In this document: piece after piece, positions 1 to 64,000 of the stretch
Layout of the letters: each line of letters starts with the position of its first letter
Numbering within the stretch: position 1 is the first letter of the stretch
Source of the DNA: Thermoanaerobaculia bacterium
GTDB lineage: Bacteria > Acidobacteriota > Thermoanaerobaculia > Gp7-AA8
NCBI GenBank assembly: GCA_044866315.1
Contig: JBIOTX010000044.1
Span: 10,596-74,595, forward strand
Length of the DNA: 64,000 nucleotides
Reading direction: 5' to 3'
Notes under the pieces: model-generated
What the model was told of the DNA's origin: nothing
Database searches by the model: none
The model's input: the letters and a program-made list of their open reading frames with translations, nothing else
Program-made: the position numbers and the translations under genes

Positions 1-683
1 TTGAGCGTTCCCAAATGGCGCGCCGCTGCGTCCACTGCTCACGCACCCTGGTCAGAAGTACACTTGTCACAAACGGTACGATGACTACTGTGCAGACGAG
101 CAGGACCCCGTCCGCGATGAGCGCGAAGACTGCGCCGCGGTCTTCGCGGTTCGAAGGCGTGGCGTCGTACATGACGCTCGCTCTCGCAAGGCCGACGGCG
201 CATGCGAGTGTCACGTAGCTAATGACAGCCAGCTTACGGTACGTCCGGTTCTCGGACTCTCGTATGTAATGAATGAGACCTATGAACGCGACGCTGAGCA
301 CAAAGACGTATGTCCAGCGGCTTTCCGGCGGCACGCCGAGGCTCTGAAACACCCGGAAATTGAGCGACGGTTCGGCCACGAGAAGAACAAGCAACACGGC
401 CAACGGCAGCACGAGGGGGCGCAGCTTCTTCCTGTCTCTGGCATTGTCCTCGTCATAGTCGCGTGCACGGGCGTCGGGTTGCAGGCGCTGGGCGATCTGC
501 CGATGATCCGCTCGCGCTGCCGCATCGAAATCGTCAGGACGTGGTCCCAGCTGCTCAACGATTATCGGATCTGCGTCGCTCTCACGCATGCGGGCGCTCA
601 GAGCTCCAAACCGCCGGACGGCTTCCACAACCTCGTCTTCAACACGAGGCTTTTGTCGATTACCGCGCAGCAGCAGCATGGCC
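1..683 (-). CDS. Partial CDS (N-terminal part; gene continues beyond window start): polytopic membrane protein of unknown function
   Basis: ATG at complement 681-683 opens a frame that stays open to position 1 and lacks a stop, so it is absent from the ORF track. The translation (MLLLRGNRQKPRVEDE...LVLPLAVLLVLLVAEP...WTYVFVLSVAFIGLIHYI...LAVISYVTLACAVGLA...VFALIADGVLLVCTVVIVPFVTSVLL) shows at least four hydrophobic helices. Its start overlaps the stop of the upstream lipoprotein gene by about 24 nt. Confidence 0.4.
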
Positions 684-1625
684 CACCTCCTCCGCGGCGA
701 AGTCCGGAACTCCGGAGGTGATCCGGACGCCAGAGGCGCCGGCCGCGCCGAGAACCGAGCGCCACGCGGCACGCACGGCTTCCTCCCGCGCGACGGTTGA
801 CTCGCAACGCCGACCGTGAACGGGCCCCGCGCCCACAAAGGTCAGATGAACGCTAATGCCTCGCAGCGACCCAGGCAGAAGTACGTCGGCTTCCTCTAGA
901 CGTCGTTCGAAATTTCCGGAGCCAACCTCACCGCATTCAAGGTCGCCGCCCACGCGAGACACCTCGCGAAGATCCGTGAGCACCACGAGATGGCGCTCGA
1001 CGCCGGGCGGGCCGGTTTCAAGCGCAATGCGGGCGACGGTCTCCGCAATCGGCGACCGTCTTGGCCGCCTGGAAAGGATGGGACGCGCCTTCCCAAGGAT
1101 TACCAGCGCTTCGCCTTTCACCCAATCCTCGCGTGCAGTGGCGAGTTGCCGAGGCGTCGTCTGCTTCAGCGGTGGCGACGTGCTCGTATGAAGGAGCACC
1201 GCTTCCTCTCCGCGCTCGCCTTGCAGGAACACGCGCACCAAGCTACCGGTGCTTCTGACAGCGTGGCGAAGCGACTCCGCGACCGCAGCGCTCAGCGTCG
1301 CCTCAGAACAGCTCGATCCCTCGCTGTGGTCACAGGAGAGATCGATTACCACCCGGGGAGGAGAAGCAGGGTCGATCACGCCGAGCGCGATTGCGAGCTT
1401 CGCGACGGGAAGGTCCCGCGACTTCTCTCCGCACGCCGCGAGCAGCAAACAACAGGAGCCCGCGATCGCAAGCGCGAGCGGCGTGAGACGCAAGGGGCCT
1501 AGAAGTGCAATCCAGGCACCCTTGACGGAATACGTCGTAAGTGGTCTACGAGCAACAACTTGCAGTGCACTCGGTCTTTTGGCATAAAGAGAGTGGTACC
1601 ACCGGATCCCGTGGGGTGTCTTCAT
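660..1625 (-). CDS. Putative lipoprotein, possibly vWA-like; function unknown
   Basis: N-terminal signal/lipobox-like stretch (LALAIAGSCCLLLAAC). Motifs VVIDLSCDHSEGSS and LVVLTDLRE faintly resemble vWA (MIDAS-like) elements. The gene appears translationally coupled to the downstream membrane-protein gene. Confidence 0.45.
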   Translation of the reverse strand: MKTPHGIRWYHSLYAKRPSALQVVARRPLTTYSVKGAWIALLGPLRLTPLALAIAGSCCLLLAACGEKSRDLPVAKLAIALGVIDPASPPRVVIDLSCDHSEGSSCSEATLSAAVAESLRHAVRSTGSLVRVFLQGERGEEAVLLHTSTSPPLKQTTPRQLATAREDWVKGEALVILGKARPILSRRPRRSPIAETVARIALETGPPGVERHLVVLTDLREVSRVGGDLECGEVGSGNFERRLEEADVLLPGSLRGISVHLTFVGAGPVHGRRCESTVAREEAVRAAWRSVLGAAGASGVRITSGVPDFAAEEVGHAAAAR

Positions 1626-2022
1626 CGGGCTAGCTCCATTAGCCTGTTAGGCCACCCGTCCGGGTTCCGGGCGTGCCGTGGGAGGGTGTTCGGACCCTCC
1701 CCGGCAACATCCCGCAGCCTTCATAGGCGGGCGGGGTCTAATCTTCACGGCCACGCGATATCGCGTTCAGGCCGTCTTTTTTTCTCTTCAAACTCTCGCT
1801 TTGGCATTCTCCATGTCGTACAAATTCATGACGCGCGTCGCGGGAGCATTTTCCAGGATCGCGTGGACCGAGTCGCTCCGTTCCCGAACGGGTGCGGTTT
1901 TTCGTGCCGCTTCGGGCACCCTACAGACCCGTGGAGGACAGGTCGACGGCTCCTGCACAGCCGTCAGGTGTAGTGCCACACGTCGGCCCACGCGATTCGT
2001 GCGTCAGCACTTGTTTGGTGGG

Positions 2023-4197
2023 TCAACGCGTGGCGACGGACAGCTCTAATGGCTGGTCGGCGAGTCGCGGCCACCATCCCGTCGCAACCGTGCGATTGGG
2101 CGTGGCGGCAACCTCTCGAACAAAAAACCCGGCGTCCCGCGCCGGCTCGAGCAACATGATTTCACGGCCCATATCGAACAGTCGACGTGTTCGCCCGGAG
2201 GAAAGCTCAGCTTCCATGACGCTGGAGCCTCTGGCGAAGTACACATGTTTTCCGTCATCGCTCCACCGCACTCTCCAGCCGTCGCCGTCGATTGCCTGCT
2301 TCGCGAGTCCGTGGACAGGCGGAAAATTCGCGATATAGACGCTGTAATGCTCACCGCGTTTAGCGACGAACGCCACGCGACTTCCGTCCGGGGAGAAACG
2401 CGCCGATTCCCCCTCCTCGTCGGGCGTTACGACAAATCGCTCAACGCGCCGAGGGTCACCGACAGGCATGAACCACAAGCTGCCGTCGCGATTTTGCCAC
2501 CTCTCAAGAAGCAAGAAGCCGCCATCCGGCGATATGTCTCTCGGCGCAACAATGTCAGATGAGGAAAGAACGGTACGAGGCCGGCCTCCGCTCGCGGAAA
2601 CGTCGACCGCGTAGATGTTTGCCCAGCTCTTGCCGACGTCTGCGTAGTACACAGTGCGATCGTCAGGCGAGAAGACTGGCGAACTCGGTCGATCAGCGTT
2701 GGCAACGAGGCGAACTCGTTCCCTGCCGTCAAGCGGATAGAGCCACAGGCTCGTTCTATCCTTAACATCGCCCCGTGCGACCAGGACCAGTTGATCTGTA
2801 GTCCGGCCGACAGCAACGTAGCGTATATCCTCCGGGTCAGAAATCGTCGCCCGGATAGTTCCATCTACGCCAAGAAGGTAAAGCGGCGGAATATGAGGCG
2901 GCGGCGTCACCACGAGCGCTGCCTCCGAAACCGAAAACCCAGCCTCGCCGGACAGATGATCCGCCCATACGGGCGATGCCACTGGCCGCTCCGGCGCCGT
3001 AAACCGTAATTGGCGGATGTCGAACCGTCGTGCGAAAAGGGTTCGCTCGCGTACGTAGAGCAAGTGCCCGTTGGCATACTGGACGCCGGTTGCAATCGGG
3101 AAGAGCAACTGCGTTGCCCGCGAGCGAAGGGAATACACCGCCGCCAGTCGACTCACCGTCCCGTTCGGAGCCTTCCTCGTGATGGTGAAAAGGATGCGGT
3201 CATCATCAGGCAGGAAGAACGGCAGCGAGTGGGCAATTTCATCTGGACGTACCTTGGTCAGTGCTTCCTCCGCGCCAGAGTCCGTCACTCTCAGCAGTCC
3301 CCGGCGAGAGCCCAAAACGATCGTGTTGCGGCCGTTCACAGTGCCTTTCAGCGCTTCAACGATGTTCGCCACGAGTTCCGGCGCGCCGCCATCGATACCG
3401 ATCTTCACGAGCCCTTTCTTGCTGATGAAAAAGATTGACCGGCTGTCTACGTTCCAGAAGAAATCGGTATAGGGACCTTCACTTGCGGGCAGCGGCCGCG
3501 TTCTGCGATCAGTAACCGAGTGGATGAAGAGCATCTGCTTCTTCGAAGGAAGCGCACGTGCCAAAAACGCGATCTGCGAGCCATCCGGTGACAGCTCCCC
3601 TCCAAATGCGCGGTCATAGACGTGGGACGCCTCTGCGGGAAGATCGAAGGTGACCAGAGGCGACACGTTTGTGGGTGAAGCAGCCGAGTGCCAAAGGCCG
3701 ATGAGCAATGCTGCGGTCACGCCGAGCGCAACGAAGAGAAAAAGTAACGTCCAGAGCCGGGCCGAGGCAGTCCATGACTTAAGCCGCGACCCAATATGAG
3801 TTTCCATATCGAGTGATCGGCTGTCGTACCTCGCATCGAACGAGATGAGATCGGGCGGAACGTCGCCATCTGAATGGCTCTTCGGTTCCTCCTCGGTTAT
3901 TTGGAGCGCCGGTCCGTCGGATGTTGGTTGCGCGGCGGACGTCGAACGGTATCCGGCCTCGTATGCCCTTGCTGCCGCCCGGAAGTCCTCTTGGGTCAGA
4001 CTCAGTTCCGCGCACAGATCGCGCAGGTTCTCGACACGGGGGTGCCGCGGCCGAGGGAACCTCATCCAGTTCCGGACCGTACGGGGCGTAACGCGCAACT
4101 GGCGAGCGAGCACCTCCACTCGGAGACCCTGCTCCTCTAGCGTTCGTCGGAGTAACTCGGCTGCGCCCTCATTCCAAAAACCGACGAGACGGGTCAT
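2023..4197 (-). CDS. Single-pass transmembrane transcriptional regulator: N-terminal XRE-type HTH, one TM helix, periplasmic TolB-like (PD40) beta-propeller
   Basis: Track ORF 2023..4320; the likelier start is MTRLVGFW (cat at 4195-4197). HTH segment LRDLCAELSLTQEDFRAAARAY. TM helix WTLLFLFVALGVTAALLIGLW. Repeated PD40-like motifs (SPDGSQIAF, FSPDDRTVYY, ISPDGGFLLL, FSPDGSRVAF). Confidence 0.6.
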   Translation of the reverse strand: MTRLVGFWNEGAAELLRRTLEEQGLRVEVLARQLRVTPRTVRNWMRFPRPRHPRVENLRDLCAELSLTQEDFRAAARAYEAGYRSTSAAQPTSDGPALQITEEEPKSHSDGDVPPDLISFDARYDSRSLDMETHIGSRLKSWTASARLWTLLFLFVALGVTAALLIGLWHSAASPTNVSPLVTFDLPAEASHVYDRAFGGELSPDGSQIAFLARALPSKKQMLFIHSVTDRRTRPLPASEGPYTDFFWNVDSRSIFFISKKGLVKIGIDGGAPELVANIVEALKGTVNGRNTIVLGSRRGLLRVTDSGAEEALTKVRPDEIAHSLPFFLPDDDRILFTITRKAPNGTVSRLAAVYSLRSRATQLLFPIATGVQYANGHLLYVRERTLFARRFDIRQLRFTAPERPVASPVWADHLSGEAGFSVSEAALVVTPPPHIPPLYLLGVDGTIRATISDPEDIRYVAVGRTTDQLVLVARGDVKDRTSLWLYPLDGRERVRLVANADRPSSPVFSPDDRTVYYADVGKSWANIYAVDVSASGGRPRTVLSSSDIVAPRDISPDGGFLLLERWQNRDGSLWFMPVGDPRRVERFVVTPDEEGESARFSPDGSRVAFVAKRGEHYSVYIANFPPVHGLAKQAIDGDGWRVRWSDDGKHVYFARGSSVMEAELSSGRTRRLFDMGREIMLLEPARDAGFFVREVAATPNRTVATGWWPRLADQPLELSVATR

Positions 4198-4467
4198 GGC
4201 ATCTCTCGCAAGCTTTCCTGATGTTTCCGAACGTTTCCGTCGGCATTTCCGATCATCGGCTCGACGTGGAAGGAGTAATGGACGAGTTTGGAGTCTAGTA
4301 CGAGGTATGGAAGGACACAAAGCCGAACGTCAGGAGACGAGACTGCACGGATCGTACACCTACATTCAGACAGCCATTCCCTCGGTGCAGGCGCACCTTT
4401 CGTCGCCGACGTCGTTTAGTAGACAGGATGCTAAAGCATCCAGCGTGTGAGTAAAAAAAGGAGGAGC

Positions 4468-6168
4468 ATGAACTCCGAGCTGGAAGAGGCGCTCACGTCT
4501 GTTCGGATCGGCAACCACGAACGGGCAAAGGCTCACCTGAAGGCATCCGGCATCGAGATACCGCGAGGCTATGTGGACGAGCGGCCCACTACGATGGAAG
4601 ATGTCGAGCGGCTGCGAGCGGTCACGCTCGCGGCCGAAATCGCCGAACACGACGGCGCATACGACCGCGCAAAGGCTTACCTCGCGCCGTTTCAGGAGGC
4701 GATCACGCCCACGCTCGAGGAAGAGGCACGAGCGCAAACACCAGATGTCGTGTTCAGCTCGCGTAACTTGCGGTGGCAGATCGTCCGGCAAGAGTTGTAC
4801 TACCTGTGGCAACTCTCGGTGGCCTCGTATCGCGCCGGCGAGTACCAAGAGAGTAGGCGTCAACTGCAGATCGCGCTTCGACTCGCGGAGAAATTGCGGC
4901 CCGACGCTGAGGGGCTTCTCACGCAGCTGTACTATGGCGCCGCCAAGCTCGCCTTTCACGAATCGGACTTCAGCCGTTCGATCGAGATGTATCGTGCTTC
5001 ACTTTCCAAAGCTGCGGAGCGCATCAGCGAACGACAACATCGGAGCCAAGTTCGTCCTGTGGACAGGAGTGCGGCCCGCTACAACATCGGCAAGGCGCTC
5101 GCGCTTGGACTCGGACAGTGCATGCGCGAGCAGGGACGATTGGCAGAGGCGCGGACCGTGGTCATCGCCGGCCGCCTCCTTCTTGACCTAACGCCGGACA
5201 CGGTACTCAGACATCATGCGCGCATGTTGCTTGGCTCGATCGAGCGTGGTTCGGCAGGCGAGGATAATGTGGAACTTTTGACGTCCGCGCGCGAAAACCT
5301 AAATGCATGTGTCGCCTTTTTTGACGAACATGGTGGAGATCCGTGGTTCCGTGCGCACTACGAGCTTGCCCTCGCTATGATGCAACAGCGCCAGACCGCG
5401 GAAGCTCGCCGCGAAATTACTACTATGCTGCACAAGGCACAAACAGTGCGGCCACCCAAAGCCAAGTGGATCGCGAACGCACAGATCGCGCTTTCTCGAA
5501 TTGAGCGGCGGGCGGGAAATCATGTAAGCGCAGTGGCCGCGGCTCGCACCGGCTTACAGGTAGCTTCGTGCGCCATGATTGATCGCATCGCGCGCCGTGC
5601 ACGCACGACGTTGGCAATTGCACTCGGCGACATGGCGATGAGCAACAATCCGATTGAGATTGATCGTCTCGATGAAGTCGAGAGCGAGCTCAAAAACGCG
5701 CGTCGGGCTTTGGACGATGGAGATACTCGAAACCAAGTTATGCTGCTTCTCGTCGGTGCCCGCGTACGAATCGCGCGCGGAGATATGGCGGAGGCGCAGC
5801 GCCAATATGATGACTACAGGAAAATCGGCCGATCAGTGGAGGGCGGTCGAGTCAGGGAGATGGCGGAAGAAGTTCGTCGCGCGCTAGAACGCGGCACAAC
5901 GCTCTTTTGCGCTCCGGTAGACCAGCCTGAGGCTGATTTCGATTACGCCCGCAACATTGCAGCCTTCGAGCAATATCTTCTTCAAAAAGTGCAGCGCGTG
6001 ATGCCGAACGCACGCCCGGGAGCTCTCGCAGGGAAGCTCAGGATGTCAAAGAAGTCGCTGAAGTCTTTGGAAAGGAGAGTCGTTGATGCTGGATCGTCTC
6101 GAAGCGATACACACGGTGAGTTCACGCTCGAGGCCACGGCTAGTAATCGAGCCGATCCTGCATGTTAA
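4468..6168 (+). CDS. TPR-like helical repeat protein with C-terminal Fis-type HTH-like tail (putative regulator)
   Basis: Strong SD aaggagg lies 5 nt before ATG 4468, and the track start 4447 would sit inside that SD. The protein is all-alpha with TPR-like repeats. The C-terminal segment ALAGKLRMSKKSLKSLERR resembles the HTH_8 (Fis/NtrC C-terminal) pattern. Confidence 0.5.
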   Translation: MNSELEEALTSVRIGNHERAKAHLKASGIEIPRGYVDERPTTMEDVERLRAVTLAAEIAEHDGAYDRAKAYLAPFQEAITPTLEEEARAQTPDVVFSSRNLRWQIVRQELYYLWQLSVASYRAGEYQESRRQLQIALRLAEKLRPDAEGLLTQLYYGAAKLAFHESDFSRSIEMYRASLSKAAERISERQHRSQVRPVDRSAARYNIGKALALGLGQCMREQGRLAEARTVVIAGRLLLDLTPDTVLRHHARMLLGSIERGSAGEDNVELLTSARENLNACVAFFDEHGGDPWFRAHYELALAMMQQRQTAEARREITTMLHKAQTVRPPKAKWIANAQIALSRIERRAGNHVSAVAAARTGLQVASCAMIDRIARRARTTLAIALGDMAMSNNPIEIDRLDEVESELKNARRALDDGDTRNQVMLLLVGARVRIARGDMAEAQRQYDDYRKIGRSVEGGRVREMAEEVRRALERGTTLFCAPVDQPEADFDYARNIAAFEQYLLQKVQRVMPNARPGALAGKLRMSKKSLKSLERRVVDAGSSRSDTHGEFTLEATASNRADPAC

Positions 6169-6294
6169 ATGATCATCCGGATACCAGGACTCGACGGATT
6201 CGAGGTGATCGCCGCGTCCGGTTGGCGAAGGGAAAGCAGCCTGACGGCTCACACTTGTCCGGTGATCGCGAGCGCTGTCTTCGAGGGAGGATGA
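6169..6294 (+). pseudogene. Remnant of a response-regulator receiver domain (41-codon fragment)
   Basis: An ATG immediately follows the TAA stop of the upstream gene. The translation MIIRIPGLDGFEVIAASGWRRESSLTAHTCPVIASAVFEGG carries the receiver-domain mid-section signature (MPGMDGFE...T.PVIMLTA-like) but lacks the N-terminal acidic pocket and the C-terminal Lys. Confidence 0.3.
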
Positions 6295-6458
6295 ACGACT
6301 ACTTCGGCAGCCGCCATCATATCAACCACTTTGTTATTGCTGACCTCCTAGCCCCTTGATTTCCGTGCGCCGCCTGTCACGGGATGATCCGGTGCTGTGA
6401 TGCCGTTCGCGCGACGGTGTGGATTCGACCGTGTAGTCGTCTCCACAGGTCTCGCGAT

Positions 6459-7259
6459 CTAAGTTTTTGAAAACGCTGCCACTTCGTCGCTGCCGCCGAG
6501 GAGAGGCTTCTGGAAAAAGGAAGTGGTGTTCCTTCGAAGGAAGTCATGAAGAGCGGTGAAACGTCCCTCTGCTTCTGCGGAGCACGGAAGGGTCGTTACT
6601 AAGATTGGTGGTTCAGCTTGCCGGACGCACTCATTGATTGCCAATGCTCTTCGCTCCGAGACGGTGAACACGATCCCGAGCGCGGGCGCGTCCGCCGCCC
6701 ACTCCGCGAGCTGCAGGCGAAGGCGCTCCAGTTTCGGCTGAAAGACGCCACGAATCGATTCGCCGCCGAGATCGACTTCGCACGCGAGCACGCCGCCGCG
6801 AATTCCATCCGGTTGCCAGATGCAAAGGAAGTCCGGAACAACCGGTACCCTCTTACCCAAGCGCCTTTGCAGCGTCCACGCGGGAAGCGCTACGTCGGGA
6901 ACTGGTGACAGCCGCGCGGCAGCCACCCGAAGGTCGTTTATCCAGAGGAGATGAGCGAGATCTTTGAGTGCTGTCGGACGACGCGGCGCGAAGAGATCCG
7001 TCGATCGAACGCCGGAGGACACGAGGAAGTCACGACCCGCAGGCGTAAGTCGCAGCCGATTCACGCCGGTACGATTCAGCCGCTCCACTGCGATCAGTTT
7101 GCGCGCCGTCCACCGCTTCACGAAGCGCGAAACCACCGTCGGCGCGCGGCCGGCGAATACCGACGCGTGCAATTGATACTGAGCGACCTCGTAGCCTCTG
7201 CCGATGAAAGCCAGTCCTTCGAGGTCGCGTCCGCTGAGTCGAAGCGTACTAGTCGTCAT
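6459..7259 (-). CDS. Winged-helix protein, possibly replication-relaxation family or PD-(D/E)xK-like; function unknown
   Basis: N-terminal wHTH-like region (LSGRDLEGLAFIGRGYEVAQYQL...LIAVERLNRTGVNRLRLTPAGRDFL). Mid-region VPDFLCIW...VLACEVDLGGES hints at nuclease-like acidic residues. It is the last gene of an operon that also holds the MTase pseudogene. Confidence 0.45.
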   Translation of the reverse strand: MTTSTLRLSGRDLEGLAFIGRGYEVAQYQLHASVFAGRAPTVVSRFVKRWTARKLIAVERLNRTGVNRLRLTPAGRDFLVSSGVRSTDLFAPRRPTALKDLAHLLWINDLRVAAARLSPVPDVALPAWTLQRRLGKRVPVVPDFLCIWQPDGIRGGVLACEVDLGGESIRGVFQPKLERLRLQLAEWAADAPALGIVFTVSERRALAINECVRQAEPPILVTTLPCSAEAEGRFTALHDFLRRNTTSFFQKPLLGGSDEVAAFSKT

Positions 7260-7346
7260 CGACTCGTGTTAACCGCGGCAATACACGCATCCACATCGGT
7301 CCGGGAACAGAAGCCGATTCTGGCGAATCGAGCGAATCCGGGGGGT

Positions 7347-8375
7347 TCACTCCGCGCCATGTCGTTCGCGCCGCGAGCGCGCGCGCCGAGATCGACGCGC
7401 CGGAGCCGGGCGGCGGGATGCGACGCAGGTGTTGTTTGTGGCGAGCACTTGCGCCTCGCGACTCGCTCGAGCGATGCGTGAAGCCGCGATCGAGAAGTAG
7501 TGCGCGTCGAGCTCGATGCCCACATAGCGGCCGCCGAGGAGCTTCGCCGCAACGCATGTCGTCCCCGATCCCAGGAAAGGATCGAGGACGCAATCACCGT
7601 TCGTGGTGAAGAGTTGGATGAAGAAGAGTGGCAAGGCGAGCGTGAAGGCCGCGCTGCGTCCCCGATTCTGGCATTCGGTCGCGACATGCAGTACGTTCGT
7701 CGGATACACGAGCTCTCGCCCGACACACGCCTTAAGCCGGCGTCCGAAGCCGCTTCCGCTCGCTGAAGCCGTCCGGGTGTTATCCGCGGCGCTCAGGTGC
7801 GCCAGCCGCTTGCGCGTCGCAAGTGCCGCTGGTACCCGCACCGCGTCCTGGTACATCGCGAAATGGGGCACCTTGTTGAATTGCAGCAGCCGCTCCCACG
7901 CGTTGCGGAGTCGGTTTCGCCAACGTCCGGGAAAGCAGTTGCGCTTGTGCCAAATGAACTCCTCCGTCCAGAGCCATCCTTGCGCCGGAGGGCAAGGATG
8001 AGTTCGAGGACATACGGGTGCCGTTCGCCACGCGCGGCGTGCTCGCGGATGTTCAAGATGAAGGTTCCGGTGGGCTTCAGGACGCGCTTTAGCTCATGGG
8101 GCGATGGGCAAGAACCAGGCGATGTAGTCCTCGGCCTTCACGCCGCCGTACGTTGCCTTTCGCTGTTCGGCGTAGGGCGGCGAGGTGAAGACGAGATCGA
8201 CCGTCTCGTCTCGCAGTTCACGGAGGCGCCGCGCGCAATCGCCGATAAGGAGCGTCTGATCCATCTTGGTCGTCGTGCCGCGAAGCCAAGCGGCGCTCCG
8301 CACGCGACTCAACGTACGACTAAAGGCAACGACGGACCAGACGCGCTGGTCCCAGACAGGAAATGTGCCGTTCAA
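7347..8375 (-). pseudogene. N4/N6 (beta-class, pfam01555-like) DNA methyltransferase disrupted by two frameshifts
   Basis: Motif IV DLVFTSPPY sits in ORF 8094..8375. The continuation ELKRVLKPTGTFILNI is in a second frame (track ORF 7793..8056). The remainder, WLWTEEFIWHKRNCFPGRW...HVATECQNRG...LALPLFFIQ...DPFLGSGTT (motif I), is in the third frame and ends at 7347. So two frame changes occur, near 8094 and near 8030. Confidence 0.6.
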
Positions 8376-8482
8376 GAGAATTACGACTGGCGAACGTTTT
8401 ACCCGCCACAGACTGATGGAGGTGCGGGCGACGAGTGGCCGCCGTCCGCGTGGTCCCTGCGCTTACGCCGCAGAGGGGCGTG

Positions 8483-8728
8483 TCATGGAGCAACTACCGT
8501 CATCCGGTTTTGAACGCGAAGGGCGACTTTCCCCGGGATCCGAATGTTGCGGTACGTTCGCCTGCCGGTCACCTGTATCCGAAAGATCAGGGTACCCGGC
8601 TCCCGGACGAAGAGGCGCCGGATTGATTCGGGTGACATGTTCCAGAGAAAAGCCAATTCCTTCACCGAATAGCAGTAATTCGGATCGAGGATGGACGTTT
8701 GTTCCAAGCCGAACCTCCATACGGGCAA
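8483..8728 (-). CDS. Excisionase/MerR-like HTH_17 DNA-binding protein
   Basis: YSVKELAFLWNMSPESIRRLFVREPGTLIF...RRTYRNIRIPGKVAL matches the Xis/HTH_17 pattern (helix-turn-helix followed by R..RIP). A longer overlapping ORF, 8463..8996, sits in another frame and has no recognisable features. Confidence 0.5.
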   Translation of the reverse strand: MPVWRFGLEQTSILDPNYCYSVKELAFLWNMSPESIRRLFVREPGTLIFRIQVTGRRTYRNIRIPGKVALRVQNRMTVVAP

Positions 8729-9111
8729 GTTCGGTGTCCCCGCTTACCCCGATCCGAGCGGGTGAGTCCGGGCCACTCCGGACGCAGAAAGAATAGCTGA
8801 GTTGTGGCAGCGTTTCACACGTCCTGCCCGGCTCATGGCCGTCTTGTGAAACCGCGCGATGGGTAAGCTGCCGAGGAAGCGCCGCGATTTCCTCGCCGAT
8901 CGCGCCTTGCGCGAGTTTCGCGATGAAGATGTTCCCCTCCTCCATCATGGCCCCGAAAGTCGATCCTGTTCTCGCGCTGCACCACCATCTGGCCACGATC
9001 TCGGCCAGAGAACGAATCGACCCGTGTGACGATCCGCCCCCCCCCCGGCGGGCGGCTGTGGGGGCGGCCGTGGGGCTCGGGAGTGGTGTCTGCGGTGGAC
9101 TTGTCTACAGA

Positions 9112-9675
9112 TCAACTGTAGCTTTGTACGAGCCGAAACATCTGATCCGACAAATCCTCTGGGTCACCGACATTCAACAAGACATGGTCGAAGAGTGAAA
9201 TGTTGTCCACATAATAACGAAACACAACCCACACCTTGTTCTTGCGAATTCGCGTTTCATCTTGATCGGTCGCGCCGATCAGTATTTGATTTGACTCGGT
9301 AGATTCCGGGTCTGGCGGCGCGTATAGATAGACGAGCTTCATGAGCGGGCCGAGGGCCGCCTTTAACGCAGGGATCGCCGACTTCATATTGCTGCAGATC
9401 AGCATGCAATGTCGACCTAACCGCAATGCAGCGTAGATGTCCTCAGTCGAGATGCCATAATGTGACTTATAGTTGCCGTATACCACATGGTAACGTTTTC
9501 GATCAATTCGTCTAACGTGAATCATCTCGGGACCGTCAGTCGTCTTGCGTCTTCGTGTGGTCACCTTCGGGATGACGATCATGTGTCGCTCGCCCATGTC
9601 TCGGACGGATCGCAAGAGAACCCCCTTGCCCGCACCGGAGGCCGCGACAATGACGAAAAGCGTTGGTTGCCGCAT
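9112..9675 (-). CDS. Guanylate-kinase-like P-loop kinase paralog (GK-like 1)
   Basis: Walker A VIVAASGAGKGVLL; NMP-binding-like KVTTRRRKTTDGPEMIHV; Y..YG.S (YGNYKSHYGIST); C-terminal NISLFDHVLLN (GMPK-like FDyvivN). Confidence 0.6.
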   Translation of the reverse strand: MRQPTLFVIVAASGAGKGVLLRSVRDMGERHMIVIPKVTTRRRKTTDGPEMIHVRRIDRKRYHVVYGNYKSHYGISTEDIYAALRLGRHCMLICSNMKSAIPALKAALGPLMKLVYLYAPPDPESTESNQILIGATDQDETRIRKNKVWVVFRYYVDNISLFDHVLLNVGDPEDLSDQMFRLVQSYS

Positions 9676-9682
9676 GTCCGCG

Positions 9683-10525
9683 CTACTCCGTTAGGTCTTC
9701 CTTTACGACGATCCGTTGAAAACGATCAGGCCGCCGCATAACAATACCGCGCATCTGGCGAAGCAGCTCAAGTCTGCTTCTCCGATGATTGATGATCACG
9801 TGGTCAAACAGTTCGATATTCTCGATATACCTACGCAAAATCACCTTTGCCTTTTCCGCGCGGCGAAGGATCTGTTCCTTGTCAATACCGCCTGTGGCAT
9901 CTGTGGCGGCGCGAGCAGTCTGCAACTGTTCAACGTCAATGGATTCAAGCGGTGAGAACACAAAGATAAAAACTGCTTGCTGCCCGAACATCGAACGCAA
10001 CTCTCGCAGGACTCTAATGTCGTTGACGATCGCAACGGGGGAGATGCCAGCGCATAGCAGCGAAATCAGCTCTGACGATGCCAACCCATAACGCACATTG
10101 TACTGTTCGTAAATCAGATCATAGCGTTGCGGAAAAGTGTTCGCACGTTTGGCTAGGCTCTCGATTTCTCGCAAAGCCTTACCGCGGCGACGCTCAGGGA
10201 GCTTCGCGACGAGCGCCTTCTTGATCTTTTGCAGCTCCTCGTGCGGCAGGGGTCCTCGCACCGTCAGCGTTCCAACACTGGAGTCGTAGGAATAGAACGC
10301 CGCATGCTTCTGGACAAAGTCGAGGAGCGCGGCTGTGCTTGGCAGCGGTGCGGCATTGGTATGCTCGACAGGTAAAATTTCGCTGCCGTCATCTCTTCGA
10401 CGACGCCGGGTCGTAATTTTCGGGACCACTTGGCACGTGAGGCCGCGAATACGTGGCAAAACGGCCAGCAGCGTGGATTTCCCCGATCCGGGAGCGCCCG
10501 TGAGGATGTATAGCCGACGCGCCAC
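9683..10525 (-). CDS. Guanylate-kinase-like P-loop kinase paralog with C-terminal extension (GK-like 2)
   Basis: LTGAPGSGKSTLL; KITTRRRRRDDGSEILPV; YNVRYGLAS; NIELFDHVIIN. A C-terminal tail of about 80 aa follows. A 7-nt gap separates it from GK-like 1. Confidence 0.6.
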   Translation of the reverse strand: MARRLYILTGAPGSGKSTLLAVLPRIRGLTCQVVPKITTRRRRRDDGSEILPVEHTNAAPLPSTAALLDFVQKHAAFYSYDSSVGTLTVRGPLPHEELQKIKKALVAKLPERRRGKALREIESLAKRANTFPQRYDLIYEQYNVRYGLASSELISLLCAGISPVAIVNDIRVLRELRSMFGQQAVFIFVFSPLESIDVEQLQTARAATDATGGIDKEQILRRAEKAKVILRRYIENIELFDHVIINHRRSRLELLRQMRGIVMRRPDRFQRIVVKEDLTE

Positions 10526-11752
10526 TCAGCCCCCAAACACGAATCGTACCGCCTGCGATACCTCCTCTAGGACTTCGCGAAGCGGTCCGGACATGACGTA
10601 GCGGAGATCGGGTGACGCGAGAAATCCGGATGTAGATGAGGCGCCTGGTTCAAGCGCTGGACTGCGATCAATTTCGGACTTTAGATCCGTGACGCGCACA
10701 AGGCGAAACTGAGAGTTCTTGAGGTTTTCGACGCGCAGATCCCTGTTTGCAATGAAGAGGTAGATATCGGCGATCACTCTGAGCCGCTTGACTCGATCTG
10801 TGAAATAGCGCGGCGTATCAAGCTGCAGCTGGTCACGAAGGCTGAAGTAGGCCCATTCGTTACCCTTAAAACCTCGAATCTCCTCAAGCGGCCGTCGGCC
10901 TCGTTTGTCGGGCCGCCAGTCACCCATGTAGATCACGTTCGCCTCACTCTCCGTGAAGTGAGCCATGCTCTCCTTATTCAGCTCGTCTTCAAATAATTCT
11001 TCGATCAGCTCACGCACCGCCGTTCGGGCGCTCGTCAGTTCTCTGCTCCAGTCAACGTGGCCGCCAACCGATTTATCCCACATCCCACGGTTGTCCTTCG
11101 CATTCTGGGCGCGTTGATGTATCAAGAGATTGCCGGCCCGGTCAAAAATGAAATCCCAAATAACGTACTGATGATAATCGGTGTCGTAGAAACAACCTCT
11201 CGGAAAGAGTCCCCGCGGCGCCCGTTCCTGATCGTAGAGCTCAATGACTTCAGCATCGCGTGCAGCGGTGAACCGAGCGCCATACCCGGCACGCAGATAC
11301 TCTTCATAGTGAACAACGGATCTGTGCCACGGATGTCGTTCGTCAATTTCTTCATAGAGATCAGCGTCAGCGAGCGTGTCCACGACGGGCACGCAGTAGA
11401 ATCGGCTGTCGAAGCGGGCGAGATTCAACGTGAGGGGCGCGTAGGCATTTCGAATGTCGATCCGCTCCTTGGCGGCCGCCGTAAAGTTATCGGCGAGCTC
11501 GTGAAAGAGGTCGCGACGGAAACGTAGCTCGCGAAAACTCAGCCGCTGTTCGGCGTCTGCTGTATCGAGACTTAGCGAACGACGAAAGAGTTCGTCGTCA
11601 GACTCGCAGAGAATCAACACCGAGGCTTTCGTGGCGCGTAGGTGCTGTGAGAAACGCTCAAGCGTTGACGCTGAGGCAACGTGAAGCGGCAGAACACCGA
11701 CCAGCGTCACCTGTTCCGTTGCGTTCGACAAGCAGTTCCACAGATCAAGCAT
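10526..11752 (-). CDS. Nudix-hydrolase-domain protein with N- and C-terminal extensions
   Basis: Nudix-box-like RGMWDKSVGGHVDWSRELTSARTAVRELIEELFEDE (GG..E...A.REl.EE pattern, with one-residue insertions relative to canonical GX5EX7REUXEEXGU). The probable start is MLDLWNCL, giving an 8-nt overlap with the kinase gene stop; the track ORF extends to 11833. Confidence 0.55.
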   Translation of the reverse strand: MLDLWNCLSNATEQVTLVGVLPLHVASASTLERFSQHLRATKASVLILCESDDELFRRSLSLDTADAEQRLSFRELRFRRDLFHELADNFTAAAKERIDIRNAYAPLTLNLARFDSRFYCVPVVDTLADADLYEEIDERHPWHRSVVHYEEYLRAGYGARFTAARDAEVIELYDQERAPRGLFPRGCFYDTDYHQYVIWDFIFDRAGNLLIHQRAQNAKDNRGMWDKSVGGHVDWSRELTSARTAVRELIEELFEDELNKESMAHFTESEANVIYMGDWRPDKRGRRPLEEIRGFKGNEWAYFSLRDQLQLDTPRYFTDRVKRLRVIADIYLFIANRDLRVENLKNSQFRLVRVTDLKSEIDRSPALEPGASSTSGFLASPDLRYVMSGPLREVLEEVSQAVRFVFGG

Positions 11753-13781
11753 TCGCGCTCGCCTCTGGCATTGTTTGAATGACGAAGTGAAGGACTTTGG
11801 CGACAGCATCCTCGAGTGTCGCAGGATGCTCATTCCAGGTCACGAGCGGATATGCCATCCGCATTCTGCTCTTGTTCGCCATGATGTACTGCACGTCCGC
11901 ACGCATTTCAGCAATGCGCCGCCGTGCATCGTCGACATGAAGGCCCCGGCTGAACATCCGCCGTTCCAGCTCATCGGGCCGAGCGAGTATCAGGATTGGA
12001 ATGGCGGCGACCCCGGCACGCTCGAAGGCTGAGGTCGCCGCGTCGAGGCGGGTGAACTCGGAAAAGATGCAGAAACGTACCGGATCGCCAGAAGGTCCCA
12101 CTGTGTCCGCTCCGAATGCGTACTTGTTCCCGTATTTTGTGTAACTCATGATGAGTCGCTCATCCCTCACCCACTTCTCGAACTCGACGGGATCTAATTG
12201 GCGTTGATACTCGAGCCGGCCCGGAATCGTGACTGTGGTCGGCTGCTCCATAGGTCGAAGGTCACGTGTACTGTATTTTGTGATGCAGTCGGCACGAATG
12301 CCCTTCGACAGCAGGCGGGGAATGACATCGCCGATAATCCGGTCCTTCCCGGCTGCAGACGGACCCGATACAACGTACAGCCTTGGGCGACTGTCAGTAG
12401 GATGGGGAATCCTAGTGTGACGTCGATCCACAACCGGCGATAGGATGGGATCATACGTGGCTTCGAGCCACTGCCGCCAGCGGGCGAATGCGACCGCGAC
12501 CATTTCCGCCGCCGACGCGGCGCCTTGGAGTAGATCATGATGGCCAGGTGTGGAACGAGCCAGCAACGTTGCGGCTTCGCACAGCGACATAGCATCGCTA
12601 TAGAGCCATTCGATCTGGGTGTCAGAGGGTGCGGGATCAACCAAGCTCAATGTAATGCGGAGATGCTCCAGCGCTTGCCCCATGTCTCTGGCGGCAGGAC
12701 CTACCACGCGCTGCACATTGTCTGCGACAACCACGAGCGCTCGAAGCGCGCTAATTGCGTCGGCGGCGCGGCGATCGGCACTGAACCGTTCAACGCTGCG
12801 CAGGAGCATCTCAAGTTCTTGTGCAGGGCCGGACGCGGGCTGTAAATCGTTGATGAAGGCTGGGGGCACAGCAATCGCGATGGGTTTCGTCCGAAGCAGG
12901 AGATCGAGTACTTCGGCAGCCCGCGTCGGCCGTTTGGTGGGGTCCTGTTGCAAACATTGGTGAAGCGTCTGCTGCCATTCGAGAGGCAGCGTCTTTAGTT
13001 CGTCGGGCAGTGGTGCTTTTCCAAGAATCGCATCGACGGTTTCCGCTTCGGTTGTTTTTCGGAATGGATGCACACCTGTCGTCGCAAGAAATATCAACAC
13101 TCCGAGCGCCCAAATATCTGATGCCATGGTTGCTTCTTCCCGGCGTACTTGCTCGGGTGCCATGTAGGCGAGCGTACCAAGCCATTGACCGGGCATGCTG
13201 ATAGGCGATTCACTTGGTTTTCTGGCGCCAGTGAATCGTGCTAAACCGAAATCCATGATTTTGGGAGCGGGAGGATCTCCTACGATCATCACGTTCTCAG
13301 GCTTAAAGTCGCGGTGCGTGATGCCCACTCTATGAATCTCATCAAGACCAGCGGCGATCGGCAGGAGAAGGCGCAATGCTCGATCTGCCGATAGTGGCCC
13401 CGTCTCATGTAGGTGGCGAGCTAACGTAACACCTTCAAGGAATTCCATAGTGTAGAACGTCTTATCGTCACTTAAGTGAAAAACTTTACAAACGTTTGGA
13501 TGAGTAACGTTTTTTGCTGCGCGCACCTCGCGCGCAAAACGCCGAATGAGATCCGGCCGGACAAGCAGATCGCGGCTTAAGGCCTTCAGCGCAATGCGCT
13601 CACTCTCCGCGTCGTCGTACGCTTCGTATACTTCGCCCATCCCACCCGCTCCTACGAAACTCACGATCTTGTACCGCTTCGCTAGGACTTGCCCAGGCGT
13701 AAATCGGTGGACGGGAATGGTATCCACGGCAGTCCCTGAGCGTCTTCTGGCACGAGCGCCGGGCCGTTCTTTCTTCGCCAT
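11745..13781 (-). CDS. Ser/Thr protein kinase fused to a C-terminal guanylate-kinase-like P-loop domain
   Basis: Hanks kinase motifs: VAIK-like ALKAL, HRDFKPENVMI, DFGLAR, APE (MAPEQ). A helical middle region follows. The C-terminal segment LYVVSGPSAAGKDRII...KYSTRDLRPMEQ...YTKYGNKYAF is a GMPK-like fold. Confidence 0.75.
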   Translation of the reverse strand: MAKKERPGARARRRSGTAVDTIPVHRFTPGQVLAKRYKIVSFVGAGGMGEVYEAYDDAESERIALKALSRDLLVRPDLIRRFAREVRAAKNVTHPNVCKVFHLSDDKTFYTMEFLEGVTLARHLHETGPLSADRALRLLLPIAAGLDEIHRVGITHRDFKPENVMIVGDPPAPKIMDFGLARFTGARKPSESPISMPGQWLGTLAYMAPEQVRREEATMASDIWALGVLIFLATTGVHPFRKTTEAETVDAILGKAPLPDELKTLPLEWQQTLHQCLQQDPTKRPTRAAEVLDLLLRTKPIAIAVPPAFINDLQPASGPAQELEMLLRSVERFSADRRAADAISALRALVVVADNVQRVVGPAARDMGQALEHLRITLSLVDPAPSDTQIEWLYSDAMSLCEAATLLARSTPGHHDLLQGAASAAEMVAVAFARWRQWLEATYDPILSPVVDRRHTRIPHPTDSRPRLYVVSGPSAAGKDRIIGDVIPRLLSKGIRADCITKYSTRDLRPMEQPTTVTIPGRLEYQRQLDPVEFEKWVRDERLIMSYTKYGNKYAFGADTVGPSGDPVRFCIFSEFTRLDAATSAFERAGVAAIPILILARPDELERRMFSRGLHVDDARRRIAEMRADVQYIMANKSRMRMAYPLVTWNEHPATLEDAVAKVLHFVIQTMPEASANA

Positions 13782-14003
13782 TCCGATATCCGAGCCTTGA
13801 GATTATCCATCGGCCGGGTCAACTCCGGTCCGAAGAATCCGTGCCACACCAAGGGTTATTTAGAGCTAAGTTACGAGACCGAGTCGATTCACAAAGTTCG
13901 TGAGTCATATTCTACTAAAGGAGTGACAAAAACGGTCGGATCCCTACCCGTGTGAACAACCCAGGACATCGTTTCATTGCGGGGCACTCCGTCGCCGTGC
14001 ATC

Positions 14004-14039
14004 TCCGAGTTGACGTTATTGAGGGTTGTCGTCAACTCG
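14004..14039. promoter_or_regulatory. Palindromic operator-like site CCGAGTTGACG-N14-CGTCAACTCGG, about 240 bp upstream of the kinase operon start
   Basis: Perfect 11-bp inverted arms with a 14-nt spacer. A near-identical site is present at 24298..24333. Confidence 0.4.
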
Positions 14040-15021
14040 GCGATCGAGCCATCGCCAACCACCACACCGCGGTCGAGTGATCGCATTGCTGGCCAGCTCG
14101 TCATGACAGACTGAACGGATGCCGCAAACGCCGGGCCTTCCACAGGCTCGACAGAGGTGTTTCCGGTGTTAGTGTTGAGTTGTCGACCACACCGCAACTC
14201 CACCTTATGTGGCGAGACTTGGCTCCAGACCTTCTTCGACAGCGCTATATAATTGAAGATACAACGCAGGAATCGTCAAACCGGCGGGTATTAAGGCGTA
14301 CCTGTCGGGCCTTGCTAGTGTGGCAGAGATGGAAATACTCCCGGTCCGTTTGCTTATTCTGCACATGAATGGGCTACGGTGGGTGGGTGCACGGGAAAAC
14401 ATCGGGCAGCCACGTCTACAGCTACCCAACCACCCCCGCCGCTCTTCACTGCTGATGTTTATACATGCAAACGCTGCTCCGTTACTGACGTAGTTCAGTT
14501 CACGCACGAATATTTCGACGCAGTTGAAATTGTGTGGAGGACGATTCCTACCTGAATCAGCGGGGCGCTTCATGCGGGATGTGATTGATGAGTACGAGGA
14601 AGCGCGAAGAGTGGCGGCGGAGCTTCGCGGTGACTACGAGATCATGTTCAACGACGAGCACAAGCACTTCACGCATCGATTGGCCGTTCTAGTCTCGCTG
14701 CTGCTCGACCGACGGTCATAAGAGCCACGTCGAAGGCGCATCGGTCAATCATGATCGCCTCCAAACGCGATGATTGCGCTCGGTCGTAGGTCCCGGTGCA
14801 TGCACGATTGACCGTGGCTTGAGTCGGCTCTGCTCGACGCCACTGAAGTGGTGGCGATGAAATTGGCGGTGTGCCGTCGTGACGCGGGAACGGCGCCGGC
14901 GTGGGACCCTGCACGGGCAACTTGCGCAGATTAAAGCTGCACGACAGGCCGTATAACCTCGACTTCGATGTCGAAACAAAGCAGCCACTATTCAGTACTA
15001 ACCCCCGCCGGGCGGCGTTCG

Positions 15022-15873
15022 TCACCGTACGATCTCTTCAAGCGCCGTGGCGGCGTCGGTCTTACCGTCACGATACTTGACGATTACGGGTGTTGAGATG
15101 GCGAGGGCGTGATTCGCGGCGAAGGGACCGTTGATGGCCCTCGCTCCGGGTACGACGACAGCGCCTGAAGGAATCTCCAGGGCGGTCTCGGCTGTCCGTC
15201 GATAGAGCTGCGCACGCGGAACGTCATACACTGGCGTTGATCCTGTAATGATTACGCCAGCACCGATTATCGCTCGGGATCGAATAATCGTACCTTCGTA
15301 GATCCCGCAGTTTCCGCCGACGACGACGTCGTCTTCTATAATGACTGGTAGCTCGCCTATCGGCTCGAGAACTCCGCCAACCTGTGCAGCAGCGGACAGG
15401 TGAACACGCTTCCCGATCTGTGCGCACGATCCAACGAGCGCGTGAGAGTCAATCATGGTGTCATCGTCTACAAACGCGCCGATATTCACGAAAGACGGCG
15501 CCATTAGAACGACGCGGCGCCCGAGATGCGCTCCTCGTCGGACGGAAGAACCACCGGGAACGACTCGGATCCCTTCGTGTGCGTGGAACCGCCGCGTCGG
15601 CAAAGTATCCTTGTCTACGAAGGAAAGCCCCCCTGCCGTGTACTCGACGGCTGTTCCTAACCTTATCGCCGCGAGAATCCCCGTCTTAACCCAAGATTGG
15701 ACTCTCCATACTCCGTTAGGATCGCGGAACGCGGCGCGCACCCGACCCGCTTCCAGCTCCGCTAGCAAGAGACTGATCGTCTCTAGTGCTTCCGTACGAT
15801 GCGTCAGGTCTCCCAGCGCCGCGACGCGTTGTTGAATTGAAACCATGTTATTGTGCAGTCCTTCGCACCGCAC
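15022..15873 (-). CDS. dapD: 2,3,4,5-tetrahydropyridine-2,6-dicarboxylate N-succinyltransferase (hexapeptide-repeat acyltransferase)
   Basis: Left-handed beta-helix hexapeptide repeats (VVLMAPSFVNIGAFVDDDTMIDSHALVGSCAQIGKRVHLSAAAQVGG...). The length and N-terminal domain are typical of DapD, and it lies next to dapF and lysA. The start may be the internal MVSIQQ (15846). Confidence 0.7.
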   Translation of the reverse strand: MRCEGLHNNMVSIQQRVAALGDLTHRTEALETISLLLAELEAGRVRAAFRDPNGVWRVQSWVKTGILAAIRLGTAVEYTAGGLSFVDKDTLPTRRFHAHEGIRVVPGGSSVRRGAHLGRRVVLMAPSFVNIGAFVDDDTMIDSHALVGSCAQIGKRVHLSAAAQVGGVLEPIGELPVIIEDDVVVGGNCGIYEGTIIRSRAIIGAGVIITGSTPVYDVPRAQLYRRTAETALEIPSGAVVVPGARAINGPFAANHALAISTPVIVKYRDGKTDAATALEEIVR

Positions 15874-15955
15874 TCCCTCGTTTTGACGGTGGCCGCGCCG
15901 AAGGAGAGAGGTCCGCTTCGTCTTAGCAACGCATCACCGCGCCACGGCACGCGCG

Positions 15956-16795
15956 CTAGATGTCAATTTCACCCAGAAATACCTCAGCTGCGGGCCCAGT
16001 CATGATCACGTGATTATTTGTGGCCAGCCATGTAACGCTTAGGTCGCCCCCGGCTAGACGGACAGCGACCGTGCGGTCGGTGCGGTTGTTCAGCACGGCA
16101 GCAACAACTGCGGCACAGGCCCCAGTGCCACAAGCGGCCGTCTCCCCCGACCCGCGCTCCCAAACGCGCATGCGCAGCTCCGCACGACCAGAAACATGAA
16201 CGAACTCCGTGTTCACGCCCTCGGGAAAGAACGGGTGCGCCTCAAACATCGGTCCAATACGATCCAGCGGAAGGCTGTCTAAGTCATCCACGAAGACAAC
16301 GCAATGTGGGTTTCCAACCGAAACGCACGTGATCCGGTACGGTCGCCCGAGAACGTCGATCGCACCGTTGATCGCCAGTCCCTCGGCGGCCACAGGAATC
16401 TCGCTACCCGAAAGTATCGGCTCCTCCATGTCAACCGTTACGGTATCGACCCGCCCTTTCACCGCGTGGAGCACCAGATGCCTGATGCCGCTATCTGTCT
16501 CGACGCTAAGTCGGTCCTGACGCAAGCGCCGGCGCTCAAACATGTACTTACCCACGCACCGGATGCCGTTGCCACACATCCTCCCACGACTACCATCGGC
16601 GTTGTACATCACCATGCGGCAATCCGCCACCGCCGAGGGACAGATCAGGATCAGACCGTCGGAGCCAACACCCGTGCGTCGTGGGCTGACCCGTCGTGCA
16701 AGCGCGGCTGGATCGCTGATCGAATGCGCAAAGCAATCGACATACACATAGTCATTGCCGATTCCGTGCATTTTGGCGAAGGGCAGTCGTCCCAT
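15956..16795 (-). CDS. dapF: Diaminopimelate epimerase
   Basis: FAKMHGIGNDYVYVD, GNGIRC, ERGSGETAACGTGACAA are the catalytic Cys-containing DapF motifs. Confidence 0.85.
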   Translation of the reverse strand: MGRLPFAKMHGIGNDYVYVDCFAHSISDPAALARRVSPRRTGVGSDGLILICPSAVADCRMVMYNADGSRGRMCGNGIRCVGKYMFERRRLRQDRLSVETDSGIRHLVLHAVKGRVDTVTVDMEEPILSGSEIPVAAEGLAINGAIDVLGRPYRITCVSVGNPHCVVFVDDLDSLPLDRIGPMFEAHPFFPEGVNTEFVHVSGRAELRMRVWERGSGETAACGTGACAAVVAAVLNNRTDRTVAVRLAGGDLSVTWLATNNHVIMTGPAAEVFLGEIDI

Positions 16796-16801
16796 GGGTC
16801 A

Positions 16802-18139
16802 TCACCTCTCCGAAGGGCCGAAGTGAGGGACGCTCCGCGCGCGTCCGTCGTGGGAGGCGACAACATTTCGATCATCATCACCGGACGCCTCATTCTCACG
16901 CATCATGATGTCATCCAAGGTCCCGTGCCGTTCAATAAGCGACGACCGGCCGTCCGACCCAACCAACACAGACGCGGGCATGTTCATGGAGTTGTAGTCG
17001 CTCTTCATGGCGTGCGAGTACGCACCTACGCAGCCCATCACCATGAGGTCGCCCACAGCCACCTCAACAAACGTGCGCGGCGCCAGTACACCATCGCTAT
17101 CGACGGTGAAAACATCTCCTGACTCGCACAAGTATCCGGCGACGACGTAGGTCCGCGTCGCGTTCGACACCGGCGTGCCGCGCCGCACGAAGCGAATCGG
17201 ATGAAAGGAGCCATACATAGCGGGGCGAATATTGTGATTAAGTCCTGTATTCACGATGATAAAGTTGTAGAGAGGTGTGGACTTTACTGACTGCACATTC
17301 GCCAGAAGAGTGCCGGACTGTGCGACGACAAACCGTCCGGGTTCGATCTGCAGCGCGATTTCACGACCAGCAATCTTAGAAAAATCCCTCATGCTGGCCG
17401 ACAGCATCCGGCCCCAGTCGCCGACAGGCATTGGCTGTTCTGTTGCTTCGTTATAGACAACCGGCAGCCCTCCACCGAGGTTGATGAACTGCAGATCAGG
17501 AAATGCCGTCGCTATCTCAAGAGTTCGATCTTTGATGCGAAGCCACGGGGCAATGTCGTGGCTTCCTGAGCCGATATGCGTATGCACGCCGACGATTTTC
17601 ATGCCGACGGCCTCGGCTAAGGCCAAAGCCTCGTTGACCTGATCAAAATATATTCCGTGCTTGCTGCTGGGGCCACCAGTATTAGTCTTATTGCTTTCCC
17701 CATCGCCCTCTCCAGGGTTAACGCGGATGGAGCAGTAAGAGCGGCCGGGCACTGTGCCGAGCAAACGCAATTGGTCAAGTGACGCGCAATTGATGAAAAC
17801 ACCGCGATCAACCAGCTCTTTGTATACTTCGAATGTTGCGCCTTCGCCGGTATAGAACACCTCGGCCGGCGCGAAGCCAGCGCAGATCGCTCTGCGCACT
17901 TCGTTAACAGACGAAGCGTCGATCCACAGACCTTCGCTGCGAACGATCTTCAGAATGGCCTGCAGGGTTAACGCTTTGCAAGCGTAACGGATGACGGTCC
18001 GCGGGTAGGTTAGGGCGGATCGCAGCTCGCGACACCTGGCGCGAATGACAGCCTCCTCAAAGACATATAGTGGTGTCTTATAGGTGTCGGCGAGCTCAAG
18101 GAGGCGTTGTGTCGACAACTCAGTCGTGACGCTACTCAT
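16802..18139 (-). CDS. lysA: Diaminopimelate decarboxylase (PLP-dependent fold III)
   Basis: YACKALT (PLP lysine), GGGLPV, EPGRFVVA and YLCESGDVF motifs. It sits in an operon with dapF and dapD. Confidence 0.8.
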   Translation of the reverse strand: MSSVTTELSTQRLLELADTYKTPLYVFEEAVIRARCRELRSALTYPRTVIRYACKALTLQAILKIVRSEGLWIDASSVNEVRRAICAGFAPAEVFYTGEGATFEVYKELVDRGVFINCASLDQLRLLGTVPGRSYCSIRVNPGEGDGESNKTNTGGPSSKHGIYFDQVNEALALAEAVGMKIVGVHTHIGSGSHDIAPWLRIKDRTLEIATAFPDLQFINLGGGLPVVYNEATEQPMPVGDWGRMLSASMRDFSKIAGREIALQIEPGRFVVAQSGTLLANVQSVKSTPLYNFIIVNTGLNHNIRPAMYGSFHPIRFVRRGTPVSNATRTYVVAGYLCESGDVFTVDSDGVLAPRTFVEVAVGDLMVMGCVGAYSHAMKSDYNSMNMPASVLVGSDGRSSLIERHGTLDDIMMRENEASGDDDRNVVASHDGRARSVPHFGPSER

Positions 18140-18166
18140 AGATCACCTCCAATCGTAAGGCAAGGC

Positions 18167-18889
18167 TCAAAGTGTGGACGGTGTTGTGACGGTGGCCGCG
18201 GCCAGCCGAGCGACGGCGACCCGACGGCGTACGGTTCCAATTGTCGGCCGCTCGTAGTCAAACGCATGAGTTGCTTGAAGGAGAAATCCTGCGCTTTGTA
18301 ACTCCCGAGCGAGCGCGAGCGCGGAGAGCCGCAAGTGAGACATCAGATCGTGCACCTCATAATCAATAGGGCGATAGGGAGGATCATCGGATGTAATAAC
18401 AAGTGCGTCGGGCGACATGTTGGCGCCAAGGATGGAAAGTATCGTGTTCAAGCAGCCGATGAATGGTTGTTTGTACGTGGTCGCGAGATGTCCTAGTGAG
18501 CCGTCTAGATAGACGCGATCGAAGCGTCGCCCAAGCTTGGACAGATCAAAGGCGCTGAGCTTGATCGCGTTGAGCCCCAGCCGACGTTGGTGCTCGACGA
18601 ACGTATCGAAGACTTCGAGCGAAACGAGATTCGTGTAGCCGCGCGCGTGCAGGTCGGTTTCGACTGTGCCGGAACCTGATCCAATCGAGACAATGGCGCG
18701 ATCAAAAGGCAGGTGACCACCATCGGTAAGAATGTCTATGATGAACTCTCTATAGCCTGGCACGTACACGGACGGCACGATCCGCGCGCCAACAGGAAGC
18801 GCTTCGTTCCAACGTTCAGCGATCGAGGATTTATCCTGGCCTGAGGTGTAAAAGGACTCTATCGTCTTGTCAATTGTTGATGTGCTCAT
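18167..18889 (-). CDS. Class I SAM-dependent methyltransferase (first gene of the lysA-dapF-dapD operon)
   Basis: Motif I VSIGSGSGTVE in a Rossmann-like layout; 28 nt upstream of lysA. Confidence 0.55.
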   Translation of the reverse strand: MSTSTIDKTIESFYTSGQDKSSIAERWNEALPVGARIVPSVYVPGYREFIIDILTDGGHLPFDRAIVSIGSGSGTVETDLHARGYTNLVSLEVFDTFVEHQRRLGLNAIKLSAFDLSKLGRRFDRVYLDGSLGHLATTYKQPFIGCLNTILSILGANMSPDALVITSDDPPYRPIDYEVHDLMSHLRLSALALARELQSAGFLLQATHAFDYERPTIGTVRRRVAVARLAAATVTTPSTL

Positions 18890-19465
18890 GGGTCAGCCCC
18901 TTATGTCGACGCTGGTGTTGTTGAGCTGAAGTGAATCGCCAACCTCCCGCACTTCCGCGTGACTCGTCTGATAGCTACTCAGGAACGAAGTCTCCGAGGT
19001 GGGTTACGCGCCTGGTGAAGTCTTGTGCGGCTTGGTCGCCACGCTACGGACGGGGGCGACCGCCGCGTTGAACGACGCGAATCCCCCCAGAAGCGTTCTT
19101 GCGTCGTCTTGAAGGCAGAGTGTCGGGACCGACCCATCTCCGCGCAGCGTTCTACTCTCGTCGCCACGAGCACTTCGGCTCGGAGGTGGTGTTGGCGCGC
19201 CCCTCCTAAGCGACATCTGGTGATAGAGTCCCACCCATACCGCGTGAAGGAACACGGCGAATGCGATACTGGTTTCCTGCATTGCGCATGCAGAATCGGC
19301 TTCATCGGTCACCTCTAAAATGTAAGTAGGCGTGCGATTTGGCAGCGGTAACATGCTCGTATGCGGTCTGGTCGTCGCTTTGTCGCCCCACGTGGGAAGG
19401 GTCGCGGAAGAGCGAGGATGGAAACCGTGAGGTCCTAGTTCGGTTGAGCGAGGAGTGAGGGAGGA

Positions 19466-22462
19466 GTGACTACAACGCGAGAAGAAGCGAGGAGGGACGA
19501 GATCCTCGGGCTCCCCGATGACGCGCTCGATTTCCGCGAGTGGTGGCAGGAGCTCACGGGCCGAAAGCCGGGAAGATCACTCATTGTCCGGCTGCGCTAC
19601 GCGGTGGCAGCGGGGACGCTCGGTGGGATAACTGAGAGTTGCGAGACAGGCTGGAAGGATGTTGCCAACAACTACGGCGGACGCCGGGAGGCCAACATCC
19701 TTGAATGCGCGCTTCTGTGCGCGCGTGTGGCTGCCATCGATCCTGGCGATAGCTTCGCGGTGGATGCGCTGTGCGATAGGTTGTCGTCATTCGGGCCATC
19801 CCGTCAACGCCACGGCATCGACCGGAGGCAGTGGCCGGCGATGGTTGCAGAATTGATCCACCAGAGCCCGGAGGGCTCGCTTTTTCGCCCTGAGGATTCC
19901 TCGTTCTCTCCTGCCATCGCATGGGATCTGGTGAACCGTTTCTGGGCAGATCGCGAAGATCGTGCTCCCTGGGCCCGCCGCCCTCTGCCCGGCTTTAAGA
20001 CGCTAGTCGCATTGCTCGTGGATCGCAGACTGGAGAAGATAAGCGACGGCAAGAACGCCTACTCGGAACGCGGAGCCACGGCAGAGTTGATGCTGGAGTT
20101 ACTTCCCCAAGGCCGAGGCCAAATTTTCCCCGATCCAGGAAAACTCCTGTTCGTGAAGCAGGATCGTGGCTTCCGTGAAGCGATAGTCGCCGCTCAAGAG
20201 AGCGTTCGAGAGCTGCTTGGCGGCGATATCCAAGGGTACGACGTGCGCTGGGGCCTGAAGAGCCACGGCGACGGGCAATTCACAGAGTTGGCTAAGGACT
20301 CGGCCGGAGGGGCGTTCGCCCTGGGATTGACCGTGCTCTGGCCACAAAGCAGGGATGCGAAACTCTTCAAGCGAGTTAGGAGACTGGATGTAAGCAGAGT
20401 CGCAGTTACTGCGAAGCTGAAACAGGAGGAAGGCACTTGGCGATTCGCCCACGTCGATGCGATCTCGGCGAAGATGTGGGCGGCGGTACAGCGTCCCGAG
20501 CAAATAACCACGGTCTACGTGGCCCCTGGCCAGCCGCGCGACGATTTTCCGACTCTACGTGTGGCGGAAGCGTCGACACTGTTCGAGCTCGTAGACAAGC
20601 TACACAAAGAGCCAAAGGACAAGTCGACACCCCGCTGGTCATCACAGGCCGTCCGTCGATTGATCTCAGTAATTCTCCTGACGTCCATCGCAACCGGAGT
20701 ATGGGTTTATCGCTTGGGACAGCTACGCCAAGCTCAGCGCGACGTCGATCATTGGCGCGACAAGACGCTTGTTTCGGTGCTTCCCAGCCGATACTCGCCT
20801 TCTGAGATCACCAAGGCCTACATAGACGATAGCGACCCGCTGGATCTAGCCCAAGTACTCATTCACCGTCGCGACTTCATTAAGGCAGAGCGCGCGCTCG
20901 CAAAGGCGGCTCAACAAGGTCAAGCCGATCGTTCGCGGTTCTACACGCTTGCGGGTGACATCCACTACTTTCAAAATCAGTACGACAAGGCCGCGCCCTA
21001 TTACGAGCAAGCGGTGGTGCGATCTGGTCCGGATGATGTTGAGACACAATCCGACCTTGCGCTTGCCCTGCTGCAGTCTCAAGGACCCGACGCAACCGAA
21101 AGGATCGAGCGTGCACTACGCATCCAACGCCACGTAATCGCCGTACTGGAGTCAGACACCTGGGCTTGGCCATCGACCGCTCATAGACAAAAATGGGCCT
21201 GCGCTCACCTAAACTTGGCGAGACTATTGGTCGACCGACCACGGTACAGAGCGCGTAGCATCGAGGGCGCTCTCCGATCTCTAGAAAAGGCACTAACAGT
21301 TTTTACGAAGGAAACCGATCCCAGGGCCTGGGCATATATCACCAGCATGCAAGGAGTGGCGTGGCAGAATAAACCGGACGGTAATAGAACGGCCAACGTC
21401 AAGCGCTCGCTCAAGTATCTCGAGGACGCGTTGGCGGTGTACAAGCACCAGCAAATGCGTCGCAAGGTCTACTTCAATAGTTACATGCTAGGGGTTGCGT
21501 GGGGCCAATTGCGGGAAGGCGATCGGACGTACAACTTCGAGAAAGCACTCGGCTTCTTTCGCGACGCTGAGGACGCCCTCGCGGGAGACCCAGCCAATCA
21601 ATATCCTGCTGACAAGGCAAAGATTATGCGAGCTCGGGGCCTCGTTCTGGTCTATCGGCGTACGGGCGATCGGGCAACAAATCTCGAGCAGGCTATCGGC
21701 AACTACAGCATGGCTTTGAACGTATTCGAACACCTCGGTCAGGGGATCGACGCGGCTAAGACCAGGACCGACCTTGCCCGTGCGATCCTGCGACGGAATC
21801 GGGGGAATTCGGAAGACGTCGAGACGGCAATCGAATACCTGCAGCAAGCTGCCGATTTCCTAAAGAAAGGCAAATTTGAAGTCGAGTGGTCGCAGACCCA
21901 GGACGACCTAGGTACCGCGTACCGACAGCGGCTCGCTGGTGATCATTTTGCCAACCTTAAGAAGTCCAAGACTTACTATGAAAACGCGTTATCCGTTCGA
22001 GTACAAATGGGACGCGCTGGACGGCTCGCGGATACGTTGAACGGGCTTGGACGTACGATGCTAGCCATGGCAGATCGCGACGGAAGCGTTGCCACTGAGA
22101 AGGCTATCTCACTGTTCACGGACGCCCTTAGCCTGTTACCGAAAGACGTGAAACACCCCTACAACGGCCACCCTAGATCGATGTTGCTGCAGGAACTTAC
22201 TGCTAGCGAACTGTCGCCGGCGGAGGCTCCCGAATACTTGGCGGAAACGTCAGTCAATCTAGGAGACGCGCTTTCTAGCCTGACTACCGGTGATCTGAAA
22301 CACAATCGTAGGATTGCCGAGGAGTATTACCGGATAGCGGTGCGGTTCTATGGCGGAATTCCATATTACTCGCCCGAGTATTCAGCCCTCCGCCGCAAGC
22401 TAGGGTTAGTGTCGGAGAGGAAGTCTTTCCCTAGGCGGCGCATGTCGGCACGGAGTGATTGA
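19466..22462 (+). CDS. Large TPR-repeat protein with an N-terminal ~400-aa uncharacterised domain and one TM helix
   Basis: TM helix LISVILLTSIATGVWVY at about residue 400. The C-terminal 550 aa are repetitive TPR-like helices (YYEQAV, ALGFFRDA, AIEYLQQA...). The N-terminal domain contains SAGGAFALGLTVLW, which has no obvious assignment. Confidence 0.6.
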   Translation: MTTTREEARRDEILGLPDDALDFREWWQELTGRKPGRSLIVRLRYAVAAGTLGGITESCETGWKDVANNYGGRREANILECALLCARVAAIDPGDSFAVDALCDRLSSFGPSRQRHGIDRRQWPAMVAELIHQSPEGSLFRPEDSSFSPAIAWDLVNRFWADREDRAPWARRPLPGFKTLVALLVDRRLEKISDGKNAYSERGATAELMLELLPQGRGQIFPDPGKLLFVKQDRGFREAIVAAQESVRELLGGDIQGYDVRWGLKSHGDGQFTELAKDSAGGAFALGLTVLWPQSRDAKLFKRVRRLDVSRVAVTAKLKQEEGTWRFAHVDAISAKMWAAVQRPEQITTVYVAPGQPRDDFPTLRVAEASTLFELVDKLHKEPKDKSTPRWSSQAVRRLISVILLTSIATGVWVYRLGQLRQAQRDVDHWRDKTLVSVLPSRYSPSEITKAYIDDSDPLDLAQVLIHRRDFIKAERALAKAAQQGQADRSRFYTLAGDIHYFQNQYDKAAPYYEQAVVRSGPDDVETQSDLALALLQSQGPDATERIERALRIQRHVIAVLESDTWAWPSTAHRQKWACAHLNLARLLVDRPRYRARSIEGALRSLEKALTVFTKETDPRAWAYITSMQGVAWQNKPDGNRTANVKRSLKYLEDALAVYKHQQMRRKVYFNSYMLGVAWGQLREGDRTYNFEKALGFFRDAEDALAGDPANQYPADKAKIMRARGLVLVYRRTGDRATNLEQAIGNYSMALNVFEHLGQGIDAAKTRTDLARAILRRNRGNSEDVETAIEYLQQAADFLKKGKFEVEWSQTQDDLGTAYRQRLAGDHFANLKKSKTYYENALSVRVQMGRAGRLADTLNGLGRTMLAMADRDGSVATEKAISLFTDALSLLPKDVKHPYNGHPRSMLLQELTASELSPAEAPEYLAETSVNLGDALSSLTTGDLKHNRRIAEEYYRIAVRFYGGIPYYSPEYSALRRKLGLVSERKSFPRRRMSARSD

Positions 22463-22554
22463 TCGGTTCGTCGGATGTCGCATCTTACCTTCCGCACCCC
22501 TTCACCTTGGCCTTCGATGACGGCGCTTCATCAGCGCAGATGCATCCGATAGCT

Positions 22555-23271
22555 TCACTCGGAGGAATACTCCTCGAACGCGTCAATCTCGAGCTGGATG
22601 ACATCCGCCGCGCTAACGGTTCCGATCTGAGTCTTGGAGAAGACAACGGTGCCGACGATCCTTCCCGCGCACCTCGCGAATGCAACATCTTCGACAGCCT
22701 CACCAAAGAGCAGGCGAATGGCAGGCATTTCAACTAAGTCTTCAACCTCGCTATCAAAGGTCACAACAACATCGTTTCCCTCGTCTATCATCTTCCAACG
22801 CAGCCGTTGGTCCGGTGTGCTTGCTTCGAAGGAAGCACCTGTGTCGAAGGCCTGCGCTTCGAACACGGGCCTGAATTGCTCGGAAACCGCCAAGGGTAGA
22901 CGGATCGTCCGGCGAACTGCACTTCTTCCGAATGCCGTAGAACGCATGCGTTCGGAAAGCTGCTCCATGAGTGGGGCGCCCAGCTGCCGGAACTGATCTG
23001 TCAGCCAAGGCAGCAGGCGACGCTTCCTTTCGTACTCACCCAAACCATCAACGATACCGCCTAGGAACTTCGCGCACGTGTCGCAAGACTCGCAATGTCG
23101 CTTGACGGCACGCCCGCGGTCCAGATCGAGCTCGCCCTTGGCATACTGAATCGCCTCGTATGGGTCGACACAATCGTCACGCATGTCGTCGTGAAGCGCG
23201 AGGAGCTCATCCAGGAAGCGCTCCGCAGCCGTAATGGCTGACGTTTCTCCTGGGTTGTTTTTGGTGTTCAT
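22555..23271 (-). CDS. Anti-sigma factor with zf-HC2-type zinc-binding N-terminus
   Basis: H-x3-C-x2-C pattern (KRHCESCDTC); 4-nt overlap with the upstream ECF sigma gene. Confidence 0.55.
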   Translation of the reverse strand: MNTKNNPGETSAITAAERFLDELLALHDDMRDDCVDPYEAIQYAKGELDLDRGRAVKRHCESCDTCAKFLGGIVDGLGEYERKRRLLPWLTDQFRQLGAPLMEQLSERMRSTAFGRSAVRRTIRLPLAVSEQFRPVFEAQAFDTGASFEASTPDQRLRWKMIDEGNDVVVTFDSEVEDLVEMPAIRLLFGEAVEDVAFARCAGRIVGTVVFSKTQIGTVSAADVIQLEIDAFEEYSSE

Positions 23272-24098
23272 AGTGCTCCCATCGTTTCGAGAATCCCCTT
23301 AAGTTCGTTTCTCGCATTGTGTACGAGTTGCTTAGCGGCCATCTTGCCTATGACGAGTTGCTGACCGATTTGTTCGTCGGTCAACCCCTCCTTGTAACGC
23401 ATGCGAAGTGCATGGAATCTCCTCGAAGGAAGGGTGCTCTCCGCTATACACCAAACGAACTTGGCGAGAGACCTCTTTTCCATTTCGTCTTCCGGGCTTG
23501 GTCTGTCATCAACAATGTTGCTAAGAAGATCCTCGGCATCCTGTGTACCAGTTGCCGCCAACGGTTCCGCTCCGCCGGATCGCCGCCAATGCTTCACGCA
23601 AGCCCGCTTGAAGCAAAAGAGAACATAACCTAGGAGTGACCTGCAGAGTGGATCATAGCTTGCTAGAACCGCGTCCAACGGGCCAAGCCCGATGAACTCC
23701 TGGACGATATCTTCGAGCAAGTCAGTATGGATCGAACGACCACCAGATTGCTGCCGCAGAACACCCCAGGCGACTAGCCTCATCTCTTTCCACTGATTCT
23801 CTGCTAGCCAAACGAGAACCCTGCGACGCTCGTCGTCATCGGCAACCCTGGCCGGGCAAGAACGTGTGCGCCCAGGTACCAGGGTCGCGCAAAACTCATC
23901 AAGGCTCTTAAGCATCGTGTCGACGCACTCCAAGGATGCTGTTAGGGGCGCGGCAGGTTGTTCGCCGGCGGCCATGCGAAACGCACTCACTGCTTCGAAT
24001 GCAATTGGCTTTTCGCCGACACGCCACAGTGCGGTACGGAGCAATAGCCAGTCGGTGATGGTCGGATCTGAAACCATAGTTTGTCTCAGCGTGGTCAA
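23268..24098 (-). CDS. ECF-type sigma-70 family factor with N-terminal extension
   Basis: C-terminal region-4 HTH (RFHALRMRYKEGLTDEQIGQQLVIGKMAAKQLVHNARNELKGIL) and a region-2-like segment; coupled to the anti-sigma gene. Confidence 0.65.
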   Translation of the reverse strand: MTTLRQTMVSDPTITDWLLLRTALWRVGEKPIAFEAVSAFRMAAGEQPAAPLTASLECVDTMLKSLDEFCATLVPGRTRSCPARVADDDERRRVLVWLAENQWKEMRLVAWGVLRQQSGGRSIHTDLLEDIVQEFIGLGPLDAVLASYDPLCRSLLGYVLFCFKRACVKHWRRSGGAEPLAATGTQDAEDLLSNIVDDRPSPEDEMEKRSLAKFVWCIAESTLPSRRFHALRMRYKEGLTDEQIGQQLVIGKMAAKQLVHNARNELKGILETMGAL

Positions 24099-24297
24099 CT
24101 TGCCTCAATCCAGGAACTCACAGCTCCGAAGGCGGATGAGCGTGATATCTCATTCGAAAGCAGACCATTCTCTGCCTGCGCCCGCTGTACTGATATAGGA
24201 CAGTCCGACCGCGCAGGTAACACCCCACGCCATGATTCCGCGGCAGCCGTCTGGGCAGCTCTCATTTCGTTTGTCCGAGGGAGCGGGACCAATTCAA

Positions 24298-24333
24298 GCC
24301 AGTTGACGTTTTTGGGTAGAACCGTCAACTCGC
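24298..24333. promoter_or_regulatory. Second copy of the palindrome GCCAGTTGACG-N14-CGTCAACTCGC; about 215 bp upstream of the ECF sigma gene and overlapping the stop of the integrase remnant
   Basis: Same GAGTTGACG/CGTCAACTC core and 14-nt spacer as the site at 14004..14039. Confidence 0.4.
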
Positions 24334-24975
24334 GTTATTTGCAGCAATCTCGTCGGACAGAAGCGCTTCCTCATACTTCGCCTCCCGGCGTTTGTTGGTG
24401 ACAGCGGCGTAGACCATCGTCGAGGCGATGTCGCGATGGCCGAGCCAGTCCTGAACATCCGCCGCGTCCCACCCGGCGTTCATGAGATGTACGGCGATCG
24501 AATGGCGGAAGACGTGGGGGTGCCTGCGGTCCTGCGGCAGCCCGGCGGCTTCCGCGTACCCGCGGAAGAGCTGGTAGATTGTGGAGGCAGACATCGGTCG
24601 ACCGGCGCTCTGGCGTGTGGCGAACAGGTACGGCCGTGACCTTGGCCCTAGCTGCTCCAGGTACTCCCAGAGTAGTCGCCGCGTGGTGGGATGAATCGGG
24701 TACTCGCCCGAAATACCTCCCTTGATCCGCGTGATCCAGATGCGCTCTCCGACGTGCTCTCGCCGGATAAGCGCCACTTCCTGGCGGCGGAGCCCGTAGC
24801 GGTACATGACGTCGAAAAGCAGCCGATTCCGTCCGTCCATACGTGGGATGGCGGCGAAAAGCCGTTCGACTTCCCCTTTGGTGAGGTAGGCAAGGTGGTG
24901 CGCGGCTTGGCCCCCGACGACGTGCATTCCGTGTCTCTGTCCTACGTGGAACGTGATCTTGACGCTTTTACCCAT
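24325..24975 (-). pseudogene. Tyrosine recombinase (phage-integrase family) catalytic domain only; N-terminal core-binding domain missing
   Basis: Catalytic segment LTKGEVERLFAAIP...R..., HVFRHSIAVHLMNAGWD...LGHRDIASTMVYAAV (HxxR ... Y). At 216 aa it lacks the SAM-like N-domain, and an in-frame stop lies upstream. Confidence 0.6.
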
Positions 24976-25060
24976 TTTCGTGAACTGGCCGAGCTTAGAT
25001 CTGAGTGTTCCTTAACTATACCCCCTCACTAAACATGGTAAAGATTTCAGGCCTAAAGTA

Positions 25061-26113
25061 ATGCCAGGTATGGCGTACCCGGTGAAAGGTGTGTGTGCCG
25101 TAACAAGAAGGAACTTCCTGCGATCCGTCATTGCCGCGGGCGTATGCGCAGCCCTGCCGAAAAGACGAGGATTGGCACGCCACAGCCCGCATGTAGGCCA
25201 CGTGTTGCACATGTTCCGCATTCGGGGCACAGAGGCTACTTCCTTTGTGACCTTCGAACGGGGCCTCGCCCGTGGGGTAATTCATACTCCCGATGGGTCT
25301 ATTCTCGTAGAAGATCGCGGCGAAGGAATCTCGCGCTTTGTGGTGATCCCCCCGGCCTTTGTGTGCTGTGTTCACCCTAAGACCGAAACGCAAGCGGCCA
25401 AGCCCGGCAAGCGCCGTTCGGTGCGCCATCCGCCGCCGCCAAACCCTCTTGCAATCGAGGTTCGGATCATGGTCGCGGTTTCGGCAGAGTCCTTCGCGGC
25501 TGCCGGCGGCGCCGATCAGGTGCGGGTGGAAGCGCAGGCTCTGGTGGACCAGGCTTCGGTAATGGCGCGAGACAGTGGTTATCCGGATACGACTTTTGTC
25601 CTGACCGGCACGCCGCTCGTGAGCCTCACGCCGACCGGCGATCCCTGGGCGGACTTGAGGAGCCTGTCCCGCGACCCGATGATCGCCGCGGAGCGCAAAG
25701 TGGAGCAGGCGGATATTGTTGCTTTCATGACCGAAAGCGACAACGGCGTCGCGGCAAGTCCCCGGAGTCTTGCTGGCTTCGGATGCGACAACGGCTACTT
25801 CGTTTTCCCCCGGAAATACGCGCTCGTGAGCTACGTCTTTGCTCATGAGCTCGGGCACAACCTCGGGATGCAGCACAACGTGGAGGATGCCGGCCAGACC
25901 CAAATCCCGTACTCGTTCGGTTTCCACAACGACGAACTGGAGCGGAACTGCGTGATGTCCGTTTTCCGGAATTGGCGCCGCGTGCCGCTCTGGTCCACAA
26001 CCGCCGCCATGTGGCAGGGCAAGCCCATGGGCAAAACCGGTGAAGCGGACGCCGCACGGCTTCTCAAGGAAGGCGCCAAACTTGTTTCGCAGTATCGCTA
26101 TCAGCTGCCCTGA
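25061..26113 (+). CDS. TAT-secreted zinc metalloprotease, reprolysin/M12B-like (HEXXHXXGXXH)
   Basis: Twin-arginine signal TRRNFLRSVIAAGVCAAL; zinc site FAHELGHNLGMQHN. An alternative start is MAYPVKG at 25070. Confidence 0.7.
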   Translation: MPGMAYPVKGVCAVTRRNFLRSVIAAGVCAALPKRRGLARHSPHVGHVLHMFRIRGTEATSFVTFERGLARGVIHTPDGSILVEDRGEGISRFVVIPPAFVCCVHPKTETQAAKPGKRRSVRHPPPPNPLAIEVRIMVAVSAESFAAAGGADQVRVEAQALVDQASVMARDSGYPDTTFVLTGTPLVSLTPTGDPWADLRSLSRDPMIAAERKVEQADIVAFMTESDNGVAASPRSLAGFGCDNGYFVFPRKYALVSYVFAHELGHNLGMQHNVEDAGQTQIPYSFGFHNDELERNCVMSVFRNWRRVPLWSTTAAMWQGKPMGKTGEADAARLLKEGAKLVSQYRYQLP

Positions 26114-26779
26114 GAGTAAAGCGGGATGGGGCATGTATGGCGGTTCTTCATAAACTTCTGGTGGTCCACCACCAGATTCCCGAGTACTATTCTGTTGCGG
26201 GAAGCGAGTAGCGGGGCGACGCCCCGCCAAAGACTCACCGTCGCCCCGAGCTACCCGCCTCATCGCATACGGGCATTTCCCTGCCCTCTATGAGAAGGCC
26301 CGTCTGTCAATGGCCGACGTGGCGGCCACCGTTCCTTCTGTCGTTGGCTCTCGCTGTGCGATCAGAGCAAGATCGACGTGTGGACCGCGCCTCCATCCGC
26401 ACGTATTGGTGAGCAGGCGACTCGGTGAGATGCTGATCAGCGTCAAGTCTCCAGGCGATACTGCTTCACGAAAGCATCCAAACAGAAATAGGATAAATAC
26501 TGCGGCACGTTCATCACTGCCGGAGCGAAAAACCCGCATGCTTGCGCATGCGGGGTACTGCTGTTCCACACTGAACCGTTCGTTCTTCCTTGCCCTTCGG
26601 CTCGTTCTCCTTTCCGATTCAAGTTGCGGTTGTAGAGCCGCGTGGCTCCGGCCTCGTGTTGCGGTGGGACTTCCGCGCTAAGTCGCATCCTCCTTTCACG
26701 CCTCCTCGACTGTGGTGAGGAGCCTCCTTGCACTCGGGGGTGGCTTCCCCCGGTCACGCACTTCGATGTGCCCCTCCCT

Positions 26780-27187
26780 TCAATGCTCGGAGGGCAGCAG
26801 CACGACGCTGCCTTCGACATAGAGTTTTACGTACTCAAGCGGAAAGTCCGTCCACTTGATCTCCTGCCGGAACGCCACGTCCTCGGAATCGCGGGAGCAG
26901 ACGGCCGTGGCTGTCCGGTCCGGGCGCACGAAGAGTTCCCATAGTTGGAACTCGCTGAGCCAAGGGTCGTGCAGCGCTTTGAGCTGCCACGATGCGATGA
27001 GATCGAGCAGCCAGTATGCCTTCGCCCTCTCGACAAGGAACTCGACGCCATCGGTGTACCGCATCCCGCTCCAGTGCCGGTGATATTCGATCGTTCCGGT
27101 GAAGGAGCGGAGCATGGCCCGGAGCTCTGCGGCTTCCGCGTTCGTTCCCTCGCCCTTCTCTTGGGTGATCACTTCAGGGTCAGACAT
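26780..27187 (-). CDS. Conserved plasmid/ICE-associated protein (DUF6876-like; tentative)
   Basis: FTGTIEYHRHWSGMRYTDGVEFLVERAKAYWLLDLI resembles a family common in conjugative-element leading regions. The family name is recalled from memory, not searched. Confidence 0.45.
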   Translation of the reverse strand: MSDPEVITQEKGEGTNAEAAELRAMLRSFTGTIEYHRHWSGMRYTDGVEFLVERAKAYWLLDLIASWQLKALHDPWLSEFQLWELFVRPDRTATAVCSRDSEDVAFRQEIKWTDFPLEYVKLYVEGSVVLLPSEH

Positions 27188-27211
27188 TCGCTCTCCTTCT
27201 GAGCCGCCGCC

Positions 27212-27430
27212 TTACGGCTTCGGCCTGAACTCCGTGCAGCCGCATTCGTGGCAGCGGCCCTTCCGGTGCGCTTTCTTGCCGTGGCCGCACTTCGGCACGT
27301 CGCATTGCTTTTCCGGGCTGAAGGCGCGGCAGCCGCACGCAGTGCAGGGGCCGTTGGCGTGTTGTTTCGTGATTAGGTGGACGCGCTTCAGGTGCGCGCA
27401 GTCGCACACCACGACTATCTGGGCAAACAT
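27212..27430 (-). CDS. Small Cys/His-rich zinc-ribbon-like protein (72 aa)
   Basis: Eleven Cys in 72 aa with CxC, CxxC and CHECGC spacing (VVCDC...CTACGC...CDVPKCGHG...CHECGC). Confidence 0.4.
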   Translation of the reverse strand: MFAQIVVVCDCAHLKRVHLITKQHANGPCTACGCRAFSPEKQCDVPKCGHGKKAHRKGRCHECGCTEFRPKP

Positions 27431-27465
27431 CGGGACCTCCTGGTAGGGCCGCCGGACGCAGCGAG

Positions 27466-28107
27466 CTAGAGCCGCCGCTTGTCGCGGAAGGAGTAGTAGG
27501 ACTTCCGGCCGACGACGATGTGGTCGAAGAGCTCGATGTCCATCGTTGTGCAGGCCGTCTTGAAGTTCGCGGTGAAGGCCGAGTCATCCGGCGACGGACT
27601 CGGGTCACCAGTCGGGTGGTTGTGGAAGAGGATGACCGCGGTGGCGTCCTCTACGATCGCGTCTTTGAGGAGCCACCGGGGGCTGCCGAAGACGTGATCG
27701 TGCTCGCCGATGTAGACGGTGCGTTCGGCCACGAACTGCCGCCTCGAGTCGAGGAGGACCACTCCGAGATGCTCCTGCGGCTCCCGGGAGTACTTGGCCA
27801 TGAGGTGCGGCGCGATGTCCTGCGCGCGGAGAACGACCCGCTGCGGTTTGGCGGTCAGGGCTTCGAGGCGGCGGGAGATTTCGAGGAGGGAAACAATTCG
27901 TGCCTGACGTATTTCTGAAAGCAACGGGCTTCTCGCGCGTTTTTGGAGTCTTGCGAGACCTTCCGCGAGCGCGACGTGCGCCGCTTCGAGCGCGGTCTGG
28001 CCGCCGAGGATCACCGCGAGAAGTTCCGTGTCTTTAAGGGCTTGGGGGCCGAGGCGGGCGAGACGATCCATCGGTCGCTCGCCCGGCGGTAGGTCGCGGA
28101 CGAGCAT
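27466..28107 (-). CDS. radC: RadC-like JAB-domain protein
   Basis: JAMM motif ILFHNHPTGDPSPSPDDSAFT plus an N-terminal HhH-like region. This is the usual RadC found on mobile elements. Confidence 0.75.
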   Translation of the reverse strand: MLVRDLPPGERPMDRLARLGPQALKDTELLAVILGGQTALEAAHVALAEGLARLQKRARSPLLSEIRQARIVSLLEISRRLEALTAKPQRVVLRAQDIAPHLMAKYSREPQEHLGVVLLDSRRQFVAERTVYIGEHDHVFGSPRWLLKDAIVEDATAVILFHNHPTGDPSPSPDDSAFTANFKTACTTMDIELFDHIVVGRKSYYSFRDKRRL

Positions 28108-28267
28108 AAGGGAGTCTCCGTTTTCAGACGCTTCAACGCGTCACATCGGTTGGCGTGAACTCAATAAACAACAAAGACTTAGGCGAAGGCTGCATGGTGC
28201 GATCGACATTTGTGCAGAAGACTGCGCAGCTCGGTTTCGTAAAACGTCAATTCGGAACGGCCGCCGC

Positions 28268-28784
28268 CTGTCGCTCAATTCGTGCGACTCTGACTAGTCT
28301 CGTCTCCAGCCGTTCCTTCACCATGTTTTGCGCCCTTCTTGTAGACAGTGACGCAGACAAGCTCGTCTCCGTCGTACACGGCCCAGAACCGGGTCTTTCG
28401 GTATCGCTCGATTGTGATCACCGCTTTCCTCCTTCATACAGGTCATGCAGATGTTGAGGCGCATGAGGAGCCGACCGCCCTGCTCCTCGATCGCGCCGCA
28501 TTTCTCACAGGTGGACCGCTTCGCGTTCCACGACGGCCGAATGAACCGCACGCGCGCCAGCCGTCGCTTCCTCATGACGGTCTTCCAAAGCAACACGTCT
28601 CATCGACGACTGACCACCGGAGACAATCCGGACAGACCGCCGGCACGAGCTGCCAGCCGCTTTGATACGCCGCCTCGTCCGACGCGACCGCTCCACAATC
28701 GACGCAAGTCACGGTGTCGTCGTCCTCAACGCACGTTTCCTCGCCCACATCCTTGCCGCTCCTGAATGCCGCGATATCGGTCAT
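28268..28784 (-). CDS. Cluster of 2-3 small overlapping ORFs (Cys-pair zinc-ribbon-like peptides and a GTG-initiated ~45-aa ORF); calls uncertain
   Basis: 28572..28784 has TCVDCG...CPDC. 28318..28596 has TCEKCG...CMTC, but its distal half is Arg-rich and looks out-of-frame. A perfect SD AAGGAGG sits 5 nt before a GTG near 28400 and opens VITIERYRKTRFWAVYDGDELVCVTVYKKGA. Confidence 0.25.
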
Positions 28785-28867
28785 GGGTTACGCTCCTTTC
28801 TTTTTCCGTTGTGAAGTTGCGCAGCGGCTTGTCATCCGCTGACCGCTCGCGCTCCGGCGCGAGTGCG

Positions 28868-29362
28868 TCAAAGGAGGACTGAGGTGCGGTCGCAGGCGTG
28901 AATCGCGAGCGAGGTGGCGTCGAAGACGTTGATGCGCGGATCCTCGCTATCGCCGGGCCTGCGAGGCGGCGGTAGGGCAGCGCGCAGCTCCTCGAACCTT
29001 GCCGCTATCGCGGCGGCCATCGCCTGCTTGTTCGCGACCCCGCGCGCCGCCCACGCGCTCCGCACCTCTTCGCGCGACACCGTGATGACCCGTATGTCGC
29101 GCTGGCGCGCGTGCTTTGCGATCGCGCGGAGGAGCGTCCTGACGCGCGGGCGCCGCTTGCATCCCTGGGTGTCCGGGTCTTCGATCACAAGAAGGTCCGC
29201 CGCGCAACCGTCGAGGAGCGTATCCACCGCGTGCATTTCGTCCTCGGACGATCTGAGGCGCTCGCCCCAATCAAGCGGCGTACCGTTTTCGAGGAACACG
29301 AAGGCGAGACCGCGCGTCGTGGGATCGATCGCCACTATCGAGCGACCGTCGGAAAGTCGCAT
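28868..29362 (-). CDS. RuvC/YqgF-like (RNase H fold) resolvase-like protein
   Basis: IVAIDPTTRGLAFVFL (first catalytic Asp), LLVIEDPD, DIRVITVSREEV give the acidic-residue spacing typical of RuvC-like resolvases. Confidence 0.45.
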   Translation of the reverse strand: MRLSDGRSIVAIDPTTRGLAFVFLENGTPLDWGERLRSSEDEMHAVDTLLDGCAADLLVIEDPDTQGCKRRPRVRTLLRAIAKHARQRDIRVITVSREEVRSAWAARGVANKQAMAAAIAARFEELRAALPPPRRPGDSEDPRINVFDATSLAIHACDRTSVLL

Positions 29363-29365
29363 CGG

Positions 29366-29692
29366 TTACGGGAGAAGTCGTTCCAACGACCTTTGGCGGT
29401 GCACGCTGCGAGCGCTCGGAACAGCCTTCGAGACAGTTTCCACCCGCCGCCTCGCCCGCCGGACAAGGTTTCGGCGTGCCGCCACGTATGCCGCTGGAAA
29501 AAGCTCCGCGACGGCTACACCGAGCATCGCCTCATAGGTGAGCGCGATCGTGAGTGGCGGCAGGTGCTTACCTCGTTCGTACCGTGAGACTTTTGTCTTC
29601 GCTCGTGCACCGAGAAGATATGCCACGTCCGCCTGAGACAACCCGGCGCGTCTGCGTTCTTGTCTCAAATATTGTGCAAGTCTCCGGGGCAT
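29366..29692 (-). CDS. XRE-family HTH transcriptional regulator
   Basis: LRQERRRAGLSQADVAYLLGARAKTKVSRYERGKHLP is a classic Cro/C1-type HTH. Confidence 0.65.
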   Translation of the reverse strand: MPRRLAQYLRQERRRAGLSQADVAYLLGARAKTKVSRYERGKHLPPLTIALTYEAMLGVAVAELFPAAYVAARRNLVRRARRRVETVSKAVPSARSVHRQRSLERLLP

Positions 29693-29952
29693 GTGTGCGA
29701 AGAGCGTAAACGCTCGTCCTGCGGCCGCCTAGGCGGCAAAAGGGAACACTAGTGTCCACCTTTCTTCCGGAACCCTTACGGAACGGGCGCGGCGGACAGC
29801 CGCAACGACACCAGAACCTTGCCAGGTGCACTACTTTATTGTGTGCTCATGTGTCAGGACGGCCGCTATCTTGCCACGCGACACCTCAAGAAATCCTCAA
29901 GGAAAAATCAAGAGGAGATGAACCGCCCGCTCTCAAGTGGCTGGCCATCGTC

Positions 29953-31215
29953 TTACCCGAGAGCTTCGGTGCTGGAACACTGCCTCTCGGATGACATGTT
30001 CGTCGCCCGCTTACCCGCGATTCGCACTGTCCCACCCGCAGTCTCGCCGTCAGTGAGCAGGATGGTTTGCCCAGTGAACGCCTCGACTGACTGCCCATGC
30101 ACAAGCAGACGTATCCAGAACATGCGGTTCGGTAGGAGCGTCAATTCGTACGGCTCGAGATCGGGCAAGAGTTCTTTCGCGAGCCTCGCCGCATCCAATG
30201 CACCGACCCGGAAGACAAGGAGCGTGCCTACGTTCCCGAGGATCGCGCTACGGAGCTCCGCATCAATCTGATCCAGGAATTGATTCGCGAGCACGAATCC
30301 CAGCCCGTACTTTCGGAGTTCCGCGAGCATGTTCACCAAGGCGAGTGTGGTGAAGGTCTGGAATTCATCGAGGTACAGGTAGAAGTTGCGGCGTTCCGCC
30401 GTAGCCACGTCAGCTCGGGCGAGGCCGGCGAGGCCGAGCATCGTAACGAGCAGACCGCCGAAGAGCATCGCAGGCGCCTCGCCGATCTTGCCCTTGGCGA
30501 GGTTCACGATGAGGACCTTGCCGCTGTCCATCACCTCCCGCGGATGGAAGGTGCTTTTCTTGATCGTGAGGATGCGGGAGACGAAGGGGTCGACGAGGAG
30601 GCTGCCGAGCTTGTTCTCGATCGGGGTCACTGCTTCGGAGCGGTGGCGGCCGTACTTCTCGAACTCCGTCGTCCAGAAATACTTCACCTGCTCATTGGTG
30701 ACCCGCTCGGCCGCTTCCCTGCGAAACTCCTTCTCGTGGAAGAGCCGGACGACGTCCGCGAGGGTGGCTTCCGGTTGTTCCAGGAGCAGGAGGAGCGCGC
30801 TCCGCAGGATGTACTCGAGCCTCACGCCCCAGGCGTCATCGAAGAGCTTCTTCAAGGCCTCCACGATGCCGTTTGCGGCGAGCGACCTGCGAAGACGCGG
30901 CACGCCCTCGAGCGGGTTGAAGCCGAAGGGCTGCTCCGGATCGGGAACGTCGAGGTAGATGAGATCGCGCTTCCTCGATTCCGGTATCCAGGCGTAAAGA
31001 CGCTCGGCGAGGTCGCCATGCGGGTCGAAAAGCGCGAGGCCGTTCCCTGCCAGCACATCCTGCCGCACCATGCCTTCGAGAAGCGAGGACTTCCCCGTCC
31101 CGGTCTTGCCGATCACGTACATGTGTGCCCGCCGGTCTCCCGCATGGAGGCCGAACGGCTTATCGAGATCTCGCCACTTCGTCCGGCCGACATAGATGAG
31201 CGGTTCTCCGCTCAT
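29953..31215 (-). CDS. FtsK/HerA/TraD(VirD4)-superfamily P-loop ATPase (conjugative coupling-protein-like, no TM)
   Basis: Walker A MYVIGKTGTGKSSLL; Walker B YLYLDEFQ; 4-nt overlap with the upstream gene. Confidence 0.55.
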   Translation of the reverse strand: MSGEPLIYVGRTKWRDLDKPFGLHAGDRRAHMYVIGKTGTGKSSLLEGMVRQDVLAGNGLALFDPHGDLAERLYAWIPESRKRDLIYLDVPDPEQPFGFNPLEGVPRLRRSLAANGIVEALKKLFDDAWGVRLEYILRSALLLLLEQPEATLADVVRLFHEKEFRREAAERVTNEQVKYFWTTEFEKYGRHRSEAVTPIENKLGSLLVDPFVSRILTIKKSTFHPREVMDSGKVLIVNLAKGKIGEAPAMLFGGLLVTMLGLAGLARADVATAERRNFYLYLDEFQTFTTLALVNMLAELRKYGLGFVLANQFLDQIDAELRSAILGNVGTLLVFRVGALDAARLAKELLPDLEPYELTLLPNRMFWIRLLVHGQSVEAFTGQTILLTDGETAGGTVRIAGKRATNMSSERQCSSTEALG

Positions 31216-32585
31216 GCCGCGGCATCGGAGGTTTCGTTCTCGACCGGGATCTCGGCGCTTGCGACCGGCTCAACACCGTAGCGTAAGTAGAGCGTCGCGA
31301 GCCGCGCCACGTCTTCCGGCCCGAGCGTGAAGATGCCTGTTGATCGTGAGGGCTTGAGACCGAGCCTGCGCCTCACGAGCGACCCAATCCAGCGGGGTGT
31401 CACACGCCGTTCGTACTGATCCCCGTAACGCGCGAGGAAGAGCCGCGTGATGTCCTGGATCGCCAGGCGCGCGTCCGGGCCCTTGGCGACGAGGTCGCGA
31501 ATCACCTGGAGGACCTGCGCCTCGGCGGCCTCCGAGCGCTCCTCCACGAGGTCTTCGTTCAGCTTCGATATGAGCGCTATGACCTTCTCCCGCTCGGACG
31601 CATCGCTGATCACCGAGCAAAGAGGCCCGAAAATTTGTTGCAGCCTCGGCTCGAGATCGCGACCGCCCGCGCGGACTTCCGCCCGCGCGTCCTTGAAGTG
31701 CCTCAGGCGGTAGAGGAGGAGCTGGTTCCGGATCTCCCGGGCCTCCTCGTGGAAGCGCTCGTCGAGATTGAGCGGGATCCCGCTCTGTATTTGCCCGCCT
31801 CGCATGTCCTCCGTGACGCAGCGGCTCTCCAGCGCCCGATCCTGGAAGAAGCCGCGCGTCGCGACGATCTTCGGGCCGAAGACATGGTAGGCCCGCGGGT
31901 TGAACTCCTTCTTCGAGGAGACTTCCGTGCGCAGGACGGGGAAGCCCCTGGCGTTCCCGTTATTCAAGATTTTCACGATCTCGCTTTTCTCGTCCGAGTA
32001 TCGGAAGTCTCCCTCGTCGAGGATCAAGGTTCCGTGAAAGCTGTCCAAGAGCCGGAAGATCGGTGAGACGGTCGAGGCGGCGCTGGCGAATATCGGGAGG
32101 CGGCAAAGGGAACCCACGGTTAGCAAGAACCGTGTTTTACCGCTCCCGTATCCACCGCGAACTCGGACATAGGGGACTTCGTGGAAGGCGTCGTAGACCC
32201 AGGAGAAAAGCACGTAGTAGGTAGCGATCAATTCGAATTCTTCCGAGACCTCCACGTGCCTTCGCACGAAGTCCCGGACGCGGGAGACAAGCGCGGACTC
32301 GTCACCGTACTCGGCCGGCTCGGACGGAAAGAGCACCACGCCGTGCTTCACAAGATTGTTGGTCGGCGAGTACGGCACGAGCCGCTCGGCCGGCGAGACA
32401 GTGATGCTCTCCTCGTACCCCCAGGCGTCGGCTATACCGCAGACGAACTGCGTCTTGCGTTCGGCAGGCTCGTAGACCATGTCTACCAGCTCACCGGTTG
32501 GAAGGACAGCCGACGCGGTCGGTATGACGGTAGGCTTCTTCTCCTGCTCGTGCTTTGGAGCGTCAGGAGGTGCCATAGAGTTCAT
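31212..32585 (-). CDS. P-loop NTPase, primase-associated helicase-like (DUF3987/D5-like, tentative)
   Basis: Walker A VRGGYGSGKTRFLL, Walker B LILDEGDF. It lies immediately downstream of the primase gene, with an overlap. Confidence 0.5.
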   Translation of the reverse strand: MNSMAPPDAPKHEQEKKPTVIPTASAVLPTGELVDMVYEPAERKTQFVCGIADAWGYEESITVSPAERLVPYSPTNNLVKHGVVLFPSEPAEYGDESALVSRVRDFVRRHVEVSEEFELIATYYVLFSWVYDAFHEVPYVRVRGGYGSGKTRFLLTVGSLCRLPIFASAASTVSPIFRLLDSFHGTLILDEGDFRYSDEKSEIVKILNNGNARGFPVLRTEVSSKKEFNPRAYHVFGPKIVATRGFFQDRALESRCVTEDMRGGQIQSGIPLNLDERFHEEAREIRNQLLLYRLRHFKDARAEVRAGGRDLEPRLQQIFGPLCSVISDASEREKVIALISKLNEDLVEERSEAAEAQVLQVIRDLVAKGPDARLAIQDITRLFLARYGDQYERRVTPRWIGSLVRRRLGLKPSRSTGIFTLGPEDVARLATLYLRYGVEPVASAEIPVENETSDAAA

Positions 32586-33537
32586 GGGTGAACTGAAAGC
32601 GCTCCAAAGCTTCGAGTGCTTGACCCCAGGTCATCGACTCTTTGTCCATCAGGAACCTCACCACGTCACCCTCCGCGCCGCAAATGCTGCACTGGTAGGT
32701 ATCCGTCTTCGGAAAGACGATGAAGGACGGTGACGGATCGTTGTGGAACGGACAGTGTCCGACCAGGCTCGTGCCAGACGCCTGGAGATCGACGTAATTT
32801 GCTACGACATCATGGAGCCGGACGGCCCGCCTCGCCCGTTCGGCGCGGCGCCTCGCTGAATTGTGTAGCGACCGGAACGCACGGATTTTCGGCGGCTGGT
32901 TTGCACGTGTGCCGCCCGCCGCGCCTTCCGCAGCGGCGAGCAACACCTCGAAATCAATCCTCGTGCGTCCAAGTCCCACGAAAAAGTCCGTGACGCTGCC
33001 ATTCTCTCCCACCTCAGCCGGCAGCATGACGATGCGAGTGCGTGGAAAGAGGCTCTGGACCTTCTTGGCGGCTGCAGCTCCTGCGAGGTCCCGGTCGAAG
33101 CAGAGGTAGACTTGCTTTATTGGCGCGAAGTACGGCAGCCATTCTTCGAGGAATGTTGATGCGCCGCCAGTCGACGTCACGGCGGGAAAGCCGTTTGCCT
33201 CAAGCACGAGCCTGTCGAATTCCCCATCGCAGATCACGACTCGCTGCGGACTGCGCATGAGTGTTTCCCAGCCGTAGAGTTCTGTGCCGGAGCGGAAGTC
33301 CTCGAGCATCGCCGGACTGTCGCTTGTATCGTCAGGCACCTTGGCGTACTGGAACCCGAGCACCTCACGCTCGCGCCCGAAGATGGGAATGGTGATTCGC
33401 TGGCCGCTCCAGCCGAGTAGCTGTCGCTCGATCACGGTCGCCGGTATGCCTCGGTCTTTCAGATACGTCCGGATCTCGTCCGGGAGCGCGCGGTGGTACC
33501 GCTCGGCGATTTCTCGCCGGATGTTTGGATGAAGCAT
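32563..33537 (-). CDS. DnaG-like primase with permuted domain order: N-terminal Toprim, C-terminal CHC2 zinc finger
   Basis: Toprim segments VVICDGEFDRLVLEANGF...TSTGGAS and YLCFDRDLAG. The C-terminal stretch GHCPFHNDPSPSFIVFPKTDTYQCSICGAEGDVVRFL is a canonical CHC2 finger, which in DnaG is normally N-terminal. Confidence 0.7.
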   Translation of the reverse strand: MLHPNIRREIAERYHRALPDEIRTYLKDRGIPATVIERQLLGWSGQRITIPIFGREREVLGFQYAKVPDDTSDSPAMLEDFRSGTELYGWETLMRSPQRVVICDGEFDRLVLEANGFPAVTSTGGASTFLEEWLPYFAPIKQVYLCFDRDLAGAAAAKKVQSLFPRTRIVMLPAEVGENGSVTDFFVGLGRTRIDFEVLLAAAEGAAGGTRANQPPKIRAFRSLHNSARRRAERARRAVRLHDVVANYVDLQASGTSLVGHCPFHNDPSPSFIVFPKTDTYQCSICGAEGDVVRFLMDKESMTWGQALEALERFQFTHELYGTS

Positions 33538-33644
33538 GCCGCCACTCTACCGGACGCGCAGAAATGAAAAAGGCTACATAAGTGATCACAAGCAGCAACC
33601 TTTGCACTCTTCCCTCAGCTGGTGTGGCCGGTAACCTGCCATGG

Positions 33645-33890
33645 ATGGCTGAGTCATTCGACACTGACGTGCGTAAGACCATTGCCCGCTGCTTTCCGCA
33701 ACTGACGCAGGAGGAGCTTTCCACCGCGGTTGAGACGTTTCTCGGCTACATCGACATCGTCAACGACGTAGACGACGCGCTACAAGCCGATCCGAAGCGG
33801 TTCGCCGCATTGACAGCGAACGTCCACCGGGCTACGGTCGAAGCGGGCCAGGTCGAGCCCACAAACCAACAGTTTCCTCTCCATGCATAA
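33645..33890 (+). CDS. Small ORF (81 aa) overlapping the serine recombinase start; possible accessory or directionality factor
   Basis: MAESFDTDVRKTIARCFPQLTQEELSTAVETFLGYIDIV... has a non-repetitive composition and an 8-nt overlap with the recombinase gene. There is no motif support. Confidence 0.25.
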   Translation: MAESFDTDVRKTIARCFPQLTQEELSTAVETFLGYIDIVNDVDDALQADPKRFAALTANVHRATVEAGQVEPTNQQFPLHA

Positions 33891-35403
33891 GGTCTTCGCC
33901 TACGTGCGCGTCTCGACGACGCGTCAAGGCGAGAAGGGCGTCTCGCTTGCCGAGCAGGCCGACGGGATCCGCCGGTTTGCCGTCCGCCAGAATCTGGAAA
34001 TCGTCCGCTGGTTCGAGGAGCAGCAGACCGCAGCGAAGCGTGGGCGACCCATGTTTTCCGAGATGGTTCGGTTGCTTCGGCGCGGCTACGCGCACGGCGT
34101 TGTCATCCATAAAATCGACAGAAGCGCCCGGAATCTTCGCGATTGGGCCGATCTCGGGGAACTGATCGACGCCGGCGTGAAAGTCTATTTCGCAAACGAA
34201 AATCTCGATCTCGCGTCGAGGGGCGGTCGGCTGACGGCCGATATCCAAGCGGTCGTTGCCGCGGATTTCATCCGCAACAATCGCGAGGAGGTCAGGAAGG
34301 GTCTCACCGGTCGCTTGAAACAAGGGCTTTGGCCGTTTGCCGCGCCGCTCGGCTACCTCGACCGCGGCAAGGCCAAAGAAAAGACGATCGATCCGAAGAA
34401 CGCGCCGCTCGTGCGCGAAGCGTTCGAGCTGTTCGCCACCGGACACTACACGATCGAGACGCTCCTCGACGAGATGACTCACCGAGGCCTTCGTAACCGC
34501 AACGGCCGGCCGCTTTCCAAGGACGGCATGTGGATCATGCTCCGGAATTCCTTCTACATCGGCATCATGCGCATCCGTCGCACGGGCGAGCGTTTCCCTG
34601 GTGTGCATGCGCCACTTCTACCTGTCTCCGTTTTCGAACGCGTCCAGGCGGTACTCGACGGTCGCAGTTTCACGCATGTTGAGAAGCACCACTTTCTCTT
34701 CCGGCGGCTCTTTACCTGCGCCGCCTGCGGGCGCTCGCTTACCGGATCGCTGCAGAAGGGCCGCGTGTACTATCGCTGCCACACGAAGGCATGCGCTGGC
34801 GCGTCAGTTCGGGAGGATGTCATCGACCAGCGTGTCCGGGCGATCCTGCGGCGCATGACGTTCGCCCAGGAACTCCGTGCACTTCTCCACGTCGGCCTTC
34901 GTCACCGCAAGGAGGCTAGCCGCGAAGCCGTGCGAGCCCGTCGTCATTCTCTCGAAGCGGAACTCGCACGCGCCGAGGCCCGCCTTGCCAGGCTGACCGA
35001 CGCCTTCCTCGACGGCATAATCGATCGAGATCTCTTCGACTCTCGAAAGGCGGCTCTCCTGCTTGAGCGAGCCCAAGTCAACGAAAGAATCGAGGAACAC
35101 GCGTCCGATGGGAGTACTTTCAGGCAGAACGCCGAACAAAAGTTGCAACTCGCCGAGTCTGCGATTTTCCTATACGAAATCGCCTCTCCTGACGAAAAGC
35201 GCCGTTTGCTGAACAGAATCAGTTGCAACCGGGTGGCAGCCGGTAAGAACGTAGATATATCGCTGCTTCCGCCGTTCGCCGACATTGCCGATGTGCTCGA
35301 TTTTCGGAAATGTGCACATTACCAGGATGAGGTTGCAACCGCCGAGGCAATCCTGGCGGTCCTCCTCCCGCCTGACTCACCGCAACATCCACTACGTCCT
35401 TGA
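33883..35403 (+). CDS. Large serine recombinase (resolvase catalytic domain, recombinase domain and zinc ribbon)
   Basis: YVRVSTTRQ (catalytic Ser); recombinase domain; Zn ribbon CAACGRSL...YYRCHTKAC; C-terminal coiled coil. Confidence 0.85.
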   Translation: MHKVFAYVRVSTTRQGEKGVSLAEQADGIRRFAVRQNLEIVRWFEEQQTAAKRGRPMFSEMVRLLRRGYAHGVVIHKIDRSARNLRDWADLGELIDAGVKVYFANENLDLASRGGRLTADIQAVVAADFIRNNREEVRKGLTGRLKQGLWPFAAPLGYLDRGKAKEKTIDPKNAPLVREAFELFATGHYTIETLLDEMTHRGLRNRNGRPLSKDGMWIMLRNSFYIGIMRIRRTGERFPGVHAPLLPVSVFERVQAVLDGRSFTHVEKHHFLFRRLFTCAACGRSLTGSLQKGRVYYRCHTKACAGASVREDVIDQRVRAILRRMTFAQELRALLHVGLRHRKEASREAVRARRHSLEAELARAEARLARLTDAFLDGIIDRDLFDSRKAALLLERAQVNERIEEHASDGSTFRQNAEQKLQLAESAIFLYEIASPDEKRRLLNRISCNRVAAGKNVDISLLPPFADIADVLDFRKCAHYQDEVATAEAILAVLLPPDSPQHPLRP

Positions 35404-35730
35404 CGTCCGGTTCTGTCGTATCGGGTGGATAGCTTATGACACGGATCGAACTTTTTCCCCCGAGGAGCTGAAATCGTGGGGAAAGGACTGGCCGGAAAAA
35501 ACTTGTCCGCTGCCTTGATAATAGCGGATTCAGGCGAGGAATCCAGACTGCAGCCTAGCAGAGACACGGACGTTAAGATCCGCCGCCAGCGGGTCTTCTG
35601 CTTCCCGCAACGTCCACAACGTCACCAATGTCCGGTTTCACGCGACCTCAGCGCACGCGCTGGCCCTCTGCGCAGTTATCGGATACGCTTATATATCCAC
35701 TTCAGCAATGTTAGTGCGTAGGGGGAGGCG

Positions 35731-38700
35731 ATGATGAAGCGTCTCGCCGGTAGCCGGATGGTCGTTTTGCTGCTCGCTTGTCACGTCATCTGCGGCGAGC
35801 TGCAAGCCAGTGCGCTAGATGATGCATTTCGCGCTGAACAGCTGCTTCGACAGCTGCAACAGATCCATGGCTCGGGCGACCACTGCGGAGCAGCCTGTTC
35901 GTCGCAGCCGCTACAGGAGGCGCTCGCCCTGCGCCTCTCCGCGTGTCTCCGCTCACGGCGCAAGGTCTATCAAGAACGCGACGTCCGCTCGGCCGGTCTT
36001 CGTCCCTGCCTCATGTACGCTGGCGATTCGATCGTCGCGCCCGGGCAGGCGGTGGCGCTTCTCGGCAATGTCATCGAGCCGTTCTTCATCCTCGAGTCGA
36101 ATCGGGCCGCCGTGTCGTTTCTCGAGAGAGGACGCCGCGAGCTGATCGCCCGGGCGGCACACGACGCGGAGACGGTGGCCGAGGCGGTGGCAGTCGCGGC
36201 GGTGTTTCAGTCCGCGCCTACCGCGGTACTCGACCTCCTCGGCTTCTCCGCTCTTCGCGAACCGCTCGCCGCGGTCGGTGACGCAAAGACCCCTCTAGCA
36301 CAGCGGGTGGACGCGGCGGTGCGGATCGTGGCCGCGACTGAGGCCGTCATGGGGAAGCAGGTGACTTCGCCCGCGCTCGATCGCTGGCACCGGTTCCGGA
36401 AGGAGGGCCTCGCCATTGGGCGCTGTTCGCCTCAAGCCATTTGTGCCGTGTTCCGCCCCGAGGCGGGGAATCCGGGGGAGTCGACGGCGGTGTCGGCGTT
36501 CGCAGTCGGCCCGGCGGTGGAGCTCCCGCTCGGCCTCACAATCCGGAACACCCGCTTCGTCGACGACGCGAATGGCGGACATCTCGTGTTTCCGCCGTCT
36601 GGACTCGTGGCGAACGTCCGGGAAGACGCCGGACAACTGCGCCGGTCGCTCGCATTAATGGGTATTCCGCCTCTCCTCGCGGACCGCGCCACGTTCTCGG
36701 GCTTGGCTGCCGGCCCGCAGGCGCTGTCGATCGCTGTCCACCTCTTCGTGGCGGGCAGAACGGGCGCCGTTCACGGCGAGTTGCCTCTCCAATCGCTGAT
36801 CCGCTCAGCGAACGAGCGGGGCCTCTCGTCAGCCGGACAGGCTTTCGCCGAGCGCTTTCAGGCGCGCATCGCCGAGGCGCTCAACTCGGCCGGATTCCAG
36901 TGGACGCTCCGCGGCGTGCCGCTGAAGGCGACGTTCACCGCAAAAGCGATTGGGAACGGACGCATTCATCTCGCCGGACGATGGTCTGCCGGCGAGCTCG
37001 GCGAGGTCGAGTTCCCGGTCGACCTCGTCCCGGGAGTGGACGGAGCGCTGCAGGTGATGCCCGGCGACCACCTCGTTCCCCCTGCCGCGGTCGAGAAGTG
37101 GATCGCCTCCGTACGCCGGCCACTGGTGACCGCGCTTCAGGCGGCGGTGCCACCCGAGATGCGGCCGCGCCACTCCGGAATGCTCGTCATCCAGCGGGCG
37201 AAGGCTGTCGTAAACGCGCTGACCGTCGACTCCGTCACCTTCGACGAAGCCCTCGCTGTCTACACTGCACACATCTCGGTCGCGCTTCCGGCGCCCTACG
37301 GCGGGACCCTAACTGTTACCTTCGGGCCGTCGCAGCCACTGCCCGATGTCGGCGCACGTGTCCGCGACGCTCTCCAGCGCGCCCTCCTCGCGGAGCTGGC
37401 CGCCAGCGCGGTGGCGAGCGCGATTACCGCGCCCGCTGATCTTGCCGGCAGGAGCTTCGAATTCCTCGGCGGGAGGATCGAGATCCTCTCCGATCCTCCG
37501 CCCCGCTTCGAGGACGGTGCGTGGTCGGCATCAGTGCGAACAACATTCGGTGCGGTCAGCCGAACACTGCTGCGCCTGCGCATCGCTCCCTCTGCCATCG
37601 GCTCACCGGCTATCTCGCCCGCCGACCTCGACTTCGCCGCGGTCCAGGTGACGGGAGGCACGTTCATCGATCTAGTGGCCGACATTCTTGCAGCGCGAGG
37701 GCTGGCCCTGCAGAGCGCCAAATCGCTGATCTCCATCCGGGACGTGCGGCCGATACGCCGTGGGCTTGCCTTCCGGCTGGTGCTGCGGAACCTGCCGATA
37801 CTCCCGAACGGAATCGACCTGGGCGACTTCGAACTCGGTGAGCGCACCACGGCCAACATCGCCGAGCGCATCGGCGCACCGATCCAGAATGCGCTGCTGG
37901 GACTGGGTGAAATTGAGCAGGTGGGACCGGTCCGCAACATCGCTCTCGACACCCAGCGGACGAACCTGCTCCTCGCTTCCCGGTCCCGGCAGATCGTACT
38001 GAAGGCAGAGGTGATCTTCGATGCACCGATCAGCGGCACGCTGAAGGTGCGGATCACGATTCCCGAGAGCGGGCCGCTGGTGGTCGAGCCCGAGCAGCGC
38101 CTCGAGACGTGGCTCGCCGGCGTCCTGCCCGCCCTCGTGCCGGTGCTATCGGTCGATCACGTGCTCTCCGTCAAGCTCTCGCGAGTCTCGGAGACGTTCA
38201 TCGCGATGTCGCCGCTCCGCTTCGACGCCGACATCGACGTCACGCTCTTCGACTCCGTCCCTCTGCCGACGGCGCGCATCGTGATCTCCCCATCCGGCAT
38301 GGATTTCAGTCAGTTCAAGCCATCGATCGACTATCCGGCCGCCTTCATCGTGGCGCCCGCTGCTCCGCTCTCCCTATACGCGGTGAACAGCACCCTCGCC
38401 GTCGACCTGACGCGAGGCGCGCTTACAGTGAGCACTGAGCTGACGTGCGCAGCCACGCCGGCAGAGGCGAAGCTCGTTGCCCTCGCCGCGCACATTAAGG
38501 GCAGTCTCACGGTCGAGGTCCGCGAGGCGACCGCGAAATTGCGCGGAGACGTGAAGCTCGCGAGAAGCATGACCATCATGACGGTCACCGGAACGCTGGA
38601 CATTCCGCATGCCCACTTCGAGGGAACTCAGCAGACCGGCGATTTCCTTCGGTCGATCGCCGACGTCGGGAGCACAGTGGTCATTGACGCGCCGACGGCG

Positions 38701-40764
38701 ACGATGAGCGGCGGCACGCACTTCAAGGCTCTCGGCCTGAACATGCAGGCGACCCTCACGATCGTCCTCCGGCCACCGCCCGTCATCGCGCTGCGAGGCA
38801 TGGCGAGCATTCTCGGCGCCGAGGTGGCGGTTGACGTGTCCGCAGGAGTGGCTCCCCCGACCCTTAGTGCCTCGGCGAACCTCCAGCTTCCGACCGTCCT
38901 CGGCATTGATCTCGGCGGCGGCCATCTCGACATTAAACCCTCGTTCGTTCGCCTGAGGTTCCATGCTCTCGGCGCGAACGTCACGGTCCTCGTTCCGAAT
39001 CTCTCCCGGCTCGATATCGCACTGCTCGAGGAAATCGTCCGCAGTCGCCTGCAGCATCCCGAGCTGAACCTCTCGGACATCATCGACGCGCTGCGGGACC
39101 GGAACATTACGGTGTCGCTCGTTGAGAGCGGCAGTGGAGAAAACGAAGACATTTACACGCAGCGCACCGGCGGCAGCGACGGCGGAGGCGAAGAGAGTCC
39201 CGGCCTGGAGCACGGCGGCAACCCGTCGCCGACCGTCGGGCCGAACCGCGGCCCCCGGGAAGCAACCGGCGGCGGTGAGGACAAGAGCGAGAGCTCGGCG
39301 GCGAGCCGATCCGGCGGTCAGGGAGACGTGCAGACGACGCAGGCTAACGGCTGGTTCTACCGCGTTCGGCAGAATGGCACGGCGTGGATATTGGTCTCCG
39401 TCTTCGGGGACCATGAGTCGGCACCGCGCCTCCTCAGTGAGGAGACGCGCGCCCATCTTGTCAGCCCCAACGTTGTAACGCTCTTCGACACTTGGTTGTT
39501 CATTGTGACGGCGGACATCGAAGCTGGCACGCTGCACGCCATCTGGTTCGAGCCGCCGCGAAACTCTCCTATCGAGCACTTCCCGCTCGCGGAGAAGGTT
39601 GATCTCTTCGAGTGGCTGGACGGCTGCCGAAAATCGAAGAACTGCGACATCAACGCGCGGCTCGGGTATCTCCCGTTTCTCGCTGACTACGAGCACCACA
39701 TCGAGGTACGAGAGACCGCGCTGCTGCCGCAAGACCCCGAACAGTCGCAGCCGCGCGGCTTCGTCATCGCCTGGAGTGGCGAGGGATCGAAAGCCGAATG
39801 CCGCGGCATCGCGCTTTGGCCCGAGTATCCGAAACGCGACGAAAAGAACCTCGCCCGGTCCGTTCCGTTCGTGCCTACCGACCTGCAGGATGCCCGCTGT
39901 GCGCCCCCGTCACCGGGAGCGGCTTTCCCTCCCCTAGGCGCCGCACCTCCCGACTGGTTCCGGTACCGGCCGGTCAGGATCGTTTCGGCGCAAGGCAACG
40001 TCGTGGAGAGCCTCAGCGGCGATGCCGCCCGGCGCAATCGAGTCCTGCGCCTCCTATCGAAGGACTTGCGGGCGACCGAGGTCCGCGAATACGGCACCAG
40101 AGTGCTCGCGGTGACCGATCTGCAGCCGATCGAGCCGCCGGGCCGAGCGCGGCGAGGCGGCCCGGAACCTTCGCAAGGTCCACCACCGCAAGGTGCGCCG
40201 CCGCAGACGGTCCTTCCGCTGCCGGCATCACTCGCGCCGCCGCCGGGGTTCGCCCCGGCTCCGGTACGATTCGCGAAGACGGTCAGCCTTATCGGACCGT
40301 CCGCCGCAGTGCAAGTTCCGGTGATTTTCGCCCACGACGCGGGAGGCGGACAGGCGACAGGCCTAGCTCTGCCCGAATGCGTCGCCCGCTCGGCGCCGAT
40401 GGCGGCCGAACTGGCCGGGCTGCTCGACAAGGCCGACGAGCATGCAGTGGCGCTGCTCCTGGAAACGCCGCAGACCTGCAGCGCATCGCTGATCACCCTC
40501 GACCCGAAAACCAGCGCCTGGATGGCCGCTGGCATCACCCGACTGCCTGACGACCGGACGAAAGCGTATCGGATCGACGGGGCGCGCTTCACGAAGCTGT
40601 TCAACCAGTGGGCGGCCGACGGGCTCTATCACGGCGCGCGCCCACCGGAAGGGGCAATGTGGGTCCCCACTGTCCTGCGCCAAGTGTTGACCCCCGGACA
40701 CGACTGGCCGAAAACCTTCCGTGCAAATCCGCTGGGCCTCATCGGGCTAAGTGCAATGCAGTGA
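35731..40764 (+). CDS. Giant secreted/anchored protein (1677 aa) of unknown function
   Basis: N-terminal signal/anchor MMKRLAGSRMVVLLLACHVICGELQA, with SD gggggagg upstream. About 1100 aa are Ala/Leu/Gly/Val-rich. A Gly/Ser/Glu-rich disordered linker (SGSGENEDIYTQRTGGSDGGGEESPG...) follows. A Pro-rich segment (PPGRARRGGPEPSQGPPPQGAPPQTVLPLPASLAPPPGFAPAP) precedes a ~165-aa C-terminal domain. Confidence 0.7.
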   Translation: MMKRLAGSRMVVLLLACHVICGELQASALDDAFRAEQLLRQLQQIHGSGDHCGAACSSQPLQEALALRLSACLRSRRKVYQERDVRSAGLRPCLMYAGDSIVAPGQAVALLGNVIEPFFILESNRAAVSFLERGRRELIARAAHDAETVAEAVAVAAVFQSAPTAVLDLLGFSALREPLAAVGDAKTPLAQRVDAAVRIVAATEAVMGKQVTSPALDRWHRFRKEGLAIGRCSPQAICAVFRPEAGNPGESTAVSAFAVGPAVELPLGLTIRNTRFVDDANGGHLVFPPSGLVANVREDAGQLRRSLALMGIPPLLADRATFSGLAAGPQALSIAVHLFVAGRTGAVHGELPLQSLIRSANERGLSSAGQAFAERFQARIAEALNSAGFQWTLRGVPLKATFTAKAIGNGRIHLAGRWSAGELGEVEFPVDLVPGVDGALQVMPGDHLVPPAAVEKWIASVRRPLVTALQAAVPPEMRPRHSGMLVIQRAKAVVNALTVDSVTFDEALAVYTAHISVALPAPYGGTLTVTFGPSQPLPDVGARVRDALQRALLAELAASAVASAITAPADLAGRSFEFLGGRIEILSDPPPRFEDGAWSASVRTTFGAVSRTLLRLRIAPSAIGSPAISPADLDFAAVQVTGGTFIDLVADILAARGLALQSAKSLISIRDVRPIRRGLAFRLVLRNLPILPNGIDLGDFELGERTTANIAERIGAPIQNALLGLGEIEQVGPVRNIALDTQRTNLLLASRSRQIVLKAEVIFDAPISGTLKVRITIPESGPLVVEPEQRLETWLAGVLPALVPVLSVDHVLSVKLSRVSETFIAMSPLRFDADIDVTLFDSVPLPTARIVISPSGMDFSQFKPSIDYPAAFIVAPAAPLSLYAVNSTLAVDLTRGALTVSTELTCAATPAEAKLVALAAHIKGSLTVEVREATAKLRGDVKLARSMTIMTVTGTLDIPHAHFEGTQQTGDFLRSIADVGSTVVIDAPTATMSGGTHFKALGLNMQATLTIVLRPPPVIALRGMASILGAEVAVDVSAGVAPPTLSASANLQLPTVLGIDLGGGHLDIKPSFVRLRFHALGANVTVLVPNLSRLDIALLEEIVRSRLQHPELNLSDIIDALRDRNITVSLVESGSGENEDIYTQRTGGSDGGGEESPGLEHGGNPSPTVGPNRGPREATGGGEDKSESSAASRSGGQGDVQTTQANGWFYRVRQNGTAWILVSVFGDHESAPRLLSEETRAHLVSPNVVTLFDTWLFIVTADIEAGTLHAIWFEPPRNSPIEHFPLAEKVDLFEWLDGCRKSKNCDINARLGYLPFLADYEHHIEVRETALLPQDPEQSQPRGFVIAWSGEGSKAECRGIALWPEYPKRDEKNLARSVPFVPTDLQDARCAPPSPGAAFPPLGAAPPDWFRYRPVRIVSAQGNVVESLSGDAARRNRVLRLLSKDLRATEVREYGTRVLAVTDLQPIEPPGRARRGGPEPSQGPPPQGAPPQTVLPLPASLAPPPGFAPAPVRFAKTVSLIGPSAAVQVPVIFAHDAGGGQATGLALPECVARSAPMAAELAGLLDKADEHAVALLLETPQTCSASLITLDPKTSAWMAAGITRLPDDRTKAYRIDGARFTKLFNQWAADGLYHGARPPEGAMWVPTVLRQVLTPGHDWPKTFRANPLGLIGLSAMQ

Positions 40765-40781
40765 GAAAGAGGAGAGCGTTC

Positions 40782-42320
40782 ATGGCAAAATCTGGTCCGG
40801 TCCATCCGTTTCACATGTCCATCGGCGCGGTGTTCCTATCGTTCCTCGTCGCGCTGGGGATCACGGCGGTCTCCTACGCCGTCGGTACGCTGTGGATCGT
40901 TCACAACCTCGAGCGGAGGTATCTCGAGGACCGCACGATCGTGCCGGAGCTTCGGGGACGCGATACTCCCAATGCGCCGGTGTCGGCGCAGCTGAACGAA
41001 GAGAGCGTCTGGGCGGCGATGCTCAACCGGCTTCGAGAGGACGGGAACATTGCCACGATGAGCGACGAGCAGGTCAAGCAGCTCGTCGCGACGCTTGCGC
41101 ACGGAGCGCGGCCGGAGCCGGTCGATTCCCTCTCACCCCTCTCCCTCGCCGTGACCATCGCCCAGATCTCCGGCAACACGCGCGACACTGAGACGCCGCC
41201 GCCGGGAAAGCGCCTGCAGTACGAGCCGATCATGGCGCTCCTCATGGCGGGCGTTCCGGGCCAACTCCAAGCTATCGAGGACTGCGTGGGAAGCCTGCGG
41301 CAAGGCGCCGCTGCCAAAACCTCCGTGGGCGCCAATGAGCGCTGCAACGGTGCCCGAAGCTCGCCCCTCGCCAGACTGTGGTCGGGCGTGCGGATGCAGG
41401 GGCTGAATTGGACTCCGCGGCGCGAGATCGCCAAGGCGGCCTTCGAGCTGACCGGAGCGTGGTCGGATCCGCCGACGCAGCAGATGACAAAGGACGTCCG
41501 CCGCAATGCCTTCTTCCTCACCGAGGCGCTCCTGCAGCGGAGCGACACAGCGACGGCCGTGAAGCACGCGCGGATCTACTTCAACATCTTCGTCGGGCCG
41601 ATTCAGTTCGCCCTCTATTTCTTCTTCGTCTTCCTTCTCGTTCTCCTCGTCGTCCGGGCTGGCACCCGGTACGACCTCGAAGGGATCTGGAGAGGGAAGA
41701 TCCGGCGAGAGATCGTGAGGGAGCGCAAGGAAGAGGATCCGGAGCTTCTCGCCACGAAGCTTCGTAATCTCGCCAAGGCCAGCCACCGGACGTTCTTCGA
41801 GCAGTCGCTGCAGACGGTGGCGCACGAGCTGGAGGCGATCAGGGACCAGGCGCGGAATCTCACCGACCGCAACGATCCGGCGCTCATTCACGCAAGGATC
41901 AGCAACACGGCGAATCAGCTTGCGGAGGCGGCCATCGCCCACATGTGCACACTCTTCGCGAACCTCACCGACAACTCACGCTGGTTGATCCGCTGGCTGG
42001 CCCGATCCCTTCCCGCACTCGGCTTCCTGCACACGGTGCTCGGCATCGCCTTCGCGCTCGTCAAGGCTGACCTGCTGGTCCGGGCCAACTCGCCCGCTGC
42101 GCGCGCCACAGCGATGCTGGAGGTCTCCAGCGTGCTGGGCGTCGCTTTCACGACGACCTTCCTTGCCCTCTTCGCCGGGCTGATCGCGGGACTGATCATC
42201 GACTGGGAGTTCTCCCGCGAAGACCTCTTTCTGGACGACTATGAGAACGTCCTCACCGTGAACATTAATCCGATGTACTTCGCCCCGGAGCGTCAGAAAG
42301 AGGAGCCGCATGTTGCGTAG
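40782..42320 (+). CDS. ExbB/TolQ/MotA-family proton-channel protein with N-terminal TM plus ~230-aa periplasmic extension
   Basis: C-terminal signature LPALGFLHTVLGIAFAL...ATAMLEVSSVLGVAFTTTFLALFAGLIAGLI matches the MotA_ExbB TM2-TM3 consensus (LGLLGTVxGM...ALxTTxxGLxVAIP). Four TM helices. ATG 40782 is preceded by gaggagag, 17 nt after the giant-protein stop. Confidence 0.65.
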   Translation: MAKSGPVHPFHMSIGAVFLSFLVALGITAVSYAVGTLWIVHNLERRYLEDRTIVPELRGRDTPNAPVSAQLNEESVWAAMLNRLREDGNIATMSDEQVKQLVATLAHGARPEPVDSLSPLSLAVTIAQISGNTRDTETPPPGKRLQYEPIMALLMAGVPGQLQAIEDCVGSLRQGAAAKTSVGANERCNGARSSPLARLWSGVRMQGLNWTPRREIAKAAFELTGAWSDPPTQQMTKDVRRNAFFLTEALLQRSDTATAVKHARIYFNIFVGPIQFALYFFFVFLLVLLVVRAGTRYDLEGIWRGKIRREIVRERKEEDPELLATKLRNLAKASHRTFFEQSLQTVAHELEAIRDQARNLTDRNDPALIHARISNTANQLAEAAIAHMCTLFANLTDNSRWLIRWLARSLPALGFLHTVLGIAFALVKADLLVRANSPAARATAMLEVSSVLGVAFTTTFLALFAGLIAGLIIDWEFSREDLFLDDYENVLTVNINPMYFAPERQKEEPHVA

Positions 42321-42807
42321 GCGACGGCCTGATCAGCCCGCCATTACGCTGAGCTTCATCGACATGGTCAGCGGCGGCATGGCCGCGTCGCTTCTGCTCT
42401 TCCTCTCCGTCGCGGCTGTTAGCGGCTCGGCCGGCGGTATCGGTCCGACCCGAGCACACGGTCGAGGGGATGACGCCCGGGCCAGCAGCGGCCGGGCCTA
42501 CGCCCGCTTGGCGGTCATCGAGATGAAGGTGCGCGGCGAGGTCGCGCCAGGAGACCTCTCTGTCCGGCCGGCCGAAGGCGTGGAGGCTTTCCGGACGCCC
42601 GGCAGCGAGGGAACCACCATGCTCACAGTCGTCGTCACGGCGCAGGAGCCGGTGACCATCTATCTCCGCAACGGGGTGACGGTAGAAGGGATCGAGACGC
42701 GGACGTGCGGCGCGGAAGGCTGCGGGCGGCCGATACCACGCACGCTGTTGGCCACCGACGCCGGCCAGGCGGTAATGACGTTCGATCCGCTGGAGGTGCA
42801 GCCATGA
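42310..42807 (+). CDS. ExbD/TolR/MotB-like stator subunit, paralog 1
   Basis: MLRRRRPDQPAITLSFIDMVSGGMAASLLLFLSVAA is the conserved N-terminal TM with the Asp (FIDMV) of the ExbD/TolR family. 11-nt overlap with the ExbB-like gene. Confidence 0.65.
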   Translation: MLRRRRPDQPAITLSFIDMVSGGMAASLLLFLSVAAVSGSAGGIGPTRAHGRGDDARASSGRAYARLAVIEMKVRGEVAPGDLSVRPAEGVEAFRTPGSEGTTMLTVVVTAQEPVTIYLRNGVTVEGIETRTCGAEGCGRPIPRTLLATDAGQAVMTFDPLEVQP

Positions 42808-43424
42808 TGCGACGCCGCGCGAAGCAGGAGGCGTCGGAAGAGATCCTGACCCTCAGTTTCATCGACACGCTCTGCTGCTGCCTCGGCGCGACCGTCCTGC
42901 TCTTCGTTGCGCTGGTCAGCAACTCCCAGAATCAGGGCGGAGCCGTGCAGCGCATCCGGGGAGAGTTCCTGCGCATCACCTATACGGCCGGCGACCCAGA
43001 CGCCATCCTGCACTTCATCATCCAGCCGCCGTCCGGACGGCAGATCGAGCTCTCGCCCGCGGAGATGAACGGCACGGGCTACTTCCGGGAGAGTACGCCC
43101 TACTGGCGCGCCCTGCGCGTAGTCGGCTTTTCCGCCGCCACCCGCCCGCTCGCGGCGGGCGTGGCCCACCGCTACGAGATCCTCGTCTTTGATCCGGCAG
43201 TCGGGAAATGGCAGTTCTCGGCGCGCTACACCGACCGCCGCGACGTCGAGCTGCTCCTAGGCCGCGCTCCGCTCGTCGATGTCGAGCGACGGGCCTCCGC
43301 CAGCTTCCCCATACGCACACGACTGGTCAGCCAAAAACTTGCGTTCAGCGAGGCGACCTGCAGCGGCACCCCCTGCGATACCTTGGAGGTCCCGCCCGAT
43401 CCTTCGCTGCTCGCGGCAAAATGA
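42805..43424 (+). CDS. ExbD/TolR/MotB-like stator subunit, paralog 2
   Basis: MMRRRAKQEASEEILTLSFIDTLCCCLGATVLLFVALVS. ATGA overlap with paralog 1. The periplasmic C-terminal domain differs from paralog 1. Confidence 0.65.
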
Positions 43425-43448
43425 AACTGAGAAAGAGAGGAACTCACC

Positions 43449-43949
43449 ATGAACCGCATCGCCTGCATTGTGGTCGCCGCAATCGTCGTCGCCGTTGCGG
43501 CCGACTTTTCCGCGGCACCGAGGACGTTCACCCTCACCGTTCAGCGCAACATGACGTGCAAGGACGGCTCAACGAACGGGCGTCTGCTGGTGGGAGGCAA
43601 CGAGATCGCCCGCACCCTCGAGCCGGCACTTCCCGGCAACCGCATTCCGGCCGGCAGCTACCAAGGAGTCATCCGTACCGATGGCGATCTCGGCTGGCGG
43701 GTGGAGCTGAAGGACGTGAAGGGATGGGAGGCCGTCCAGATCCACAAGGGTAATTACCCGAGTAACACGAAGGGATGCATTCTCGTCGGCACCGGAATCA
43801 CGGGAGCGACCGATCCGAAGACCGGCCAGGAGACCTGCATGGTCACCAACTCCGCCGACGCGCTGGCGAAGATTCAAGCAGCCATGCAGAAGGCGAGTGA
43901 TAGCGGTGTCTCAAGCCAGGGGCTAGCCATCACAATTACAGTCGAGTAA
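43449..43949 (+). CDS. N-terminally anchored/secreted DUF5675-like protein (tentative)
   Basis: Signal/anchor MNRIACIVVAAIVVAVAADF. Motif NRIPAGSYQGVIRT...VQIHKGNYPSNTKGCILVGTG resembles the DUF5675 pattern (RIPAGTY...IHgGN...T.GCIlVG). It is the last gene of the operon. Confidence 0.45.
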   Translation: MNRIACIVVAAIVVAVAADFSAAPRTFTLTVQRNMTCKDGSTNGRLLVGGNEIARTLEPALPGNRIPAGSYQGVIRTDGDLGWRVELKDVKGWEAVQIHKGNYPSNTKGCILVGTGITGATDPKTGQETCMVTNSADALAKIQAAMQKASDSGVSSQGLAITITVE

Positions 43950-44290
43950 GCACGGATACTGCTTCAATACCTAATCCGCGAAAGGCCGACTCTCGCAACT
44001 CATACTTATCATTGCGGTTGGTCTCTGTGGACCTTATTGGTACGCCTCCGACTTTACCGTTCTGGAAGTACTCACCTGGAGCGATGGTAGGCCCGAGGAA
44101 CTGGGCCAACGCCTCGATAGCAGAGGGTTCCGGGCGAAAAGCCACGCGTGATGGAGAGCCACGGAATTGGAGGCCTGCCTACGGGGGGCTGCATCTCCCA
44201 TGTCTATAACGTCCACGACGTGGGGGCTTCACGAGCCTCGGCAAGGAATCACAGCCTATCGAGTTAGGAGCGGGGAACAGCAGACGTCCC

Positions 44291-45619
44291 CTAGGGCGGT
44301 GGAGCAGGCGGGGTAGACCATGCACAAGCATTCGGGCATCCCGACAGAGTCCACTCATAAAACCCAATCACTTTGCTGGTGTCATAAGCACGTCCACCCA
44401 GTGAGCTAAAGATATTCTCATAGTACGTGCCGTTCACCGTCGCGCCGCCGAGGCCCATGGCTTGCGGCCACGTTTCTCTCAAGCCCCAATCGTAACTGCT
44501 GTTACACGAAGCCCGGGCTGTAGAGGGATACGTTCCGCAGGTATAGGGTGCGCCGGTACCGGGATCACGTGGATAGGTGTCGGGAACCAAAACCGTATCC
44601 AGACCTGTGCCTTCGATATGGCCGAAGTATTGAAGGGGACTCGACTGCGGAACCCCAACGAACGTCTGCAACCCTCCTCCTAGTGCTTGTCCACCAGCGC
44701 AATGACCGGAGCCGAACGAGCAAATGTACGGGCGTACGAAATATCGCTGTCCTCTCAATAACGTGATTGCGCTGGCACCGCTGAACTTGAATTCCTGTCG
44801 CACCATGCCCGCTCCGTACGGCGGTGGAATGCCGATCCCGTACGTTGGGTCGGATGTAGCCAGTAATGCGTCTGCAGGGCAGCCTCCGTAGTACCCACCG
44901 TCGACCGCGCAGATTACGTAATATGCCGGCCCACCACAGGACCCGTTCGCACACATGAACAGCTCTGACGTAACGCTTGCCAGCTTGCCTGAAACGTTCG
45001 GAACCAGTACTAGCCAGTTGTACACGTAGTAGTTTCCGCTCCACCCACCGGCATTAAAAGTTGCAAGTGTTACGGGTGTAGTATCGACGCATGGATGACG
45101 AAGGTCCGCTGCATCGCCACGCATCTCATTGACGTGGAACGTAGTGACATTTGGCACCCAGTGTTCGCATCCCTCACCGCAGTATTTCGCGCCAATGAGA
45201 GAGATTGTTGTATAACCTTTGTTCAAGTAGCCGCGCCGAATCCCCCGAGTTACAGTTTCTATGCCCGCGCTCCAGTTTGAAAACGGCGACAGCCCGCATC
45301 GGACGCTGACCGGATCGCTTCCACCACAATCACCGGTGGATGCGCACCAGAACCAATTCCATGCGTTGTACTCGCCGCAAAGATGCTTGCCGAACCCCGT
45401 CTCCTGCCCCGAAATCCCTACGATGAGGCGGGGATCGACGTCAAACTCTCTGCCCGATTCGAGCAGCGTTGTGACGGTGTCACTCGTGTCGATCATAGGC
45501 GACGACTTACGCTCCAGGTAACTCTGCAGCTGCTCAGCCGAGACGCATGTCGCCGCAAACGCCTCCAACGACGCATTCACTAGGTGGACAAGCAGAAGAA
45601 GGCGTACGCTTCGAAGCAC
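44291..45619 (-). CDS. Secreted Cys-rich protein with N-terminal glucosaminidase (GH73)-like region (tentative peptidoglycan hydrolase)
   Basis: Signal peptide LLLLVHLVNASLEAFAA. The segment LIVGISGQETGFGKH...YNAWNWFW resembles the FlgJ/GH73 motif. More than 20 Cys are present; the C-terminal region is Gly/Tyr/Cys-rich. Confidence 0.4.
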   Translation of the reverse strand: MLRSVRLLLLVHLVNASLEAFAATCVSAEQLQSYLERKSSPMIDTSDTVTTLLESGREFDVDPRLIVGISGQETGFGKHLCGEYNAWNWFWCASTGDCGGSDPVSVRCGLSPFSNWSAGIETVTRGIRRGYLNKGYTTISLIGAKYCGEGCEHWVPNVTTFHVNEMRGDAADLRHPCVDTTPVTLATFNAGGWSGNYYVYNWLVLVPNVSGKLASVTSELFMCANGSCGGPAYYVICAVDGGYYGGCPADALLATSDPTYGIGIPPPYGAGMVRQEFKFSGASAITLLRGQRYFVRPYICSFGSGHCAGGQALGGGLQTFVGVPQSSPLQYFGHIEGTGLDTVLVPDTYPRDPGTGAPYTCGTYPSTARASCNSSYDWGLRETWPQAMGLGGATVNGTYYENIFSSLGGRAYDTSKVIGFYEWTLSGCPNACAWSTPPAPPP

Positions 45620-45630
45620 TTAGCACATCC

Positions 45631-46470
45631 TCATTCGCTGAAGCGCGCAGTCGAGAGCACTTTCTCGAATGTCGCTATGTGGTCCGACGCGGCCGGATCG
45701 CCTTCGGAGTATGTCAGGAAGAACTTGTAGATCCATCCGCCGTGCGGAACATAGACGACAGTTGTGACTTCCGCTGCCGTGTTAGTGGCGTCGACGTACG
45801 TCAGTCGACGTCCTGCTCTCGCAGCCACTGCGACATTCGTGGCGCTCACCGGCTCTGTGTCGCTGAAATCGTGCTCGATGACATCTTCCAAGGATTCTCC
45901 ATCGTGCGTCCGAGTGATGTCGATTTCAGCGCCACCGAAAGGGCGGACGCCTCCCCGCGAATACTCCGCGAAGGACCTCAGTGCGACTGGACCTCCCAAA
46001 TCGGCGACTGCGCTATTAAATCGCCACTCGGGAGGATAGCCCACGGCGACGCCTGCCGCCGGGGTTGTGAGGGCTCGCCAGATACTTAATCGAATCGGGA
46101 ATGGCCTCGACACAGTCGCACTCCGGTCCCGAAGATGCAGCGTTCCTTCAACCACTCCTGGGTCAGTATTCTCTGAGACAGCGACCATAATCGTGATCTG
46201 GAACGAAGATCCTGCTGCACTACTTACGACCTGTGGCGTGACGGTGATATATGGCCTGAGTGCTGGAGTAACCTCGGCCCGCACGGCCTCAAGGGGACGC
46301 GTTGACGTCCCACTTATGCTGAGCGTGTGTGTTCCGCCTGTAGCCACCGTCATATCGCTTCGCCCGGGAGACCACGTCACTACCGGGGGTGCGGAGGATG
46401 CTACGAAGGCCAAACCTGCGACCCCCACTGTCACCACCACGAACGTCAAACGGCGAGCTTTTGACATCAT
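45631..46470 (-). CDS. Secreted hypothetical protein
   Basis: Likely start MMSKARRLTFVVVTVGVAGLAFVASSAPP (signal peptide); the track ORF extends to 46677. Composition is beta-rich (TVTPQVVSSAAGSSFQITIMVAV). Confidence 0.5.
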   Translation of the reverse strand: MMSKARRLTFVVVTVGVAGLAFVASSAPPVVTWSPGRSDMTVATGGTHTLSISGTSTRPLEAVRAEVTPALRPYITVTPQVVSSAAGSSFQITIMVAVSENTDPGVVEGTLHLRDRSATVSRPFPIRLSIWRALTTPAAGVAVGYPPEWRFNSAVADLGGPVALRSFAEYSRGGVRPFGGAEIDITRTHDGESLEDVIEHDFSDTEPVSATNVAVAARAGRRLTYVDATNTAAEVTTVVYVPHGGWIYKFFLTYSEGDPAASDHIATFEKVLSTARFSE

Positions 46471-46715
46471 GGATGAATTATACCGCGTTGCGTTATCAGT
46501 AGTTGCGTTGCCGCCACTGCCCCGGTTAAGCCGACCGGCCCATGTATCATGACGACGCTCACGAATGTCTGTGCGTGTGATCACCGCGCGGCCCCTGTTT
46601 CTCGCAACGGGAAATCCTCGAAGCATATCGACATTCCTCTTTTCCGATCCGTAGCAAGGCGTCATCCCCAATCTCACTGATGTCCGACTCTGCGGAGCCC
46701 GAGTTGTCCAACAGG

Positions 46716-47609
46716 TTACAGTGTCGTCGAGGTCCTCTTGCTTTTACGACGGCGCGCCCTCATATCTTCGGCAATCGGCAACTTTGCATCAGCATCGAGA
46801 ATGAGCTCCGTATCAGTATTTACGATCTTCATGCCGTGCGTAGCCGGTACGAAAACCTCAAAATCTCGATCCATGAACAGCACGCGTTCCCGGCCTTCCA
46901 TCCTGATAACCAGGCGTTTCGGTCTCGTTGGCGACGCCGTGGACTTCGCACGCGAAAACGATAGCTCACCATACGGTGTCTGCACCGAGTCGCTTACACT
47001 GACAAAAAACTCGCCTTTGTGATTCAGCCCGAAAGTCGCCGGCGAGCCCACCGGCTGAAAAGAGATCGCGAACGACTGGGCTAGTAATTCTTTCGGTGGA
47101 GACTGACGCCTTACCACCGCCTGCTCAAATGCCGCGAACTGCGAACAGGTATTGCTCGCGATCTGTGCCAACTCCGCTGCACGCTGGTCACCCGTAAGCT
47201 TCGATTGCGTATCGCCAAGTGCCTGTTGCGCCGCAAGAGTGTCGAGTAACGACTGATGCAATTCCGCGAGGTCGGCCGGGGGCAAAAGGTCCGTCATGCG
47301 TTTCTGCGTATCTCGCCAATACTGATCACCGTTCTCCGATGGCGCGGGGAGTGACACGCTCCGCGTGCCGTACAGCGGGACATTTCTCATTCCACCCGGG
47401 CAGTTCTCACCGTAGCCGCATCGGACATTCGCGTAGCTCACGACAACTCGCTCAGGAGGCTTAACTGAGCACGCCGCCGTGACCACCGGCATGACTTCGC
47501 CATACCACCCTGCCTCCTCTGCCGTCATCCGTTGTTGGACCTGTTGCTGAACACAGGAGAATGCCAGGAGGGATAGTGCGAATGCTGGTTTGAATCCGAT
47601 GGTCTTCAT
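46716..47609 (-). CDS. Putative lipoprotein
   Basis: Lipobox-like MKTIGFKPAFALSLLAFSC. It is the first gene of a three-gene minus-strand cluster of exported proteins. Confidence 0.5.
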   Translation of the reverse strand: MKTIGFKPAFALSLLAFSCVQQQVQQRMTAEEAGWYGEVMPVVTAACSVKPPERVVVSYANVRCGYGENCPGGMRNVPLYGTRSVSLPAPSENGDQYWRDTQKRMTDLLPPADLAELHQSLLDTLAAQQALGDTQSKLTGDQRAAELAQIASNTCSQFAAFEQAVVRRQSPPKELLAQSFAISFQPVGSPATFGLNHKGEFFVSVSDSVQTPYGELSFSRAKSTASPTRPKRLVIRMEGRERVLFMDRDFEVFVPATHGMKIVNTDTELILDADAKLPIAEDMRARRRKSKRTSTTL

Positions 47610-48016
47610 CTTACATCCTCCGTCAAGCTAATCTGCCGTGTCGATCCTTCGCTACCCGAAAAATGCAAGCACGATCACGATAACGGCGGCCACGCCATGT
47701 CCAAGTGTCACCACCACGACTCGCGTTGAGATCTGCCCAAGCTGCGACTGTCCAACGCTGTCTTTTATCGTTACCCTCCCTCGAACCACCGTCGTCGAGG
47801 CGACTGGGTGGTCTCCGTTCCTCACCGCGCAGTTAACAGTCAGCGATGCGTGCTCCGCAACCCTCGGAGATGCCTACCGAACGTGGAACATCACGTTCCT
47901 CATTTGGTTGGACGCTTCGGTTGACTTCGAACGATTGCTGCCGATAATGTGTGACTCACATTCCCCATCAGCTGTCAGCAACTGATGCAACACCAGATGC
48001 ACGAAGGTAATCGTCG

Positions 48017-48994
48017 TTGCGAGTAGTCTGCATTCTCGAAGAACTGCTTCGTGAACACACCGAGTTAGACGACGCAACTCTCGCGTCGCGAATCGGTGTG
48101 GTCGAGAGAACGGCCGCCAAACTCCGCCGGAACGCGCGCAACTGGAGGCTGACCCGCGAGAACCTTGAGAAACTAACGATCCTTGCGTACGAATTCGGCT
48201 ACGAGCACGGGATTTTCGAGATTCGACACCATCCTTTGTGGTCGACGTTCGCAAATTCAAACGTCACCTTGTATCGGGGTGACCAAGTCTCCGATGCCAA
48301 AGTTGAGGCGGATATTCGGGAGTTTCTCAGCCGCATTCATGCCCGACAGCAGATAACGCTTGTCAACGAGGCTACTCCGGCTGTCGCCAAAGCTATCGCC
48401 GATGCAATGCGCGGAACGAATTGCATTTTCATAGGCTCACCACGACATAACCCAGCGACGGAGATTGCACTAGCCCTCCTCTGGTCTGCAAAACCGTTCG
48501 ATTCCAATGCGGCGAACCGCGAAAAGCTGCCGTTTCACATGATTCGGTCCGATGGCGTCCCTGAAACTGCTGTGATCAGTCGTGGTAAACATGCTGGTTT
48601 TGATGTTCGCAGCGTCGACGGTCGCAAGAATTGCCTTGTTCCGGTAAGTTGGCTCGCCGCCGATGAGTACAACAAGTGGAGCGGCGAGGGCAACGACGCC
48701 GCTATGGTTGCCATATGCAGATCGCCGCTCAACTCCGCACGCCCAGTGACCTCCATCGTTATCTGTGGCTACACCGGCTTGGCTACAAAACGCGTTGCAC
48801 ATGAACTCATCGCAGGTGAACCTCCGCTCACGGCGTCCGATCTCGAGCGCGCTGGTGACCCGCGTTTGCTCGGATACTCTTTTGCCTTCAGCAAGCCGCG
48901 CGGGCAGCGTCGCGCCGGGTTCGGCGATCAGCGGAAGTTCATCGAGCGAACCGGGCGCTGGGCGCCACCGTGGGATGAAATTGCGGAGTTTTGA
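48017..48994 (+). CDS. Hypothetical protein with N-terminal HTH-like segment
   Basis: LASRIGVVERTAAKLRRNARNWRLTRENLEKL is HTH-like. The remaining Rossmann-like alternation (NCIFIGSP...IALALLW) is unassigned. Confidence 0.45.
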   Translation: MRVVCILEELLREHTELDDATLASRIGVVERTAAKLRRNARNWRLTRENLEKLTILAYEFGYEHGIFEIRHHPLWSTFANSNVTLYRGDQVSDAKVEADIREFLSRIHARQQITLVNEATPAVAKAIADAMRGTNCIFIGSPRHNPATEIALALLWSAKPFDSNAANREKLPFHMIRSDGVPETAVISRGKHAGFDVRSVDGRKNCLVPVSWLAADEYNKWSGEGNDAAMVAICRSPLNSARPVTSIVICGYTGLATKRVAHELIAGEPPLTASDLERAGDPRLLGYSFAFSKPRGQRRAGFGDQRKFIERTGRWAPPWDEIAEF

Positions 48995-49724
48995 CAACCG
49001 TACGGCTGCTTTCTCTTCCCACAATCTCACCAATGATCGCCCTAATCTGCTGTCGGCATTTCACGGGTAAATATATGGTGAATCAGAGGTTAAGTTACCG
49101 CCGGCCGCTAACTCGACTTACGTCCGACTTACCAGCTGCGAGCACCTCTACCGCGACGTGCTCTCCGGATTCGGCAAGCATTGCGCGGAGGGATTCCTGA
49201 CGCCGCGCACACGGCACCAGCGCGAGAATCGTCCTGAGCGCATTGGACATTCACGCCTTGAAGGTTCCGCTCAAACGTCCGCAGCTTCGGAAGTAGGACG
49301 CTACCCAGCGGCTCGGTTGCGAGGTCGACCTCGACCGCAAGGGCGGCGGCGGTCCTGCGCCGACGGGCCGCCTAACGCGAGAAGATCCGGCAGGACAGAG
49401 AGCGTGCCGCCGAAGAGCCGCGCGACCATCCAGGCGGGCAAGAGCTCGTCCGGTGCGGGCGCTCGCTGCGCGAGCCACACCGCTACGTCCGCGGTTGCGG
49501 TGGTGTGCTGGAAGTCCTATGCCGCTGCAGGCCCGCCAAACGCTCGACGCCGAGGTAGCCCGAGGTCAGCAAGCGCTGCAAGAACCGGGTGACGGCCGGC
49601 TCGGAGACGTCATCGAAGAACCAGCGCTTCACTGCGGACGGATGAGCATGCGGAAGCGCCCGATCGCGGCGAGGACTAGCGAAAAACTTACGCGTGATCC
49701 TGCTGTTTCCTGGCCATCGCGTCT

Positions 49725-52700
49725 TTAGAACTCCAGTCCTTTGTGGAGTGCCGCACGCTCATCCATGCGCCGCGCATGATGGTCGTAGTGGTCGGCAATC
49801 TCATTCACAACTGCAGCCGCCCCCGGCCAACGGGTCGCGAGCGCCGCAGCATGTGCTCGGTATGTCGCAGCGAGTGCCCGCTCCTGTTTTCCTCCGTCCT
49901 CCAGCCCGCGGCTCGTCACGCCGCGGCGGTTGTAGACGCCGATTGTGAACCCGTGGCGGAGGTCGTCGCTTTCGATTTCCTCCAGCACATCGCACACCGC
50001 TGGAGGAGGCCAAGGCGTGCCTCTGGAACCGCGGCCGAGCATCTCACCGATCTCGAGGTCGGCGATCTCTGCGCGATCGGCTGCAGCAGCAAGCGTTCGC
50101 GTTTCGACTACCCACGCCATGAGCCGTGCCGAATCGATTCCATTCTCGCCCCTTCCTGGGATGTGATCCCAAGTGTCGAGGAGCTCGTACGCCGCGCGCG
50201 CTTTGTTTGCCTGCTCCGCGGAAACCTCGACGTCCACGCCTCGTTCGCTTGCCGGCCGGAATATGAGCGAGATCATGTCGATGAACAGCTGCGGTTCATC
50301 TGCAAGTGCGCGATGCAGGAACTTCGGCCGCCGGATGAAGCGGCTCAGCGCCGGGAGATATGCCCACTCCAAAGCCGCGGCGCGACCAGTCGGCAATCGT
50401 CCCGGTTCGGTCACCACGTCCAGCAGTTGGCCAATGTTGTGTCCTTCGATCTGTCCGGGACGATCATCGCCTTCCCCGGGCTGCAGCAAACGCTCGAGGA
50501 CTGCCGCCGCCACTTCTGCATCGAGTGGCCGTTTCCGGCGGTGGTGCGTCGCGAGCACTTCGAGCGCCATGTGCGGTCGTTGGTATGCGAGGAGTTTCTG
50601 CGCGATCCTCTCCGCGCTCGACTCTGTTGCGCTATAGGGCAGCATGCGCCGCCAGTACTCACGCTGGACATGCTCGTCCTGTGCATCGACCAGCGCAAGC
50701 ACTTCATCAACGGGATCGCACATCGCGAGGAGGATCGCCTGCTGGTCGGCGCGCAGCGGCGGATCTGCACGGAGCCACTCTCGCACCCATTTGAGGCTAC
50801 CACGTGCGAGATCCCATGTGACTGACTGCGCCAGTTGCGCTGCGACCGGATCGTCGGAGCTCAAGTGCTCACGAATGAGCGTTTCCTTGATCTCCGGCGA
50901 CAAGTTGATCTTCGCAAACGCATTCCCTACCTCGTACGGAACAGCGACAGTACGCGCGAAATTGAGTACCGCGTCAACGCCACCTCCGTCATAGATGGTC
51001 TGGATGACCTCGTGCTGGAGAGCCGACACAGCCTCTCGCTGTTCGTCGAAGTCGCCGCTCGGCGGGTCAATGAGCTGTGCATGATGCGTAAACAACCAGC
51101 CGAACTGATCTTCCGTTCGCTCCGGCTCGAAGAGCGGCAGCAGCGTCGCAAACTGTTGGACGATATCCCCCGGCAACGCCCACTCCGCATCTTTGAAACT
51201 GCGATGCTGGGCAACCACCTCTCGAAGAGCTTTCCAGAGAACCGTTCGGTCACGGTCGCCTAGTTCTTCGCGAACCGTTTTGACCCTATCGAGGATGAGT
51301 TGTCGCTCATCAGGCGGGAGATTGGGAGCGGCCTCAATGAGTTCGGCAAGGCACGCCGCATTCGTCCCAGCCGCGTTTAGGAGCCGTTGTGTCATTTCGT
51401 GTGCGCTCGTCAGGAGATCACCGGTCGTGGTCGGCACTGCGCCCTCGGCCCACGGTTGCCATTCCGGCTGCGGGTTATGCGGTGCCGTGTCGTATCCCCG
51501 TGGCAGGAGGGTCTTTAGCAGCTTCCACGCGACCTCCGGACATCGCTTTTGAACGATCTCTAACACGGCCAACCGCGTGGTAACGCTCGCTGCAGTCTGC
51601 GGGAACCAGGGCAAGAAAATGTGCCGGAGACTCGCCATGGGGCGATTTGCCATACGGCCTCCCGGATCACGCTCCGCGAGTCGAGCGAGGGCCACAGCGG
51701 CTCGCGCAAGGTGTTCTGGGCTCCATGCGAGCCGCTCGAGCGCCCATAGAAGGCCCGTGTGCGGGGTCGGCGCAGTGAAATTTGTGTCGTCAGGCAGGAA
51801 CAGATGAATGAGCGTCGGATCGCCGCCAGAGAGGCCGGCCTCGACGGCGCTCAGAAAGACCTGCGGCGCCGCTTCGGCAAGGAGGGGCAGGCAGTGCGAG
51901 AGAGCCGCCCAGATTCTCCAGTTGGTGTTCGCGGTCGAGAGCACCTTCCCGACGGTCGTCGCAGCCACATGAGCGCCTGTCACGCTGCCGGCCCGAACAC
52001 GCTTGGCGCCCACCGTGCCGAGAACGGCGAGCGACTCCGCGATGCCTTCGGCCAAGTAGCCAGAGCGCGTGAGTACGTGGTTCGTCAGCGAGGCGCGCCA
52101 TTGCTCATCGCGTGGCAGGTCATACCTCGGGTCAGGTTCGACGAGAACGCGTTCGGCAACCGTGCGAAATCGCGTGAGGTGGTCGTTCGTGACATACGGA
52201 GCGAGTAGTGTCCACGCGTCTTCCTTGGTCGGTAAGAACCATGTCCCATCGACTTCGCGGATTGGCGAATCAGGCTCGTGTAGCCATCGCCGCAGATCTC
52301 CAATGGCTGCATCGTACGGCTTGCCGGTTAGATCTTCGACCGCTGTGCGATCCGCCGTTTTCCCTCCACTCCACGATCCGAGGAGAAGAGACGGTACGAG
52401 CGTTGGTCCGTTGACCGGATCGGACCAGGCTGGACGCTGTGTCTCTGGCCGAACGGCGAGCTTGCGGTAGAAGGCGGCGAAGCTCCTCGCGGCAACCCGC
52501 GCAAGAGTCCGGGCTTCCGTGTCCTTCTTTCCGGCGGCTCTCAGAAACGCTTTGGCAGCGTCACGGTTCAGCCCCTCTAACGGATCGAGAAGATCGCGCG
52601 GCGCGTTGCGTTCCGCCGGCAACAATAGGCGGTGCCGAGCAGCGCGAACGCGTCCAATCTCGATCCCCTGGAACGTCGGGATCAGAATCAGGGGCGACGC

Positions 52701-53519
52701 AGTGGTCGCAAGGTGCCGGACTGATTCCGCATCGTGGACCATGAGTGTTCGTGCGAGAACGTCCTCGTGGTCCGCCTGCGGCAGCGTGAGGAGCGCCGAG
52801 ACGATGATTCCGATCGCTTCATGACGTGTCTCACCGACGACCGCATGCGTTTCTTGGTCACCCGACGCTACGGCCCGAATCGCCGCAACCACAGCATCAC
52901 GGCCCGCAATCAAAAGCTCCGGCTTAAGCGGCGGTTCCGCTGCTGCGGTGTACGCCGCCCAATACCGCTCGAGGTCTTCAGCTCCTGCAGGATGCTTCCC
53001 GAGCAAGTGGGAAATCCAGAAGTGGACCGCAGGCGCAGCTTCGAGCCATTGCTCCAAATCGTCCGCGTCGAGAACGCGGATGCCCTTCCAGATTCCCTCA
53101 GCCGCCTTTTCCCTCGCCCAATCGTATTTCTTCTGCCATCGCCGCGGCGTGACGGCGACGTACACAGTATCTTTGGGGATCACTCCCGCCGGGTTCTTGC
53201 TGCGTTTCGCGTAGTCGGCTTCTGCTTTCGAACGCGGATTCGTGTCCGCGCCCATTTCCCAGACGGACCCACCGGCAGAAACGAATGCCGTCGCCTCGCG
53301 CGCGCGCACGATGCCATCCCATCCTGGCCGTCCAACGCTGTCGCCGCCGGGGAATGCTGCGCGGTCAAGCGTGGGTGTTGTGGCCCGAACAAGACGGCGA
53401 ACGAGAATCGGAAGTGTGGTCTGCGCATCTTTCGTTGCAGCCCACCGGGCTAGATCCGTTGCAGTTGCGAAGGTAAGGAGTGTCATCTGCTTGTCCGTGC
53501 TTCTGTGTGAGGGCGCCAC
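49725..53519 (-). CDS. Large (1264 aa) alpha-helical repeat protein with uncharacterised N-terminal domain
   Basis: N-terminal ~180 aa (TFATATDLARWAA...PGWDGIVRA...GGSVWEMGADTNPRSKAEADYAKRS...IRVLDADDLEQWLEAAP), then more than 1000 aa of HEAT/ARM-like helices. It is divergent from the adjacent NACHT-like gene. Confidence 0.6.
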   Translation of the reverse strand: MAPSHRSTDKQMTLLTFATATDLARWAATKDAQTTLPILVRRLVRATTPTLDRAAFPGGDSVGRPGWDGIVRAREATAFVSAGGSVWEMGADTNPRSKAEADYAKRSKNPAGVIPKDTVYVAVTPRRWQKKYDWAREKAAEGIWKGIRVLDADDLEQWLEAAPAVHFWISHLLGKHPAGAEDLERYWAAYTAAAEPPLKPELLIAGRDAVVAAIRAVASGDQETHAVVGETRHEAIGIIVSALLTLPQADHEDVLARTLMVHDAESVRHLATTASPLILIPTFQGIEIGRVRAARHRLLLPAERNAPRDLLDPLEGLNRDAAKAFLRAAGKKDTEARTLARVAARSFAAFYRKLAVRPETQRPAWSDPVNGPTLVPSLLLGSWSGGKTADRTAVEDLTGKPYDAAIGDLRRWLHEPDSPIREVDGTWFLPTKEDAWTLLAPYVTNDHLTRFRTVAERVLVEPDPRYDLPRDEQWRASLTNHVLTRSGYLAEGIAESLAVLGTVGAKRVRAGSVTGAHVAATTVGKVLSTANTNWRIWAALSHCLPLLAEAAPQVFLSAVEAGLSGGDPTLIHLFLPDDTNFTAPTPHTGLLWALERLAWSPEHLARAAVALARLAERDPGGRMANRPMASLRHIFLPWFPQTAASVTTRLAVLEIVQKRCPEVAWKLLKTLLPRGYDTAPHNPQPEWQPWAEGAVPTTTGDLLTSAHEMTQRLLNAAGTNAACLAELIEAAPNLPPDERQLILDRVKTVREELGDRDRTVLWKALREVVAQHRSFKDAEWALPGDIVQQFATLLPLFEPERTEDQFGWLFTHHAQLIDPPSGDFDEQREAVSALQHEVIQTIYDGGGVDAVLNFARTVAVPYEVGNAFAKINLSPEIKETLIREHLSSDDPVAAQLAQSVTWDLARGSLKWVREWLRADPPLRADQQAILLAMCDPVDEVLALVDAQDEHVQREYWRRMLPYSATESSAERIAQKLLAYQRPHMALEVLATHHRRKRPLDAEVAAAVLERLLQPGEGDDRPGQIEGHNIGQLLDVVTEPGRLPTGRAAALEWAYLPALSRFIRRPKFLHRALADEPQLFIDMISLIFRPASERGVDVEVSAEQANKARAAYELLDTWDHIPGRGENGIDSARLMAWVVETRTLAAAADRAEIADLEIGEMLGRGSRGTPWPPPAVCDVLEEIESDDLRHGFTIGVYNRRGVTSRGLEDGGKQERALAATYRAHAAALATRWPGAAAVVNEIADHYDHHARRMDERAALHKGLEF

Positions 53520-53697
53520 CTAGTCCCCTATCTGATGACGCCGGAAGCCGCTTGTTTTAAAGGTTACGGTTGGCCGAACATTAAGTCGAGTTCATGCTCG
53601 AATTCACGCTCAAGACTTCGCTGATCCACGCGCTGGCCACGGCCGAAGCCGCGTTCGTCCGATTGCGATCCCGCTGTGACTTTCGTAAAACGGTGGC

Positions 53698-56600
53698 ATG
53701 AGCTCTTCATCGAGTGCCGGCGGTGCAGCTGCGGCTGGCGGGACGACGTTTGAAGCGCGCGTCGCCGGGTGGTACGGCGCGCACATGCTGGCCGAAGCCG
53801 GCGCTCCGAGCGTCCCCGGTCACGCTTCCACTGCTCGGGTGCAGTACCTGCGTTGCCAGAGCGGCGAAGCCGTAGACGACATCCTCGTCGGGTTCTCAGA
53901 CGGCGGACATGACTTCGTACAGGCTAAACGGTCGTTGAGCCTCAAGGTCGGCGAAAATTCCGAGCTTGCGAAGGCCCTCGACCAGTGCGTTCGCCAGGTC
54001 GTTGGAAGCCGGGGCGACGACAAGGGTGGGCGACCGTGGGATCGTCCCCTCGATCCTGCGCGCGATCGTTTAGTGCTCGCCGTGGGCGCGTCGAGTTCAA
54101 AGCCGATTCGCGACGATCTTGCGGCTGTGCTCCCGCGGGTACCTGACCTCCGGCCCCAGCAGCCGCTGACCGATGCCGCCCTCACCACAGCGCAGTCGAA
54201 CGCGCTCGCTGTCGTCTCGGATCACGTTCGGCGGAGCTGGAAAGCAGCAACCGGCGTCGATGCAACCGACGACGACCTGCGCACGCTGCTATCACTCCTC
54301 TCCGTCCTAGAGTTCGACGTTGATCCCGGCGGCGCCAACGAGCGCGAGGCGTTGTTGCTGCTCCGCAGTGCCGTCGTGCACGAGCCGACACACGACGCGG
54401 CTGCGTGGCACGTCGTCTGGAGTACGACGGCGCAGTGCGCGCAAGACCAATCGGGCCTTGACCGCCGCGGACTGGAAAAGGCGGTGCGGAACGCTGGCAT
54501 CAGGATGCGCGGCGTTCGGAGCTACGAGCAAGACGTCAACCGGCTCAAGGCGACGTCGATGCAGGCGATGGCGCTCGTTGAGCGCTTCGCCTCCTTCGAG
54601 AGCGGCGGTGCAGTGATCAAGCTTCCGCGCGACGTAAGCGACACAATCGGCACGCTTGCGATGCACCACTCGTTTGCGATCGTGGGCGAGCCGGGCGCCG
54701 GGAAATCTGCGGCGCTGTACGAAGCTGCTGCCGCGCTCGCGCCGAACACCGCGGTCGTGGTTCTCCAAGCGCTCGACGTGGCGTGCCGGAACCTCGCAGA
54801 ACTCCGTCAGCAGCTCGGCCTCGAGCACCACCTCGTTGAGGTGCTCGACAACTGGCGCGATGCCGACGTGGGCGTCCTGTTCATCGATGCCCTCGATGCC
54901 GCCCGGGATGAAGCCTCCGCGCGGACGTTGCGGGATCTTATGGATTTGGTGTTGAAGAAGGCGTCGCGCTGGCGAGTCGTGGCATCTATCCGGTCATTCG
55001 ACCTGAAGCAAGGTACGCACTACCAGCACGTCTTCCATGGATCGCTCGCGGATGTGCCGGCGGAATTTCAGCGGTCTGAATTCGCGCAGGGGCGGCACGT
55101 CTTCGTGCCACGGTTGAGCGATCAGGAACTGGCGGAGCTCGCGACACTCGCGCCGCTCCTTCGTCCGCTCATCGACTCCGCGTCCGGACCGCTGAAAGAC
55201 CTCCTGCGCGTCCCGTTCAACGTCCAGCTGCTCGCGCAGCTCGTGGACGATGGCGCGGAGCTCTCCGCGCTTCAGCCCCTGCGAACGCAGGGCGAGCTCC
55301 TCGACTTGTACTGGTTGCGTCGCGTGCGACGGGACGCGCACGGAGATGCGCGCGAAAGCCTCCTCCGGCGCGTCTGTGAGCAGATGGTCGCCGCGCGGCA
55401 ACTGCGGGTGGACCGCACGAGTTTGTCGCTCGGGTCCACCGAGTCGAGCCTCCTCCACGACCTGTTGTCCGCACACGTCGTGATGGAACTTGACAGCCCG
55501 CACGCACGCGTGTTGACGTTCTCGCATCACGTCCTGTTCGACTACGCTGCGGCGCGACTCCTCCTCCCCGTAGAGCCCGGGGATCTCGCGACCTATCTTG
55601 CGTCTGAGCCTTCGCTCGTCTTCGTGCTCCGGCCGAGTCTCGTGCTCGCGTTTCACGAACGGTGGTGCCACAGCCGAGAGGCCTTTTGGGCGACGACGCT
55701 GCGCCTAATCGCCGACGATCGGATCGAGGCGGTGGGGGAAGTCATCGGTCCGGTGACAGCGGTTGACCTCGCGACGAGCGACGAGGACTGGAATCCCGTC
55801 TTTGAGGCGCTCGCAGGTGCCAATCCTAGTATGCAGGCTGCGGCGGCGAAGGCGTTGCAGTACGTCGTTGGCTCGCTCCTCGCGGGGAGCCTGAGGCCGA
55901 CGGTCGGCGCAGATGCGGCTCCGTGGGCGGCGCTCGCGGAACGCATCGCCGCATCCCTACGGCCGGACCTCACGGGCGCGCTTCGAGTGCTGCTGTACCA
56001 GCTTACCGAGAAGGATGGTGAGATGACGCCCGAGGAGCGTGCCAGCGCCGGCCGTGCGGCACGCCTGCTGTTGCAGTACGCAGAACGCGAGCTGCCGAAC
56101 AACCGGAACCTCGTCAACGCGAGCATCGTGTTCGTTGCTCGCACGATTGCGACTGCCCCTTCGGCGTCGACGCTGCTCCTGCGGCGTTCCTTGGAGCCTG
56201 ATCGTGTGCAACAGTTCGGCTATCACGAACTGCCGGCGCTCGCGCGCGAAGTGCAGCACCTCATGGCGGATCCAGCTTTCGTAGCGGATCTCTACGTAGC
56301 CACCTTCTCGTTCACGGAGAAATCGAAGGAAACGACGGCAATCGGCAGGAGCGCGATCCTCCCGTTGAGTTCGAACCGTGCTCAGGACTACGAAGGAGCG
56401 TACTACGCACTCGCGGAAGCGTTCCCCGCGTTCTTCGAAGCGTCGCCGGTTCACGCTACGGGCGCGCTAGTCCGTGCCATCGATGCGTTCATTCAGGAGG
56501 AGCACCCACCCGCGTCGGGCATCATCGAGGAGGAGACGTTCACAGTTGGCGAGGCGCCTGTCCGCCTCCGAACCGACTACAGCGAGATTTGGGACAAGAC

Positions 56601-58662
56601 GCCGCACGACGACGCCCAGCGGCTGCTGATCGCGTTTGAGGAAGGCCTGCTCGCCCTCGCCGACGCCGGAGCAGCACAGACACTCCGAGACGTGCTCATG
56701 GTCGTTGTCGGCAGCAACCGCATGGCGGCTGTCTGGCGGCGGCTGCTCCGTGCGGGCGCGCAACGGCCCGGCACGCTGGGCGTCCTGCTCGCCCCGCTGC
56801 TCCAGCGGCCTGTGTTCGACGCATACGACACGTCAAGGGCGGCTGTGCGTCTCGCGCAGGCCGTGTACCCGCACCTTGCGGCGCCGGAGCGCGAAAAGCT
56901 CGATGAGGTTTTGCTTTCGCTCTCCGACACCGCGGACAAAGGACGGCCTGCGCGTGAGCGGCTTCGGGATGAGTGCGTCGGCGGCCTGCCGCAGGAGCTG
57001 CTCCAGAAGCAGGAGTTGCGCGATCTTGCCGGTCGCCTCGCGGCCACGAGGGACCGTGCGGGTGATGCGGCGGCTCGCCACCCCTCCGCAGCCGCCGATG
57101 ACGTCGACAAGGACGACGAGGACGACGATGATGAGGACTTCACGATGTCCACGGGTTGGCTCGATCCCGATGATGCGATGCTCCAGCTAGAAGGAGTCAA
57201 CGTGGCTGACGAAGCGAGTGCATACCTTCGCTCGCTGGTCGCACCGGTGCAAGCGTTCGCCAACAAACACACGAACACGGAGCCTGAACTGGGTGAGGTC
57301 GAGCAGATCCTGCCCGAAATTACACATTTGGAAGAAGCCGCAATCGATGGTGAATGGCGCAGGATACACGTACGAGTGCTGAAGCTCGCGCGTGTCGTAG
57401 TAGCCGAAGCATACTCCGTCATCCCGAAGTGCCGCGCGCTCCCGCCGGACCATGCCGCGCTGCAGCGCGCGCGGCAGGGCTTGCTTCAGGCGGCAACGAG
57501 CGCATCACCTGAAGTGGACGACAAAATCGAAGCAAATTGGGACATGAAGGGTAGCGGCTGGGGGCCCGCGGATCGGATCGAAGCGGGACAAGGGCTGCTG
57601 TACCTCGCTCGCCGGAAGGAGACGTGTGACTCCGAAGTTCTCGACGCTTTAGAAACATTGGCGGCTGATCCGGTTGCAGCAGTTCGATACCAGATTGCGG
57701 CAAACCTGAATCTCCTTTACTACACGGCGCGCGACCGCATGTGGAGCATCCTCGAGCGGCGCATCGCTGAAGAGCAGCGCGGGGGCCTGGCGAACGCCCT
57801 CCTCGCGTCCTTGCGCAGGTTGATTCCTGCCGACGAGGAGCGGGTGGCGGGGCTCGCGATTCAACTCGCAACGCGCTTCGCTGCACACAAAGAGGTGGCA
57901 CGCTCCTCCACGAAACTCCTCACCGCGATGTGGATCTGGCGAAAGACTGCCGGAGCCCGGGCGCATGTGGACCGCGCGATCGCCAACGTCAGCACTGCAC
58001 CGGAGGTCGCGGGTGCCGTTTTCCACGTCATTCGGAAGCCGCTCGCTCATGGCGCGCTCGGCGACCCAGAGGTGGAAGACGTCCGCGAACGGACCTTCGA
58101 AGTCACGAAACAGCTCCTCGCGAATGCGCTCGAATCCTACCGTACCGGTATCGAGGGGCAGGACTTCTCGGTACGCGGTGAAGCCGAGGTCGAGAATGCA
58201 CGCGCCATCGTTGGGATCATCGATGGGGTTGCGCGCGAACTGTACTTCGCCTCGGGCGCGCATGATCGATCAGAACGACGGCCCGCTGACGAACCGAAGC
58301 AGCGCCGGTTCTATACGGAAGCGGGTGGGGTGATCGACCTCCTCATCACGACCGGTCTGCCACCGGCGACGCACTCACTCGTGAAGATGTTCGAGTCGAT
58401 GATCGACCTGCAGCCGGCGGAAATCTTCTTCCGTATTCGCGATCTGATCCGCGCTGGCCACGCAGCAGGCTACTCACAAGAAGGTCTGGCGATCGACTTG
58501 GTCGTGAGGATTGTCGAGCGATACCTCGCCGACTATCGGCACCTCTTTCAAGCGAGTGCGGAACTGCGTGCGGCGCTGAGCGAGATTCTCAACCTCTTCA
58601 TCGCTGCTGGGTGGCCTCAGGCGCTTCGTCTGGCCTCACGTCTCGAAGACATCTTCCGCTAA
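53698..58662 (+). CDS. Bacterial NACHT/STAND-like P-loop NTPase (1654 aa) with N-terminal nuclease-like (DUF4297/Cap4-like, tentative) domain and C-terminal helical repeats
   Basis: Walker A FAIVGEPGAGKSAALY. Walker B VLFIDALDAARDE has the NACHT-like hhhhD[GA]hDE form. The N-terminal segment GEAVDDILVGFSDGGHDFVQAKRS looks like a PD-(D/E)xK unit (D ... QxK). An acidic stretch DDVDKDDEDDDDED is followed by about 700 aa of ARM/HEAT-like repeats. Confidence 0.65.
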   Translation: MSSSSSAGGAAAAGGTTFEARVAGWYGAHMLAEAGAPSVPGHASTARVQYLRCQSGEAVDDILVGFSDGGHDFVQAKRSLSLKVGENSELAKALDQCVRQVVGSRGDDKGGRPWDRPLDPARDRLVLAVGASSSKPIRDDLAAVLPRVPDLRPQQPLTDAALTTAQSNALAVVSDHVRRSWKAATGVDATDDDLRTLLSLLSVLEFDVDPGGANEREALLLLRSAVVHEPTHDAAAWHVVWSTTAQCAQDQSGLDRRGLEKAVRNAGIRMRGVRSYEQDVNRLKATSMQAMALVERFASFESGGAVIKLPRDVSDTIGTLAMHHSFAIVGEPGAGKSAALYEAAAALAPNTAVVVLQALDVACRNLAELRQQLGLEHHLVEVLDNWRDADVGVLFIDALDAARDEASARTLRDLMDLVLKKASRWRVVASIRSFDLKQGTHYQHVFHGSLADVPAEFQRSEFAQGRHVFVPRLSDQELAELATLAPLLRPLIDSASGPLKDLLRVPFNVQLLAQLVDDGAELSALQPLRTQGELLDLYWLRRVRRDAHGDARESLLRRVCEQMVAARQLRVDRTSLSLGSTESSLLHDLLSAHVVMELDSPHARVLTFSHHVLFDYAAARLLLPVEPGDLATYLASEPSLVFVLRPSLVLAFHERWCHSREAFWATTLRLIADDRIEAVGEVIGPVTAVDLATSDEDWNPVFEALAGANPSMQAAAAKALQYVVGSLLAGSLRPTVGADAAPWAALAERIAASLRPDLTGALRVLLYQLTEKDGEMTPEERASAGRAARLLLQYAERELPNNRNLVNASIVFVARTIATAPSASTLLLRRSLEPDRVQQFGYHELPALAREVQHLMADPAFVADLYVATFSFTEKSKETTAIGRSAILPLSSNRAQDYEGAYYALAEAFPAFFEASPVHATGALVRAIDAFIQEEHPPASGIIEEETFTVGEAPVRLRTDYSEIWDKTPHDDAQRLLIAFEEGLLALADAGAAQTLRDVLMVVVGSNRMAAVWRRLLRAGAQRPGTLGVLLAPLLQRPVFDAYDTSRAAVRLAQAVYPHLAAPEREKLDEVLLSLSDTADKGRPARERLRDECVGGLPQELLQKQELRDLAGRLAATRDRAGDAAARHPSAAADDVDKDDEDDDDEDFTMSTGWLDPDDAMLQLEGVNVADEASAYLRSLVAPVQAFANKHTNTEPELGEVEQILPEITHLEEAAIDGEWRRIHVRVLKLARVVVAEAYSVIPKCRALPPDHAALQRARQGLLQAATSASPEVDDKIEANWDMKGSGWGPADRIEAGQGLLYLARRKETCDSEVLDALETLAADPVAAVRYQIAANLNLLYYTARDRMWSILERRIAEEQRGGLANALLASLRRLIPADEERVAGLAIQLATRFAAHKEVARSSTKLLTAMWIWRKTAGARAHVDRAIANVSTAPEVAGAVFHVIRKPLAHGALGDPEVEDVRERTFEVTKQLLANALESYRTGIEGQDFSVRGEAEVENARAIVGIIDGVARELYFASGAHDRSERRPADEPKQRRFYTEAGGVIDLLITTGLPPATHSLVKMFESMIDLQPAEIFFRIRDLIRAGHAAGYSQEGLAIDLVVRIVERYLADYRHLFQASAELRAALSEILNLFIAAGWPQALRLASRLEDIFR

Positions 58663-58931
58663 GTCGCTCGCCGAGTGATCGCCGTTGCCCGTTCTGTCAC
58701 CGACCACCGTCCACGCCTCCGACGCGTTCGTACTCATCTGCCGCTTCCCTGTCCGTGCTCGTGCCGGAGCACACCGGCGAAGCATCGGGTGATAGAATTC
58801 CGCGTGTGCAATACGTGTGTGGAGGGGCGATTTTGAGCATTTTTGGGAGTTCGGGAGCCTCACGTTCTCAATAACTTACTGAGCCCACGAAGGTTGTCGG
58901 AATCCGAGTCCCGTTTCCCGCTCCAACTAGC

Positions 58932-58961
58932 TGACCTGATCCGAAGGGCCGCGAGAGATCG
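58932..58961. terminator. GC-rich perfect hairpin (13-bp stem, GAGA loop) between convergent genes
   Basis: cgaagggccgcga-gaga-tcgcggcccttcg lies 16 nt downstream of the Uma2 gene stop on the minus strand. No U-tract follows. Confidence 0.3.
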
Positions 58962-58976
58962 CGGCCCTTCGTGCGC

Positions 58977-59588
58977 TTAGTCCTGTTCCGGCGCGAGCTC
59001 GGAAAGTTTCCGCCAAAGCGCGTCGAGGTCGATCGAAAATCCCTCGCATCCCGGAACGTTCGTCATCGTTCCTTCCGTTGCGTAGGCGGCGCGCGCATAG
59101 CGACCATCCGTCAGCTCCCAGACTTCCAGCGACTGCAGCCGCGGATCGAGAATCCAGTAGTAACGAATTCCGAACGATGCGTACTCGGCCATCTTCTCGA
59201 TGCGATCGCGCCGTTCATCGCGCGGCGTGGACGACACCACTTCGACGGCGATGTCCGGGGGCGTGCTGAGGGCTCCGTTACGCGGAATCTTCTGATTCCG
59301 ACCGGGCAGATAAACGGTGATATCGGGTTTGCGTCCCCGATCATCCCCAACCGCATATTTGGCATCCGAACCGAGAATCCAGCCCTGTTCTCCAAGCCAA
59401 TTTCCGAGCACGCGTCCCAGCCACATCACCACGATCTCGTGCACGGCACTCGACACTTCCTCCTCCTCCAGGCGGCCGTCGACGAGCTCTCCCGGCTCAT
59501 CCTCGTCCATCGCCGCCCACTCTTCGAGAGTGAGGTGACGGCCGAGGATGGGGCGTGGGTCTTCGACAGAGGCAAGCGACATGATCAC
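58977..59588 (-). CDS. Uma2-family (DUF820) PD-(D/E)xK endonuclease
   Basis: Core KPDITVYLPG...PPDIAVEVVSSTP (D...EVxS) and the typical ~200-aa length. Confidence 0.7.
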   Translation of the reverse strand: MIMSLASVEDPRPILGRHLTLEEWAAMDEDEPGELVDGRLEEEEVSSAVHEIVVMWLGRVLGNWLGEQGWILGSDAKYAVGDDRGRKPDITVYLPGRNQKIPRNGALSTPPDIAVEVVSSTPRDERRDRIEKMAEYASFGIRYYWILDPRLQSLEVWELTDGRYARAAYATEGTMTNVPGCEGFSIDLDALWRKLSELAPEQD

Positions 59589-59751
59589 AAGATGTTAGCA
59601 CCGTGGAGTGCCCGGCCGTAGCCGTCGTTGAGGGTATTCTTCATGCAGCGGACGGGCGGAAACCGCTGGTTCGCAGCGTATGGTTCGTGGTCCGGGACGG
59701 CGACGCAGCGACGCTGGTCACTGCCTACCCACTGGAGGGGAGGTCGAAACG

Positions 59752-59979
59752 ATGATCCGAGAGCTTGATCGTGTGGTCCTGAACACACGGCTCGACGCAT
59801 TGAGCCTCGAGCCAGGCGACGTCGGAACCGTCGTGCTCGTCCATGACGGTGGCCGAGGATTCGAAGTCGAGTTCGTGACGCTCGGCGGCGAAACCTACGC
59901 CGTGACCACCCTCATGCGCGACGACGTCCGTCCGATCGACCGCAACGAGATCGCGCACGCGCGCGTGGTCGCGGCCTGA
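59752..59979 (+). CDS. DUF4926-domain small protein
   Basis: MIRELDRVVLNTRLDALSLEPGDVGTVVLVHDGGRGFEVEFVTLGGETYAVTTL matches the DUF4926 pattern. The SD ggaggggagg precedes ATG 59752; the track ORF starts earlier at 59680. Confidence 0.55.
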   Translation: MIRELDRVVLNTRLDALSLEPGDVGTVVLVHDGGRGFEVEFVTLGGETYAVTTLMRDDVRPIDRNEIAHARVVAA

Positions 59980-60004
59980 AGATCCAGCGAGCTCTCATGA
60001 CGGC

Positions 60005-60280
60005 ATGAGCGACCTCGCCAACCGCATCGTCCAGAAGCTCTGGTCCTACTGCAACGTCCTGCGCGACGACGGGCTCTCGTACCAGGACTACCTCGAGCAG
60101 CTCACCTTCCTGCTCTTCCTCAAGATGGCCGACGAGCGCGCGCGGCTCACCGGCGAGGAGCAGGCCATTCCCGCCGGCCATCGCTGGGCCGACCTGGCCG
60201 CGCCGCAGATGGAAGGGGTCGAGCTCGTGGCGTGTTACCGGCCCGGCGACCGCCACACCTCCCCGACCCGCACATCCTGG
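60005..60280 (+). pseudogene. hsdM: N-terminal fragment of a type I restriction-modification HsdM subunit
   Basis: MSDLANRIVQKLWSYCNVLRDDGLSYQDYLEQLTFLLFLKMADERA...IPAGHRWADLA matches the HsdM N-terminal domain. The frame then degenerates into Arg/Ser-rich nonsense, and no methylase catalytic domain follows. Confidence 0.5.
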
Positions 60281-60396
60281 CGCAGGAGGTCGCCGACGAT
60301 CTGCGATCGGCTCTTGCCCAGATCGAAGACGTCCTGGGGGACCTGGAGCAACGAGCGGTCGCGACCGCCTCTTCGGAGTGACAGCGGGCACCGTGC

Positions 60397-60438
60397 GCGC
60401 AGCACCGGCGATGGTCCTCGGATCTGACGCTCAGATCC
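60397..60438. repeat. 42-bp direct repeat copy 1 with internal perfect hairpin (GGATCTGA-cgc-TCAGATCC)
   Basis: gcgcagcaccggcgatggtcctcggatctgacgctcagatcc; 38/42 identical to copy 2. Confidence 0.6.
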
Positions 60439-60544
60439 AAAGATCACCGCGATCGAAAAGGCGAGAGGAGGCCGCGGTCCGCGTGAGAGACGGGACTCGT
60501 TTCACGAATACGAGCATCGCTCGTCGTCGCCCTGCGCCGGGTCG

Positions 60545-60586
60545 GCGCAGCACCGGCGATGGTTCCCGGATCTGAGGCTCAGATCC
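60545..60586. repeat. 42-bp direct repeat copy 2 with internal hairpin (GGATCTGAG-g-CTCAGATCC)
   Basis: gcgcagcaccggcgatggttcccggatctgaggctcagatcc; lies 106 bp downstream of copy 1. Confidence 0.6.
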
Positions 60587-60636
60587 GGCCCATACGACAG
60601 CGCATGGGCGTAAGGCCTGACATGCCGCCGCTGCCG

Positions 60637-60891
60637 CTACGCTGTGTTTCTTGGGGTGAAGTAAGAACACACGGTCGAGCCACAAGTGCACGCGCAGCAA
60701 TTTTGATACTGCACGCACTGATTGTATTGATAGTTGATGCACTCCCAGCCGGTACACCCCGCATCCCGGCACTGTACGAGCATGTCACTGGCGTCGGACT
60801 CCGGCGCCAGGGCGAGAGCGCCCACGGCGACGGCAAGCAAGAGCAGGTTGATCCATAACCGGCGAGAGGAACGGATCGCGATCGATTTCAT
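60637..60891 (-). CDS. Small secreted Cys-rich peptide (84 aa precursor; 9 Cys in ~48-aa mature region)
   Basis: Sec-type leader MKSIAIRSSRRLWINLLLLAVAVGALALAPESDA. The core is QCRDAGCTGWECINYQYNQCVQYQNCCACTCGSTVCSYF. Confidence 0.5.
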   Translation of the reverse strand: MKSIAIRSSRRLWINLLLLAVAVGALALAPESDASDMLVQCRDAGCTGWECINYQYNQCVQYQNCCACTCGSTVCSYFTPRNTA

Positions 60892-60945
60892 GGAAGGCCT
60901 CGGCGACGAGATCTCACATGGCGTTGTCGCGAGCCAGGCCCCCGT

Positions 60946-61185
60946 TCACTCCGCCAGCGGCGAGCACCTTGCGTAGTCTTCTTCGCACCCGATCAGACAA
61001 TAGAACTGTCCCTCCGGGATGCGCTCAACGTCGTAACAGCCTGCCTTGCAGGCGTCACGCTCCTTTTTGCAGTCTCTGGCCTCGCCACTCGCGGAGGGCG
61101 CCAGTGCCAGCGCACCCAGCATAATGCTGAGAATCAGCACGTTGATCAGAAGACGCCGGCGGGAGGAAGTCGCGATCCATTTCAT
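60946..61185 (-). CDS. Small secreted Cys-rich peptide paralog (79 aa precursor; 6 Cys)
   Basis: Leader MKWIATSSRRRLLINVLILSIMLGALALAPSASG is about 60% identical to the neighbouring leader. The core is DCKKERDACKAGCYDVERIPEGQFYCLIGCEEDYARC. SD GGAGG lies 7 nt upstream of ATG (complement 61183-61185). The track shows it only as the tail of the longer ORF 60946..61542. Confidence 0.5.
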   Translation of the reverse strand: MKWIATSSRRRLLINVLILSIMLGALALAPSASGEARDCKKERDACKAGCYDVERIPEGQFYCLIGCEEDYARCSPLAE

Positions 61186-61680
61186 GCTCAGCCTCCGTTT
61201 GGAAGAGTTTTTTGTTACTGCACGAGCCATGGATCTTAGGCGACATCGTCGCCATCTCTGCGCCCCGTTCGAGGGGGTTGGCCACCCCTCCCGATGAGGG
61301 GTTCGGGACCTGCCCGCCGTCCAATCGTGCTCCCATTGCCGCCGCACTCCAAAACGTGTTACGCGCGCGTGAACACGCCTGACTCGCGTGGCCGTGTTCA
61401 CAGCACAGTAGCGGCGGTCCTGATTCAAAAACCCGATCGCGCGAACGCGACTCTCCGAATGGAACGCCCGCCGTAACCTCCACGCACCACCACACCACGC
61501 CCCTGAAAATCCGTCTCGTCCCTCCCCGGCAGCGGTTCGCATCGCCGTCCCAGCGTCTCGTCACATTGCCCGCCTTCCTCGCCGAACCGGCAGCCCGATT
61601 GCCCTTCTGATCCGCGCACGCTGTTCGTTCGAGCGTTCACGCGAATCACCGAACCATCTCACTGATCAGAAGGAGTTTTC

Positions 61681-64000
61681 ATGAAATTCACGCATCGCAT
61701 GAGGATAGGACTCACCGCGCTGTGCCTGTTGTTGTCGTTGCCCACATTCGCCGCCGTGACAGGCAATCTGTACGGCGTGGTCACCGACTCGAGTGGAGCG
61801 GTTTTGCCGGGGGTGACCGTGACGGCCACCAGCCCGGTGCTGCAGGGCACGCGCACCTCGATCACCAATGAAGCGGGCGAATACCACCTGCAGCTTCTCC
61901 CCCCCGGCGTCTACCGCGTCGAGCTCTCGCTGTCCGGGCTGAACCCGGTGGTGAAGGAGAACATCAACGTCGGCCTCGATCAGACGACGAAGCTGGACGT
62001 GCAGATGCAGATGGGTGCGGTGTCGGAGGCCATCACGGTCACCGCTGATGCGGTGGTGGTCGATCCGACGCAGACGACGGTGCAGCAGAACTTCGGTCAG
62101 CAGCATCTGAAATACGCCGCCATCGGTCAGGCCGGGCGGACATATCAGTCCGTTCTGCAGCAGGCCCCCGGTGTGGCCGGCGCCGCCGGCGGCAATCCGC
62201 AGGTAATGGGTGCGAATCTCGGGCAGAACAACTACATGCTGGACGGCGTGAACACGACCGATCCGGTGACGCACACGTTCGGCTCGAATCTGCCCTTCGA
62301 CGCGATCCAGGAAGTCTCGATCCAGACCCTCGGCAAGGACGCCGAGTACGGGCGCGCGATCGGCGGCGTGGTCAACGTCGTCACCAAGACCGGCGGCAAT
62401 GAGTTCACCGGGACGCTGGACGCGCGCATCACCAACGAGGATCTGTCGGAGTCCGGCGATCACTTCGACGCCGACTCGCAGAACTTCCAGAACTTCGCTC
62501 CCTCCGCCACCCTCGGCGGCCCGATCAAGAGAGACAAGATCTGGTTCTTCGGCTCGGTCGACCGGCCGGACACCGCTCGCGACAACCCGGCCCGCCCCGG
62601 CGCGAACTGGCAGTCGGGAACGCGTACGTTCCAGGGCTGGAACTCGCTCGGGAAAATCACCGCGACGCCGGCCGCGAATCACACCCTGGCCTTCCGTTTC
62701 ACCGACAACCGCGCCGACATCGAGAACTCCCAGGACGACCCGCTGTTCCGTCCGGAAGCGGACTCGCTGCAGACCCAGGAGTCCACCATCTACAACCTGG
62801 GATATGACGTCATCATCACTCCCCAGTGGCTGGCCAGCGCCCAGGTCGGCGTGCGCCGCGGCTTCCTCGAGACCCGCCCGATGAACGGTGACCTGAACAC
62901 CGTGGGCATCACCAACAACACCACCGGCGTGCGCTGGTCCGCGTACACCAACCACCAGGGCGGCGACCGCAACCGCGATGAGCTCATCGCCTCGACGACG
63001 TACTTCTGGAACGGCATGGGCTCGCACACGTTCAAGCTCGGGCTCAACTTCGATCAGTCCGAGTTCTCCTCCTTCAACAACGTGACCGGCCTCGGCGTCG
63101 ACCAGTCGCTCTGCTCGACCGCCTTCGGCCACCCGGCCGGCTCGATCTGCGGCGCGACTCAGATCAACCTCGGCGGCGGCGTAAATGACATCGGCACCAA
63201 CCGCCGCCTGACGGTCACGAACGTCCTGCCGACGGAGACCTACGAGAGCGACCTGCAGGCCTATTACGTTCAGGACGAGTGGCACCCCATCGCTCCGGTG
63301 ACCCTGCGGCTCGGCCTGCGCTACGAGGCCGTCGACTTCTCCACTCCCGGCGCGGACACGCCGACCCTGGACAAGCTCCAGCCGCGCCTCGGCGCGGCCT
63401 GGGACATCTTCAACAACTCCAATACGATCCTTCACGGCTTCTGGGGCGAGGTCATGGACGACAACGGCCTGACCCTGGCGAGCTTCCTGAGCCAGCAGGG
63501 AGCGGTCAGCGCGCTCTTCGACTGGAACGCGGCTTCCAACAGCTGGGTCTATCTCACGACCATCGGCGGACCGTCCGGCAATGAGTTCGACGCGGACCTG
63601 AAGCCGACCTACGGCACGGAGATGAACCTCGGCTTCACCCAGCGCGTCTGGACCAACACGGCCATCGACGTCACCGCCATCTGGCGTGAGACCCACGACA
63701 TCTTCGAGGACGCATGCGCGGACGAGGAGTGCCATTTCTTCTCTCTGACCAACCATCCGCACGGCTTGGGCGACGCTCTCCGCGGTGAATACCAGGCGTA
63801 CATCGCCAAGATCGAGACCCGTCCGTATTCGTGGCTGAGCGGTCTCGTCAGCTACACCTATGCGACCTCGGAAGGCTCCGTCGAATACACCCAGAATGCG
63901 GGCGCGGATTTCGACGTGGCCCCCGATCACGTGGTGAATCGCTTCGGCTATCTGTCCGATGACGCGCGCCATCGCATCAAGGCGTCCGGCTTCGCCCGTG
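61681..64000 (+). CDS. Partial CDS (3' end beyond window): CarbopepD_reg-like and TonB-dependent receptor-like outer-membrane protein
   Basis: SD aaggag before ATG 61681. Signal peptide MKFTHRMRIGLTALCLLLSLPTFAA. GNLYGVVTDSSGAVLPGVTVTATSP is a carboxypeptidase-regulatory-like domain. A plug-like region follows (TVTADAVVVDPTQTT...). The frame stays open to the window end, and the antisense 768-aa ORF on the minus strand is spurious. Confidence 0.7.
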   Translation, partial: MKFTHRMRIGLTALCLLLSLPTFAAVTGNLYGVVTDSSGAVLPGVTVTATSPVLQGTRTSITNEAGEYHLQLLPPGVYRVELSLSGLNPVVKENINVGLDQTTKLDVQMQMGAVSEAITVTADAVVVDPTQTTVQQNFGQQHLKYAAIGQAGRTYQSVLQQAPGVAGAAGGNPQVMGANLGQNNYMLDGVNTTDPVTHTFGSNLPFDAIQEVSIQTLGKDAEYGRAIGGVVNVVTKTGGNEFTGTLDARITNEDLSESGDHFDADSQNFQNFAPSATLGGPIKRDKIWFFGSVDRPDTARDNPARPGANWQSGTRTFQGWNSLGKITATPAANHTLAFRFTDNRADIENSQDDPLFRPEADSLQTQESTIYNLGYDVIITPQWLASAQVGVRRGFLETRPMNGDLNTVGITNNTTGVRWSAYTNHQGGDRNRDELIASTTYFWNGMGSHTFKLGLNFDQSEFSSFNNVTGLGVDQSLCSTAFGHPAGSICGATQINLGGGVNDIGTNRRLTVTNVLPTETYESDLQAYYVQDEWHPIAPVTLRLGLRYEAVDFSTPGADTPTLDKLQPRLGAAWDIFNNSNTILHGFWGEVMDDNGLTLASFLSQQGAVSALFDWNAASNSWVYLTTIGGPSGNEFDADLKPTYGTEMNLGFTQRVWTNTAIDVTAIWRETHDIFEDACADEECHFFSLTNHPHGLGDALRGEYQAYIAKIETRPYSWLSGLVSYTYATSEGSVEYTQNAGADFDVAPDHVVNRFGYLSDDARHRIKASGFAR

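Follow-up and report, generated by a model that had tools for sequence, protein, structure and literature searches.

Gene content of the locus

The window, as the whole stretch of 64,000 nucleotides analysed here is called, contains two giant, divergently oriented genes, which the first-pass annotation had recognised as open reading frames of 1654 aa on the plus strand and 1264 aa on the minus strand, and which were both recovered as such. The plus-strand gene (53698-58662) encodes a STAND NTPase of the PDC-M54A family, in which a nuclease-type head, a NACHT-like NOD, a winged-helix domain, and a helical sensor follow one another over 1654 aa; the NCBI call for this gene is 1625 aa long and removes a conserved N-terminal GG..AGG motif. 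The minus-strand gene, hereafter the partner, belongs to a large, uncharacterised, NTPase-free family. Its open reading frame reaches to a GTG start at 53519 (49725-53519, minus strand, 1264 aa); homologue alignment and database gene calls place the start at a conserved ATG at 53486, giving a protein of 1253 aa (49725-53486). The intergenic sequence thus extends over 53487-53697, and the gap of 178 bp given earlier, which holds between the open reading frames, widens to 211 bp when measured from the conserved ATG. No sigma-70-like promoter was detected by a scan of this gap, a result that is uninformative for this organism.

Three smaller genes that had also been named downstream of the STAND gene were found by Pfam and PADLOC, specifically a putative endonuclease gene of the Uma2 family (58977-59588, minus strand; Pfam Uma2, E 8e-30; PADLOC candidate PDC-S03, E 5e-27), a small DUF4926 gene (59680-59979, plus strand; E 3e-17), and a truncated type I methyltransferase gene encoding a 140-aa N-terminal fragment of HsdM (60005-60427, plus strand; Pfam HsdM_N, E 3e-9). 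The fragment matches the PADLOC model MTase_I (E 3e-24) over profile positions 3-72 of 487 only, and tblastn revealed no further hsdM remnant. The PDC-S03 match of the Uma2 gene and the type I methylase fragment agree with the earlier description of a defence-like neighbourhood. A tRNA scan for island borders found no tRNA within the window. The Uma2 gene occupies the place where PDC-M54B, the usual companion of PDC-M54A, would normally be expected.

The STAND protein and its usual companion

A PADLOC search, one of the checks proposed with the first-pass annotation, matched the STAND protein end to end with PDC-M54A (PDLC04700; E=0, 1334 bits, aa 7-1654), and >430 full-length homologues were retrieved. 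In the predicted structure (pLDDT 87.5), the N-terminal head (aa 1-285; 53698-54552, plus strand) has an alpha-beta-beta-beta-alpha-beta core, with helices at aa 11-35 and 89-105 and strands at aa 48-53, 62-66, 71-77, and 124-129. The PD-(D/E)xK-like E..DD...QAK unit noticed earlier is present in this head as E54..D60 D61..Q75-A-K77; of these candidate catalytic residues (E54, D60, D61, Q75, and K77, at nt 53857-53928), D60, D61, and K77 are invariant and E54 and Q75 nearly invariant in the homologue alignment. Sequence links to known nucleases are weak, comprising a match to AbpA (8zue, E 0.04) and, for a single one of 26 family members, a match to Pfam Cap4_nuclease (E 0.017). Topology, motifs, and these marginal matches suggest a Cap4-like domain of the PD-(D/E)xK type, which would be expected to act as a nuclease.

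The head is followed by a STAND nucleotide-binding and winged-helix module (aa ~296-640; 54583-55617, plus strand), which aligns with SeAvs7 and carries invariant motifs. Its Walker A (GEPGAGKS, aa 330-337, nt 54685-54708) has G333, G335, and K336 invariant across homologues, with the pattern [AG]xxxxGK[ST] in 110/110 family members, and its Walker B (VLFIDALDAARDE, aa 393-405, nt 54874-54912), which aligns with VVIDSLD of SeAvs7, has D397 and D400 invariant; the Walker A and NACHT-style Walker B read from the sequence at first pass are thus both in place, with their key residues conserved. Additionally, H610 in the winged-helix domain is invariant in the family and is the counterpart of SeAvs7 H545 in the alignment. 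The PDC-M54A family profile matches SeAvs7 (9n00) with an E-value of 5.3e-12; the alignment covers SeAvs7 residues 234-405 and 441-553 and is colinear at both Walker motifs and the winged-helix histidine. The remainder of the protein forms an all-helical, HEAT/TPR-like sensor region (aa ~641-1654; 55618-58659, plus strand); helices make up the model from aa ~640 on (to 1200), and conservation extends to aa 1654, in line with the >900 aa of helical repeats that had been proposed after the ATPase. A sensor-only profile matched SeAvs7 with an E-value of 0.02, equal to that of the generic HEAT-repeat protein PP2A-A. Among Foldseek matches to the model, Avs4 ranked best (8e-13), followed by the animal NLRs NLRC4 (1.5e-7), NLRP3, and NOD2, and by SAMD9; 9n00 was not among the PDB results. 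PADLOC, the SeAvs7 profile match, the model, and Foldseek agree on the Avs-like layout proposed at the outset, with a nuclease-type N-terminus, a STAND/NACHT-like NTPase, and a long helical sensor, and we infer from these analyses that the 1654-aa PDC-M54A protein belongs with the Avs-type antiviral STAND receptors and has a putative anti-phage function.

By analogy with SeAvs7, Avs3, and Avs4, the ~1000-aa helical sensor would keep the protein ADP-bound and autoinhibited until binding of a phage protein causes it to open; ATP at the NACHT-like module, engaging Walker A, Walker B, and His610, would then lead to oligomerisation, gathering the N-terminal Cap4-like PD-(D/E)xK domains into an active DNase that stops phage replication, with the infected cell being killed or arrested. 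The gene in the window would do so alone, without the PDC-M54B that is present in ~60% of loci.

PDC-M54 is, as far as the searched literature shows, a computational candidate system, and a literature search on it returned no relevant paper. PDC-M54B encodes ~480 aa, and its identity was confirmed with PADLOC (E 1e-190). Of the 54 PDC-M54A loci with enough flanking sequence, 33 carry it as the next gene downstream, in the same orientation, whereas no match to it was obtained in the window by PADLOC on the neighbouring genes, by an iterated HMM on all open reading frames of 30 aa or more, or by tblastn. Since ~60% of PDC-M54A genes are accompanied by M54B, a solo M54A might be incomplete, and the STAND gene could accordingly be a decaying remnant of a PDC-M54 system that once lay within a type I restriction-modification locus and is non-functional without its companion. 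The truncated hsdM 1.3 kb downstream, the presence of Uma2 and DUF4926 at the expected M54B position, and the occurrence of type I restriction-modification genes near PDC-M54A loci (hsdM upstream in 8/80, hsdS downstream in 8/80, and hsdR in 4) all fit such an origin; however, the 1654-aa open reading frame is intact and keeps every invariant residue, M54B is also missing from ~35-40% of the PDC-M54A loci with adequate flank, and solved Avs proteins of the same layout work as single genes (PMC13581612). Decay is therefore considered an unlikely explanation of the gene.

The partner family and its shuffled N-termini

The predicted structure of the partner (pLDDT 88.2) begins with an alpha/beta module and is all-helical after it. 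The N-module (aa 1 to ~340; 52467-53486, minus strand) has three parts, a PD-(D/E)xK-like alpha/beta domain, a small four-stranded alpha/beta domain at aa ~197-300 that lacks a P-loop, and a short helical linker. In the first of these, helices (aa 19-36 and 84-97) and strands (aa 40-44, 58-62, 72-78, and 107-112) succeed one another in the order alpha-beta-beta-beta-alpha-beta, and the PD-(D/E)xK-like residues D57, E77, and K87 (nt 53226-53318) are, together with R196 and H285, invariant or nearly so. Topology and three conserved residues point to a nuclease-like N-module with a possible enzymatic activity; profile searches detected no sequence relative of known function for it. The middle domain carries 'LAGR' ~25 aa before a strand that is followed by 'AESRxEA', as well as an 'LILIPxFD' motif. 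That it could be a degenerate STAND NOD is no more than an idea; the probability in an hhalign comparison with the PDC-M54A NOD was 1.5%, and profile searches of the PDB with aa 1-330 and 181-480 gave no match.

The C-module (aa ~344-1253; 49728-52457, minus strand) consists of ~900 aa of helical sequence and is common to proteins with other N-termini. A literal GSWSGGKT at aa 370-377 was dismissed as a P-loop, since the pattern [AG]xxxxGK[ST] occurs in only 5/94 members of the partner family, as opposed to 110/110 in the STAND family, and is thus taken as a chance match; the earlier observation that the partner has no convincing P-loop therefore holds. The partner sequence had no match in Pfam, PADLOC, NCBIfam, or PDB sequences. 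With Foldseek, the best PDB matches of the model were Avs3 (8e-7) and Avs4 (6e-5), at low TM-scores (0.14-0.18), and HEAT-repeat proteins scored nearly as well.

Homologues of the partner (>249 full-length sequences, 33-45% identity) are widespread and patchily distributed, in at least 597 GTDB species from most bacterial phyla, in archaea, and on 24 plasmids, with 30-45% identity maintained across phyla and archaea; the first 190 aa of the partner retrieve at least 3273 clusters (at 50% identity), nearly all with the ~1250-aa architecture. Within this family, the C-module is combined with different N-termini. In the E. coli protein WP_096935339.1 (1182 aa), encoded between IS elements beside a prophage remnant, the C-module spans aa 265-1171 (hhalign 100%, E 5e-122) and the N-terminus resembles the PDC-M54A-type nuclease head (hhalign 92%). 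In the SIR2-fused protein P0483, the C-module spans aa 353-1249 (hhalign 100%, E 3e-121) and the SIR2 part matches the Sir2 superfamily chains 8jkz and 8in8 (E 2e-28); SIR2-bearing relatives are 1242-1259 aa long, and SIR2_2 is found in some relatives only. In 930-aa forms, the C-module makes up the whole protein, and its gene lies behind a small HetE-N gene, the product of which has no similarity to the partner N-module; such gene pairs occur inside a P2-like prophage in E. albertii and, in Proteus, in an integrase island that also carries genes of the PvuRts1I-like and Mrr_cat types. Literature searches on WP_096935339 and on HetE-N returned no relevant paper. SIR2 and Cap4-like nuclease heads are classic abortive-infection effectors.

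Genomic neighbourhoods of the family vary and include AbiEi/AbiEii, integrases, PIN, BsoBI, and RloB, and one copy lies in a defence island on a Rhizobium plasmid; the nearest neighbours are mostly ordinary genes, with defence or mobile genes recurring in only a handful of the 131 sampled neighbours. The prevalence of metabolic genes among the nearest neighbours could indicate a non-immune protein, such as a large regulator of signal transduction or transcription, or some other accessory protein with a housekeeping role, lying in variable regions, as could the N-terminal HTH of many relatives (XRE, ArsR, or LexA-type), which NCBI annotates as helix-turn-helix transcriptional regulators, and the fact that the protein in the window carries no effector domain known to Pfam, PADLOC, or NCBIfam. 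However, the HTH is absent from most family members, SIR2 or a Cap4-like nuclease head is joined to the C-module in some proteins, relatives are found in a P2-like prophage, integrase islands, and plasmids and beside AbiE, and the patchy spread at such identities across phyla and archaea also argues against a housekeeping role, which we regard as improbable.

Two independent genes and their relation to known systems

The first-pass annotation had described the two giant genes as one candidate defence module with weakly similar N-termini. The comparison of the two proteins gave no such similarity, with hhalign probabilities of 0.2% over the full lengths and at most 1.5% across three domain pairs; homology was thus rejected, and the two have no detectable homology at the level of sequence. 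The module did not withstand a survey of neighbourhoods either: the PDC-M54A HMM found no match among neighbours of partner-family genes (0/82 independent loci), the partner HMM found none among neighbours of PDC-M54A genes (0/80 loci), where the usual companion is PDC-M54B, and the sole loci holding both families (L001-L003) are copies of this same sequence. A two-component system, in which the ATPase-free giant would assist the STAND protein as a co-sensor, regulate it, or serve as its second effector, with a shared divergent promoter, would be consistent with the divergent arrangement 178-211 bp apart, with the effector-plus-sensor layout of both proteins, with the fusion of a STAND-type nuclease head to a partner-type C-module in other lineages, from which it follows that the two families exchange parts, and with the missing M54B, for which another partner could in principle substitute, but it is highly improbable given these adjacency counts, the confinement of co-occurrence to copies of one sequence, the typically stand-alone partner genes in varied contexts, and the lack of either homology or a common motif between the proteins. 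We conclude that the two genes are not a conserved pair and are independent defence-type genes in one island.

The locus is thus best read, with fairly good confidence, as holding two immune-type genes that are independent of each other, move horizontally, and adjoin in this lineage alone, one for an Avs-type STAND receptor and the other for a member of a candidate new family of ATPase-free sensor-effectors, both with putative anti-phage roles. Dsr1 and Dsr2 are defence-associated sirtuins, in which the effector is fused directly to a large helical sensor of phage proteins with no NTPase. In the partner, the C-module may similarly sense an infection cue and release or activate the N-terminal effector; this logic is suggested by the fusion of the C-module to suicide effectors in relatives, or its occurrence alone behind a HetE-N gene. 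We put at about even the chances that the partner stands for a large family of immune receptors, as yet unnamed and lacking an ATPase, in which the C-module would be a new kind of infection sensor with interchangeable effectors (the nuclease-like N-module, the Cap4-like head, SIR2, or a separate HetE-N).

With the STAND gene, an already catalogued candidate Avs-type family gains a further member, and this part of the analysis is accordingly useful but expected, the family now being anchored to the solved SeAvs7. The partner matters more, as its very widespread family goes unrecognised in present libraries of domains, defence systems, and structures, and its C-module is shuffled among well-known suicide effectors and occurs in prophage and integrase hotspots. 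Should the family prove to be a genuine defence system, a second, unrelated sensor would join the scheme in which a single sensor serves many effectors, whether or not an ATPase is present, and the family would account for thousands of genes labelled 'hypothetical' or 'HTH regulator'. The copies in E. coli, E. albertii, and Proteus could be tested directly, and enterobacterial representatives are suited to existing phage-gene trigger screens.

Among solved systems, SeAvs7 (PDB 9N00, 9N01, 9YIX) shares with the STAND protein the order of a Cap4-type head, STAND NTPase, winged-helix domain, and ~1000-aa helical sensor, and both are single chains of ~1500-1650 aa; however, identity is low, and generic HEAT proteins match the sensor-only profile as well as SeAvs7 does. 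SeAvs7 is triggered by the major capsid protein together with EF-Tu, and shares the Dsr1 sensor (Lee et al., Nature 2026, PMC13581612). It acts as a single gene, whereas PDC-M54A usually occurs with a second gene, M54B; of the PDC-M54 system, consisting of A and B, the window has A at full length and lacks B. Avs4 (8DGF) and Avs3 (8DGC) resemble both window proteins in combining an N-terminal effector of the PD-(D/E)xK type, a putative one in the window proteins, with a giant helical sensor, but TM-scores are only 0.14-0.28 and no significant sequence similarity extends beyond the P-loop region; furthermore, Avs3 and Avs4 have an NTPase, whereas the partner has none.

On sequence evidence, the reading of the partner as a protein with a Dsr1/Avs7 sensor was rejected. 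PADLOC-DB gave no match, and thus no Dsr model, for either the partner or its E. coli relative, and two partner profiles (A2 and A10), searched against the PDB at E<=1 and E<=10, retrieved neither SeAvs7 (9n00) nor any solved defence protein. The N-module of the window partner, which has no Pfam match, is also not a SIR2 domain, in contrast to the effector of Dsr1 and Dsr2. The partner family nonetheless follows the same logic as Dsr1 and Dsr2, in that an N-terminal module is joined to a ~900-aa helical module with no ATPase, and, if the proposed role is correct, it would parallel the shared-sensor principle of Avs7 and Dsr1 with an unrelated sensor.

The locus and its gene calls

Two giant, divergently transcribed genes were confirmed at the locus, as described in the first-pass annotation: the STAND gene at 53698..58662 (+), an ORF of 1654 aa with an ATG start, and its minus-strand partner at 49725..53519 (-), an ORF of 1264 aa if read from a GTG start. 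Alignments of homologues and database gene calls place the partner start at the ATG at 53486, which yields a 1253-aa protein from which residues are numbered here. The NCBI call for the STAND protein is 1625 aa, 29 codons late, with the loss of window 53698-53784; since the nuclease-type head would then lack its conserved GG..AGG..F motif at the N-terminus, the 1654-aa start, which is also the Logan call and is backed by conservation, is considered right. The window matches, in reverse complement, a part of contig JBIOVK010000060.1 in the MAG GCA_044867665.1, and two Logan assemblies contain the same locus.

Downstream of the STAND gene, all three previously listed features were recovered, namely a Uma2 gene at 58977..59588 (-), recognized by Pfam and PADLOC and also a PADLOC candidate (PDC-S03), a DUF4926 gene at 59680..59979 (+), and an HsdM N-terminal fragment of 140 aa at 60005..60427 (+). 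Upstream of the giant genes, window 35731-43949 holds a run of unannotated genes that includes a 1677-aa protein gene at 35731..40764 (+), ORFs of 570, 165, and 239 aa, and a DUF5675 protein gene at 43449..43949 (+). A block of lower GC content (∼57% vs ∼65%) spans 44291-48994, and its four ORFs had no Pfam or PADLOC match; tRNA genes were found nowhere in the window.

The STAND protein and its usual neighbours

The PDC-M54A models of PADLOC cover the STAND protein over its whole length (aa 7-1654; E=0, 1334 bits); Pfam gave only sub-threshold AAA and nSTAND3 matches, around the P-loop. More than 430 full-length homologues of ∼1660 aa were obtained at 34-47% identity from many phyla, including archaea, and E54, D60, D61, Q75, K77, R311, G333, G335, K336, D397, D400, R403, R432, and H610 are invariant or nearly so across them. 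Against solved proteins, the family profile had one significant match, 9N00, the Avs7 of Salmonella enterica (SeAvs7; E 5.3e-12), which is colinear in the P-loop and Walker B region (aa 278-443 to SeAvs7 234-405) and in the winged-helix region (aa 495-621 to SeAvs7 441-553, with H610 aligned to H545). An AlphaFold2 model of aa 1-1200 (pLDDT 87.5) has three parts: a head with an alpha-beta-beta-beta-alpha-beta core, in which QxK and the conserved acidic positions fall on the strands where they would be expected, then a P-loop alpha/beta domain with the winged-helix region, and helices throughout the remainder. Foldseek of the model against the PDB ranked Avs4 first (8e-13), followed by NLRC4, NLRP3, NLRP9, NOD2, and SAMD9.

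Given the SeAvs7 profile match, the model, and the Avs4/NLR ranking, the earlier proposal of a STAND/NACHT-like NTPase is well supported. The nuclease-like N-terminus proposed alongside it also held up, as the PD-(D/E)xK-type fold order of the model and the conserved motif residues E54, D60, D61, Q75, and K77 support a predicted Cap4-like nuclease-type head; at the sequence level the head had marginal matches, to AbpA (E 0.04) and, for 1 of 26 members, to Pfam Cap4_nuclease. The STAND gene is a further member of the already catalogued candidate family PDC-M54A, related to Avs7 through its ATPase module; relationship of the STAND module extends to Avs4 and the NLRs. SeAvs7 combines a Cap4 nuclease, a STAND module, and a TPR sensor; it binds the major capsid protein of the phage along with EF-Tu, assembles into tetramers, and cuts DNA (Lee et al., Nature 2026, PMC13581612). 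The ATPase modules of the two proteins are related. A sensor-only profile of the STAND family reached E 0.02 with SeAvs7, which does not surpass its match to the HEAT repeats of PP2A-A.

Among 80 metagenomic PDC-M54A loci (L090-L169), the sole recurrent neighbour was a ∼480-aa gene directly downstream on the same strand, present in 33 of the 54 loci having at least 1.5 kb of downstream flank. PADLOC identified it as PDC-M54B (E about 1e-190), the second gene of the two-gene candidate system PDC-M54; it had no Pfam match. Of the loci counted as M54B-free, three contain frameshifted M54A genes, and others carry HsdS downstream or, in single cases, a PglZ protein (L094) or a DUF7380/DUF4209 protein (L126). 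Across the 80 loci, hsdR occurred in 4, hsdM upstream in 8, and hsdS downstream in 8, the latter two indicating that PDC-M54A frequently sits within type I R-M loci. In the window, PDC-M54B was detected neither by PADLOC on the neighbours, nor by HMM on the ORFs, nor by tblastn, and its position is taken by Uma2 and DUF4926, beside the hsdM stump; with A only, the locus falls outside the two-gene definition of PDC-M54 (A+B).

The partner family and its C-module

The partner family is recognized by none of the searched libraries: the protein had no match in Pfam, PADLOC, or NCBIfam, and the family profile had no sequence match in the PDB. No paper on the family was found in the literature searched, and it may already be catalogued in the supplementary tables of Lee et al. 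Full-length homologues are ∼1250 aa at 33-45% identity, and the family occurs in at least 597 GTDB species representatives, from nearly all bacterial phyla as well as Aenigmatarchaeota and Bathyarchaeota, and on 24 PLSDB plasmids. The first 190 aa alone recovered 3273 clusters at 50% identity, nearly all of which share the ∼1250-aa layout or a ∼1365-aa form with an extra N-terminal HTH. Common extras ahead of a complete 1250-aa body were HTHs of XRE, ArsR, or LexA type, which account for the NCBI “HTH transcriptional regulator” annotations of relatives; NB-ARC and phage integrase extras, possibly gene-call fusions, also occur. Homologues with extra domains include P0081 (1579 aa), P0101 and P0112 (1539 aa), and many ∼1365-aa forms.

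A Walker-A-like GSWSGGKT at aa 370-377 of the partner (window 52359-52382) could mislead motif-based annotation. The pattern is present in only 5 of 94 family members; the literal motif is absent from the other 89, and the family consensus at this position is AGxWxxxxEGDR. Because it is not conserved, the motif is attributed to chance and the partner has no P-loop, in agreement with the first-pass annotation, which had found none convincing. The model of aa 1-1200 (pLDDT 88.2) opens with an alpha/beta domain of alpha-beta-beta-beta-alpha-beta order in which D57, E77, and K87 are conserved, followed at aa ∼197-300 by a small four-stranded alpha/beta domain with conserved R196, E223, and H285, and then by a short helical linker and a helical solenoid that continues to the model end. 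The fold order and the three conserved residues of the first domain suggest that the N-module (aa 1-∼340) may be nuclease-like. Foldseek against the PDB placed Avs3 (8e-7) and Avs4 (6e-5) above generic HEAT/ARM proteins, with low TM-scores. A reading of aa ∼197-300 as a decayed STAND NOD, with “LAGR” upstream and “AESRxEA” in place of the P-loop, found no support in profile comparisons or searches.

A scan of viral and prophage contigs recovered relatives of the C-module, the ∼900-aa helical remainder of the partner, that match only partner residues ∼274-1241. One of them, a 1182-aa protein, is identical to WP_096935339.1 of E. coli (annotated as a 1180-aa hypothetical protein), which 8 of 5426 complete genomes of that species carry. 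Its gene was located at 7386-10934 (+) of locus L176 and in strain EC96 (NZ_CP060748.1 3598033-3601575; L187:12007-15549), where it is flanked by IS1 and IS3 and adjoins a prophage remnant, a tyrosine integrase, and tRNA-Thr. Homology to the partner (aa 334-1247) extends over residues 265-1171 (hhalign 100%, E 5e-122), and homology to the PDC-M54A head over residues 18-254 (92%, E 6e-7); no ATPase, PADLOC match, or meaningful Pfam match was found. By these alignments, WP_096935339.1 is a PDC-M54A-type Cap4-like head joined straight to a partner-type C-module, without the ATPase.

A 931-aa protein consisting of the C-module alone recruited 1354 relatives, and the best 120 of these comprised three size classes, with proteins of ∼930 aa with the C-module alone (Vibrio, Aeromonas, Proteus, Citrobacter, E. 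albertii, and Pectobacterium), of ∼1182 aa with a Cap4-like head, and of 1242-1259 aa with Pfam SIR2_2 (P0442, P0483, and P0497). In P0483, aa 26-298 match solved Sir2 superfamily protein chains (8jkz and 8in8; E 2e-28), its only PDB matches, and aa 353-1249 match partner aa 344-1247 (E 3e-121). The C-module-only genes form a conserved two-gene unit with a 106-aa HetE-N (Pfam) gene located 6 bp upstream on the same strand; the E. albertii pair (L188:5675-8793) lies inside a P2-like prophage, between ogr and tail genes, and the Proteus pair (L189-L192:4675-7787) adjoins PvuRts1I-like and Mrr_cat genes within an integrase island located at smpB. Cap4-like nuclease heads and SIR2 are established abortive-infection effectors. 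The C-module is thus a unit recombined with different N-terminal modules; its joining to varied N-termini and its travel in recognized defence hotspots are the signature of an immune-protein sensor domain. As for its identity with the Avs7/Dsr1 sensor, a diverse C-module profile matched neither SeAvs7 nor any solved defence protein in the PDB, even at E<=10, and neither the partner nor WP_096935339.1 had a PADLOC match; such a relationship is not detectable.

Relation of the two genes and proposed working

The first-pass annotation had joined the two genes into one divergent module and had seen weak similarity between their N-termini. The PDC-M54A HMM found nothing in six-frame ORFs of 82 independent partner loci (up to 10 kb of flank each), its matches near partner genes being confined to the three copies of the window locus, and the partner HMM found nothing in the 80 PDC-M54A loci; pairing as one module (0 of 82 and 0 of 80) is therefore not supported. 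Nor is the N-terminal similarity real: when the profiles of the two proteins were compared, at full length or by individual domains, the probability was at most 1.5%. No conserved neighbour of the partner family was found; its loci contained AbiEi (5-8 loci), AbiEii (2-6), and tyrosine recombinases (5-6), with PIN, BsoBI, RloB, Tn3, and resolvase sporadic amid ordinary genes, and a Rhizobium tropici plasmid island holds a partner homologue with DUF2357, RT and SLATT, and a Shedu fragment. At one locus (L006:5941-9886), HTH_3 and Peptidase_M78 genes, an ImmA/IrrE-like pair, precede the homologue, beside a Prok-E2_C/ThiF cluster. The initial observation was largely correct. The best reading of the locus is that of a small defence island in which two giant immune-type genes, independent of each other, are accompanied by Uma2 (PDC-S03) and the stump of a type I R-M system. 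By 2026 standards there is nothing unusual about the STAND gene; the partner family deserves attention as a candidate for a new, very widespread group of ATPase-free defence proteins that has members in E. coli.

By analogy, autoinhibition of the STAND protein would end when a phage protein is bound by its sensor; the STAND protein would then oligomerise on ATP and its nuclease head would be activated. Dsr1 and Dsr2 are ATPase-free sensor-effector proteins, and by their logic the C-module of the partner would sense an infection cue and switch on the N-module. The SIR2_2 proteins P0442, P0483, and P0497, with their partner-type C-module, are like Dsr in architecture; the related E. coli C-module protein, however, is not recognized by PADLOC. 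Although it has neither SIR2 nor a homologous sensor, the partner itself would work like Dsr1 and Dsr2, as an ATPase-free sensor-effector.

Follow-up and report, generated by a model that had tools for sequence, protein, structure and literature searches.

Two tandem cysteine-rich peptide genes of a Thermoanaerobaculia bacterium share a leader, differ in their cores, and probably encode exported mini-proteins

The question raised by this locus is why two adjacent small genes should begin with the same leader and continue into entirely different cysteine-rich regions. The genes, here named pepA and pepB, lie in a 64,000-nucleotide stretch of DNA from a Thermoanaerobaculia bacterium (the window, by which we mean the whole stretch that was analyzed). 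Disulfide-rich mini-proteins are prized as stable scaffolds for drugs and probes and are well known in animals, plants, and fungi, but bacterial examples are sparsely documented. Soil is rich in Acidobacteria, whose secreted effectors are almost unknown.

pepA (60946..61185, minus strand) has 79 codons and encodes a 79-residue peptide with six cysteines, and pepB (60637..60891, minus strand) has 84 codons and encodes an 84-residue peptide with nine, as a preliminary description of this DNA had correctly placed and counted them. Residues 1-34 form the leader in each case (61185..61084 for pepA and 60891..60790 for pepB, both minus strand), followed by a six-cysteine type-A core in pepA, EARDCKKERDACKAGCYDVERIPEGQFYCLIGCEEDYARCSPLAE (61083..60949, minus strand), and a nine-cysteine type-B core in pepB, SDMLVQCRDAGCTGWECINYQYNQCVQYQNCCACTCGSTVCSYFTPRNTA (60789..60640, minus strand). 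pepA had been described as concealed within a longer reading frame, and it does make up the C-terminal portion of a 198-residue mechanical ORF (60946..61542). We assign the short start because a Shine-Dalgarno sequence, GGAGG (61192..61196, minus strand), lies 7 nt 5' of its ATG, because gene calling in each of the NCBI, Logan, and ENA assemblies yields 79 residues, and because every family member aligns from M1. A GGAGG- or AGGAG-like site is present at an equivalent distance in all eight family genes for which there is DNA sequence. Both genes have a GC3 of 0.72-0.73 in the called frames. Relative to its counterpart in sister strain L058, pepB carries seven synonymous and two non-synonymous changes (pN/pS 0.09) and is under purifying selection; the pN/pS for pepA in the same comparison is 0.52. 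Given that independent assemblies call both genes, together with the Shine-Dalgarno sequence, the GC3 values, and the 7:2 ratio of changes in pepB, pepA and pepB are confirmed as real minus-strand genes.

The two leaders align without gaps, with 19 of 32 residues identical (59%; BLASTP E = 0.003), and the cores do not align at all. Thus, the shared leader that was first reported is real and spans 34 residues, its description as near-identical was overstated, and the accompanying claim that the mature regions differ completely holds. Different synonymous codons are used at 10 of the 19 residues common to both leaders, indicating that the likeness is held at the protein level and does not stem from a recent DNA duplication. 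These codon differences, and the retention of the frame in homologues, dispose of the concern that the leader similarity might reflect a local duplication of non-coding DNA. The similarity is also family-specific. A leader HMM built from seven sequences from outside the window, with pepA and pepB excluded, scores pepA at 53.0 bits and pepB at 62.3 bits, and the next best of approximately 4000 ORF starts in the window reaches 8.1 bits.

Relatives of these peptides are rare. A profile of pepB and its homologue P0002 (74% protein identity), searched exhaustively against 1.84 billion representative proteins, retrieved five proteins of 76-99 residues (P0005-P0009; E 1.3e-10 to 5.8e-5) that align from residue 1 through the core; the relatives from this search are a handful, all from soil metagenomes. 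In a word-indexed search of 5.8 billion proteins, pepB has one real homologue and pepA has none beyond 99%-identical variants. Scans of metagenomes and GTDB genomes with the pepB-P0002 alignment found nothing, and a hand-made degenerate DNA pattern for the leader gave two chance matches only. Pfam and NCBIfam return nothing above threshold for pepA and pepB, nor does Pfam for any family member, the PDB holds no match of significance, and the literature that we searched contains no description of this leader/Cys-rich peptide family. A third family member is encoded on a different contig of the same MAG. Both pepA and pepB match the leader HMM and continue into a cysteine-rich core within the range of 41-64 residues, and they belong to a small, undescribed family of soil Acidobacteriota (Thermoanaerobaculia-like), represented so far by about a dozen sequences. 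The locus points to a set of new cysteine frameworks, for which no relative can be detected in Pfam, NCBIfam, or the PDB.

Across loci, the one leader is joined to three unrelated cysteine scaffolds, making the pairing of a conserved leader with unrelated cysteine-rich cores, first noticed in these two genes, a property of the family. Type A, represented by pepA, has the spacing C-x6-C-x3-C-x12-C-x3-C-x6-C. Type B, represented by pepB, has the invariant pattern C-x3/4-C-x7/8-C-x5-CC...G-x3-C, to which zero, two, or three cysteines are added; its invariant residues are C46, C51, C59, Q63, C65, C66, G71, and C75 in pepB numbering, and its extra cysteines are gained or lost pairwise (C41 with C68). 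Type C has the spacing C-x16/17-C-x9/10-CC-x-C-x2-CC-x3-C and is found in leader-bearing genes that adjoin type-B relatives. The pepA core is not a frameshifted type-C core, traces of which are absent from the other frames. With nine cysteines, an odd number, pepB, P0002, and P0006/P0017 would be expected to leave one thiol free, to dimerize, or to hold a metal. Net charges of the mature peptides run from -5 to 0 (anionic or neutral), unlike those of typical cationic antimicrobial peptides.

The exchange of one core for another can be seen directly at L057. At the position orthologous to pepA, the Shine-Dalgarno and leader DNA is 80% identical (94 of 117 nt), whereas the flanks and the core are only 37-40% identical; the pepA core has been replaced outright, and the neighboring thioredoxin-like protein and pepB have 71% and 74% protein identity, respectively. 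This constitutes a clear natural case of a retained leader and a replaced core at an orthologous position. Comparison with strain L058 gives a second view of the same region: there are no mismatches in 2746 nt on the side of the neighboring TonB-dependent receptor gene (64000..61255), and there are 24 between 61254 and 60682, over the peptide cassette. A recombination boundary lies next to the cassette, at about 61254, and on the strength of this abrupt change we propose that the cassette is exchanged between strains.

We then considered how the peptides would leave the cytoplasm. The family leader is conserved, N-terminal, and 30-36 residues long (roughly MKSIa..SsRRLL.NLLvLavMlGALALAPaAsA/G), with a basic n-region, a strongly hydrophobic h-region (mean Kyte-Doolittle hydropathy of 2.2-2.9 over 15 residues), and small residues at -3/-1 in an A-x-A-type end. 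By inspection and hydropathy, this has the features of an N-terminal Sec signal peptide with a signal-peptidase I site, as found in Sec-dependent bacteriocins, and the Sec-type assignment of the preliminary description is borne out. The predicted cleavage site of pepA is ASG|E, and that of pepB is either SDA|S or DAS|D. Tat export was rejected: the h-region is strongly hydrophobic and the twin arginine is not conserved, being present in 9 of 12 leaders and absent from P0002 (and its close variant P0014), P0005, and P0009. No leader matched the TAT_signal models of Pfam and NCBIfam, a lipobox, or a double-glycine motif. Class II bacteriocins, for which we looked for GG, GA, or GS at -2/-1, a non-hydrophobic leader of 15-30 residues, and an ABC exporter with a C39 peptidase, were likewise rejected, since the alignments show no such motif or leader type and no ABC/C39 gene is adjacent.

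The preliminary description had also pointed to the TonB-dependent receptor gene as a telling neighbor. The gene does adjoin pepA: its 5' part (61681..64000, plus strand; CarboxypepD_reg, plug, and barrel domains of a 920-residue protein) runs off the window and is divergent from pepA across 495 nt (61186..61680), where the promoters presumably lie and where a scan for the sigma-70 consensus found no match. The link is local, however, as no other peptide locus has a receptor. In another Thermoanaerobaculia MAG, the receptor orthologue (60% identical) stands without peptides, and among 37 loci related through the receptor none has peptides, AraC, DsbA, or S8, so the receptor was dropped as a functional partner. 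It heads a run of co-directional genes, continuing past the window, which includes an AraC gene, a secreted cysteine-rich orphan of 168 residues, a DsbA-like CPYC protein of 339 residues, and an S8 peptidase. The 168-residue protein has no homologue in the word-indexed search of 5.8 billion proteins, and a possible homology of pepA to its N-terminus, prompted by mirror-image cysteine spacing, was not significant.

The conserved partner is instead a gene for a thioredoxin-like CPAC protein. A membrane-anchored thioredoxin-fold protein of this kind adjoins the peptides, intact or as a remnant, in five of eight locus types. It is intact in L058/L059, L057 (and the P0002 contig), and L047; in L046 the contig ends within it and leaves a C-terminal fragment, and in L048 it is a frameshifted remnant with an internal deletion. 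The L057 protein matches Thioredoxin_8 at 29.1 bits (threshold 27) and Thioredoxin at 24.1 bits (threshold 23.5) in Pfam, and the partner is nearest to the TlpA/ResA/StoA-type group. In the sister strain, L058/L059, the gene encodes 179 residues and the order is pepA, thioredoxin-like gene, pepB. The CPAC gene is absent from the window, L001, and L007, and this absence is a strain-level deletion: the 54-nt spacer between pepA and pepB (60892..60945, minus strand), which contains the pepB ribosome-binding site GAGG (60901..60898, minus strand), is the scar of a segment of about 590-600 nt that includes the CPAC gene. The window strain has nonetheless kept both peptide reading frames intact.

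Taken as a whole, these data are best explained, and we think probably so, by exported disulfide-rich mini-proteins that have a dedicated oxidoreductase and act as antagonistic or protective effectors. The leader would direct the pre-peptide to the Sec translocon, and signal peptidase I would cut after the small-x-small residues to release mature mini-proteins of approximately 41-64 residues. The membrane-anchored CPAC protein encoded in the cassette would then oxidize or isomerize the cores in the periplasm; in the window strain, where it is missing, its role would have to be filled by the general Dsb machinery, or else by the DsbA-like CPYC protein of the adjacent operon. Once folded, the mini-proteins may serve as extracytoplasmic effectors, either toxin- or bacteriocin-like or inhibitor-like, and strains would trade the cassette, with core replacement occurring behind a leader that is kept. 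Neither an outer-membrane export system nor an immunity gene is visible in any peptide locus, which makes a purely periplasmic role equally possible. If the peptides are antimicrobial or protease-inhibitory, they would represent a new bacterial source of scaffolds, and if they are neither, the cassette would still offer a compact system in which to study dedicated oxidative folding in a diderm. The thioredoxin-like partner is also a possible folding helper for recombinant production.

Several known systems resemble this arrangement in part. A thiol-disulfide oxidoreductase is encoded beside the disulfide-containing bacteriocins sublancin (BdbA/BdbB) and enterocin F4-9, and EntV follows a route from Sec to DsbA to an extracellular protease (PMC6606811). 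The likeness to the first two lies in a small exported cysteine peptide that needs oxidation and a thioredoxin-fold oxidoreductase in the cluster, and the likeness to EntV lies in the Sec signal peptide. These systems, however, are from Firmicutes and have one or two disulfides, a single core type, and immunity genes; sublancin and the glycocins use a double-glycine leader and an ABC exporter, and EntV has a long pro-region. The pepA/pepB family has a diderm host, three or four putative disulfides, several unrelated cores per leader, no exporter, immunity gene, or glycosyltransferase, and no sequence similarity to them. Conserved signal (pre) regions with hypervariable or unrelated cysteine frameworks are also found in the MgCRP-I peptides of mussels (PMC4558851) and in conotoxins (PMC11860864), which likewise form tandem multigene families. 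Both are eukaryotic, usually have a pro-region, and fold by a PDI-based route in the ER, such that the resemblance is an analogy of architecture only, with no homology.

Bacterial cis-defensins (CS-alpha-beta), of which five classes have been described and one example reported from Acidobacteria (PMC11561630), are likewise small bacterial Sec-signal peptides with three or four disulfides. The type-B relatives P0006, P0017, and P0007 formally match the Zhu regular expression used in that work (C...CXXXC...GXC...CXC), whereas pepA, pepB, and seven of ten relatives fail it. The invariant cysteines lack CXC, CX3C is not conserved, and Pfam defensin models stay below threshold, so that by cysteine pattern a cis-defensin identity is not supported. 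The Big defensin model (PF14862) was also rejected, because its score for pepA (21.5 bits) is below the 25-bit gathering threshold and the match covers residues 16-50, mostly signal peptide.

It is possible, though unlikely, that the peptides are periplasmic or secreted protease inhibitors that bind serine proteases, in a regulating or protecting role, the nearby S8 and tricorn/S41 enzymes among them. The two peptide loci of the MAG adjoin AraC paralogues (34% identical along their full length) and have a secreted protease nearby (S8 at the window locus, Tricorn/S41 at L053), and anionic, aromatic-rich, protease-resistant scaffolds are more in keeping with inhibitors than with antimicrobial peptides that form pores. 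Among WAP domains are inhibitors of the elafin/SLPI type, and the nine-cysteine type-B motif Q-x-CC-x3-CG-x3-C gives the only PDB match, to the WAP domain of nawaprin (1udk). Nine-cysteine type-B members share C-x5-CC-x3-CG-x3/4-C, approximately eight cysteines, and small size with nawaprin, elafin, and SLPI, but the N-terminal half is unlike theirs, and six-cysteine members lack two of the WAP cysteines. WAP homology was rejected: the PDB profile match has an E value of 0.8, no Pfam WAP model matches, and every member fails the eight-cysteine WAP spacing C-xn-C-xn-C-x5-C-x5-CC-x3-5-C-x3-4-C. Alignment by hhalign to five WAP domains gives a probability of 2.6%. Moreover, L047, L048, and L057 have no adjacent protease, nor do L046 (611 nt) and the truncated L049 as far as they can be read, and the S8 gene is five genes distant from the peptides, in a divergently transcribed run.

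Less probable still are thiol-based metal-binding (Cu, Zn) or redox peptides, with cysteines kept reduced by the TlpA-like thioredoxin and a possible tie to TonB-dependent uptake. TlpA/ResA/StoA-type proteins, which the partner resembles, are often reductants rather than oxidants. The CCxCxC cluster and odd cysteine count of pepB would suit a metal site, the pepA segment CYDVERIPEGQFYC weakly resembles (E = 1.2) the PHD finger of BRD1, which binds Zn, and a TonB-dependent receptor adjoins the window locus. The PHD match is not significant, however, and the receptor link is not conserved. Besides cysteine, the invariant positions are occupied by Gln, Gly, and aromatic residues, and there is almost no His; the paired gain and loss of extra cysteines in type B is what disulfides would show.

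We regard as very unlikely a third alternative, in which the peptides are uncleaved and the N-terminus is a permanent transmembrane helix that keeps the cysteine-rich domain at the inner membrane. In its favor, the length and conservation of the leader are unusual, a polar residue (N, H, or R) is conserved near position 15, where the hydrophobic stretch begins, and the tether would sit beside a partner thioredoxin that is itself membrane-anchored. Yet every member has a helix-breaking Pro followed 3-7 residues later by small-x-small (ASG, ASA, AQA, AEA, or AAG), a canonical signal-peptidase I site.

The RiPP-precursor reading offered in the preliminary description, with the N-terminus as a recognition leader for a modifying enzyme, does not survive well, and we give it little credence. 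A conserved leader with a variable cysteine-rich core is the classic RiPP layout, and the S8 protease has weak, sub-threshold similarity to PatA/QhpE-type proteases. In place of the soluble leader expected of RiPPs (bufferins excepted), however, the peptides carry a signal peptide that is strongly hydrophobic and ends in A-x-A-type motifs, and the sole recurrent partner is the thioredoxin-fold protein. The suggested search for modification enzymes or immunity genes came back empty: Pfam, NCBIfam, and the gene tables show no radical SAM, YcaO, LanM/LanB/lanthipeptide synthetase, MNIO, or other maturase in the loci read (the window, L001/L007/L058, L047, L048, L049, L052/L053, and L057). Finally, the genome has 63% GC and many chance ORFs, but the reading of these small, un-annotated ORFs as spurious, or as a non-coding duplication, is effectively refuted by comparative data: homologues 38-74% identical retain the frame, the length, and every scaffold cysteine, pepB is constrained, leader residues are kept despite synonymous change, and all the genes have ribosome-binding sites.

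Returning to exported mini-proteins folded by a dedicated oxidoreductase, we tentatively suggest, as a possibility well short of an even chance, that the membrane-inserting leader does more than signal Sec export and is a docking module that presents any cysteine-rich core to the membrane-anchored thioredoxin-like foldase, perhaps through the polar residue near position 15. Whole-core swaps and cassette exchange would then amount to a plug-and-play generator of new disulfide-rich effectors in Acidobacteria, a bacterial counterpart of the venom-peptide superfamilies.

With the cis-defensin fold in view, in which three disulfides staple a helix onto a beta-hairpin, structure prediction by AlphaFold2 gave a weak model for pepA (pLDDT 68.7), with a helix at 5-13 and a hairpin at 27-42, and an unusable one for pepB (pLDDT 44.9). 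Foldseek found nothing in the PDB with E below 4 for the pepA model. A three-disulfide helical hairpin (alpha-hairpinin/twin-CX3C-like) is not supported for pepA by this weak model, which has one helix and a beta-hairpin.

Rfam found nothing in the locus. A 42-nt repeat that contains the palindrome GGATCTGAGCCTCAGATCC lies 51 nt after the pepB stop (60545..60586, minus strand); RNA folding gives -58 kcal/mol (z = -2.5), and the likely identity of the repeat is a terminator or a REP-like hairpin. A second copy (60397..60438, minus strand) lies at the junction with strain-variable DNA, and a third is present in L003.

Two adjacent minus-strand genes, pepA and pepB, encode small Cys-rich peptides, and their coordinates and gene calls agree with the preliminary description of a 6-Cys and a 9-Cys gene, one of which lies inside a longer ORF. 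pepA (61185..60946) encodes 79 aa with 6 Cys, consisting of the leader MKWIATSSRRRLLINVLILSIMLGALALAPSASG and the core EARDCKKERDACKAGCYDVERIPEGQFYCLIGCEEDYARCSPLAE, and is separated by a 54-nt spacer from pepB (60891..60637), which encodes 84 aa with 9 Cys (leader MKSIAIRSSRRLWINLLLLAVAVGALALAPESDA, core SDMLVQCRDAGCTGWECINYQYNQCVQYQNCCACTCGSTVCSYFTPRNTA). The longer ORF that contains pepA is a mechanical one; the short pepA start has GGAGG 7 nt upstream, agrees with the family alignment, and was called independently in NCBI, Logan, and ENA assemblies. GC3 is 0.72-0.73 for the called frames of both genes. The peptide locus is on contig JBIOVK010000060.1 of MAG GCA_044867665.1. The earlier observation is confirmed; its interpretation proves to be partly right.

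The leaders of pepA and pepB had been described as near-identical. They share 19 of 32 residues without gaps (E = 0.003 for this single comparison), which falls short of near identity, but they are family-specific: a profile of seven leaders, all from other organisms, scores pepA at 53.0 bits and pepB at 62.3 bits, and the runner-up among approximately 4000 ORF starts in the window, genuine signal peptides included, scores 8.1 bits. The cores do differ completely, in that no alignment of the pepA core with the pepB core was obtained. Because 10 of the 19 shared leader residues are encoded by different synonymous codons, the likeness has been kept at the protein level and does not stem from a recent DNA duplication, the explanation that had been set against it. 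In each leader a basic n-region precedes a strongly hydrophobic stretch, whose mean Kyte-Doolittle value is 2.2-2.9 over 15 residues, and a Pro is followed 3-7 residues on by a small-x-small motif (ASG, ASA, AQA, AEA, or AAG). The RR pair is Tat-like in appearance; it is absent from the related proteins P0002 (and its close variant P0014), P0005, and P0009, and no family leader matches the Tat-signal models of Pfam or NCBIfam. The best inference is that the peptides would be exported via Sec and cleaved by signal-peptidase I. That the leader instead persists as an uncleaved membrane anchor is improbable, since the canonical cleavage motifs oppose this.

A word-indexed search of 5.8 billion proteins returned only 99% variants of pepA and a sole homologue of pepB, P0002, which is 74% identical and keeps 9 of 9 Cys. 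When pepB and P0002 were run exhaustively with HMMER against 1.84 billion representatives, five further small proteins emerged, P0005-P0009 (76-99 aa, E 1.3e-10 to 5.8e-5), whose alignment to the query runs from Met1 into and across the core; the remaining two matches are large repeat proteins. The invariant residues of this scaffold (type B, pepB numbering) are C46, C51, C59, Q63, C65, C66, G71, and C75. Members with 6 Cys have the invariant Cys set alone, those with 8 add C41 and C68 jointly, and those with 9 (pepB, P0002, and P0006/P0017) additionally have C70, for which no partner Cys is visible. Since C41 and C68 are gained and lost as a pair, their distribution argues for a C41-C68 disulfide. 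Reading the DNA around family genes revealed further leader-bearing genes (L046b, L057_92, and L057_86; leader HMM 40-50 bits) with a third scaffold, type C, in which the motif PDI.KPH[ST].G accompanies C-x16/17-C-x9/10-CC-x-C-x2-CC-x3-C.

A third member in MAG GCA_044867665.1 is P0017, a 9-Cys type B protein on contig JBIOVK010000186.1 (locus L053, neighbourhood at 10001-14213). It is flanked by a GGDEF protein on one side and by an AraC regulator and then a 1008-aa tricorn/S41 protease on the other; full-length identity between this AraC regulator and the one beside the window locus is 34%. A peptide-AraC-protease neighbourhood recurs at both loci of this MAG. Mature products across the family have 41-64 residues, are 12-19% Cys, rich in aromatic residues and Gln/Asn, and carry a net charge of -5 to 0. 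No member exceeds a Pfam or NCBIfam threshold, and no description of the leader family was found in the literature searched. The family is genuine, very rare, and lineage-restricted, numbering roughly a dozen sequences in 15 billion, every one of them from soil.

Comparison of the loci indicates clearly that the family has a modular leader/core design and that the conserved partner of the peptides is a dedicated thioredoxin-like gene, lost by the window strain. At locus L047, the gene directly upstream of P0007 encodes a CPAC thioredoxin-fold protein (Trx) of 182 aa that has a membrane helix at its N-terminus, and at L046 the 30 codons preceding P0005 encode a homologous Trx C-terminus (59% identity over 27 aa, E = 5e-6). 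The gene order at L057 is type C, Trx (204 aa), type C, type B, and this Trx exceeds the Pfam thresholds of Thioredoxin_8 and Thioredoxin. Sister strains L058 and L059 carry a 179-aa CPAC Trx between pepA and pepB, and this protein shares 71% identity with the L057 Trx; where L058 has approximately 600 nt with the Trx gene, the 54-nt spacer is present in the window strain and in five further assemblies >99% identical to the window. A Trx copy sought elsewhere in the window and in loci L001, L007, and L053 was not found. At L048 (~270-470), upstream of P0008, a Trx remnant with a broken frame and an internal deletion of the catalytic domain retains a recognisable N-terminal membrane helix and C-terminal tail; this is a second, independent loss.

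The window and L058 have 0 mismatches over 2746 nt on the receptor side (64000 to 61255) and then 24 over the peptide cassette (61254-60682), of which 14 fall between 61254 and 60989 and the other 10 are spread across pepB. This marks the cassette as a recombination tract of its own, whose sharp boundary lies 69 nt before the start codon of pepA. Between these strains pepB has 7 synonymous and 2 non-synonymous differences (pN/pS 0.09), and pepA has 3 and 5 (pN/pS 0.52), with 4 of the 5 in the core; these are small counts. Upstream of the Trx gene, pepA stands where L057 has L057_92. The two are 80% identical in DNA (94/117 nt) over the stretch that begins at the ribosome-binding site and ends with the ...PSASG codons, and directly past these codons identity drops to the 40% background, while the flanking Trx and pepB proteins are 71% and 74% identical. 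The core has been replaced and the leader kept, as opposed to gradual divergence.

Since the cassette encodes a periplasmic thioredoxin-fold protein, dedicated oxidative folding or isomerisation would be the natural reading: the protein would oxidise or isomerise the multi-disulfide mini-proteins. Precedents in bacteriocin loci include BdbA/B with sublancin and an oxidoreductase adjoining enterocin F4-9, while EntV requires DsbA and a protease, with the dsbA gene elsewhere on the chromosome (PMC6606811). By analogy, the family's architecture may work like that of Sec-dependent, oxidoreductase-assisted disulfide bacteriocins, and its evolutionary logic resembles that of conotoxin-type superfamilies, in which the signal is conserved and the Cys frameworks vary (PMC11860864, PMC4558851). 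The family does not belong to the cis-defensins (PMC11561630), whose regex fails here and whose pattern the family's own invariant Cys set does not fit, nor to the WAP domains, big defensins, double-glycine bacteriocins, or any RiPP class. Structure prediction was weak, with a pLDDT of 68.7 (pepA) or 44.9 (pepB), and a Foldseek search with the predicted structure found nothing. The family is relevant to research on secreted peptides, oxidative folding, and Acidobacteria.

Several unrelated cores on one leader, a cassette exchanged between strains, and a location at the edge of a strain-variable region of defence type would fit antagonistic or protective effectors. That the peptides are protease inhibitors is unlikely: both loci of MAG GCA_044867665.1 have a protease and an AraC paralogue nearby, but WAP homology, suggested by a local WAP-like motif, was rejected on testing. 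We consider a metal or redox role somewhat less likely again. It would fit a TlpA-like Trx, an odd Cys count, a CCxCxC cluster, and a weak PHD-like segment in pepA, but disulfides are favoured by the invariant residues other than Cys and by the gain of Cys in pairs. The suggestion that the genes bear the hallmark of RiPP precursors did not survive inspection of the neighbourhood and is very improbable, given that no maturase occurs at any of the loci inspected and the leader is a signal peptide. Comparative data exclude spurious ORFs.

The DNA 3' of pepB varies by strain. In the window it holds a truncated hsdM N-terminal fragment (60005-60427), DUF4926 (59680-59979), and Uma2 (58977-59588); in L058, Uma2 comes straight after pepB, and L003 has an orphan 185-aa gene. 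A 1654-aa protein encoded on the plus strand (53698-58662) has no Pfam match and aligns end to end with PDC-M54A, a candidate defence family in PADLOC (1334 bits). With this gene, Uma2, DUF4926, and the hsdM fragment, the DNA beyond pepB resembles a variable region of the defence-island type. The perfect palindrome GGATCTGAG(C/G)CTCAGATCC is part of a 42-nt repeat that occurs at the strain-divergence junctions (60397-60438 and 60545-60586), is absent from the rest of the window, and is present in three copies at ~148-nt spacing in L003 (1008-1323); the repeat looks REP-like or terminator-like. Five consecutive ORFs at 44291-53519 (297-1264 aa) match neither Pfam nor PADLOC and lie where GC swings between 57% and 63%; they may be additional content of a strain-specific island.

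On the other side of pepA, across a gap of 495 nt, a divergent plus-strand TonB-dependent receptor gene starts at 61681 and runs off the window; its best relative is 60% identical and comes from a Thermoanaerobaculia MAG, which suggests that the source organism is an acidobacterium close to that group. A 768-aa minus-strand ORF antisense to it (61666-63972) is a chance ORF of high-GC DNA and not a gene. Four genes past the receptor lies the gene for another oxidoreductase, a 339-aa DsbA-like CPYC protein, which follows an AraC regulator and a 168-aa Cys-rich orphan and precedes an S8 peptidase; 8 nt separate the orphan and DsbA-like genes, and the DsbA-like and S8 peptidase genes overlap by 4 nt. 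For the secreted orphan (L001 2602-3108, minus strand, outside the window), a search of 5.8 billion proteins yielded no homologue. The orphan has a signal ending ...AWA|Q and 13 Cys, and its N-terminus, C-x3-C-x6-C...C-x6-C-x3-C, mirrors the pepA spacing.
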